Virus record (IMG/VR): IMGVR_UViG_3300033067_000567
Span: 1-32,449 of that record
DNA: 32,449 nt
Direction: 5' to 3' (one strand)
Origin: a virus
Taxonomy: Duplodnaviria > Caudoviricetes
This document shows positions 1-32,449 of this stretch, piece after piece (position 1 is the stretch's first letter; every line of letters starts with the position of its first letter). The notes below the pieces were generated by a model that did no database searches, had not been told where the DNA came from, and worked only from the letters and a program-made list of their open reading frames with translations. A program made the translations under genes and the position numbers.

Positions 1-420
1 TATGTTGCCCACCACCCCGAAGCCGAGCGCATTACCACCGACTGCGGAGATGACATTGAGCAAGCATTGCAAATTGCCTATGACGAAGACGATGAATGCG
101 AGTTTCAGAATGGCGATTGCATTGCCATCAGTCTCGTGCACGAATGGATGCCGACAGTCGATGGCGCGAGTCTAGTTGATGACTTGCGTGAAGAAGCACA
201 CGATCATTGCGGTGAAATTGCCGATGGATTTCTTGACGAAGTGACTCCGGGCGATACAAGTGTTTTGGCGCTACGGGTGCAGGCAGTCATTAGAGAGTGG
301 TTGCGCGAGGTATATCCTGCCCCCAACGGCATGCCGTTTTGGATGTGTGGCAAAACTGTTTATCAGACAGTTGCCTTGCCGCCAGATGTCGTGGCGAAAC
401 GCGCCGCCGAGTCCAGTTGA
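1..420 (+). CDS. hypothetical phage protein, acidic, 5'-truncated
   Basis: The frame of ORF 67..420 is open back to base 1 (YVAHHPEAERITTDCGDDIEQALQIAY...), so the start probably lies outside the window. Stop TGA at 418-420. Confidence 0.7.
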   Translation, partial: YVAHHPEAERITTDCGDDIEQALQIAYDEDDECEFQNGDCIAISLVHEWMPTVDGASLVDDLREEAHDHCGEIADGFLDEVTPGDTSVLALRVQAVIREWLREVYPAPNGMPFWMCGKTVYQTVALPPDVVAKRAAESS

Positions 421-446
421 CACCGCCCCTGCCCCGCCGCAATAAT
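417..446 (+). promoter_or_regulatory. possible sigma70-type promoter for ORF 520..735
   Basis: Perfect TTGACA (417-422), an 18-nt spacer, then an imperfect -10 AATAAT (441-446). Confidence 0.4.
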
Positions 447-519
447 CTAGCACCGCCCAATATCACCGCGTGATTCCTCACACGCCACGACGCACACCGC
501 GCCAACCGTAGGAGGAATC

Positions 520-735
520 ATGCGAGAGATAGAACACAACCCGACCGGATGCCAGTTAACGTTGATTGAATTGCCCAAGCGCGAACCATTGCCACGCGAG
601 GAGTGGCGCGAGTTGGCCGCAGTTGGATTAGAGCGACGACACCAGCGACACAGCCGCAGTTCACGCGCTGAAATGCGAGCGTTTTATAGGCAGGTGTTTA
701 CTGATGAGGGGCGCGAGCATCCGCCGATAGCGTAG
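520..735 (+). CDS. hypothetical protein (71 aa)
   Basis: Strong SD AGGAGGA immediately upstream of the ATG at 520. Confidence 0.7.
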   Translation: MREIEHNPTGCQLTLIELPKREPLPREEWRELAAVGLERRHQRHSRSSRAEMRAFYRQVFTDEGREHPPIA

Positions 736-742
736 AATCACC

Positions 743-805
743 ACGGGCCGCGCCACTCTAGCCGCAATGCCAACCAGCACGGCGATTGTGCGCGGCCTGT
801 TTATT
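743..805 (+). terminator. hairpin / intrinsic terminator between convergent genes
   Basis: ACGGGCCGCGC(C)AC pairs with GTGCGCGGCCTGT around an inner GCCG/CGGC stem, followed by TTATT. It lies between stops at 735 (+) and 808 (-). Confidence 0.55.
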
Positions 806-807
806 AC

Positions 808-1947
808 CTAGTTCCCTATCGGTGAGTGATTTGCACGTCTACGCACACCGCCGCCCGCGATGTTCGATGAACTGTCGTTGGTGATGACGTAGAGCGATTC
901 CATAATCGTTGTAATGTCGTCGGCCCAATCTGTGCCACTGGTCAACGGCTCAGCGCGGAAGGTGAACCCATATAGCCCGTAGAACTCATCTATCACGTCC
1001 AGCACTGGCGTTCTGCCTGTGTCGATGCCAATTCCGTTCGTGGCCCCCACACCGTCAACGATGCGAAAGCCATAGTCCTGCGCGGCCTGCGCAATGATTT
1101 GACCGGGGATTGTCAGCAGCGACGACACATTAAACGAGGTGGACAGCGCCAGTAATGCGCCGGGTTTGATTTGGTTGTTTGTGCCGCCATACCCCGGCGG
1201 GCTGCCGGTGATTGGGTCGTTGAGTGCGTAGCCGTCGCAGGTATCGGCGGGCCAGCGATACATATTCGACGGCGTTGCAGCATCGCGGTAGTAGTAGCGC
1301 GACTCACGCAGCAGGATGCCCATCTCATGATGGATATACCCCGCTGTGAACTCCCCCGGCATGATGGTCACACCCACACCAATGTTAGAGCCACCATGCG
1401 CCCCGGATTGTCCATCGCCATAGATTGACTCATCAGAGAATACAACGTAGGTTGTGGCATAGCTGCCAGCGGTGCAGCGCGTGAATGGCTGATTTTGCTT
1501 AAGTGTGATGCCGTCCGCGTCTAGAAACGCTGCCGTGTTGTTGTCGTAGTTGTTTATGCCGCCCGCCACTACAAACGAGGTTGGGCAGCGCACCGTCTGC
1601 AACGTGGCCCCGTCATCAGTGCAGCGATCCGCGCCAGACCACTCAGCCGCGTTGTATTCGACGTTTAGGCTGGGCGCGGTTTCGTCAGGTTGCCAGATGA
1701 CCGTATTGGGATAGAGAAACGTGTCATACCCGTCCCACGTTTCGATTGTGATTCCAGCCGGTGAATATGTCGCACCCGCGCCGATGGCGAGATTGCTATG
1801 CGCGGTATCCTCATCAAATGGACGCTTGCGTTTGTCACGGGTGGTAGCCGTGAGGTTGTACCACGGCACAGCGGCGGGCGCGGCTGATGGTGTGAGCCGC
1901 TTCCCGCCACTTGCAAATACTTTCGAGCCTTTGAGGACTACGGGCAT
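808..1947 (-). CDS. putative virion-associated or receptor-binding protein of unknown function
   Basis: 379 aa, last gene of the tail operon. Short N-terminal peptide and Ala/Pro linker, then a Gly/Asp/Tyr/Trp-rich globular domain (GAHGGS, WPADTCDGYA, AAQDYGFRIVD). Confidence 0.6.
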   Translation of the reverse strand: MPVVLKGSKVFASGGKRLTPSAAPAAVPWYNLTATTRDKRKRPFDEDTAHSNLAIGAGATYSPAGITIETWDGYDTFLYPNTVIWQPDETAPSLNVEYNAAEWSGADRCTDDGATLQTVRCPTSFVVAGGINNYDNNTAAFLDADGITLKQNQPFTRCTAGSYATTYVVFSDESIYGDGQSGAHGGSNIGVGVTIMPGEFTAGYIHHEMGILLRESRYYYRDAATPSNMYRWPADTCDGYALNDPITGSPPGYGGTNNQIKPGALLALSTSFNVSSLLTIPGQIIAQAAQDYGFRIVDGVGATNGIGIDTGRTPVLDVIDEFYGLYGFTFRAEPLTSGTDWADDITTIMESLYVITNDSSSNIAGGGVRRRANHSPIGN

Positions 1948-2373
1948 TTATGCCTCTGGTTGAATCAGCAGGCCCATTAGCGCGTCGATTTCGATGCCAC
2001 TGAGGGTGTAGCCTGCCGCGTCCAATTGCTCAAGCGTGAGCAGTTCGCCGTCGAATGTGACTGGCTCATTGCGCAATTCGTCAATGGCCGCGATGAATGC
2101 CTGCATATCGTCGTCGCTTTTGAACTTGCGCTGCGCCTCACCCTCTACGGCTGGCTCGTGGTGTTCGTCAATCAATTGCTGGCGAGTGGACTCAAACGCA
2201 GAATCCGGCCCCAACAGACGCACAATTGCGCCACGCAGCGCGGCAATCCGGTAAGCCGCTTTCGCCCCGCCGCGTTCAGGCTTCTTGGTGTATAGCTGTT
2301 CAATCAATGATGGCTGCGGCGGTTGAGCAAAGGCAATGTTTTGGAGTTTGGCGATTGTCGTTTTGATTTCCAT
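1948..2373 (-). CDS. small helical phage protein (DUF1617-like, tail-fibre-adjacent)
   Basis: 141 aa with the pattern KAAYRIA...FESTRQQLIDEH...IDELRNEPV...LSGIEIDALMGLL, typical of proteins downstream of tail fibres. Family call from memory. Confidence 0.6.
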   Translation of the reverse strand: MEIKTTIAKLQNIAFAQPPQPSLIEQLYTKKPERGGAKAAYRIAALRGAIVRLLGPDSAFESTRQQLIDEHHEPAVEGEAQRKFKSDDDMQAFIAAIDELRNEPVTFDGELLTLEQLDAAGYTLSGIEIDALMGLLIQPEA

Positions 2374-2382
2374 ATCTATCTA

Positions 2383-3099
2383 TTAGTCGATTCTTTGTGA
2401 TTTAACCACAGGGAAATACATGAGTGGCGTTATGAGGGGCGGTATAACTTTCTCCGCAATGGCCGCCACCCGCGCCGCGCCCGTCTCGGTGAGGTGAACG
2501 CCGTCCCTGAAATACGTTGTGTTCCACGCGGCATGATCTGCGCCCAGTATTTCATCGGCCCCCACGTCTAGGATGCCGTCGAATTGTGTCGCGGTGTTCC
2601 TCACCTGTGCGTTGAATGCCAACCGTGCCGCCTCATGCCGCCCGTCATCCTCTACACCGTAGCCCACATAGCGACGGTTTACTATCGTCCCCATCAGTAC
2701 GCGCCACCCTAACGCCTTGCGCTGTTTGCAGTATTGATAGTGCTTGGCAAACGTTATATCCGCGTTGTAGCCGTCCTGAATCAGTGTATTTGTGCCTTCC
2801 CATAGCACGCACACGCCCGAACCATACGCGCCCAACAGCGGGTCTACATACAGCGGCGCTCGTGCGTTGGCGTGGCGTATGTCGTCCCCAGCTACAGCCA
2901 CATTTACGCCCGCGACGTGCTGCGCCTTTGCCCACGCGCCACGTAGAAACAGCGTCGTCCATGTTGGCGGCTGAACGCCGTTGTTGAGGCATGACATGCT
3001 ATTTCCCTCAAACACCACCAACCGGCCCAAGCGCGACCCGCCGCGCAGGTTTAGCATCGGCGCGAGTAGCGGAAAGCGAAGAAAGGCGCGGCGTTTCAT
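2383..3099 (-). CDS. SGNH/GDSL hydrolase (esterase) with possible Tat signal
   Basis: Block I VFEGNSM, block II NVAVAG, block III WEGTN, block V DGVHL. N-terminus MKRRAFLR. Confidence 0.85.
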   Translation of the reverse strand: MKRRAFLRFPLLAPMLNLRGGSRLGRLVVFEGNSMSCLNNGVQPPTWTTLFLRGAWAKAQHVAGVNVAVAGDDIRHANARAPLYVDPLLGAYGSGVCVLWEGTNTLIQDGYNADITFAKHYQYCKQRKALGWRVLMGTIVNRRYVGYGVEDDGRHEAARLAFNAQVRNTATQFDGILDVGADEILGADHAAWNTTYFRDGVHLTETGAARVAAIAEKVIPPLITPLMYFPVVKSQRID

Positions 3100-3101
3100 G
3101 G

Positions 3102-6100
3102 TTATGCGTTGGCGATGGTGGTTACAGTTCCAGAACTACCCCGAAACTTCAAAGCACCCGCCTGTGTATACAGCACCCCGCCGCCACTTGGGTTAGTCGT
3201 TGGCACAGTTCCAGCGTTGCCAATATAGATAACCTTTACTCCATCGCCGTGAGTTGGCCCATATACCCAGAACGAAAAAACACTGGTGTCTGCGTAAAAC
3301 GCATAGGTGGCAGCGTTGTTAAAACGCAGATACGCCGACCCGTTGCTGGCGGCTTGTAAACCCAACGTCGCGTTGGTCTGTGTAAAGTTAAGCGCTGACA
3401 ATTGCGCAATGCCGTTGTAACCGCTGGATGGTGCAGTGGCGCGGAGGTTTAGTGTTGATGTGGTCGCGCCAGTGTCAATGATGTTGTAAATCTGCGATGA
3501 GGTTTGTCCGCTGTAATACCATTTCAAGGCATCTACGTTTGCAAATGAAGTTACACCCAGCAGGGTAATACCGGACACATCTAGCACCACATCGTTACTA
3601 CCCACAATAATGCTGCCGCTAGAGCCAAACTTCACGGTTTGCTCAATGGTTGAGTTCCCCGATCCGTCAAGTTTAATAATGGTCGTTCCGCTGCTGTTGT
3701 TGATGTTTAGTACGCCCGCGCTGGTCAATTCGATGCGCTTCGTGGTGCTATTGCGAACTGACAATGACGATGCGCTATTGTCCCAATACAGGTTGTTGCC
3801 CGATGAATTGCCAAGTAATAGATTGCCCGATGTGTCTAGCGTCAGCCGACTTGTTGTGTCAATGCGCAGCGCCAAACTCCCCGCGCTCTGATCCCAATAC
3901 AGGTTTGATTTACCACTGGACGCACTGCCCAGAATCATGTCGCCCGCGTCGGCGGTGATTGAGCCAAACGGCGTGCCGAGCGCGGTCGATGCGGTTGTCA
4001 CCAGTGCAAACGCGCCCGTGCCAGCGCCGCCGGTGGTGTCTGAGTAGCCAAACAGCCCCGACGCATTACCGACCACATAGCCCGATGTTGAGGCGTTCGC
4101 CAGCATCAACTCATAGTTGTTGCGAATCACATTCAGCGGCGCATTGCTGTTGTAAATGGATGCGATTTCATCAGCGGACAGCACACGGCCAATGCTTGCC
4201 ACATCGTCAATGTATCCGTTGATGTTATTGCCGCCAGATGTGTTGTAACTGCCAATCATCAAATAAGACGGCGTTGCATACGCGCTGCCCGCCGTGCCTG
4301 ATGCGGCCAGTGCCCCATTGATGTAGAGCTTTGTAACTGTGCCGCCACTAACTGTGACGGCAATGTGTGTCCATGTGTTTGCCGGGACAACGGTGGCAAC
4401 AGTCGCCACCAGTGACGAGCCTTTGCGCGAGACGTTCACCGCCGTTGCGGTTGCGTAAACCGTGAGTGAGCCGGTGTTGTCACCGCCGAAGAATGTCGCG
4501 GTGCGGCCTGTCATTGCCGCGATATAGAACCAGCCCGACAGGGTGCAATCGGTGACGTTCAGGTTTGCGCTCGCGTCATAGCGCACGATTGACACGGTGC
4601 GCGAGGTGGCCGCATAGGTGGTTGGATAGCCTTTTTGTTCTAGCTGCGTTCCGTCCGTATACCAATCGGCTGTGCCTGCGCCGTTTTGCTCCACCCCAAC
4701 GAGGCGGCTGGTATCACTCGCACCATACGTAAACGTCAGTGTGTAGCGCGTCCACGTGCTGTTGAGCGTGACGCTCGTTGTGCCAATGTTGCCGCTGACG
4801 TTGCCGAACCCGAACAGCCGCACATTGCCCGTTCCACGCACATAGACCGACCATGTATAGGTAGTGCTGACAGATGTTACGCTGGTGACGCTGTAATACC
4901 AGCCTGTGCCGGTGGTGGAGGTTTGACAGCGTAGCGACCATGAGCCGTAGAGCGCTTGCGTATTAACGCGGGTGTTTGTGCCGCCGTTTGCCGTAACGCC
5001 TGTTAGGTCAGTTTCAAATGAGTTGTTGGTGATGAGGTTGGTTGTGCCTTCCTCTAGATACAGCGCCCCGTTGTATTTGCCGGTGTAGATGCCCGTTACT
5101 GGCCCGCTTGACGTTGCTACCTGCCCCAAATGCCCGTTGAGGTTTGGCACGCTTGACCCTTGCGGTGTATCAAATGGGCAATACAACAGCGCAGCCACGC
5201 TGAACCCAACACCGTTGCCAATGTATGCGCTGCCCATCACACGCAACAGTGAGCCGTCCCACGATAGGCCACTGGTCAACGCCCCACCCGACACACTACC
5301 CAGCCGCATCTTATACGTGCCGGAATCGTTGCCCACCCAGAAACCTGATGCGCCGCTGGTATAGGTCATAGTGTCCGACCCGCTGCCAATCGACAAATCT
5401 GGCCCCGTTCGGTCTAGCGTAATAACTGGCGTTGTGCCGCTGTAGACCTGTAGATTCGCGTTGTAGATGTCTACGCCATTGTCACCGGCCAGAATGTAGC
5501 GGTGGGCATCGTTTACGGTTGGCGTGGTGACGGTGTATGGCGCAACGTTGCCCTCGTTCGGGTTGGCCGTCCAGCCTGTGCCAGCATACAGCCCAAATTG
5601 AGACACGCCCGTAAGCCCGCGTAGCTGGCCCATGCGAACGCGCAATTGCAAACCCTGATTGGCTGTGACTGATTTCGGGTGTGTGGCCCATGTGACGATT
5701 TGCGTATACGGCGAGTTAACCCCTGCCGCGCCGTCGATGGCGTTCACCTCGTAGTAGCCGTTGCCCGTTGTGCCATAGTCCAGCACCAGTGTCCCCGCGC
5801 TAATCGTGCCTGAGCCTGTGCCGGGATAGGTCGCGTGCCTCGTAAAGATGTAGCGCTGTGCAGGCGGGTTGCTGCTGCTGACCTGTGCGCTATAGACCAC
5901 CGTTCCCCAAACGTCCGCGATCTTCAATCCGCCGCCGCTGCGGTCAAACTGGCGCAGGCGAACGAGGTCGCCATCGACAAACACGTGGAACGCGGCAAAC
6001 CCTGCGAACTCCTCTACGTCGAGATTGCCCGTATTGCCTGCGGTGGGAACAGTAAAATTGGCGTAGACTTTCGCCACGCTCTTGCTGATGATTTGCCCAC

Positions 6101-7232
6101 CGGCTAACGCCTGTTCCAAATCCGCGATGAACGCTTTCGCGTGCAGTTCATCGGTATACAGGTAGCGGAAGTCTGCCTCACCCAAATTGCTGATGCGCCA
6201 CGCCGTTAGCTGTGAGGCATACGATGGGTGCAATAGATGGTTGGGCGTGTAGATGTTTGAGCCATTGGCCGCGATGGTGTAATTGCCTGCGCTCGATACG
6301 GTGTGCGATGCGTAGAACGACCCGCTGTAGTTGAGGCGCAATTGCTCGGTGATTGAGTTAACCTCTAGTTTCGCGGTCGGTGTTGGAATCGAGTTACCAA
6401 TACCCACGCGCCCGCTGCCGCCGGTTGGGTCAATTGTGAGATGGCCCGCGCTGCTCACAGTGAATGCGGTGTAAAACGAACCGCTGTAATTAAGCCTAAG
6501 TTGCTCAGTGGTTGAGTTGACTTCCAGCTTGGCCGTTGGCGTGGGAATGCTGTTCCCAATACCGACCTTTGCCGAACCGCCGCCGGGGTTTAGGTAGATA
6601 TGCGCGTTGGCTGCGGTTGTGCCAGTGTTGCCGAGCGTGAGTGTTCCGGCTGACCCAACCCCGACAAAGCCGTAATTGCTGGTGTCGTAGCTAAATTGCG
6701 CTTGTGTGCCGGTGGTTAGCACATGCAGCCGCGCCGACAGTGCGCCCGCTGCGGTCGTGCCGATGCGCAAATCGTTGGCGATGTATGACGGGCTGGACAC
6801 ACTGCTATAGAGCGCATAGCCCGTTTGCGCGGCGATGCCTAGCCCTAGGTTTTGCACGCCCAGCCGCCCGCTTGAATCACTAGCGAGAATGGATGCAGCC
6901 GCGCCGGGGTATGACGATGAGGTGAGGATGAGGGTGTAGGTCGCCCCATCGTCGGTATTCGATAACCCTAGCCCGCTGTAGGCAAAATCTTCAGTGGTTG
7001 CAACTTGCGTATACAGATACGACAGCGCAACGTCAATGTCCCACCCGTCAATCAACTTCCCCGGCGCTACGGTGAGGTTGCCGTTTAGCATCACCGTGCC
7101 ATCGGCCAACAATGCGCCAGTCAGTGACGGCGCGAGTGTAGACGATGACGATGTGGTTGCGGTAATTGACGCGCTAATCTGGCGCTGAATCAGCGGTTCT
7201 ATGCGGCGGTAGATTTCGGAATCAGTTTGCAT
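3102..7232 (-). CDS. tail fibre / receptor-binding protein with LamG-like and carbohydrate-binding domains
   Basis: 1376 aa, G/S/T-rich, with VGIG beta-repeats, a CBM-like segment (TNLITNNSFE...YTWSVYVRG...WTRYTLTF...DGTQLEQ), a LamG segment (WTHIAVT...LYING...GYIDDV...VLSADEI) and a fibre-type C-terminus (PTTNPSGGGVLY...ALKFRGSSGTVTTIA). Follows Tal. Confidence 0.85.
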   Translation of the reverse strand: MQTDSEIYRRIEPLIQRQISASITATTSSSSTLAPSLTGALLADGTVMLNGNLTVAPGKLIDGWDIDVALSYLYTQVATTEDFAYSGLGLSNTDDGATYTLILTSSSYPGAAASILASDSSGRLGVQNLGLGIAAQTGYALYSSVSSPSYIANDLRIGTTAAGALSARLHVLTTGTQAQFSYDTSNYGFVGVGSAGTLTLGNTGTTAANAHIYLNPGGGSAKVGIGNSIPTPTAKLEVNSTTEQLRLNYSGSFYTAFTVSSAGHLTIDPTGGSGRVGIGNSIPTPTAKLEVNSITEQLRLNYSGSFYASHTVSSAGNYTIAANGSNIYTPNHLLHPSYASQLTAWRISNLGEADFRYLYTDELHAKAFIADLEQALAGGQIISKSVAKVYANFTVPTAGNTGNLDVEEFAGFAAFHVFVDGDLVRLRQFDRSGGGLKIADVWGTVVYSAQVSSSNPPAQRYIFTRHATYPGTGSGTISAGTLVLDYGTTGNGYYEVNAIDGAAGVNSPYTQIVTWATHPKSVTANQGLQLRVRMGQLRGLTGVSQFGLYAGTGWTANPNEGNVAPYTVTTPTVNDAHRYILAGDNGVDIYNANLQVYSGTTPVITLDRTGPDLSIGSGSDTMTYTSGASGFWVGNDSGTYKMRLGSVSGGALTSGLSWDGSLLRVMGSAYIGNGVGFSVAALLYCPFDTPQGSSVPNLNGHLGQVATSSGPVTGIYTGKYNGALYLEEGTTNLITNNSFETDLTGVTANGGTNTRVNTQALYGSWSLRCQTSTTGTGWYYSVTSVTSVSTTYTWSVYVRGTGNVRLFGFGNVSGNIGTTSVTLNSTWTRYTLTFTYGASDTSRLVGVEQNGAGTADWYTDGTQLEQKGYPTTYAATSRTVSIVRYDASANLNVTDCTLSGWFYIAAMTGRTATFFGGDNTGSLTVYATATAVNVSRKGSSLVATVATVVPANTWTHIAVTVSGGTVTKLYINGALAASGTAGSAYATPSYLMIGSYNTSGGNNINGYIDDVASIGRVLSADEIASIYNSNAPLNVIRNNYELMLANASTSGYVVGNASGLFGYSDTTGGAGTGAFALVTTASTALGTPFGSITADAGDMILGSASSGKSNLYWDQSAGSLALRIDTTSRLTLDTSGNLLLGNSSGNNLYWDNSASSLSVRNSTTKRIELTSAGVLNINNSSGTTIIKLDGSGNSTIEQTVKFGSSGSIIVGSNDVVLDVSGITLLGVTSFANVDALKWYYSGQTSSQIYNIIDTGATTSTLNLRATAPSSGYNGIAQLSALNFTQTNATLGLQAASNGSAYLRFNNAATYAFYADTSVFSFWVYGPTHGDGVKVIYIGNAGTVPTTNPSGGGVLYTQAGALKFRGSSGTVTTIANA
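6312..6563 (-). repeat. intragenic tandem repeat, 53-aa (159-nt) period
   Basis: GIGNSIPTPTAKLEVNS(T/I)TEQLRLNYSGSFY occurs twice, with a more diverged third copy upstream in the protein. Confidence 0.9.
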
Positions 7233-7234
7233 TG

Positions 7235-9286
7235 TTACCCCCGCTGAATTTTGAAGATGTCCATTGGATTCATTGCGCCGCGTGTGGTGTAGCCGATAGA
7301 GTCGCGCTCCGCGATGTATTCGGCCTCCTCGATGAATAGCGACTGATTAAGCGCATCAGGGAGAATGTCGCGCAGCTTGGCCCACACACCAACCTGCGGG
7401 CGCGATTTGTCTAGTGGCATATCCAGCACATTCACCAGCCGCCCATCGCGCAATAGCTGGAACTCACGCCCCGCCATGCTTGCGGCGGTTGGTTCAGCGT
7501 AGATGCGTAATCGGCGCTCACGGTTGACCGTTGCCAACAATCGAACGCCTGTACTAGAGCCGCTTTCTAGCATCTCATCTATGCAGGTTTTGGCGGTTAC
7601 ATCGCCATTGCGGGCTGGGTTTGTCCATACGCCCGATGCGGTGTCAATGTCCACGCCCGTTAGAAATTGGCCGTAGGTCGTGGCGAGGCTGCGTATCTGT
7701 TCGGTCGTCTCGGTGACAAGTCCGATTTGAAACAGCATGTCCATATTGGGCGATGCGGCCACCCATGCAGAGCCGTTGTAAATGAGTGGATCGCCACCGG
7801 CATAGCCTAGTGCTGGGTTGGCGTAGACCTTCACAAAATTTACAGGGTCAACGCTGCCGTTCGGCCAGATTTGCAGCCAGTAGGTTGTGCTGGTTGACAG
7901 TAGCGTGGTGGCGCTTAGGTCATCAAACAGAATATCTTGGAAATCAGTTGTCAAATCTGTGGCGCTGACCGCCTTGTATGCAATCGCGGCCCCCGGTGCG
8001 CCTGCTGTGTCTACGGTGATATAGGCCAACACGTCATAGGCCGGAGCGCCAAACTTCGCCAGTGGCACTTTGATACTGCCCACCGCTGCGACCTGTGCCA
8101 CCGTAAACGGGATGGCAATTCGTTGCCGCGCTGATACCGCGTTAAGGTCAAAAAAATAGTTGTCGGCCTCCTCGGTGAACTCATAAAACAAATCGGTGGT
8201 TGACAGTGACCACGTAGACCCGTTGTAGACATAGGTCGTGCTATTGGCGTTTGCGGCGGGTGTAATGCCGTGTATGTCAACGTAATTAGTAGCACTCACC
8301 GCACCACTGCGCCGAAACACAATGCAATACGACTGGCCCGGAATGCGATAAACTGTTTCGGTTGGCGTAAATTCATATACTGTGTTGGCGGTGGTGATGA
8401 TTGATGATGTCGGCACTGTGATTGTATGCAACACAGTTCCGGGCGCGGATGCTGTGCCAGTGCAGAGGTCAATCAGGATATTGTCAACGGCACTCCCCAG
8501 CCGCACGCACTTAAACTTGAATCGCTTCCACACTGTTGGGCGCGTGATTGTATTGGGAATGTCGAGGCTGATTCGTTGTGTGCTGGATGTTTTGCCGAGG
8601 CTGATGCCTGAATTTTCAAACCCAAACCCATACGAACTCGTGACGCTGTAGCTCGGTGAATCAGGCCGTTCGGTGTATGCTGGCGCGGCGATGCTCACAC
8701 TGGCGTAACGGTCGCGCAATGTCTCAAACCACCCCACACACATCAGCTTTGCTTTTGGTGCGCCGCGCCCACCCCCGGCAGGCTCAACAGTGGCAACCGG
8801 CAACTTGTAGCGATCCAACAGCATAGCCCGCAATGATTCGGCCTGTGTGTCGGTCGCTGATGAAAGCGTTTGCAATAACTCTTTCACGCCATAGAGTGAT
8901 TGACTATATGTATCGGTTGACGATGTGGTGGTGCGTCGTTCGCCTGATGTGCCGGTAACAGGATCGGTGAGTGAATACGCCACCTTGATGTCGTTATACA
9001 TCGAGTCCATAGTCCAGCCGATGACGTTAGACCCGATGGTGACGCGAACCTCATTCACCCTGCCCCACCAAACAACTTCGCCCTCCTCGTTTACCAGTTC
9101 CACGCCGTAAGCGAGCAGGTTGTAGAGCGCGATCAATTCGTCCTCGTTGCCGCTAGCGGTAATCTCCGCGTCCGTTGGCCCGCCGAAGGTCGTCATTCGG
9201 TGGCGCTCAACCGTGAAATTAACTTGCGGCACATTGCTGGTCAGTGAGGTGTAGAGCAACGGCGAATAGAAACGAGGTTGTAGCAT
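7235..9286 (-). CDS. baseplate hub / Tal-like tail tip protein with inserted beta-sandwich domains
   Basis: 683 aa, after Dit. VWWGRVNEV and SQSLYGVKE hub-type motifs, plus two similar internal domains ending YNGSTW and YNGSAW. Confidence 0.7.
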   Translation of the reverse strand: MLQPRFYSPLLYTSLTSNVPQVNFTVERHRMTTFGGPTDAEITASGNEDELIALYNLLAYGVELVNEEGEVVWWGRVNEVRVTIGSNVIGWTMDSMYNDIKVAYSLTDPVTGTSGERRTTTSSTDTYSQSLYGVKELLQTLSSATDTQAESLRAMLLDRYKLPVATVEPAGGGRGAPKAKLMCVGWFETLRDRYASVSIAAPAYTERPDSPSYSVTSSYGFGFENSGISLGKTSSTQRISLDIPNTITRPTVWKRFKFKCVRLGSAVDNILIDLCTGTASAPGTVLHTITVPTSSIITTANTVYEFTPTETVYRIPGQSYCIVFRRSGAVSATNYVDIHGITPAANANSTTYVYNGSTWSLSTTDLFYEFTEEADNYFFDLNAVSARQRIAIPFTVAQVAAVGSIKVPLAKFGAPAYDVLAYITVDTAGAPGAAIAYKAVSATDLTTDFQDILFDDLSATTLLSTSTTYWLQIWPNGSVDPVNFVKVYANPALGYAGGDPLIYNGSAWVAASPNMDMLFQIGLVTETTEQIRSLATTYGQFLTGVDIDTASGVWTNPARNGDVTAKTCIDEMLESGSSTGVRLLATVNRERRLRIYAEPTAASMAGREFQLLRDGRLVNVLDMPLDKSRPQVGVWAKLRDILPDALNQSLFIEEAEYIAERDSIGYTTRGAMNPMDIFKIQRG

Positions 9287-10647
9287 TACAGTTGCAACCT
9301 CCGAGCGCGGTAATAAACCTCAAGGCGCGTTTGTCGAAACGGGTCAGTCGGTCGATGAACAAGCGTTAGCACGTTGATCTGATTTGGAATCAGCATGATG
9401 GCCTTGCTGCCTGATGCGGTGAATGTGTGTCGATTGCCCGACGCGGTTGTTTCGTAAACACGGTCTAGTGTTGGGTCATCATTAATGGTGCGGTTTTGTG
9501 CGAGGTCTGAGCCGGTGGTTTTATACATTCGATAACTCATCACCGGCGTAAGGTGGAAGAAGTCAATTGGCACTGAGCCGCCGCCGCTGCGCAGTAGATA
9601 TATCTCTAGGTTAAGTGGGTAATGTGGCGCAACATTACTGTCACGCGGCGGCAGTTGCACAGCCCCAAAATCAACTACATTCGCCTCTTGCGGAATGGTG
9701 ATGTAATACGGTGACTCATACAGCACCCGCGCATTGTCAATCGTCACCTTTGCCCGCGCTCGCAAGTCTGTATATGCGGTCGCCAGCGTCATAGCGTGAA
9801 TACGGAATCGGTAGCCCTGCGCTGCGGCCAGCATCGCCGCCGAAATTGTTCCACTCCATGTCAGCATTTCGGTGGAGTTGGGGTTGTTGAGTGTGGTGTA
9901 TGCCCCGCCCGAATAACTCGCGCTGGTGGTGTCCGCAGATGACAGATAGTTAACGCCATCCTCTGCTTCTAGGTTAAATGTCATGGCAGACGCGCCCTCT
10001 GTCATGTGGCCGAGGTAGTAATCGCTACCCGCGATGGCCGACAGATTGGTGATTGCCACCCGCGCCGCTGCGGGCATGTCGCCGGTAACAGACGCGGCCT
10101 GAATCTTTGCCACGTTGCTGTAGCTGCTTGCGGGATAGAAACAGTTGCGCAGCGTGATTGTGCTGCCCGGTGTGGTCTGAATGGTGTTGTACAGATTGAG
10201 TTGTGTTTCGCTGTCCGTCTCCCAGTAATAACGGCGTGTCCATGTCACTGTCAACCACGGATAGCGCTGGTCGTCAATCGACGCATGGCCGCTGAGGATT
10301 TCAGACCGGTAAAGCGTGTCCCCTGTGTCAGGGCGAAATTTCACATAGACCGGCGAACCCACCCGCTGCTGCCAGCGTCGCGCCTGCTCAAACAGCCGAT
10401 TAAGCGTGACCAACGCAGCCCGCGCTGTTGTCATGTCCCCCGGTGTGTATGCGATCTTCGCCTGCTCGGTGACGCTGCGCCAATAGACGTTGGGTTGCTC
10501 GTAACCGTCCGCCTCGGTTGTAATGCTGCGCGGGTCGCGCTCTGGCACTTGCGGCGTGTATTCCAATAGCGCCGGATACGTGCCGCCGCTGGTGTTGGTG
10601 AGTTGTGCTGTGGTCGTGCCGTCGCTGACTCGTAGATCAATCGCCAT
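9286..10647 (-). CDS. distal tail protein (Dit), extended
   Basis: Directly after the tape measure gene. Motifs RRYYWET and GDMPA, C-terminus LIPNQINVL...VYYRARRL. At 453 aa it probably carries an inserted domain. Confidence 0.7.
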   Translation of the reverse strand: MAIDLRVSDGTTTAQLTNTSGGTYPALLEYTPQVPERDPRSITTEADGYEQPNVYWRSVTEQAKIAYTPGDMTTARAALVTLNRLFEQARRWQQRVGSPVYVKFRPDTGDTLYRSEILSGHASIDDQRYPWLTVTWTRRYYWETDSETQLNLYNTIQTTPGSTITLRNCFYPASSYSNVAKIQAASVTGDMPAAARVAITNLSAIAGSDYYLGHMTEGASAMTFNLEAEDGVNYLSSADTTSASYSGGAYTTLNNPNSTEMLTWSGTISAAMLAAAQGYRFRIHAMTLATAYTDLRARAKVTIDNARVLYESPYYITIPQEANVVDFGAVQLPPRDSNVAPHYPLNLEIYLLRSGGGSVPIDFFHLTPVMSYRMYKTTGSDLAQNRTINDDPTLDRVYETTASGNRHTFTASGSKAIMLIPNQINVLTLVHRPTDPFRQTRLEVYYRARRLQL

Positions 10648-10651
10648 TCAC

Positions 10652-13498
10652 TTACCGCCTCAGTAGTTTGTCGCGTAGTTGTGACACAAGGTAGTCCGCA
10701 TCGGATTGGTTGTTGACATTGACGCTGCCAATGTGGATCGTCGGCGCTTCGTCGGCGTGGCTGGCTGGGTCATTGCCGGGCGGATTCGCGCCAATCGCCG
10801 CGAGCGCATCGGCCACCGCGCCAGTTACCCCGCCGTCGCCACTATCCCCGCCAAAGATTGTGCCAAGCGCTGCGCCTGCATCGCTGGCGAACTGCATATC
10901 AGGTGCAGCAAATGCGCCCATCATTGACGTGTGCATGGCCTTCATTGCGTCCGTCACTGCGCCGATGCTGTCTTGAATGCCATTCGCTAGACCCTCACCA
11001 ATCATCTGCCCTACCCAATACATCTCATCGGATGGCGAGTGGATGCCGAGCAAGCCTTTGACGTAGCCCAGCGGCCCCATAATCATCTCGATAATCTTGT
11101 CTTTGACCTTATCGCCAAAATCAATAATTGAATTAAGCAGGCCAGTTACGATGTTCTTGCCGAGGTTGTAGAAGATAGCCACCTGTTCTGCAAGGTGACT
11201 CTTGATTTCGTTAAACTTTTCTTTCAAGAATGTAACAATTAAACCGATGGGAACTTTGACGGCATCGACAACCTTCTTAAATATCTTTTCAAATGTCTCA
11301 CGGATGGTTTCAAGTGCGCCCGATGTGTCGCCCTGCATTAACTGCATCCCCGTCTTCATAACGCCGAGAATCAGTGTAATTGCCGACCCAATGACTAACT
11401 TAATCGCTTCCCATGCGGTTACAAATACCAGCCCCAATGCTCCAAGAATTGTCTTCCACATTGGCATACCATCCTCAAATGTCTTGACAATCAGCGGCCA
11501 GTTAGATGAGACCCAAGTAACAACCTCTTGGAATTGGTCAATAAGCCACTGAATCTGAGGCATCAGCACCGTGTTAAAGATCATTACAGCGCCGTTGATT
11601 ACGGCGCTAATGGTATTTTTAATTTGCGGCCAATTCGTAATTACCCATGCGACGGCAGTAGAAAAAGCTGAAATAACCGTATTGATAATTGGGATAAGTG
11701 TGCCTTGAATAAAGCCTGACACACCAGCAAAAACGCTACTAATTGTTGCACTGATTTGCGGCCAGTTGGCTACAACCCACGAAACAACCGTAGCAAATGT
11801 CGAGATGATTCTGCCGATGATAGGAATAAGTGTGCCTTGAACAAAGGTCACTACGGCGGTAAACACCTGCCCAATAATTGTGCTAATCTGCGGCCAGTTT
11901 GCGCTCAACCACGTGATTGCTTGGCCTACGCCAGTCATTATTGCCCCGCCAACTTGCATAAATACTGGGGACACAGTAGCCCACCATGTACCTACCGTGG
12001 TAGCAATGGTATTAAATACTGATGTGGCTATTGCCGAGATGGTCGGCCAATTCGTTACAACGGTGTTGTAAATCCACATCGCCGCATCTACCAGTGACCA
12101 GAACACGTTCTTGGCCGTTTCAATGATTGGCCCCATCGCAGTGAATGCGTTACTGACAGCGGCCTTGATCTGCGGCATCACGCCCGCGACGGTCGCCCGC
12201 AAACCTTCCACGCTTATACCGGTGAAGTCGAGGGTATCAATCCAATCCCCGAAGCTATTGACCAGCGGAAGAATTACCGTCTCTGCAACGGCGGTTAACA
12301 CTGGGAGGAATTTCAACCCGAACGCAATAGCAACCGATTCGATAGACCCTTTGACCGACTCAATCACAAACCCCAAGCCTTGATTGAGTTTCGCCGCCTG
12401 CTCTGCCGCTGTGCCAGCCTTCTTCATTGCAGCGGCCATGTTGGTTAACCCGTTCGCGCCCTGTTCGGCCAGCGCCGCCGCGAAACGCACGCCGTCAGAC
12501 CCGAAGATGTCTTTAAGCGCTTGCGCCTTGGCCTCATCGCTCAACCCCTCTAGAGATTTCTTTAGAATCTCTGCGGCGTTGCCCATCCCCTTGAATTTGC
12601 CCTCAGCATCGTAGAACTGGTTTTGCTCAAATGAGTTAAAGAACTCTTGCGCGTCCTTCTTGCTCATCTTGAATTTCTTCGTGAGCTTTTCGAGTGCTAC
12701 GTTGATTTGCCTTGCGCTGCCATCGGTCTTGATGCCTTGCTTTGCTAAATACTGTTGGGCCTTGGCGTAGTCGAATGTGAGTAGCCCTAGCTCACGCATC
12801 GACCCCTTCGCGTCCTTACTTGGCCCTGCAAGGGCTTGCAGCATCGACTTAAACGCTGTGCCTTGATCTGATGCGCTCGCAAAGTTCTTTGATGTTGCGG
12901 CCATTGCCAGCACAACATCGCTCTGCGTTACGCCTGATGCTTTCGCCACGCCGTTGACGTTGGCAAGACCAAGCGCCAAATCATCTAGCGTGGTGATGGT
13001 GGAGGCATTCAGCGCCTGCGCCAGCATATTGCTGGTGTCGGTGGCATTTGCGCCTTGGTCGGCCCATGTCTGCACCTGCTGGGCCACAATACGCGCTGTG
13101 GGGGCAAGTTCAGATTTTGCAGCGGCAGCGAGGTTCAGCGTGGCCTCAGTCGCGTCACCCATGACCGACTTAATATCCATGCCCGCCTTGACAAGCTCAA
13201 CGCCCGCCTCTGCCGCCTGTTTGCTGCTGTATTTGGTGTCTTTGCCGAGTTGTAAAAACTTCTTGGTGAAGTCGTCGGCGCTCAACCCTGCCGCATTAAG
13301 GTTGTCGCCCGCCGCCATTTTGAAGTCATTCATCGTGGCTTCAAAATCGGAGGCGAGTTTCACCGCCGCAAAACCTGCCGTCAACGCAGCCGCGCCCGCA
13401 GCCAATGCCAAGCTGCCCAGCGCTTTACCAATGCCGCCGAGGATGCCGCTTGCTCTATCGACTACATTGACAACTACGTTTGCGGTGGTGTCGCTCAT
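10652..13498 (-). CDS. tape measure protein (TP901-like core)
   Basis: 948 aa, Ala-rich. Motifs LGKDTKYSSKQAAEA..ELVKAG, FYDAEGKFKGM and IFGSDG, NWPQI repeats with a ~44-aa period, and C-terminal LGIHSPS. Confidence 0.95.
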   Translation of the reverse strand: MSDTTANVVVNVVDRASGILGGIGKALGSLALAAGAAALTAGFAAVKLASDFEATMNDFKMAAGDNLNAAGLSADDFTKKFLQLGKDTKYSSKQAAEAGVELVKAGMDIKSVMGDATEATLNLAAAAKSELAPTARIVAQQVQTWADQGANATDTSNMLAQALNASTITTLDDLALGLANVNGVAKASGVTQSDVVLAMAATSKNFASASDQGTAFKSMLQALAGPSKDAKGSMRELGLLTFDYAKAQQYLAKQGIKTDGSARQINVALEKLTKKFKMSKKDAQEFFNSFEQNQFYDAEGKFKGMGNAAEILKKSLEGLSDEAKAQALKDIFGSDGVRFAAALAEQGANGLTNMAAAMKKAGTAAEQAAKLNQGLGFVIESVKGSIESVAIAFGLKFLPVLTAVAETVILPLVNSFGDWIDTLDFTGISVEGLRATVAGVMPQIKAAVSNAFTAMGPIIETAKNVFWSLVDAAMWIYNTVVTNWPTISAIATSVFNTIATTVGTWWATVSPVFMQVGGAIMTGVGQAITWLSANWPQISTIIGQVFTAVVTFVQGTLIPIIGRIISTFATVVSWVVANWPQISATISSVFAGVSGFIQGTLIPIINTVISAFSTAVAWVITNWPQIKNTISAVINGAVMIFNTVLMPQIQWLIDQFQEVVTWVSSNWPLIVKTFEDGMPMWKTILGALGLVFVTAWEAIKLVIGSAITLILGVMKTGMQLMQGDTSGALETIRETFEKIFKKVVDAVKVPIGLIVTFLKEKFNEIKSHLAEQVAIFYNLGKNIVTGLLNSIIDFGDKVKDKIIEMIMGPLGYVKGLLGIHSPSDEMYWVGQMIGEGLANGIQDSIGAVTDAMKAMHTSMMGAFAAPDMQFASDAGAALGTIFGGDSGDGGVTGAVADALAAIGANPPGNDPASHADEAPTIHIGSVNVNNQSDADYLVSQLRDKLLRR

Positions 13499-13740
13499 TT
13501 CTTTTTAGCCTTTGCGCGTTGCTGTTCTTTGATGCGGTCAAACTCGCGCACAAGCGCGTAAACGCGGCGCATGGTGTATGCGTCCTGTCGTAGCACCGCG
13601 TCAGGAAGAACGCCGAAGCGGTCGCAAATCAGCGCGAGTTCGATTTCTTCGGCCCCTTGCGTGATCTTCGCGCCGTGGCCTGCGGCCATACCTGTCAGGA
13701 GCCTTGATTCGCTCGCTGTAACAGACGTTGCAAAAAAGGG
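13495..13740 (-). CDS. tail assembly chaperone frameshift extension (gpGT-like)
   Basis: The -1 frame is open from the slippery site and joins ORF 13495..13689 (...ESRLLTGMAAGHG...ICDRFGVLPDAV...). Confidence 0.8.
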   Translation of the reverse strand, partial: PFFATSVTASESRLLTGMAAGHGAKITQGAEEIELALICDRFGVLPDAVLRQDAYTMRRVYALVREFDRIKEQQRAKAKKK

Positions 13741-14018
13741 AGTTGGTTTAACTCCGCGATGACATCAAAGAAGATTTCAGCATCCATGTTGTCATCGACG
13801 TTTTCAGGCGTGACGGGTAACGGCTGGCCGTTCTCATCCAAGAACGACCACCCTGCAATCAGGCGCTTGAGAAGCGCTTTTTGCTTGTCGTATGCCTTCT
13901 CTGGGTCTTGACACTCCATGAATTGCTCATAGCTCATGGTCGTCTTAATCTCTACCCAATCGCTGCCGACTTCGATGCGCTTCAATGCCTTCTCTGGTGC
14001 GTCAATTCGTCGTTTCAT
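13695..14018 (-). CDS. tail assembly chaperone (gpG-like)
   Basis: Between tail tube and tape measure genes. Motif LIAGWSFLDENGQPLPVTPENV. Confidence 0.85.
   Translation of the reverse strand: MKRRIDAPEKALKRIEVGSDWVEIKTTMSYEQFMECQDPEKAYDKQKALLKRLIAGWSFLDENGQPLPVTPENVDDNMDAEIFFDVIAELNQLPFLQRLLQRANQGS
13731..13740 (-). promoter_or_regulatory. programmed -1 ribosomal frameshift site
   Basis: Minus strand reads CTC CCT TTT TTG, giving overlapping X XXY YYZ heptamers CCCTTTT and TTTTTTG near the 3' end of the chaperone gene. Confidence 0.85.
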
Positions 14019-14019
14019 A

Positions 14020-14463
14020 TTAGCTTTGTGCGGCGTGTGTTACTGCGCCACTGATACGAACCTCAACATCACTACTCACAACCTGATCGTCACTGGAATA
14101 ATCGGTGTCGAATTTGGCAACGAATCCGGTGAACGTGATTTCATGTCGGCCCGTTGCCGCGCCGTTGGGTCGAATGCGCCAGTTAACACTTGTGCTGTTG
14201 TTGAACGCAGACCACAGCACCGTTTGCGGGCGCGTGGTGTAGCCGTTGGTGTTGTTGTGCATCAACGTAAACGAGTATGTGTTTTCGGTCAGCCCTGGAA
14301 TGTAGGTGCGTGAGGTCGTGCCATAGCTGGTCGTTTCGGCCTCACCCACAGACTGAGAGGCTTTGCCCTGATTGGTGTATGTGGTGATGTCGTTCCACGT
14401 CAGGGCAGGGTTCTCATACTCAAGGGTAAGACTAGATGCGATAAATTCGCCACTGGTTGCCAT
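14020..14463 (-). CDS. major tail (tube) protein, paralog 2
   Basis: 147 aa, motif AETTSYGTTSRTYIPGL, SD GAGGT, directly upstream of the chaperone gene. Confidence 0.85.
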   Translation of the reverse strand: MATSGEFIASSLTLEYENPALTWNDITTYTNQGKASQSVGEAETTSYGTTSRTYIPGLTENTYSFTLMHNNTNGYTTRPQTVLWSAFNNSTSVNWRIRPNGAATGRHEITFTGFVAKFDTDYSSDDQVVSSDVEVRISGAVTHAAQS

Positions 14464-14475
14464 TGTGTTACCTCG

Positions 14476-14916
14476 TTAGAGAGATGAGTGGGTAATGTCC
14501 CCGCTGATTCTCAGTTCAATATCGCTGCTCACCGGCTGGTCGTCGTTGCTCTGGTCGGTGTCAAATTTTGAAATGAACGCGGTGAACGCCATTTGATGAT
14601 TGCCTGAGCCTGAGCCGTTCGGACGAACACGCCACGCCAGCGCTGTGCGGTTGGCGAAGAACCCCGCCAACAGCGTTTGTGGGCGCGATGCGTAAGCCGC
14701 TGTGTTGTTGTGCATGAGCGTAAACGAATACGTGTTCTCAATCAGGCCGGGGATATACGTTCGACTGGTCGTGCCGTATGACGTGGTTTCAGCCTCGCCA
14801 GCGCTCTGACTCACCTTGCCCTGATTGACATAGGTTTGAATCGCGTTCCATGTGGCTGACGGGTTCTCATACTCAATCGTCAACGATGACGCGATAAATT
14901 CGCCACTTACTGCCAT
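14476..14916 (-). CDS. major tail (tube) protein, paralog 1
   Basis: 146 aa, same motif, SD GAGGA. About 70% identical to the next gene by manual count. Confidence 0.85.
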   Translation of the reverse strand: MAVSGEFIASSLTIEYENPSATWNAIQTYVNQGKVSQSAGEAETTSYGTTSRTYIPGLIENTYSFTLMHNNTAAYASRPQTLLAGFFANRTALAWRVRPNGSGSGNHQMAFTAFISKFDTDQSNDDQPVSSDIELRISGDITHSSL

Positions 14917-14918
14917 GT

Positions 14919-15083
14919 TTATTCCTCGCTGTCTAGCAGTTCGATAACGCCCTGCTCAACTAGTGTGTCAAAGTCGTTTTGCGTGCGGGTCAGTTCCATC
15001 TCGGTTCCGGCTGGGTAGATTTCGTTGGTGTCTTTGTCCACGCCGTTGACCAGAAACCGCACGCGCTTGGTTAGTTCGTCCAT
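14919..15083 (-). CDS. small virion-morphogenesis protein (54 aa)
   Basis: MDELTKRVRF...YPAGTEMEL...LVEQGVIE. The start overlaps the end of the upstream gene. Confidence 0.65.
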   Translation of the reverse strand: MDELTKRVRFLVNGVDKDTNEIYPAGTEMELTRTQNDFDTLVEQGVIELLDSEE

Positions 15084-15529
15084 AGTTCCAATGCGCTCCA
15101 CTCAAACTGCAAACCGGAATACACCACGCCGTCCCATTCGCCTCTGAACTGGTCTACGTTGGTAATGTCCGACTTGGCTACACGGTCACTGCTGCCAATC
15201 CCGCGCAATGTCAGGTCTGCGTCAAACGCATCTACAAGCAACTGTGCCGCGTCGATGATTTGTGCGGCCTCTAGCAATGGGTCTGCGCTGCTGCTCAGTA
15301 GAACGTAGCCCTGCCCGATGTGTTTACGTTGCTGGCCGTGCGCACGCAGCTTCCCGTCATCGGTGCGGCTGCTGTAGTTCGTGCGGGTCGGTGTTGATGT
15401 GTTCCACGCCACCATCACCGCCGGTAACTGCGACGGCTTCTGGCGTGGGATGCCGTAGCTATATTCATTTGCGCCAAACGCAACAGCGGCCACTTCACCT
15501 ACGCCGCGCACTGCCTCGCCTATGCTCAT
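15071..15529 (-). CDS. tail terminator / tail completion protein
   Basis: 152 aa, motifs LPAVMV and DADLTLRG. Lies between the connector and tail tube genes. Confidence 0.65.
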   Translation of the reverse strand: MSIGEAVRGVGEVAAVAFGANEYSYGIPRQKPSQLPAVMVAWNTSTPTRTNYSSRTDDGKLRAHGQQRKHIGQGYVLLSSSADPLLEAAQIIDAAQLLVDAFDADLTLRGIGSSDRVAKSDITNVDQFRGEWDGVVYSGLQFEWSALELWTN

Positions 15530-16122
15530 ACCACCTCACGCAGCGTTAGCCGGTTGATGTCGCGGGCGATGTCCTGCGGCATTGATGCCTCATGCTGTCG
15601 CGTGCCGTCGCCAAACGTTGTAACCTGCCCCGTAAACGTGCGGCTCTGCTGGATATACCAAGCGATACGCATCGTCAGCCGCTTGATGTAGTTGTCCGGC
15701 GTTGCCATCACGCCCCACGTGCCAGTCACGGCCACGTAGCCATTTGTGAACGACCACGCCGCGCCGCCCGATGGCGTTAGCTCGATGCCAAACTTTCGCA
15801 CTCCATTGCGCGGGTGCGCCCAATACACCGAACTGTCGAGCGTGGCCCCATCGCCATTCACGACGCTGGTCACAGTCAACAGTTCGGGCGTAATGAGTAG
15901 CAATGGCCTGCCCGCGTCTTGGGCGTGCTTGTCAAAGTATTTGATCGCGGTCGTTGCCGTGAACACGCGCTTGGTTTCGGACTCTAGATACGCTGTGGCC
16001 TCGTCAAGAAACAACTGATAACCTGCGGTCACTTCCGCGTTATCAAGTTGCAGGTTGACAGGCTGCGCCGTGCCGAGAGCGCGTAGCCAAGTGGTGTATT
16101 CGGCAACAGTTGCGTAAGCCAT
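15526..16122 (-). CDS. head-tail connector (adaptor) protein
   Basis: MAYATVAEY start, EATAYLESETKRVF and VAVTGTWG...P motifs. Confidence 0.8.
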   Translation of the reverse strand: MAYATVAEYTTWLRALGTAQPVNLQLDNAEVTAGYQLFLDEATAYLESETKRVFTATTAIKYFDKHAQDAGRPLLLITPELLTVTSVVNGDGATLDSSVYWAHPRNGVRKFGIELTPSGGAAWSFTNGYVAVTGTWGVMATPDNYIKRLTMRIAWYIQQSRTFTGQVTTFGDGTRQHEASMPQDIARDINRLTLREVV

Positions 16123-16371
16123 TTACTTTGCGGTGCGCTTGCCTTTCTTCGCAGGCGCGTCGTCCAACGGTGGTTGCGTCGCTTCGTCGCCCGTTTGCGC
16201 GGGCGGCTCAGTGACAACCACATCGGGAACGGTCACAGACACATTGCGATAGAACCCCTTCGTGAGTGCGATTTCGCGCAGCCATGTCGGAATTGCGTTC
16301 CATTCCTCGTCGGTTAGATCGCGCATCGGCACGCCATTTGTGCCTGAACCGTTCCCGATGTATTGCCACAT
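16123..16371 (-). CDS. small post-capsid protein (82 aa)
   Basis: SD GAGG before the ATG at 16371. MWQYIG...GVPMRDLTDEEW, with a basic C-terminal tail. Confidence 0.7.
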   Translation of the reverse strand: MWQYIGNGSGTNGVPMRDLTDEEWNAIPTWLREIALTKGFYRNVSVTVPDVVVTEPPAQTGDEATQPPLDDAPAKKGKRTAK

Positions 16372-16379
16372 ATTCGCCT

Positions 16380-16835
16380 CTACTTGCAAAACAGGTTGAG
16401 TGTGGTGGTTACAGGGTTGCTACCGAACTGCGTCAGCGAAGCGCGGACATAGTTGGCAGGCGGCACGAAGAACGTATAGAAATCGTTCTGCGCGGTCGTC
16501 ACGTTGCTAACCACGTTCGCAGCCGTCACCGCCGACGCGCTGTAGTTCACCCAGTTGCTGTTATCGTTGCTGCCTTGAAGCGTCAAGGTAATGTTGCTGG
16601 TTGATCCGCCCTGCGTCATCACGTAGTGGAGGCCACACTGGGCATACTGACCAATCGGCACGCTGCCGCTGGTTGCGCTCGCGGTCGTGACTTTGTTGAA
16701 CCACAGCGTTGCATTGCCAGACGCGGGGTTAGAGACGGTCACAGTGCCGGGAATCGTCAGCGCAGCGTTGACCGGGGCGAAGATCGCAAAGGCCAACGAC
16801 ACGGCGGCGATGATTGCATAAACTTTCTTGCTCAT
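16380..16835 (-). CDS. beta-sandwich (decoration/cement-like) protein with N-terminal signal peptide
   Basis: Directly after the capsid gene, SD GAGGTG. LTLQGSNDNSNW...NYVRA pattern. N-terminus MSKK, a hydrophobic core, then VNA-A. Confidence 0.65.
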   Translation of the reverse strand: MSKKVYAIIAAVSLAFAIFAPVNAALTIPGTVTVSNPASGNATLWFNKVTTASATSGSVPIGQYAQCGLHYVMTQGGSTSNITLTLQGSNDNSNWVNYSASAVTAANVVSNVTTAQNDFYTFFVPPANYVRASLTQFGSNPVTTTLNLFCK

Positions 16836-16868
16836 TTGAATGTCACCTCTGATGGTCTAGTGTTCGGC

Positions 16869-18815
16869 TTAGTGGGCCACGCCGGTGATGATTTCGCACG
16901 AAGCGGCACGCATCAGCGAGAAGTCAGCGCGGAGAATGGCGCGAATCAACGTCTGATCGTTGGCGAAGGCGCTGCCAGCGATGTTGCTGGACGCGAGTTC
17001 GAGCGATGAGCGGTTACCCAACACCCACTCATCACCACGCACAACGATGATGCTGGACGCGCTGCCGCTGGATGTGATGGAGGTCGTCTGATACACCGGC
17101 AAACCGAGGCGGGCGCTCATGCGGTCAGTCAAACCGTTGCCGAACATGTTCGGGTTGGTTTGCTGATTGGCTGAGGCAACATAGTCGCCAGAAGCGCCGA
17201 CGCGGGTCAGCAATGCTTTCAACGCCACTTCGGGGCGCATCACCACAGACACGCCATTCAGCGGCACTTTGGCAGCGGCCATACGGCCAAGCGCCTTGAG
17301 AATCGCGTCGTAGATGTTGTCAGCGCCGACAGCGGTCGAAGTGACACCGGCCTCGTTCAACAAGCCGGTCGGCTCGGTCGAAGTGCCAGCGCCAGCAAAT
17401 GCGGCGAGGTCATACGCCTCACCCATCTTGCGGGTGATGCCGTTGCGGATGAATGTCTCAATCGCGGGTGTGCTGTCTACCAAAAGCTCGTTGCTCACAG
17501 TGGCAATCGCGGTCAGCTTGCGGGCGGTGAGTGTCTTCTTGGCGGTCGTCGCGTCACCGGCAGATGTGGCCGAGTTGTTCTCAGCAGACCAACCAGCGCT
17601 AAAGGTGTTGATGGAGGGCATGTCGCAGACTGGCCCCGGCATTGGGAAGTTCATGCCGATTTTGCTGGCAACCACTTCCTGATACAGCGCGTCGATGACC
17701 ATGCTGGTCTGAATGCGCGGCACGAAATGCTCGCCCACGGCGCTACCGCTGGTGGTCGCCATTGCCTTGAACGCTTTCACCGCATCCGCGCTACCTTGGA
17801 ACTCAAGATCGCCCTCGCCGCTGGCAAGATTGAACTCAATGCTGCCCTTTGGCACAGCTTGCAAAGCCTTGACAGCCCACAGGAAGGGCATTGGCTCTGA
17901 CTTCTTGGTGATGACGGTCGGCGCGGTATACGCGGGGCGGCGGGCGGCAATCGACTTGACGGCCTTGCTCGCGGTCTCTTTGATAAGGGCGTGAACCTCA
18001 TCCTCGGTGAATGTCTTCACTGCGGGGACTTCGGGCTTGGCTGGCTCAGTGGGGGTTTCAACCACATCAGGCACGGCCTCTTGCGTGGCCTCGGCCACAA
18101 TTTGCTCAACGTTAATGTCGCTCATTTTTTGAATAACCTCAATGGATTTCGCCGCCGCTGGCTGTGCGCCTTCGGTCGGCTCTGCTGGAAACTCGCTCAT
18201 CATTTCGTCAAGCATGGCTTTGATGCTGGTAATCCGGTCACGATTGCGCCTCGCAAATGTGGCCCCAGCTTTCGCCGCGTCTGCCTCGCCCGATAGTTCG
18301 TCGAGTTGTTCACTGGTTAATGCTTTGGCCGCAGCCAGCGCGATTGCGCGCGGGTTCACCGCTGCGTCGGCTGTGTCTGCGTCCATCAGACTCATTGCAA
18401 AAATCGGCCAGTTCGTGACACGTCCGGGTTTCCCCACGATGCCCGCTGGCCGCACTAGATGGCTGCTGCTATCGCTACTGGCCCGCGCTCGGCCTTGTGC
18501 AGCGTCCGCGTGTATCTTCTGTGCAATGGATTTGGCCGCGTCCAGCGCCACGTCAAACACATGGCCGGTGATGCCGTTTAGGGTAGAGATGCCCTTGTAG
18601 ATGGCTGTGCCAATGCGCCCGACGGACTTGGACGCAATCTCCGCAAAGCCGTGATAGTGGTAGACGGGGATCGTATCGCCTAGCGACAGGTCAATATTGG
18701 TTGACGCATCAAACACTTGGCCCTGTCGGTCAGTGCCGAAGGGCAGGCCGACGATCTGTAATTTCAGGTCGCCGGTTGCTTTGATGGCTGATGTAACGGT
18801 GATTGCGTCAAACAT
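16869..18815 (-). CDS. fused prohead protease-scaffold-major capsid protein (HK97 fold)
   Basis: N-terminal protease-like region (PFGTDRQGQVF, YHYHG, ASSDS, WPIFAMSL), an acidic Pro-rich linker, and a C-terminal capsid region (WSAEN, RKLTAIATVSNELLVDS, GAGTSTEPTGLL, LGLPVYQT, FANDQTLIRAILRADF). Start moved to ATG 18815 because the listed start falls inside a terminator hairpin. Confidence 0.9.
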   Translation of the reverse strand: MFDAITVTSAIKATGDLKLQIVGLPFGTDRQGQVFDASTNIDLSLGDTIPVYHYHGFAEIASKSVGRIGTAIYKGISTLNGITGHVFDVALDAAKSIAQKIHADAAQGRARASSDSSSHLVRPAGIVGKPGRVTNWPIFAMSLMDADTADAAVNPRAIALAAAKALTSEQLDELSGEADAAKAGATFARRNRDRITSIKAMLDEMMSEFPAEPTEGAQPAAAKSIEVIQKMSDINVEQIVAEATQEAVPDVVETPTEPAKPEVPAVKTFTEDEVHALIKETASKAVKSIAARRPAYTAPTVITKKSEPMPFLWAVKALQAVPKGSIEFNLASGEGDLEFQGSADAVKAFKAMATTSGSAVGEHFVPRIQTSMVIDALYQEVVASKIGMNFPMPGPVCDMPSINTFSAGWSAENNSATSAGDATTAKKTLTARKLTAIATVSNELLVDSTPAIETFIRNGITRKMGEAYDLAAFAGAGTSTEPTGLLNEAGVTSTAVGADNIYDAILKALGRMAAAKVPLNGVSVVMRPEVALKALLTRVGASGDYVASANQQTNPNMFGNGLTDRMSARLGLPVYQTTSITSSGSASSIIVVRGDEWVLGNRSSLELASSNIAGSAFANDQTLIRAILRADFSLMRAASCEIITGVAH

Positions 18816-18904
18816 GGAAAACAAAAAGCGCGGTGTCTCATTTCGAGACACCGCGCAGGATTTGCTCTGGTGCGTTTTGGTTATTTAGTTGGTCGCTATT
18901 TTAC
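18816..18904 (-). promoter_or_regulatory. late leader cassette A: -10 box, conserved 20-mer, terminator hairpin
   Basis: TAAAAT (18898-18903), CCAGAGCAAATCCTGCGCGG (18851-18870), a perfect 12-bp stem GCGCGGTGTCTC/GAGACACCGCGC (18828-18856), then TTTTTGTTTTCC and the ATG. Confidence 0.8.
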
Positions 18905-18905
18905 A

Positions 18906-19178
18906 TCAATCGTGCTGCTCGTATTTGTAGTCGGTTACGAACGCTTCTGGTATGAACTGGTCTGCATCCATAATGCGAAGCGAATCTGGCGGCAATTCCT
19001 CAGAAATGGCGACGCGCAGCCCAAACCGCTTCTCTAACGCCTCAATCACACTAGTGCTGCAATCGTGCATAGCAATACATTTCCCCGCCAATGGAATGCC
19101 ATTGTCCTTGAATGCGTTAACCAATTCCTCGACAAGGGTCTCTATCTGTGCGGGTTCTAGCCGTTCTATGATTGCCAT
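18906..19178 (-). CDS. hypothetical protein (90 aa), probably with its own leaderless promoter
   Basis: The ATG at 19178 lies 6 nt after TATAAC and has no SD. Confidence 0.65.
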   Translation of the reverse strand: MAIIERLEPAQIETLVEELVNAFKDNGIPLAGKCIAMHDCSTSVIEALEKRFGLRVAISEELPPDSLRIMDADQFIPEAFVTDYKYEQHD

Positions 19179-19184
19179 GCGCAA

Positions 19185-19214
19185 GTTATAGCACTATCTC
19201 ACTATCAATGTCTA
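19185..19214 (-). promoter_or_regulatory. promoter with extended -10
   Basis: TAGACA-N18-TATAAC with TGc directly before the -10 box. Three GATAG copies lie in and around the spacer. Confidence 0.55.
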
Positions 19215-19706
19215 TCAACCCTTCCCGCTCGTAATCTTCTCCGCCACGCGCAACGTCACGCGCTTGCCTACGCGGTCGGGTTTCGTCGCGGCCAACGCAC
19301 GCTCAAGGAAGTTATTCGGGCGCGTGCCGGGATGGTTCACGCGCTTGGCAAACACCACGCCACCGCCACTACTCACGAAGCGTAATACCTTTGCCTTGCG
19401 CGGCACAATGACGTGCCGCTTGCTGCCAAACAACACAGACTTAACGACCACCTCTGGCCGCGACTTGTTGCCCATTGTGACCTCTAGGTGAACGTTCTTC
19501 GTGCCAGCCTGCCGCGTGTTGATGCGGACGGTAGAGGCAAGCACGCCGGTTTTCTTCGGCGCTTCCTCTGCGATCTTGGCCCGCAGCACACGGCCATAGT
19601 CGCGCAAATCCTCGGTGGCGTAGTTAATGATCTGCTGCTGCGCTTTGGTAATGCGGCCCTTGATGCGCTCCAACTCATCAACGGTTATGGTAACTAACTG
19701 TGCCAT
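19215..19706 (-). CDS. HK97 gp10-like neck/tail-component protein
   Basis: Motifs APKKTGVLASTV and VNHPGTRPNNFLERAL. Confidence 0.85.
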   Translation of the reverse strand: MAQLVTITVDELERIKGRITKAQQQIINYATEDLRDYGRVLRAKIAEEAPKKTGVLASTVRINTRQAGTKNVHLEVTMGNKSRPEVVVKSVLFGSKRHVIVPRKAKVLRFVSSGGGVVFAKRVNHPGTRPNNFLERALAATKPDRVGKRVTLRVAEKITSGKG

Positions 19707-22462
19707 TAGTCCTCCAACATCACCCGCACATCAGCGGCCTTATAAAACGCCTCGCCAATCTTCAACACTGGCGCGTCAGTCGTAGCTTTGATGCCACCAT
19801 GAACATTGAACCGTTCCACCTTGTCAATCGTGCCGAGTTCAACGCCTACGCTATCGTAAGCCACACGGCCCACAAAATCAATCACCGGCATCAGCGCTTT
19901 ACCCGCTGCGGTCGCCGCGCTGTTGGCCGACGATACCGCGTCCGCCACTTGGTCGGCGGGTGTGCTTTGATTCAGGCGCTTGATCTGTTTGTCGATGGTG
20001 GTCGCCGCCTTATCTAGTTTCTCGCGTGCGGCCTGTGCCTCTGGCGTATCAACACCCTCCAAGCGCTTGAGTGCGTCGTCAATCGTGGCGCGTTGCTCAA
20101 CAGCTTTGTTAAGACGCTCTTTGCGCTTCTTTTCTTTCTCTGCGGCTTTCTGTTCATCCGTCTTTTTTGGTTTCTTAGCCTTCTTGCCCTTCTTCCCTTT
20201 CTTGCCCGCTGCGTTCTTCATGGCGCGGTCGATGATGGCCTGCCGTTTCGCGTCGTCTAATTCGGCCTTAGATTTGCGGTCGATGGGCGCACCATCCACG
20301 CTCGAAAACTTGCCGCCCTGATCGCGCTTGGTGTTGCCAGCCTTTGCCGCCGGGTCTTCGCTGTCCGTCTCGCCCTCGGCATCGCCTTCCATCGCGTCTT
20401 CTTCATCGGCCTCACGCTCTGCAATCGCCGCCGCGTCCAGTGCTGCCAATACCTCGCGCTCTACCGCCTCGGCCTCGGCTTCCATCTCCGCATCTTCCAT
20501 GTCCAGCGGTTCATCTTCGCCGTCAATGTCGGGCGGCTTGAGTAGGCCAGCGACATAGGACGGTAACGCGCAGGGCAACAGAAGCTTGACCATCGCATAC
20601 GCTTGGCCCTCGCTAATCAGCCCGCCGTTGTAGTTGTCGATGATGGTCTGCAATGAGGTTAGCGTCTCCGGTGTAATTCCCATATCTTCATCGTCCTCGG
20701 TTTCTGTTTCTGGCTGCTCCTGTTCGACTGGCTCTGGCGCGGGCTTTCGCAACAATACCTCTAGCGTTGCGTCGTCAACTTCTGGCATAGACATTCGTAT
20801 CATTGTCTGCGCCTGTTCTAGGTCTAGGTCGCCTTTGCGATACTGGCCCGCAATGACACGCGCTTGGATCATGCCGCTGCTGTTGGGCTTGGCCGCTTCG
20901 GGCTGCGCTGGCTCAGTCGGCACGTCCTGTATATCCTCTTTGATGTTGATTGTTTCGTCCGTGTCCTTAGCAATGAAATCCTCAACATCACTATCCGAAA
21001 TGGTTGGCGCGGTAAGGCGCAACATTACACGCGCCTGCCTGTCTGTTAGATTGCCTTGTGCGTATGACTCAGCCACGCCGCGCAAGTTCACCAACTGCGT
21101 AGAGGTCAGCGGCGATGCGGTCGCAGGGTTGACAATCTCGCCATCGGCGTTTGTGGTCTGTTCGGGCTGCGCTGGCTGGTCAGGTTGCCCGCCGCCCACA
21201 ATCAGCGTCACGTCATCGGCGGATGGGTTGCCCTCAATCTTCATTAGGCCGCGCTTCTCGCGTGCCTCGTTGATGGTGATAATGCCGCCCTGCAACTCAG
21301 CGACGGCGGTCTGCGCTTCGACGCTGTTGATTTCGGCGCGTTTCACTTCGTCCTCTTGCAGCGCCTCAACATCATCGAAACAAAACGCGAGGTAGTAGCC
21401 GTCCTCTTTGCTGCCCTCGTAGTCTGACCACAGCAAGTAATTGTTGAGCGATTCGGCCACCATCTGCGCCAACGGCACAATCTTGCCGCGCCAGAATTGC
21501 TTCATCTGCGCGTCAGCATTGGCAAGTTTGGAAGCATCCGAGTAGTCGCCCGCCACAGCAGGCGGCACGCCATACGCGGCCATGATTTCGTTCATCAGGC
21601 GCATTGAGCGTTGCTCGCGCTGCTGCTCTACGGCGGTCAGTTGGCCGCTTTCACGGTTCATCCCTTGCGGCAAAAAGCGATCATCGGCCATTGCGTCTGG
21701 ATCACGGTTCTTGGCGTTCCACTGAGCCATAAACTGCCGCGCATCCTCGTCGATCATATTGAAGTCCACGCCGATCACGCCGCCGCCCTTGCCGCCGTTG
21801 CGGTCGATGGCCTCCTGCGCCATGTCTGCCAGCGCATAGCGGTTGATTGCGGCCACGGCGCGGCTTGTGGGCGATGTGCAAATGAACGGATCGCGCAGCG
21901 ATGGGTAATAGATGCGGATCACATCCTCAATCGCATAGGTGTCAGTGCCGAGGTATTTATAGGCGGTCGGATAGCCGCGTGGGTCGCGTAGCATATCGAC
22001 CTGCAACGCGGGCAGGATGTGCAACTCTTGCGGCTCGCCGCCGCTTTCGGGGCGTAGCTTGTAGATGAGCCATTGGCCGAATACGTTTAGCTGCTCCATG
22101 CCCGCACGTTTGAAGCTGGCCTCATCCATATAAAACGGGTTGATGGTCTGCAACAACTCAAGGATAGGATGGCTATCAATGCGGGTCGGCTCATCCTCTT
22201 TCTTCGCCGCTTTCTTGTAGAGCTTAAGCGGTGTCAACGCCACAGCGTCAGCAATGGCACTCACGCAGTTGCCCGCCCACACGTTGTATGTGGCGGCATC
22301 GCTCCACCCATACGGCTCATCGCTGTAAAGCCGAAGCGCATTGCGGCCAGCGCCCAAGCCCGTGATCCAAGACGATGTGGTAGCCCACGATTGCAGGCGC
22401 GGCGGCTGGTTGGCTCCGGCTTTCGCGGCAAATAGTCCCTTGATGTTGTTAATTATTCCCAT
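19706..22462 (-). CDS. portal protein with ~500-aa C-terminal extension
   Basis: Follows TerL. HK97-type portal motifs HPILELLQTINP, EIMAAYGVPPAVAG and GIITINEAREKRGL lie within the first ~420 aa. Confidence 0.92.
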   Translation of the reverse strand: MGIINNIKGLFAAKAGANQPPRLQSWATTSSWITGLGAGRNALRLYSDEPYGWSDAATYNVWAGNCVSAIADAVALTPLKLYKKAAKKEDEPTRIDSHPILELLQTINPFYMDEASFKRAGMEQLNVFGQWLIYKLRPESGGEPQELHILPALQVDMLRDPRGYPTAYKYLGTDTYAIEDVIRIYYPSLRDPFICTSPTSRAVAAINRYALADMAQEAIDRNGGKGGGVIGVDFNMIDEDARQFMAQWNAKNRDPDAMADDRFLPQGMNRESGQLTAVEQQREQRSMRLMNEIMAAYGVPPAVAGDYSDASKLANADAQMKQFWRGKIVPLAQMVAESLNNYLLWSDYEGSKEDGYYLAFCFDDVEALQEDEVKRAEINSVEAQTAVAELQGGIITINEAREKRGLMKIEGNPSADDVTLIVGGGQPDQPAQPEQTTNADGEIVNPATASPLTSTQLVNLRGVAESYAQGNLTDRQARVMLRLTAPTISDSDVEDFIAKDTDETINIKEDIQDVPTEPAQPEAAKPNSSGMIQARVIAGQYRKGDLDLEQAQTMIRMSMPEVDDATLEVLLRKPAPEPVEQEQPETETEDDEDMGITPETLTSLQTIIDNYNGGLISEGQAYAMVKLLLPCALPSYVAGLLKPPDIDGEDEPLDMEDAEMEAEAEAVEREVLAALDAAAIAEREADEEDAMEGDAEGETDSEDPAAKAGNTKRDQGGKFSSVDGAPIDRKSKAELDDAKRQAIIDRAMKNAAGKKGKKGKKAKKPKKTDEQKAAEKEKKRKERLNKAVEQRATIDDALKRLEGVDTPEAQAAREKLDKAATTIDKQIKRLNQSTPADQVADAVSSANSAATAAGKALMPVIDFVGRVAYDSVGVELGTIDKVERFNVHGGIKATTDAPVLKIGEAFYKAADVRVMLED

Positions 22463-22466
22463 GTTG

Positions 22467-23678
22467 TTATCCGTATGCGAATCGCTGTCGAACGTTGCTC
22501 CATGCCAGCGCCAAACTCATTACCGTATCGTCGTGCATCCCGTCCGGCGCGTTGTATTTCACGCCGCCCGATGGCGCACGCTGTGACTCATACGCCTCTA
22601 GTTCACCAATCAATATTGGGTCGTTCGGTATCTTGATTGCGCCACGCTCAAACGATGCGGCCAACTCCTCAATGATGTCGGCCTTCGTGGTCGCGGTCGT
22701 CGTGAAATCTCTAACCTTCACACCCATGCGCCGCAGCATGTCGTTGTTGGGTTTACCCATTGCGTTTTCTTCGGCCACGACCACACGCACGCCGAAGCGC
22801 TCACAGGTGGCCTTGATGCGCTCACGCTGTAGGCTGTAATCAATGCCGTTGAATCGGTCGGTGTAAACCAGTGCCTTATCAGTGCTGTCGATGATGGACA
22901 ACACCGTATAGTCATTCGACAACGCCCAATCTAAACCGGCAACATAGGTGTGATTCTCTAGGGGCTTGGTGTGTCGCTCTGCGGTGGCACAGGCGCGAAC
23001 GTTGCGAAACACGCCGCCGCCATCGTCTACAAACTCGGCCAACCATTCTTGCTTAAACGTGCGCTCGGTGACACGCTCGCGGGCCATCTCAAACGCCTTG
23101 CGTATGTTTGGGTTAGGGTTGGCTGAGGTCGGCGCGGTAAATGCTGCCGTGTGCCTGCCGTCGCTCATGCCGCGCACCCACTCACGCCAGAACCAGTTAC
23201 GGCCCTTCGGCGTGCTAATCATTAGCAGTTTGCCGTTGCGGTCGGCCAGTGTCGGCAGAATCACATCGCTATAGGTTTCTTCTGAGACTTGCGCGGCCTC
23301 GTCAATGATGACCACATCGAACGACTCACCGCGTAGCCCCACGTCATTGTCAGCGCTATACACACCCAGCCAACCGCCGCTAGGGAATGTAATAATGCGG
23401 TCGGACTTGTGAACGTCTACGCCCTTCGCCTGCGCTACCTGCGACTCGGCAAAGCGCCACACGGGGCGGCTGTTCTTATACGTAGGCACTACCCACGCCA
23501 CCGCCGCGCCATAGTCTGCACAGGTAAGAGAGTAAACCCCACTCATAAATGTTTTGCCCCAGCGTCTACCATTGGCAATGACCTTAATCTGCGCCGGATG
23601 CGTTAGGATTTTGGTCTGATCGCTTCGCAATGGTGGCAACTGCGGTTTCGTGATTAAAGACTTGCTGCCTTGTTTCAA
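22467..23678 (-). CDS. terL: terminase large subunit
   Basis: Walker A GRRWGKT, Walker B VIIDEAA, ISTPKG, nuclease motifs GLDWA and HDDTVMSLALA. Likely start is the TTG at 23678, after SD GGAGGG inside terS. Confidence 0.95.
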   Translation of the reverse strand: MKQGSKSLITKPQLPPLRSDQTKILTHPAQIKVIANGRRWGKTFMSGVYSLTCADYGAAVAWVVPTYKNSRPVWRFAESQVAQAKGVDVHKSDRIITFPSGGWLGVYSADNDVGLRGESFDVVIIDEAAQVSEETYSDVILPTLADRNGKLLMISTPKGRNWFWREWVRGMSDGRHTAAFTAPTSANPNPNIRKAFEMARERVTERTFKQEWLAEFVDDGGGVFRNVRACATAERHTKPLENHTYVAGLDWALSNDYTVLSIIDSTDKALVYTDRFNGIDYSLQRERIKATCERFGVRVVVAEENAMGKPNNDMLRRMGVKVRDFTTTATTKADIIEELAASFERGAIKIPNDPILIGELEAYESQRAPSGGVKYNAPDGMHDDTVMSLALAWSNVRQRFAYG

Positions 23679-24018
23679 TTGGCCCTCCGTCCGGCCCGCT
23701 CCACTCGCTGCGCTCCACATACCCGCGATTCTTGCCGATGGTCTTGAGCGTGAAGCACACGGCCCAGCCCTCTTTGGCCGTGACCGCCGCTTTCAATGCC
23801 GTCTCTGCCACGTCTAGCAATTCGCCGCGTGAGTTATCAACCACTTCGCGCACTCTCGCAGATTTCTCCATGCGCCGATAGATCGCAGACGGAGCGCAGC
23901 CGAGGTGCTTTGCGGCAAGGTAAACCATGCCGTTGAACGAGGTGAGCGCCTTACACATTTCGTCGTCCGTGTAGCGCGTCGTCCTCTTTTTATTTGTTGC
24001 GTTTGTTGCGTCGGCCAT
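23584..24018 (-). CDS. terS: terminase small subunit (HTH)
   Basis: HTH segment VYLAAKHLGCAPSAIYRRM and LKTIGKNRGYVERSEWSGPDGGPI. Directly upstream of and overlapping terL. Confidence 0.8.
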   Translation of the reverse strand: MADATNATNKKRTTRYTDDEMCKALTSFNGMVYLAAKHLGCAPSAIYRRMEKSARVREVVDNSRGELLDVAETALKAAVTAKEGWAVCFTLKTIGKNRGYVERSEWSGPDGGPIETRQQVFNHETAVATIAKRSDQNPNASGAD

Positions 24019-24021
24019 GTT

Positions 24022-25299
24022 CTACGCTCCCTCGGTGATGCGCTGCGGTTGTTTGCCGGTGGCGGTAGACCAACGTTCTAGGGCCACGCTGACGTATTCA
24101 GGGCTTATCTCCATTGCGCGGCATTTGCGGTTTAGTTGCTCGCAGGCGATTAGGGTTGTGCCGCTGCCACTGAACCCGTCAAAAACAACTGAGTCTTTCA
24201 GTGTTGAAAATTCAATGGGCTTTTTAATAACCTCAATGGGTTTTTCGGTTGGGTGTTCAGTGGTGTGGCGTGGCATTGTGATCCCCCACCAATTTAGCGC
24301 ATGTGTTCCGTCTGGATAATTGCAAACATGCTTGCCACGCACTGCATAGGCCACAAGTTCTGTCGCCCATGTCCAATGGCGCTTAGATAATGACGGTGCT
24401 GGATTTGGCTTGCACCAAACACAGTAGCTGTAGAACTTCGCCCATCCTTTCATCCAATCCCATATTTGCTGAATAAGAAAATGTGATGTGTAAATATATA
24501 CAACCGACGATTCGGAAAGTATTGCCTCTAAAGTAAGAAACATATTTTTGGGGTCAAAGTTCTTATCCCATTCCGCCTCAGCCAGCGTCTTTGACGACCG
24601 ATAATGGGTCGGCGCATCCTTTGCAAATACACTTGTATCCGATGCCATGTTGTAAGGCGGGTCTGTCACAACCGCGTCCGCCTTCTCCCCCGCCATCAGC
24701 CTCGCCACATCCTCCGCGCTCGTACTGTCGCCGCACATCAGCCGATGGTTGCCCAACTGCCACACGTCGCCGCGCTTCACCTGCCATTTCTGTTGCAACT
24801 CTGCGGCCTTATCAATCTGCGGCTCTACATCCTCAACCGCTGCCCCGCCGCCAGCGCCGTAGTCCAGTCCGTTGTCCTGCGCCAACTCCGCCAACATCGC
24901 TTGCAATCCCGCCTCGCCCGTGTTCACGTCACGCAACAGCGCGTCTAGTTGCTGTTTGTCATACGCTGCCATTGCCGCGATTGGGTCAAGGGATGCAAGG
25001 GCCAGCTTTTCTTCCGCCTCGCTCAACTCAACCTCAACGTAAGGCACTGGCGTTTCATCGCCCAGCTTCAACGCCTCGGCAATACGAGCGTGGCCGTCTA
25101 CCACGTTGCCGGTGGTCTTGTTCACAATGACGTTTTGAATCCACCCAATCTCACGCAATGAACCGGTGAGCGCTTCTTGCTGCGCCTTCGGGTGTATACG
25201 TGCATTGGCGGGATTTGCCATGAACTGCGACGCGGGCATTGTGCCGTTGCCGACGATGCGGTTGCGCCATTCCTGCGGCACTGCTTTCTTCTTCGCCAT
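24022..25299 (-). CDS. ParB-like N-terminal domain fused to N6-adenine/N4-cytosine DNA methyltransferase
   Basis: ParB-like NPANARIHP...VVDGHARI, then HRLMCGDS, motif IV DPPY, HPTEKP and motif I FSGSGTT (beta-class order). Confidence 0.92.
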   Translation of the reverse strand: MAKKKAVPQEWRNRIVGNGTMPASQFMANPANARIHPKAQQEALTGSLREIGWIQNVIVNKTTGNVVDGHARIAEALKLGDETPVPYVEVELSEAEEKLALASLDPIAAMAAYDKQQLDALLRDVNTGEAGLQAMLAELAQDNGLDYGAGGGAAVEDVEPQIDKAAELQQKWQVKRGDVWQLGNHRLMCGDSTSAEDVARLMAGEKADAVVTDPPYNMASDTSVFAKDAPTHYRSSKTLAEAEWDKNFDPKNMFLTLEAILSESSVVYIYTSHFLIQQIWDWMKGWAKFYSYCVWCKPNPAPSLSKRHWTWATELVAYAVRGKHVCNYPDGTHALNWWGITMPRHTTEHPTEKPIEVIKKPIEFSTLKDSVVFDGFSGSGTTLIACEQLNRKCRAMEISPEYVSVALERWSTATGKQPQRITEGA

Positions 25300-25613
25300 T
25301 ACGCCACCACGACCACATCCAGCGCCGGTTTAGCCGGTGCGTATGTGGCATTTGTAAATGTCACGATGAGCCTGAACTTACCCACTGACGCGCTTAAGAA
25401 CTTCGGTAGGGTGATGGTGTTCGTGGCAACGGTCGGTGAGCCGGTTAGTACTGTGCCAGACACATCATTGGCACTGTTGCCCATGTCCAGCGCCACAACG
25501 CTGATGCTCGTTGGACTTCCGCCGTAGTTGGTGGTGTCGATGGCCCAATACACACCCTCACCTGCGCGGGCGTATTTGGGTGATTCGACAACGAATAATT
25601 CCTGTTGCTGCAT
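25299..25613 (-). CDS. Ig-like small virion protein, candidate fibre adaptor
   Basis: 104 aa with an all-beta pattern. Last gene of the fibre-like cassette. Confidence 0.55.
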   Translation of the reverse strand: MQQQELFVVESPKYARAGEGVYWAIDTTNYGGSPTSISVVALDMGNSANDVSGTVLTGSPTVATNTITLPKFLSASVGKFRLIVTFTNATYAPAKPALDVVVVA

Positions 25614-25615
25614 AG

Positions 25616-27214
25616 TTAATCAGTAAGGGTTAGGTCAACATCACGCAACGGTAAGCGAGTGAGTGTGGATCGCTCTGGCAATGTCACGCCCATGTCACGC
25701 GCGGAAACGTTGATTAGCACATTGCGCGGCGGGAGGGTGGCGGAGAGGTCGCGGGCCGCGAGAGTCAGCACAACATAGGTGTAAACCGCGCCACTCAAGA
25801 CCGAACTGGACAGCGTAGCCGTGCCAAGCGTCTGCGTCAGCGTGCCAACGATGGCAACCGATGCCGCGCTACTGCTTACCACTTCGCCCAGCGTCACCGA
25901 TACCGCGCCCGTAACAGGCGCAACCGCCGAACTACTCACAGTCGCGCTGCCAAGCGTCTGCGATAGGCTGAGGTCAATCAGCGCCGACGCACTAGACGAT
26001 AGGCTGGCTGCGTCCAGCGTGGCCGTTGTGCTGGCAGTGTTCGCTACGGCGACATTGCTCGAAAGTGCCACCGCGTCCAGCGTTGATGACACTGTGCCGG
26101 TCACTAAAACGGTGGCCGTGCTGCTCAACGTGGCCGCGCCAAGCGTCTGATTGAGCGTTAAGCCCGACTCCTGTGTGGCGGTGCTGTTTAGCGTCACCGC
26201 GCCGAGTGTTTGGCCGAGGCTCGCGGCGATGGCAACCGATGCGCTAGACGATGCCGTAAGCGTGCCGAGTGTGGCGGTGAGTGTTGCTGATACCTCTACA
26301 GCCGCGCCACTGGATAGCGCGGCATTGCCAAGCGTGCTATCTACCGCCCCACTCACCCCCGCCGCTGCATTGCTGCTCAGTGTGGCCGCATCTAGGGTTG
26401 CATTAACGCTGGCCGTATTCGCGCTACCGATGGTGGCCGATAGGGTCGCTTCGCCAAGTGTTTGGGCGAGGCTGGCTGTATTGGATACTGTCGCCGCGCT
26501 CGAAAGCGTGGCCGCGTCTAGCGTGACGGTTAATGTGCCATTGCTGGCAACTGCCGCGCTGCTTGATAGGGTTACGCTGTCGAGGGTGGCCGTGAGGCTT
26601 GCGCTATTGCTGACCGTGCCAGTGCTAGAAAGCGTCGCAGCATCTAGCGTTTGGGTGAGTGTTGCGCCAACTGAGACGATGGCCGTGCTGGATGCGGTCA
26701 GCGCATCTAGTGCCTGCGTCAGTGCGGCATTGTTCGCAACGGTGGCACTGGACGACAGCGCAACCACGCCCAACGCGACATTGACCGCCCCACTGTTGGA
26801 TACCGTTGCGGCACTTGTGAGTGTGGCCGTCCCTAGCGTAGCTGATAGGCTGGCCCCAACTGATACCGTCGCACTACTGGACGATGTAACCGCGCCGAGC
26901 GTTTGATTGAGGGTTGCCCCAATGCCAACGGTAGCCGATGCGCTCACCGTGGCCGCGTCAAGCGTCTGTGCCAATGCACCAGCAACATCCGCAACGGCAC
27001 TAGACGACACTGTGGCGGCCCCCAGCGTTGCAGTGAGCGTGGCACTATTACTGACCGTGACACTGCTAGAACTGGTCGCAGCGCCAAGGGTGGCCGTGAC
27101 ACTCGCGGCCACATCAACCGTTGCGCCACTCGACAGTGTGACACTCCCCAGCGTCGCCGTTAGGGACGCGGTGAGGTCAGATGATGCCGGTAACGGCTGA
27201 TAAAACCAAGACAT
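25616..27214 (-). CDS. Ala/Ser/Thr/Val-rich repeat protein, candidate fibre scaffold
   Basis: 532 aa with about 20 repeats of ~22 aa (xLxxTL[G/D]xATLSSxATV) and C-terminal 9-aa [T/L]LPxR-type repeats. Confidence 0.75.
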   Translation of the reverse strand: MSWFYQPLPASSDLTASLTATLGSVTLSSGATVDVAASVTATLGAATSSSSVTVSNSATLTATLGAATVSSSAVADVAGALAQTLDAATVSASATVGIGATLNQTLGAVTSSSSATVSVGASLSATLGTATLTSAATVSNSGAVNVALGVVALSSSATVANNAALTQALDALTASSTAIVSVGATLTQTLDAATLSSTGTVSNSASLTATLDSVTLSSSAAVASNGTLTVTLDAATLSSAATVSNTASLAQTLGEATLSATIGSANTASVNATLDAATLSSNAAAGVSGAVDSTLGNAALSSGAAVEVSATLTATLGTLTASSSASVAIAASLGQTLGAVTLNSTATQESGLTLNQTLGAATLSSTATVLVTGTVSSTLDAVALSSNVAVANTASTTATLDAASLSSSASALIDLSLSQTLGSATVSSSAVAPVTGAVSVTLGEVVSSSAASVAIVGTLTQTLGTATLSSSVLSGAVYTYVVLTLAARDLSATLPPRNVLINVSARDMGVTLPERSTLTRLPLRDVDLTLTD

Positions 27215-27225
27215 TCAGGTTGCGC

Positions 27226-27624
27226 TTATGCGTTTGCGTCGGTCAGGGTGAAGGTTGAAACGGTGATGGTTTGTCCCGATGCAATCGACGTGTTGTCGAT
27301 AATCATGTCTGTACCAGATGTGCCGACCGTGCCTTGAATATGGCAGGTTGACCCGCCCGAATCCTTGATGCGGAAGTGAGCTGCCGTACCAGTGCCGGAC
27401 GCGGCCACTGACCACGTGCCCGACTTGGCCTTGCTGCCTGACGATGCCGCTGCCATCCAGTCAGACGGAAGGGCAAGGGTTGCCAACAATGACCCGCTAT
27501 CGGCAGTTGCACAATCCGCCGGGGCTGACCCAGTGCGGATATAGAGGTTTGCGCTCGTGCCGACTGTGGTTTCGATTGCATCCAATCGGGCATTGCGTGC
27601 TGAAACTGATAACTGAATTGCCAT
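27226..27624 (-). CDS. conserved phage virion structural (fibre subunit-like) protein
   Basis: ARNARLDAI...LYIRTGSAPA...LLATL...GTAAHFRI...QGTVG...IASGQTITVSTFT, a pattern recognised from phage structural proteins. SD AGGAG. Confidence 0.75.
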   Translation of the reverse strand: MAIQLSVSARNARLDAIETTVGTSANLYIRTGSAPADCATADSGSLLATLALPSDWMAAASSGSKAKSGTWSVAASGTGTAAHFRIKDSGGSTCHIQGTVGTSGTDMIIDNTSIASGQTITVSTFTLTDANA

Positions 27625-27643
27625 TTGTAAAAACTCCTGTGTA

Positions 27644-27991
27644 TCAAACTGCTCTAACGCTGGCGATGATGGTGCGATCCGTGCCAGCGAGTTTTTTAAC
27701 TGTTACATCCCATCCGTGCATCACCATCAGTGCAGGCAGGACGAAATACCGCGCTTGCGCTCCGGTCAGAATCGCCTCATAGATCACGCCCTGCGTGCCA
27801 CCGCTGATGACTTTCTCATAGACGCGAATCTGGTATTGATCACCCGCCGCCATGTTTTGCAGGCTGAACCATGCCTGTATGGTGTAGTCGGTCGTCTGCG
27901 GTGAACCGCTGGAATAGGTTGTCGCAGTCGGGACGCTGATTTCGGTCGTGCCGACTGAGGCGTTGAGGGTGAATAGTTCTGATGGGGCCAT
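27644..27991 (-). CDS. hypothetical beta-rich virion protein
   Basis: 115 aa, tightly packed within the cassette. Confidence 0.65.
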   Translation of the reverse strand: MAPSELFTLNASVGTTEISVPTATTYSSGSPQTTDYTIQAWFSLQNMAAGDQYQIRVYEKVISGGTQGVIYEAILTGAQARYFVLPALMVMHGWDVTVKKLAGTDRTIIASVRAV

Positions 27992-27993
27992 AG

Positions 27994-28839
27994 TTACCTG
28001 CCTGCGTAGACGATGCCAGAATAGTTGCTGTTGAGTGAACCGCTGGATTGCGCCCGCATGTAAAGCCCTACCCCGCTTGGCGCGTCACGTTCGCAGCCAT
28101 CGGCAGGCGCGAGCGCGTTGTTGAGACGGTTGGCGGTATCGCAGCCAAATGGTTGATCCGCAATGATGATGTCGTAGTTTGATCCATCACCGATAGCAAA
28201 CTCAACGTAATACAGGCGATCAGATGTGGACGATGTGTTAAACCCAAACCCCTGTTGCCAATACCAATAGGCCGCGCTGGTTGTGCCAATGCTTGTCCAT
28301 GATCCATCGTTGGTCGTGCCGGGGGTGATGGTTGTGCCGCAACTTGAGCCAGAAGTCACACCAAACGCAACAACCTCAGTAATAATTCGATGCGCCTCTG
28401 GATTCTTGGGCAACCCAAACAGCGTAATCATCACGTTACAGGTTGACACGGTGGCATTGTTGACGCTGGCCCGAATCGCAACCGTCGCGCCTGATTTGAT
28501 GCGCAATGGGAAGTAGTAATAAATCCCGCCCTTGTTCGGCGTGATTGCCATACAGCCAATGAGGTCGGGGATTTTGACCGTATAACTTGTGCCGCCCGCG
28601 TCATCCACACCAATGTCTACCAGCGTATCGCGTGCGTTGCTGCTGCTGCTGTTGGCGTTAATCTGAATCAGTATGCCGCACGCCTCATTCGCAATCGCGC
28701 TAAACGCCTGCGCCCAACTGCCCTTGCTATTATTCCCCGGCGTACACTGTGTGCCAACCGCCGTGGTGCTTGGGCGCGTTGACCCCTGATTGGTGATACG
28801 CCAGCCAAAGTCTCGGCCATCGCTAAATGTATTAAGCAT
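27994..28839 (-). CDS. hypothetical two-domain beta-sandwich protein (candidate fibre tip)
   Basis: 281 aa with an internal duplication: GTQCTPGNNSKGSW...DIGV...Y and GTTITPGTTNDGSW...EFAIG...Y. Confidence 0.7.
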   Translation of the reverse strand: MLNTFSDGRDFGWRITNQGSTRPSTTAVGTQCTPGNNSKGSWAQAFSAIANEACGILIQINANSSSSNARDTLVDIGVDDAGGTSYTVKIPDLIGCMAITPNKGGIYYYFPLRIKSGATVAIRASVNNATVSTCNVMITLFGLPKNPEAHRIITEVVAFGVTSGSSCGTTITPGTTNDGSWTSIGTTSAAYWYWQQGFGFNTSSTSDRLYYVEFAIGDGSNYDIIIADQPFGCDTANRLNNALAPADGCERDAPSGVGLYMRAQSSGSLNSNYSGIVYAGR

Positions 28840-28993
28840 AGAGCCACCACACGGTTACACCTACAATGGCGGCACAAAACGCGCACACGGCAACAATCAA
28901 CACGGCCCCGCCGATGAGGTCGAATTTATTAAATGGCATTGCCGGTTTAGTTGTAGGAGACTCGCGGCGATCTGTGCTGGTTATTTGTGCCAT
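28832..28993 (-). CDS. small single-TM protein (53 aa), not in ORF track
   Basis: MAQITSTDRRESPTTKPAMPFNKFDLIGGAVLIVAVCAFCAAIVGVTVWWLYA. Its stop overlaps the next start (ATGCTTAA). Confidence 0.6.
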   Translation of the reverse strand: MAQITSTDRRESPTTKPAMPFNKFDLIGGAVLIVAVCAFCAAIVGVTVWWLYA

Positions 28994-29003
28994 TGTCTAC
29001 GCC

Positions 29004-29079
29004 GGAAAACGAAAAGCGGCTCATGCCTATACAGGCACAAGCCGCGCAGGATTTGCTCTGGATTGTGTCGCAATTTTAC
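29004..29079 (-). promoter_or_regulatory. late leader cassette B: -10 box, conserved 20-mer, terminator hairpin
   Basis: TAAAAT (29073-29078), CCAGAGCAAATCCTGCGCGG (29042-29061), a 13-bp stem GCGGCTTGTGCCT/AGGCATGAGCCGC with two G-U pairs, then TTTTCGTTTTCC. Confidence 0.8.
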
Positions 29080-29264
29080 CGCTGAACTGCGGTTAGATTG
29101 ATGCTTTCGATAACTCGTTCGGCCCATACGCGGTTGTCTTTGATGTTGACTTGTTCAAATCGAACAACGCCCGATTGGGTCAATTTCATGGCCTCTCTGA
29201 GTAATTCCACCCACGCTTTCTCTAGTGGAGTAAGCATTTCGGGCGTTTTGGTTTGTTGTGTCAT
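29076..29264 (-). CDS. small protein (62 aa), loosely DUF2292/YezD-like
   Basis: Helix followed by short beta strands (SGVVRFEQVNIKDNRVWAERVIESI). Its stop codon forms part of the -10 box of cassette B. Family resemblance judged by eye only. Confidence 0.6.
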   Translation of the reverse strand: MTQQTKTPEMLTPLEKAWVELLREAMKLTQSGVVRFEQVNIKDNRVWAERVIESINLTAVQR

Positions 29265-29267
29265 AGG

Positions 29268-29363
29268 TTAATTTGCCATTACGAACAGACAGCCGAAAAA
29301 GCTGGCCCACGCCAGCAGCAAAACAACCACAACGATTTCAACGTTCTTTGATGCGCGTTCCAT
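29268..29363 (-). CDS. small single-TM peptide (31 aa)
   Basis: SD AAGGGGG, then MERASKNVEIVVVVLLLAWASFFGCLFVMAN. Confidence 0.5.
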   Translation of the reverse strand: MERASKNVEIVVVVLLLAWASFFGCLFVMAN

Positions 29364-29380
29364 GTAGCCCCCTTGTAGAT

Positions 29381-29458
29381 TCATAGCCATCGTTGCACCA
29401 CCAGCGCCACGAGTAGCGCCACGTCCAGCATAGCGATGCGGCGAATCCATCTAGCCAT
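29381..29458 (-). CDS. small hydrophobic peptide (25 aa), not in ORF track
   Basis: MARWIRRIAMLDVALLVALVVQRWL. Its start overlaps the upstream stop (ATGGCTAG). Confidence 0.4.
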   Translation of the reverse strand: MARWIRRIAMLDVALLVALVVQRWL

Positions 29459-29591
29459 TGCCCCGCTGCGCCTCCACTAGTTTCGCCTTCGCCTCAATCA
29501 ATCGCGCAGCGCCCAGCGCGATAAACCCGAAACAGCCGCAGAGTAAAAACGCGGCAGCGGCGCAACTCAATCCGATTTGAATAATGTTCAT
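29451..29591 (-). CDS. small single-TM protein (46 aa), not in ORF track
   Basis: MNIIQIGLSCAAAAFLLCGCFGFIALGAARLIEAKAKLVEAQRGNG. ATGA overlap with the upstream stop. Confidence 0.55.
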   Translation of the reverse strand: MNIIQIGLSCAAAAFLLCGCFGFIALGAARLIEAKAKLVEAQRGNG

Positions 29592-30376
29592 GGTGCAGGT
29601 GTTTCCGTCTCCTCTGGCACAGGTGTCGCCAACGGGCTTTGCAGCGGCCCATCTGTGACCGTCACCAGTGCAGGTGGCGTAACTGTCGCCTCCTCCGTCG
29701 CGCTCGGCTCAATCGTCGGCGTGTTCGTGTCGCTCGGCTGCGGTGTGCTGGTGTGAATCGGCGCAACTGTCGGCCACGGTGTTGGATGCTCGGTAATCGT
29801 TGGCGCGTCGGTTGGATACGGTGTCGGCGTGGCGGTAAATATCGCGGCCCATGTCGATTCGTCCGCCGTGGCCGCGAGTGTTTCAACCACCAGCACAACA
29901 GGCGTAGCGCTCGGTGTGCCACTCGGCCACGCGCTAGGCGATGCAATTGGAGTTGCGACGGCTGGCGTAACAGTGCCACCAGCCGCCGCGTATATGCCCG
30001 CGCTAACCGGCGCGGTGTCAAGAGGAACTATGTGCTGCGGCGATGGAATAGACGTTGGGTAAACGGTCTCGTTGTATGTGGACGACGCGCCTAACACCTC
30101 AGCGGTGGGCGCTTGTTCGTGTAGCGGGATGGCATAGCCTGATACGGCGTTCATCTGCTCGCGGCTCACTGGGATCGTTACATCTACAGCGAGCGTGGTC
30201 TGTATCTTCTGCTCTGCGATGCGGGTGGCGGTTGCCTGCAACACCTCAACCGTGTGGGCCTCAGCAACGTTGGCGCTTACCTGCTCACCGATCATGTGCG
30301 TGGTTATCCCTGTTGCGCTACCAACAGCTAAGGCAAAAATGCCGCTTGCCAGCGTGGACAAGAGAGAGAGTTTCAC
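29588..30376 (-). CDS. exported or membrane-anchored Pro/Thr-rich protein
   Basis: N-terminal hydrophobic segment, TATPTP-type low-complexity region, C-terminal SPLATP. GTGA overlap with the upstream gene. Confidence 0.75.
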   Translation of the reverse strand: MKLSLLSTLASGIFALAVGSATGITTHMIGEQVSANVAEAHTVEVLQATATRIAEQKIQTTLAVDVTIPVSREQMNAVSGYAIPLHEQAPTAEVLGASSTYNETVYPTSIPSPQHIVPLDTAPVSAGIYAAAGGTVTPAVATPIASPSAWPSGTPSATPVVLVVETLAATADESTWAAIFTATPTPYPTDAPTITEHPTPWPTVAPIHTSTPQPSDTNTPTIEPSATEEATVTPPALVTVTDGPLQSPLATPVPEETETPAP

Positions 30377-30696
30377 CGCTTGCCTCGCTTCGGCTTTTCG
30401 GTTGTGTCGTCAAGGGGATTAGGCTCATGCTCGATGTGGTCAATCTTTTGCTTTTGCAATGCGTCCGCTTCTGGTCGTGCATAGATACCACGCTCAAAAT
30501 TTAGCTCCCCTTTCAGGTCTGCAATCTCGCCCAACATGACTTCGATTTTGTCGTCTTTGTTCTTGTTCTCTTGCCTCAGTGTTTTGTTCTCCGCTTTGAG
30601 TTCGGCTATCTGCGCGTCCTTCGTGCGATTGACAACAACGAACGCGACCGCGCCAGAGCCTATTGCGGCAACAACACTGATGACCTCGATGACCAT
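30373..30696 (-). CDS. N-terminal TM plus coiled-coil protein (lysis-module associated)
   Basis: TM segment at about residues 2-22, then heptads IAELKAENKTLRQEN...IADLKGEL. Directly after the holin. Confidence 0.7.
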   Translation of the reverse strand: MVIEVISVVAAIGSGAVAFVVVNRTKDAQIAELKAENKTLRQENKNKDDKIEVMLGEIADLKGELNFERGIYARPEADALQKQKIDHIEHEPNPLDDTTEKPKRGKR

Positions 30697-30713
30697 TTAA
30701 CGACAAACACCCT

Positions 30714-31049
30714 TTACGAATCTCCGCGAATCGAATCAGCTTTTAACGCTCTAAACTCCTGCGTCTTTTGCATCCCATGCCCAATCTGCGACGCAAGGAT
30801 GTTGAGGATAGGCAATAGCGCTTTCACATACGGATCGACCGCATCATTGATAAACGGGTTGCGGGCAGTGATGGATTGCACATACACCGCAACCAGCGCC
30901 AGCACAGCCGACACGCCGAACACGCTGACCATGCGGCCATTCGGTGTGAGGCTTTTGAACCAGTCGAATTGTTCCAGCACGCGAGACGCAACCACAGACG
31001 CGCCGCCGCTGATGATGTAGATGAGTAGCGATGTCAAATCTGAAACCAT
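30714..31049 (-). CDS. putative holin
   Basis: 111 aa from the ATG at 31049 (SD GGAGGT), with 2-3 hydrophobic helices, WFKSL and a charged C-terminus. Confidence 0.7.
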   Translation of the reverse strand: MVSDLTSLLIYIISGGASVVASRVLEQFDWFKSLTPNGRMVSVFGVSAVLALVAVYVQSITARNPFINDAVDPYVKALLPILNILASQIGHGMQKTQEFRALKADSIRGDS

Positions 31050-31058
31050 ATACCTCCC

Positions 31059-31134
31059 GGAAAACAAACAAGCGACGACACCCGTTAGGATGCCGTCGCG
31101 GTGACAGCGAAATATTGAATTGGCTTGATTATAC
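31059..31134 (-). promoter_or_regulatory. late leader cassette C: -10 box and terminator hairpin
   Basis: TATAAT (31128-31133), a 12-bp stem GCGACGGCATCC/GGGTGTCGTCGC with two G-U pairs (31072-31099), TTGTTTGTTTTCC, then the holin SD. Confidence 0.75.
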
Positions 31135-31137
31135 GGC

Positions 31138-31347
31138 TTACCCTTGCGCCGCCAACACTGCCCCATCAAATGCAATCGTGCTGCGCACCGATGAGCCTGA
31201 GCGCTTGAGTGTAATTTGCCACGCCGTGCGCAACAGTTCGGCGCGATCCATGCCGCGCAATACCTGCAACAGTTCAGTCACGGCGCGAAGTTCTTCGTCA
31301 TTGCTCACGATGACGCGCTGGGGGTAATCGGTTTGTGTCTGTGTCAT
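31138..31347 (-). CDS. hypothetical protein (69 aa)
   Basis: ATGA overlap with the upstream gene. Ends 4 nt before the -10 box of cassette C. Confidence 0.65.
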   Translation of the reverse strand: MTQTQTDYPQRVIVSNDEELRAVTELLQVLRGMDRAELLRTAWQITLKRSGSSVRSTIAFDGAVLAAQG

Positions 31348-31625
31348 AGAGTGATTTCATAGGCGGATACGCTCGCCATCCGCCCGTTCATGGTTGGTAT
31401 CGGTTTGTTCCCCCCGAAACGCGCCTTCCCAATCTCAATCAATTTGCGAATCTCATCACGCGCTCTGTCGATATTTACCCTGCGCTTTGCCGCGTATTCG
31501 CGCACCGTCACCAGATGCGCCGCGCCCTCTACTGCGTCCTGATTGACGCTTGCCAACAGCGCTTGCAGTTCGCTTGCTGTTAGCCCCGGCAGTATCTCCG
31601 GTTCCGTCTGTTTTTGGCGTGCCAT
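31344..31625 (-). CDS. small winged-HTH-like protein
   Basis: SD GAGG, ATG at 31625. VTVREYAAKRRVNIDRARDEIRKLIEIG followed by a beta-hairpin. Confidence 0.6.
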   Translation of the reverse strand: MARQKQTEPEILPGLTASELQALLASVNQDAVEGAAHLVTVREYAAKRRVNIDRARDEIRKLIEIGKARFGGNKPIPTMNGRMASVSAYEITL

Positions 31626-32449
31626 GTTCAATCCTCACTATGTGCCTATGGTCTCTAATGACTTCATACTGAACGAGTTCATGCGCCGTCGTTCCATCGT
31701 CATAGATGCGTATCAACCAACAGCCAATGTCCGGCGGCTGATGCGGTCGGATGCGGTGTCCGTGGCTGGTTGATAGCTGCCAACATCCAGACGTTAGCGC
31801 GGTGGTATTCGTGCGGGTGTAATGCCCAAACGCGATGCGGTGTGTATGCCCTCGCAGAACGTAGCGCGGAATCGGTAGCCCGTTAAACATCGCCTCTACT
31901 GCCTGATCCGCCGCCTCTGCGCTGGCTGCGTTGTTTCTATTGCGATCTAACCCGCTGCCCCGCCCATGATGCGCAATGTTGAACTGCACCCCGCCAATTT
32001 CAGCCAGTGCCACCGGCCACACATGCAGCGCGGTATCGGGCGGGCGCACAACGTTCTTGCCTTGCGCACTAAACGTTTTGGCGATGATGTTTTCTATGCG
32101 CCCCTGCAAGCCCACATGTGCTTCCGTGCCACTGATGAACATCAGCCAGTTACACCATGCCGCGAGCGGGTCAATTGCCTCCACTCCTATGTCCGCGTGA
32201 TCCTCCTGCGATGCGCTGACTAGCTGAACCGTGCCGTGATGGTTGCCCTCGCTCAAATCACCGTTGAAAAGCCCAAACACTTTCACGCCCGAAAGCGCCT
32301 CACGTTTTACCCGCTGCCCTAAATCCTGCCAGCGCTCCCATAGCCAGCCCTGTGCCCTGTTCTGCCGAATCTCTAAGCCGTCGGCATTAACCCATTTCGG
32401 CGGGAATAGCGCAGTGCTGCCCCCACAATGCAAATCTCCGATGTCTACG
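31456..32449 (-). CDS. calcineurin-like metallophosphoesterase, 5'-truncated
   Basis: The frame is open to the window edge (VDIGDLHCGG). Motifs DxH, NGDLSEG, GTEAH, AHHG and RGHTH. Confidence 0.85.
   Translation of the reverse strand, partial: VDIGDLHCGGSTALFPPKWVNADGLEIRQNRAQGWLWERWQDLGQRVKREALSGVKVFGLFNGDLSEGNHHGTVQLVSASQEDHADIGVEAIDPLAAWCNWLMFISGTEAHVGLQGRIENIIAKTFSAQGKNVVRPPDTALHVWPVALAEIGGVQFNIAHHGRGSGLDRNRNNAASAEAADQAVEAMFNGLPIPRYVLRGHTHRIAFGHYTRTNTTALTSGCWQLSTSHGHRIRPHQPPDIGCWLIRIYDDGTTAHELVQYEVIRDHRHIVRIEHGTPKTDGTGDTAGANSKRTASAVGKRQSGRSRGRGASGDGARIRGKAQGKYRQSA

Follow-up and report, generated by a model that had tools for sequence, protein, structure and literature searches.

A predicted terminator/antiterminator RNA switch ahead of late gene blocks in a tailed phage, likely of Chloroflexota

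How is late expression gated in a phage whose late gene blocks begin behind terminator-like hairpins? The original prediction proposed that three promoter-leader-terminator cassettes control these blocks and that late expression needs an antiterminator or RNA switch acting at dispersed sites. The window, by which we mean the whole stretch of DNA analysed, is a viral record, linear and 32,449 bases long, and represents the late half of a tailed phage, lying on the minus strand. Genes for a methylase, a terminase, a portal, a capsid, two tail tubes and a tape measure were recognised in it. Another record of this phage, G001, is 99.9% identical to it across the overlap and extends the sequence upstream by about 11.9 kb. 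This upstream part carries replication genes, methylase and repressor-like genes, and one gene that, from its motifs, we take to be metallophosphoesterase-like. The phage genome is incomplete (CheckV 32% and 43%). No tRNA was found in the 10 regions examined. A host among the Chloroflexota is likely because, of 25 genome loci in which a related terminase was found, 15 bear the name of this phylum or of one of its subgroups in their titles.

The same minus-strand layout was indeed present at all three places. Stems of 12, 13 and 13 bp were located at 31099-31072 (site 1), 29045-29016 (site 2) and 18856-18828 (site 3), at 28, 27 and 41 nt from the respective -10-like hexamer, which fits the anticipated leaders of about 25-45 nt and hairpins of 12-13 bp. 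Together with their U-tracts, the terminator-like hairpins cover 31059-31099, 29004-29045 and 18816-18856 on the minus strand. Each cassette has one minus-strand copy of the tail GTTTTCC, and these three are the only copies on either strand; from there it is 9, 10 and 0 nt to the next ATG, within the 0-10 nt foreseen. As expected for two of the stems, G-U pairs could be read from the sequence at sites 1 and 2, two in each. The cassette stems are the three longest among the 29 terminator-like sites of positions 12450-32449; the 12 such sites of positions 1-13000 have stems of at most 11 bp, and no further stem of at least 12 bp was found in the window. The total of terminator-like sites was not above chance (29 versus 22.3 ± 5.7 in shuffles). 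The three cassettes are thus distinguished by length, tail and position rather than by terminator count. Folding z-scores of the short leaders were −2.6, −2.9 and −6.3. Contigs from RNA libraries bridge sites 2 and 3, in libraries that possibly also contain DNA; their profiles are flat and cannot place transcript ends.

The blocks downstream of the cassettes extend over 10-18 kb. At site 3, the U-tract abuts the ATG of the major capsid protein (16869-18815, minus strand; 648 aa, with a C-terminal capsid domain), the first gene of the head/tail block; this ATG has no Shine-Dalgarno (SD) sequence. Virion-protein, methylase, terminase and portal genes make up the block after site 2. The first gene after site 1 has a strong SD sequence and encodes a membrane protein of 111 aa (30714-31049, minus strand) that may be holin-like. 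The label "lysis block" given earlier to this region can be kept only as a conjecture: the 111-aa protein matched no Pfam or PHROG family, and the window contained no recognisable endolysin.

Concerning the promoters, the predicted -10 boxes were found as TATAAT at 31133-31128 (site 1) and as TAAAAT at 29078-29073 (site 2) and 18903-18898 (site 3), all on the minus strand. The claim that a clear -35 box is missing held for sites 2 and 3, which lack a consensus -35, but not for site 1, where the putative promoter TTGGCG-16-TATAAT (31128-31155) is passable with 10 of 12 consensus matches. In related phages, the hexamer of site 2 is kept in L017 and L020 and that of site 3 in L017, L018 and L020.

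Sites 2 and 3 turned out to be more closely connected than anticipated. The stems had been described as differing in sequence and keeping their pairing; this description falls short since the two leaders are more than analogous and have 20 identical bases. No exact direct repeat in the window is longer than the shared 20-mer (two matches versus 0.01 expected). The 20-mer folds as a second hairpin of the form CC-AGA-3bp-AAnnn-3bp-GC-GG: its outer stem ends in CC/GG and is followed by the internal loop AGA/GC, a 3-bp inner stem and an AAnnn loop. The fold has a bulged A and an A-G mismatch. The predicted antiterminator hairpins lie at 29036-29067 (conserved core 29061-29042) and 18848-18873 (conserved core 18870-18851), minus strand. 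Each has 8-10 nt in common with the terminator's 5' arm, and because the 3' half of the hairpin is this very arm, hairpin and terminator are mutually exclusive. Prefix folding yielded a competing hairpin before the terminator at all three sites, with energies of −8.8, −8.8 and −9.2 kcal/mol for sites 1 to 3 as compared to −22, −26 and −30 kcal/mol for the terminators. Folding energy alone was unremarkable: 271 of 1000 leader shuffles at site 2 and 240 of 1000 at site 3 were equal or better, and 16 of 65 control terminators had a comparable competing hairpin. Since energy does not mark these hairpins out, it is conservation and covariation that make the case for a switch at sites 2 and 3.

Leaders 2 and 3 are kept with altered stems in the relatives L017-L020, apart from site 2 of L018, of which only the 3' arm is left. 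A scan with the commonest 20-mer gave 26 stretches, and at 17 of these 26 sites the motif, by reading, runs into a terminator-like hairpin that starts within it. These 17 and five others formed a covariation alignment of 22 leaders, the remaining nine sites (eight without terminator, one truncated) being left out. In this alignment 78% of the cells pair, a figure that for the inner stem is inflated by the search pattern, 17 of the 22 leaders having been retrieved by a pattern in which the inner stem is fixed and several of them being relatives. Covariation amounted to 0.343 versus 0.132 in shuffles (reached in 0 of 500), and to at most 0.12 in a slid alignment. The outer pairs are part of neither search pattern: 9:32 holds in 19 of the 22 leaders with five pair types and 10:31 in 18 with three pair types. 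RNAalifold recovered the same fold unaided. In these 22 leaders, covariation is seen at the outer pairs of the site 2/3 hairpin.

A viral scan that left the inner stem free, fixing nothing but the terminator ends and the invariant bases, returned 31 stretches, 25 of them distinct. The three Watson-Crick pairs of the inner stem were found in 13 of the 14 matches with a strong terminator versus none of the 11 without; after removal of the six rows of the seed family, the numbers were 7 of 8 versus 0 of 11 (p=1.6e-4). As judged from these matches, the hairpin recurs before terminators in unrelated phages. In a 16-mer scan, 14 of the 15 stretches were chance matches without terminator.

Covariance-model searches had also been suggested originally. 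The RNA model R1 found the seed family but nothing beyond it in 95 sources, the next match having E=3e-4, and none of five Chloroflexota MAGs matched. In 401 Chloroflexota genomes, seven core matches in six genomes compared to three for the reversed control; none of the seven was followed by an overlapping terminator with U-tract, so that the hairpin appears in host genomes as chance matches only. Among the matches listed from a metagenome scan of 8 of 64 parts, 114 distinct and presumably mostly cellular, stem and terminator were not linked (2 of 24 versus 5 of 90). No cultured phage with the leader, or with the companion protein of contig L178 described below, was found. The comparison with Rfam failed to place the leaders: neither these nor the window gave a match at E≤1. 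Altogether, we consider it quite probable that the conserved leaders of sites 2 and 3 are genuine terminator/antiterminator switches.

Site 1 does not belong to this group. The three cassettes had been regarded as one system; the motif, however, is common to sites 2 and 3 only, and site 1 does not match their RNA model. Its predicted competing hairpin (31092-31108, minus strand; 6 bp, 5-nt loop, −8.8 kcal/mol) shares 8 nt with the 5' arm of the terminator, and 27 of 1000 leader shuffles were as good. Relatives of site 1 were found in the same phage only, so there is no homologue for covariation. Just upstream lies an ORF of 69 aa (31138-31347, minus strand) without family match, a candidate second ligand. 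The gene order at site 1 is that of the first cassette in a group of other phages, family B (L034, L065, L069, L073 and L077), where a phosphoesterase-like gene, a small ORF, the cassette and a homologous membrane protein follow each other. Family B phages have up to three dispersed cassettes with a 4-bp hairpin of their own that overlaps the terminator (12 sites); because this stem is invariant, it offers no evidence from covariation. Site 1 is probably a parallel switch, with a different competing hairpin that is weakly supported.

For leaders 2 and 3, a two-state RNA switch held open by a small phage protein, with a 62-aa protein as the ligand, appears to us the rather likely explanation. 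Host sigma-70 RNA polymerase would start about 7 nt after the -10 box, at promoters that, like the termination, we infer. The weak hairpin (about −9 kcal/mol) would fold first and, by default, be displaced by the stronger terminator (−22 to −30 kcal/mol), releasing an RNA of 60-75 nt. Once accumulated, the 62-aa protein would bind the invariant AGA/GC internal loop and the AA apical loop, and the bound hairpin would keep the terminator from forming. Packaging block and head/tail block would in this way switch on together. Site 1 might follow the same logic with its other hairpin and perhaps the 69-aa protein, giving a cascade that, as well as the identity of the ligands, we infer. The layout agrees with the idea of a promoter-proximal terminator that would have to be overridden, and between the two options originally left side by side, antiterminator and RNA switch, it is the latter that has comparative evidence.

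Such a leader would resemble the RAT hairpins bound by BglG, SacY and LicT. RAT hairpins are weak, have about 30 nt (29-33) with two conserved internal loops, and overlap the terminator's 5' arm by 6-10 nt (PMC5393181); the hairpins of sites 2 and 3 have 26-32 nt and an overlap of 9-10 nt. There are differences, too. The hairpin sequence is other than the RAT consensus and has no Rfam match, late phage genes rather than sugar operons are gated, and the candidate ligand is a stand-alone protein of 62 aa without regulatory domains. The RNA-binding CAT domain (PF03123) was absent from five phage records, of which only G004 is complete, whereas 4 of 14 control genomes matched. No published description of this leader system was found among the main texts of the mostly open-access papers searched.

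The 62-aa protein is encoded at 29076-29264 on the minus strand, its stop codon overlapping the -10 box of site 2. The model of the protein (pLDDT 76.8) shows a helix at residues 13-28 and strands at 36-42 and 45-50, forming a beta-hairpin (36-50). L017, L018 and L020 have conserved versions of the ORF, which show third-position bias. All 13 strain differences listed within it, from RNA-library contigs of one study, are synonymous; it is evidently under purifying selection. Among the differences listed none lies inside site 2, an absence that we do not use as evidence. ORF and cassette occur together at different places of the gene order in the window, in L017 and in L020. In L018, with its truncated site 2, the ORF and site 3 are intact, a pattern that would fit an action in trans. 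The protein had no match in Pfam, PHROG or NCBIfam, and Foldseek searches with its model against PDB and BFVD gave nothing at E≤0.001. Homologue searches returned near-identical proteins and one relative of 68 aa; three long matches were dismissed as repeat artefacts. An Atlas search led to unnamed clusters at 0.83 or less.

Companion genes were also seen in unrelated contigs, where a small helix-plus-strand ORF, judged by eye, adjoins the cassette in 9 of 11 cases. The companions in L139, L177, L185, L192 and L195 are mutual top non-self phmmer matches among 9380 ORFs, with links from E 4e-21 to 0.1, some of them weak. In L177, L192 and L195, a copy of the switch stands on either side of the small gene. 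We regard the 62-aa protein as the likely ligand of the site 2/3 hairpins on these grounds of conservation and gene order. Another ligand of a real switch, be it a host protein, a metabolite, the translating ribosome or the product of a phage gene outside the known sequence, with the 62-aa ORF merely co-travelling, strikes us as unlikely. It would accommodate the incompleteness of the phage genome, in whose missing part another regulator could lie, as well as companions that cannot be aligned to the 62-aa protein and have no sequence link to it, the lack of an obvious companion in L179 and of any upstream DNA in L188. It would leave unexplained why the ORF accompanies the cassette through rearrangements and persists where its own cassette is lost, and why small genes sit between two switch copies. 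The chance nature of the matches in host genomes and the absence of an Rfam match from the window speak against it as well.

The original prediction had compared the cassettes with the Q protein of lambda and with HK022 put. In lambdoid phages, the late promoter PR' is followed at once by the terminator tR', and a short RNA is made until Q acts (PMC7547250). The layout found here, a late promoter-like site and then a terminator-like hairpin, is similar; Q, however, modifies the polymerase at a single late promoter, whereas the present copies are dispersed. In addition, a conserved RNA hairpin overlaps each terminator here, and some copies have no -10 box nearby. The comparison was less apt than it seemed, the conserved element being an RNA hairpin that overlaps the terminator and is repeated at each operon. 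A -10-like hexamer precedes 13 of 20 leaders of the hairpin family (2.1 expected). In L185 a near-perfect sigma-70 match, TTGACA-17-TATACT, was found, which as a promoter should need no activator. Three of the seven leaders without hexamer are second hairpin copies, in three other phages, that directly follow a small gene and have no -10-like box within 60 nt. Such copies would suit a switch acting on RNA better than a Q-type loading at promoters.

Should the hairpin instead be a loading site, in the manner of lambda nut boxA/boxB, its factor would modify RNA polymerase for processive read-through. A possible counterpart of boxA is an A-rich 9-mer that precedes the hairpin at site 1, near the predicted start of leader 1 (31113-31121), and at site 3 (18882-18890), both on the minus strand. 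Six of 20 leaders of the site 2/3 hairpin family have the box, as do nine of the 12 leaders of family B, versus 0.04 expected in each set; its pattern was drawn by eye from the leaders themselves, which makes these counts partly circular. Long downstream blocks would also be in line with processivity. Loading would, however, not need a hairpin that overlaps the terminator in every aligned case, nor a separate copy at each block, and there is no other stem of at least 12 bp in the window for processivity to act on. Candidate genes were lacking, too. The Q family (PF06530) had no match in the five records, nor in an hmmscan of the ORFs of the window, L101 and G004, the phage's own genome being incomplete; the NusG domain (PF02357) was likewise absent from the five records, with 10 of 14 controls matching. 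We judge a loading site to be quite improbable, and a RAT-like RNA switch rather than a Q-type loading to be the best reading. The conAn system of conjugative plasmids, with put and EAR as described alongside it, is a further point of reference: the conAn2 RNA is predicted to have about 260-600 nt, is processive and cis-acting and works on foreign terminators (PMC8191782). An RNA element and a small adjacent gene that control termination in a mobile element are common to both, but the present element has about 30 nt within leaders of 60-75 nt, overlaps its own terminator and is apparently served in trans.

That the hairpins merely terminate upstream transcripts, stabilise 5' ends or enhance translation, while a DNA-binding activator on the 20-mer drives the late genes, is very unlikely, even if the missing -35 boxes at sites 2 and 3, the U-tract abutting the ATG without SD at site 3 and the bridging RNA-library contigs, with their possible DNA content, would agree with it: the 20-mer is an asymmetric (3 versus 2) interrupted inverted repeat that lies downstream of the -10 box, its pairs covary while bases change, its pairing goes along with the presence of a terminator, a gene separated from its promoter by a terminator would still not be expressed, and no ArpU gene (TIGR01637) was found in the five records, a search in which no control passed the cut-off either, nor such a PHROG among the ORFs scanned.

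Which kind of protein might hold such a switch open? The 62-aa protein resembles DUF2292 (PF10055), the family to which the names YezD and OscA belong, in being small and composed of a helix and a beta-hairpin. The window family and a DUF2292 member, L325, were reciprocal best matches among 23 profiles, with 38% identity over 29 columns; the hhalign probability of the likeness was 9-15%, with one template only. The PF10055 HMM did not match the 62-aa protein and had no match in 81 Chloroflexota genomes or in five others. For the L178 companion, the nearest named Atlas cluster is 30% DUF2292 (score 0.85), which is a lead only. No published report of DUF2292 as an antiterminator was found. Downstream of the gene of L325, a true member of the family, both a small hairpin and an A-rich box were seen.

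A wider proposal can be put forward tentatively, as slightly less probable than its opposite: that DUF2292-like mini-proteins binding phage-specific antiterminator hairpins constitute a widespread, so far unpublished mode of late control, with two orthogonal pairs in series in the present phage (the 69-aa protein with site 1, the 62-aa protein with sites 2 and 3) and autoactivation in others via a gene flanked by two switches. The late switches known from temperate phages rely on sigma factors, on DNA activators or on antiterminators that modify the polymerase. A RAT-like switch run by a protein of 60 residues would explain late control in phages without recognisable regulator, including the complete genome G004. 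If the proposal is true, DUF2292-like proteins would gain a function, perhaps also in chromosomal operons like that of L325, and the phages would supply very small, possibly orthogonal RNA-protein switches.

In the related phage L018, the homologue of the 62-aa ORF, which in the window lies just upstream of site 2 and encodes the candidate antiterminator, is intact (1417-1640). Directly 3' of it, only the 3' arm and the U-tract of site 2 remain, apparently a natural loss of the promoter and the switch by deletion. In bacterial genome G429, no obvious terminator was seen downstream of the DUF2292 gene of locus L325; a 4-bp hairpin with purines on both flanks and an A-rich box resembling that of the phage leaders were found there.

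Several late genes of the window, starting for example at 18815, 28839, 25613 and 22462, have no SD-like sequence. The capsid gene is among them, and its ATG abuts the U-tract. An ATG directly preceded by a hairpin and a U-tract, between genes of the opposite strand, was also observed at L103 8954, L106 15948 and L107 (minus strand) 17859, in each case without the leader motif. A fourth terminator-like hairpin of the window's own phage, 12 bp long and ahead of a phosphoesterase-like gene, is located just upstream of the window's end (L101 11860-11887); it lacks the conserved motif. The relatives L021, L028 and L031 carry different leaders ahead of the same genes as in the window: in L021 the leader preceding the capsid gene (7430-7570) is longer and its terminator stem is long, and in L028 and L031 a hairpin with a GAAA loop, followed by a terminator, lies upstream of the holin-like gene.

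On the plus strand of the window, at 417-735, a near-consensus promoter (11/12) is predicted upstream of a 71-aa ORF, which is convergent with the end of the tail block. Two tail-tube paralogues stand in tandem at 14020-14916 with a DNA identity of about 70%, and are also present in relatives. Upstream of the terminase genes, a DNA methylase carries a fused ParB-like domain (24022-25299). The 532-aa protein at 25616-27214, rich in Ala, Ser and Thr, is composed of 21-residue (63-nt) repeats and found no match in family searches. The large terminase subunit of the relative L017 (4119-6320; 733 aa) contains a long insertion, the ends of which appear intein-like.

In three unrelated phage contigs (L177, L192 and L195), two copies of the switch flank one small gene of two- or multi-domain appearance. 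This arrangement suggests autoactivation.

Follow-up and report, generated by a model that had tools for sequence, protein, structure and literature searches.

The window analysed here is the whole of a 32,449-base virus record, in which tail, capsid, portal and terminase genes were assigned to the minus strand using PHROGs and Pfam; all window features described below lie on that strand. Completeness was estimated at 32% for this record and 43% for a longer record of the same phage. Both are fragments, and a further regulator may therefore be missing from view. Farther upstream, the longer record also encodes a CI-like repressor together with a replication initiator, making it likely that the phage is temperate; we infer that its host belongs to the Chloroflexota. 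The early region of the longer record also encodes a 398-aa protein of repeated helix-turn-helix-like units (L027, 3885-5081; no PHROG match), which is possibly a DNA-binding regulator.

Three leaders, termed A, B and C, are considered. The first gene behind leader A encodes the major capsid protein (16869-18815; PF05065, E=2.7e-29, residues 372-642; phrog_10). It starts with the ATG at 18815, and the long N-terminal part before the PF05065 region is probably a fused prohead protease. The ATG directly follows a terminator U tract without a Shine-Dalgarno-like sequence (18813-18827), and the TTTTTGTTTTCC-ATG junction is the same in L017-L020. Behind leader B lies a presumed single-transcript operon (19215-28993, PHROGs and Pfam) for a virion protein, an Ala/Ser/Thr-rich repeat protein, a DNA methyltransferase, an HTH protein, the terminase large subunit and the portal. 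The portal gene (19706-22462, 918 aa) has a portal-family match in its first 527 residues only, the remainder matching nothing, and a 532-aa Ala/Ser/Thr/Val-rich protein with a period of 21 residues (63 nt) and no family match is encoded at 25616-27214. Elsewhere, three short major-tail-protein-like genes lie at 14020-14916 and 16380-16835, two of them in tandem with exact 16-17-nt stretches in common, and an open frame at 31456-32448 contains metallophosphoesterase-like motifs by eye and has no family match. Abutting leader B is a 62-aa gene (29076-29264), the last gene of cassette C.

A repeated 20-mer forms part of a predicted hairpin that overlaps a terminator

A sequence-only reading of this DNA had noted that the 20-mer CCAGAGCAAATCCTGCGCGG occurs exactly at 18851-18870 and 29042-29061. 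It is the sole exact repeat of at least 18 nt in the window, where it has no third copy within 3 mismatches (chance expectation 0.01; two matches in 0/100 shuffles). As described there, both copies enter the 5′ arm of a terminator, and the hairpins concerned (18856-18828 and 29045-29016) are the two top-listed terminator-like hairpins. The block GTAAAAT(A/T)GCGAC is likewise common to both leaders, starting at 18904 and 29079, with spacers to the 20-mer of 21 and 5 nt. As a shared -10/discriminator block, however, it was only partly conserved: a closer relative (L209) keeps the exact 20-mer unchanged but has GCGAC altered, so that only TAAAAT(W) is conserved in relatives. By sequence match, the -10-like hexamers TAAAAT at 18898-18903 (leader A) and 29073-29078 (leader B, where the 62-aa gene has its stop codon within the hexamer) would have promoter activity, and the hexamer is kept in 7/7 relative-group leaders of the family alignment described below (A2).

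The small stem-loop proposed at the base of the terminator is present, but the predicted fold is larger, with a lower stem that uses 9-10 nt of the terminator arm. Hairpin A (18848-18873, holding the 20-mer at 18851-18870) folds at -8.6 kcal/mol and hairpin B (29036-29067, holding that at 29042-29061) at -8.4 kcal/mol; they score 35.6 and 31.9 bits with a covariance model that had both in its training set. Each consists of a lower stem, an internal loop of AGA opposite GC, a 3-bp stem and a 5-nt AANNN loop. The lower stem is GCACC/GGUGU in hairpin A and extended, CACAA/UUGUG, in hairpin B; the flanks of the two copies differ, yet in both they lengthen this stem. Hairpin A is kept in L017-L020. 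The 3′ strand of the hairpin doubles as the 5′ arm of the adjoining intrinsic terminator, which has a 12-13-bp stem and a U tract: terminator A (18818-18856, stem 18856-18828, -24.1 kcal/mol) has 9 nt in common with hairpin A, and terminator B (29006-29045, 13-bp stem 29045-29016, -22.6 kcal/mol) has 10 nt in common with hairpin B. Since these bases are needed by both structures, only one is predicted to fold. When the leaders were folded stepwise, the hairpin formed first and was displaced once the 3′ arm of the terminator was present. Contigs from RNA libraries (4 runs, one study) had low, even cover without strand or ends, may derive from DNA, and carry nothing on expression.

An accessory motif, AACTAAATA (AAYTRAATA), lies between the -10 hexamer and hairpin A (18882-18890) and recurs in the family. 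Defined after seeing the data, AAYTRAATA was found within 1 mismatch upstream of 15/45 elements and 0/61 chance loci (shuffled mean 1.8); it is present in leaders A and C (31113-31121) and absent from leader B.

Leader C (31072-31133) was delineated from sequence and predicted folds, and comprises TATAAT, AATTCAATA (31121-31113), a rival hairpin (31108-31092) and a terminator (31099-31072). It had been said to lack the motif and is indeed outside the A/B hairpin family: after hairpins A and B, the next covariance-model score in the window was 15.7 bits, inside a gene. The TCGC..GCGA pairing suggested to sequester its terminator arm does fold (-3.8 kcal/mol), but it is weaker than the rival GCUGUC-ACCGC-GACGGC, which folds at -7.3 kcal/mol alone and -8.8 kcal/mol in its prefix and overlaps the terminator. 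No homologue of leader C was found beyond the same phage. The different rival hairpin and the missing covariance-model match make different control of cassette C plausible, although "lysis genes" is a putative label for it: its genes are membrane-type by hydropathy and have no family match, to lysis families or others. If the product of the 62-aa gene, which ends this cassette, is the factor acting on A and B, transcription of C would come ahead of theirs.

The hairpin fold is conserved in phages and bacterial genomes

Lack of conservation in related phages had been set beforehand as the observation that would speak for a neutral duplication, and was examined in loci found by the capsid protein alone (6 loci, one being the same phage). 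The structure proved to be conserved. In 4 of the 5 other loci the element precedes the capsid gene, and in two it is also at the leader-B position; in L021 (53% identity) it is absent before the capsid gene. The apical 3-bp stem is kept in 8/8 copies from 5 related phages via compensatory changes (GCA/UGC, GCG/CGC, UGG/CCA and GUA/UAC), while the exact 20-mer is in none of these relatives. A scan of viral contigs with exact 16-mers returned 15 loci, one of which was the same phage and 14 of which had no leader layout.

A pattern search that put no constraint on the apical stem found 88 viral loci. A fully paired apical stem was seen in 12/22 matches with a well-formed terminator versus 7/67 others, 7 of those 12 being this phage or its relatives. 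The full layout was present at 10/40 loci from GTDB genomes (8 Chloroflexota and 2 Bacillota), and added searches gave further copies. Judged by motif and predicted fold, the same hairpin is present in otherwise unrelated phages.

Alignment A2 contains 45 copies from phages and from Chloroflexota and Bacillota genomes; chance matches and near duplicates were left out, as were L209 and L181, a copy with a bulge. Copies had to show an unbroken stem followed by a terminator-like stretch, so apical pairing and terminator overlap are partly selected for. Two pairs just outside CC/GG, which no search pattern covered, are nevertheless maintained: pair 8:29 is paired in 41/45 copies, with 13 double changes and 5 pair types, and pair 7:30 in 33/45, with 21 double changes. 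Covariation over the whole structure was 0.359 compared with 0.139 when shuffled (0/500 reached it) and at most 0.106 in slid controls, the counts being inflated by related, non-independent sequences. The conserved core is CC-AGA-stem-AANNN-stem-GC-GG, and the CC/GG pairs become UC/GA in two copies. Mean energies are -9.6 kcal/mol for the hairpin and -25.2 kcal/mol for the terminator (found in 44/45). A -10-like hexamer precedes 18/37 first or single copies, 0/8 second tandem copies and 6/61 chance loci, with the element 11-27 nt after it. Roughly half of the genes scanned behind the hairpins have no family match; the others encode terminase subunits (the small subunit among them), head protease, portal, ParB/methylase and endolysin.

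Within one phage, 4/13 pairs of copies are identical and the difference can reach 7 of 20 bases; between phages, 48/977 pairs are identical. Exact identity is thus common but not required, and in these alignments the conserved feature is the RNA fold rather than the exact letters. Pairing, including G-U, is kept while letters vary. The sequence-only reading was right to see here a regulatory element associated with the terminators of the leaders, and the RNA binding site that it proposed is likely.

Rfam 15 gave no family match in the window at E≤1 and, on 18 related loci, only one SAM and one cobalamin riboswitch. A covariance-model search of 150 Chloroflexota genomes yielded 28 new matches that were read, of which one (L263) resembles a real copy with a weak tail; the others had no overlapping terminator by eye and were taken as chance.

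Small-protein genes recur upstream of the element

The 62-aa gene ends 14 nt before copy B of the 20-mer, its stop codon inside the -10 hexamer, and is a candidate for encoding the antiterminator protein; its position and layout are DUF2292-like. It differs from its L209 counterpart at 23 of 189 bases, 19 of these 23 changes being synonymous, and 12/13 listed differences from a related contig fall on third positions; by these patterns the gene is under purifying selection. The AlphaFold model (pLDDT 78) comprises a helix (13-28) and a beta-hairpin (strands 36-42 and 45-50). Homologues abut the element in L017, L020, L200, L201 and L209, and stay beside it while the downstream gene varies among relatives. 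The family is small, with 12 proteins in one search and 8 matches in another, two being repetitive long proteins.

No relevant Pfam, PHROG or NCBIfam match, and none to PF10055, was found for the 62-aa protein. HHalign aligned its family with DUF2292 at full length and in register at a probability of about 1% (score 13.2-13.8, equalled by 5/60, 1/50 and 0/50 shuffles in three rounds), which is not significant; the protein would at best be a remote DUF2292 relative. Fold searches with the model gave nothing usable (best E=0.42 in BFVD, best Z=3.1 in the PDB), and the ESM Atlas returned only unnamed clusters (0.80-0.83). In an annotated phage collection there was no informative match for two DUF2292-like proteins or for leader-B DNA, and hence no cultured phage with the element was found.

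Across the family, a small-protein gene lies at most 700 nt upstream of 25/45 copies, compared with 0/56 chance-match loci (four small-protein profiles, leave-own-locus-out, at least 10 bits); as neighbours of these same elements supplied three of the four profiles, the count reports recurrence and not independent discovery. The 25 genes are 8 of DUF2292/YezD type, 12 tandem DUF2292-like and 5 of the window's own type. The group of L080, L123, L124, L192, L197 and L210 is DUF2292 (HHalign 95.6%, E=1e-8), with single-sequence PF10055 matches below the cut-off for L080 (E=0.004) and L123 (E=0.068); L172 and L205 are members outside the training set. In the tandem group (80-120 aa) the two halves match DUF2292 at 77% (E=2e-5) and 46% (E=2e-4), each unequalled in 50 shuffles, and the modelled protein runs helix-strand-strand twice; a fold search with this model gave nothing usable (best Z=4.8). 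Seven of the 12 tandem-type genes sit between two tandem hairpin copies.

The other 20/45 copies have no recognised small gene upstream. Eight of them are the first of two copies that have a small gene between them, and 3 are capsid leaders whose phage carries the gene elsewhere; the remainder are unexplained, several lying on fragments. None of the small-protein profiles matched the 92-aa gene that precedes leader A or the 69-aa gene that precedes leader C.

Some bacterial DUF2292 genes are followed by a sister hairpin

Of 50 PF10055 loci fetched from Chloroflexota, Bacillota and Gammaproteobacteria, 45 were used, once 2 loci of unpublished genomes, 2 that were too short and a duplicate had been removed. 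A sister hairpin with a UGA/AG loop and a 4-bp apical stem was present at most 250 nt downstream of the gene in 17/45 loci versus 1/90 control windows, using a pattern written after seeing some of the loci, and 14 of the 17 overlap a terminator. The phage covariance model does not detect it; on sequence and predicted structure, the two hairpins have their architecture in common but are different sequence families. Genes behind the sister hairpin-terminators include cysH, sat, cysD and nifB, and in Bacillus a DUF2292 gene and sister hairpin precede cysH. According to PMC3596284, OscA is co-transcribed with a sulfate-binding protein gene and required for chromate resistance. The Pseudomonas locus L227 has no sister hairpin.

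Several loci showed further arrangements. A SAM riboswitch (L234, 1290-1700) or a cobalamin riboswitch (L255, 1170-1700) is followed by the DUF2292 gene, the sister hairpin-terminator and then cysH or an unannotated gene, an instance of stacked regulation. In Bacillota (L247-L251 and L260) two DUF2292 units occur per chain, with a conserved acidic C-terminal tail. L253 (1312-2307) has a DUF2292 gene, a variant hairpin-terminator and then a phage-type sigma factor gene (phrog_1190). A Chloroflexota genome (L213, G244:C23:222308-222385) has a weak DUF2292 match followed by TATAAT, a different short hairpin, a long terminator and a membrane-protein gene.

Discussion

Pairing that is kept through compensatory changes indicates that the element is very probably an RNA antiterminator exclusive with the terminator. 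Taken together, these results point strongly to a conserved RNA attenuator, an RNA switch, at phage late leaders; that the adjacent small phage protein is its trigger is a less secure proposal, which we hold to be somewhat probable. Leaders A and B each present a promoter-like hexamer, the conserved hairpin on the 20-mer and the overlapping intrinsic terminator. By default, termination is likely to prevail (about -23 versus -8.5 kcal/mol). Binding of the AGA/GC internal loop by a small phage protein, likely the one encoded at 29076-29264 (62 aa), would then allow the packaging and capsid genes to be read. The two leaders would depend on a single protein acting in trans, which would explain why leader A has no small gene of this kind beside it.

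The switch could instead be real and have another trigger (a further phage factor encoded beyond this fragment, a host factor or kinetic leakiness), with the small gene a co-inherited neighbour. The marginal DUF2292 match of the 62-aa protein, the incompleteness of the record, the 20 copies without a recognised upstream gene and the 398-aa repeat protein upstream in the longer record all leave room for this. It is made rather unlikely by the constant place of the small gene at leader B in relatives whose downstream genes differ, and by DUF2292-related genes flanking the hairpin in unrelated phages and the sister hairpin in bacteria.

The nut/boxB-like site of the sequence-only reading, at which a protein would join RNA polymerase and confer processive terminator resistance with AAYTRAATA as a boxA-like helper, has in its favour the recurrence of that motif upstream of 15/45 copies, a short stem-loop with an A-rich loop and the long late operons behind the element. 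We think it quite improbable, since selection keeps the lower stem exclusive with the terminator and each terminator has its own overlapping copy, the layout of the ribonucleic antiterminator (RAT). Moreover, at 8 tandem loci a second terminator carries its own copy and no -10 hexamer (0/8), which would be needless for a processive mechanism, and leader B is without the accessory motif.

The second earlier proposal, that a phage repressor or activator recognises a DNA operator (or roadblock site) lying shortly after the promoter, would fit an identical 20-mer occurring twice, its position 11-27 nt after the -10 hexamer and the CI-like repressor of the longer record. It appears highly improbable, because pairing persists where the bases themselves change, G-U pairs occur on the transcribed strand, the invariant part is asymmetric (AGA versus GC), and copies in one phage are mostly non-identical. 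A recent neutral duplication of a leader fragment, to which the exact identity of the two copies could be owed through copying or conversion, has a negligible chance of accounting for a structure conserved in relatives and unrelated phages and for a 20-mer unchanged in L209 beside a diverged gene and an altered GCGAC, and may be conceivable for the identity only.

Returning to the protein-triggered RNA switch, we give an even chance to the broader proposition that DUF2292/YezD/OscA-like mini-proteins, putatively acting as dimers or single-chain tandem repeats, form an undescribed family of RNA-binding antiterminators that phages use on the AGA/GC hairpin and bacteria on the sister hairpin. If so, temperate phages of Chloroflexota and Bacillota would use a mini-protein and this hairpin as a late-gene switch, with positive feedback where the small gene sits between two gated leaders, and the sister hairpin would control operons for sulfur metabolism and nitrogen fixation, at some loci behind a SAM or cobalamin riboswitch. 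The targets of known phage late switches are RNA polymerase and promoter DNA, so that a RAT-like RNA switch operated by a protein of 45-65 residues would solve the problem differently. It would also give a molecular function to the widespread domain of unknown function DUF2292/YezD/OscA, and offer synthetic biology a very small protein-RNA transcription switch.

Antitermination by lambda N/nut (boxA/boxB), lambda Q, AlpA, Xp10 P7 and HK022 put acts on RNA polymerase, by way of either a promoter DNA site, as for Q and AlpA, or an RNA site separate from the terminator. As in those systems, phage or prophage genes here are gated by a terminator just behind a promoter. Unlike in them, every terminator here is overlapped by the element, which covaries as the fold alternative to it; in particular, at both window copies and the homology-found copies the site is not separate from the terminator as it is in lambda nut, and AAYTRAATA (15/45 copies) is unlike lambda boxA. 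ANTAR, HutP and GlpP are antiterminators in which a protein stabilises an RNA structure overlapping the terminator. That overlap recurs here and protein stabilisation is predicted, but neither twin hexaloop hairpins, UAG repeats nor, among the proteins scanned, a match to such a protein family was seen.

The DUF2292/YezD/OscA loci (PF10055, NF033785) resemble the phage arrangement in that 8 phage hairpin copies have a DUF2292 gene upstream, and differ in the sister hairpin, with UGA/AG and a 4-bp apical stem in place of AGA/GC and 3 bp. In the literature searched, which included parts of two motif catalogues, neither an RNA-binding or antitermination role for these proteins nor the hairpin was described. 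No match to the motif came from the PMC10690425 material searched, and the hairpin may be one of the unnamed candidates of that catalogue or of PMC5737381.

The closest likeness is to the RAT of the BglG/SacY/LicT systems. According to PMC5393181, the LicT antiterminator is about 30 nt long with 6-10 nt in common with the 5′ arm of the terminator; the phage hairpins measure 26 and 32 nt, with 9 and 10 nt of overlap. Both have a weak hairpin with one or more internal loops, a variable apical loop and a stronger terminator, and in the phage a small protein is predicted to stabilise the hairpin. The sequences differ, however, and the phage hairpin has one conserved AGA/GC loop region compared with the two defined internal loops of RAT; it would control late genes, whereas RAT controls sugar operons. 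No Pfam match to CAT or PRD domains was found among the window and neighbour proteins scanned, the record of this phage being incomplete. With the RAT layout but a different sequence and protein, the phage hairpin would work like RAT without being one.
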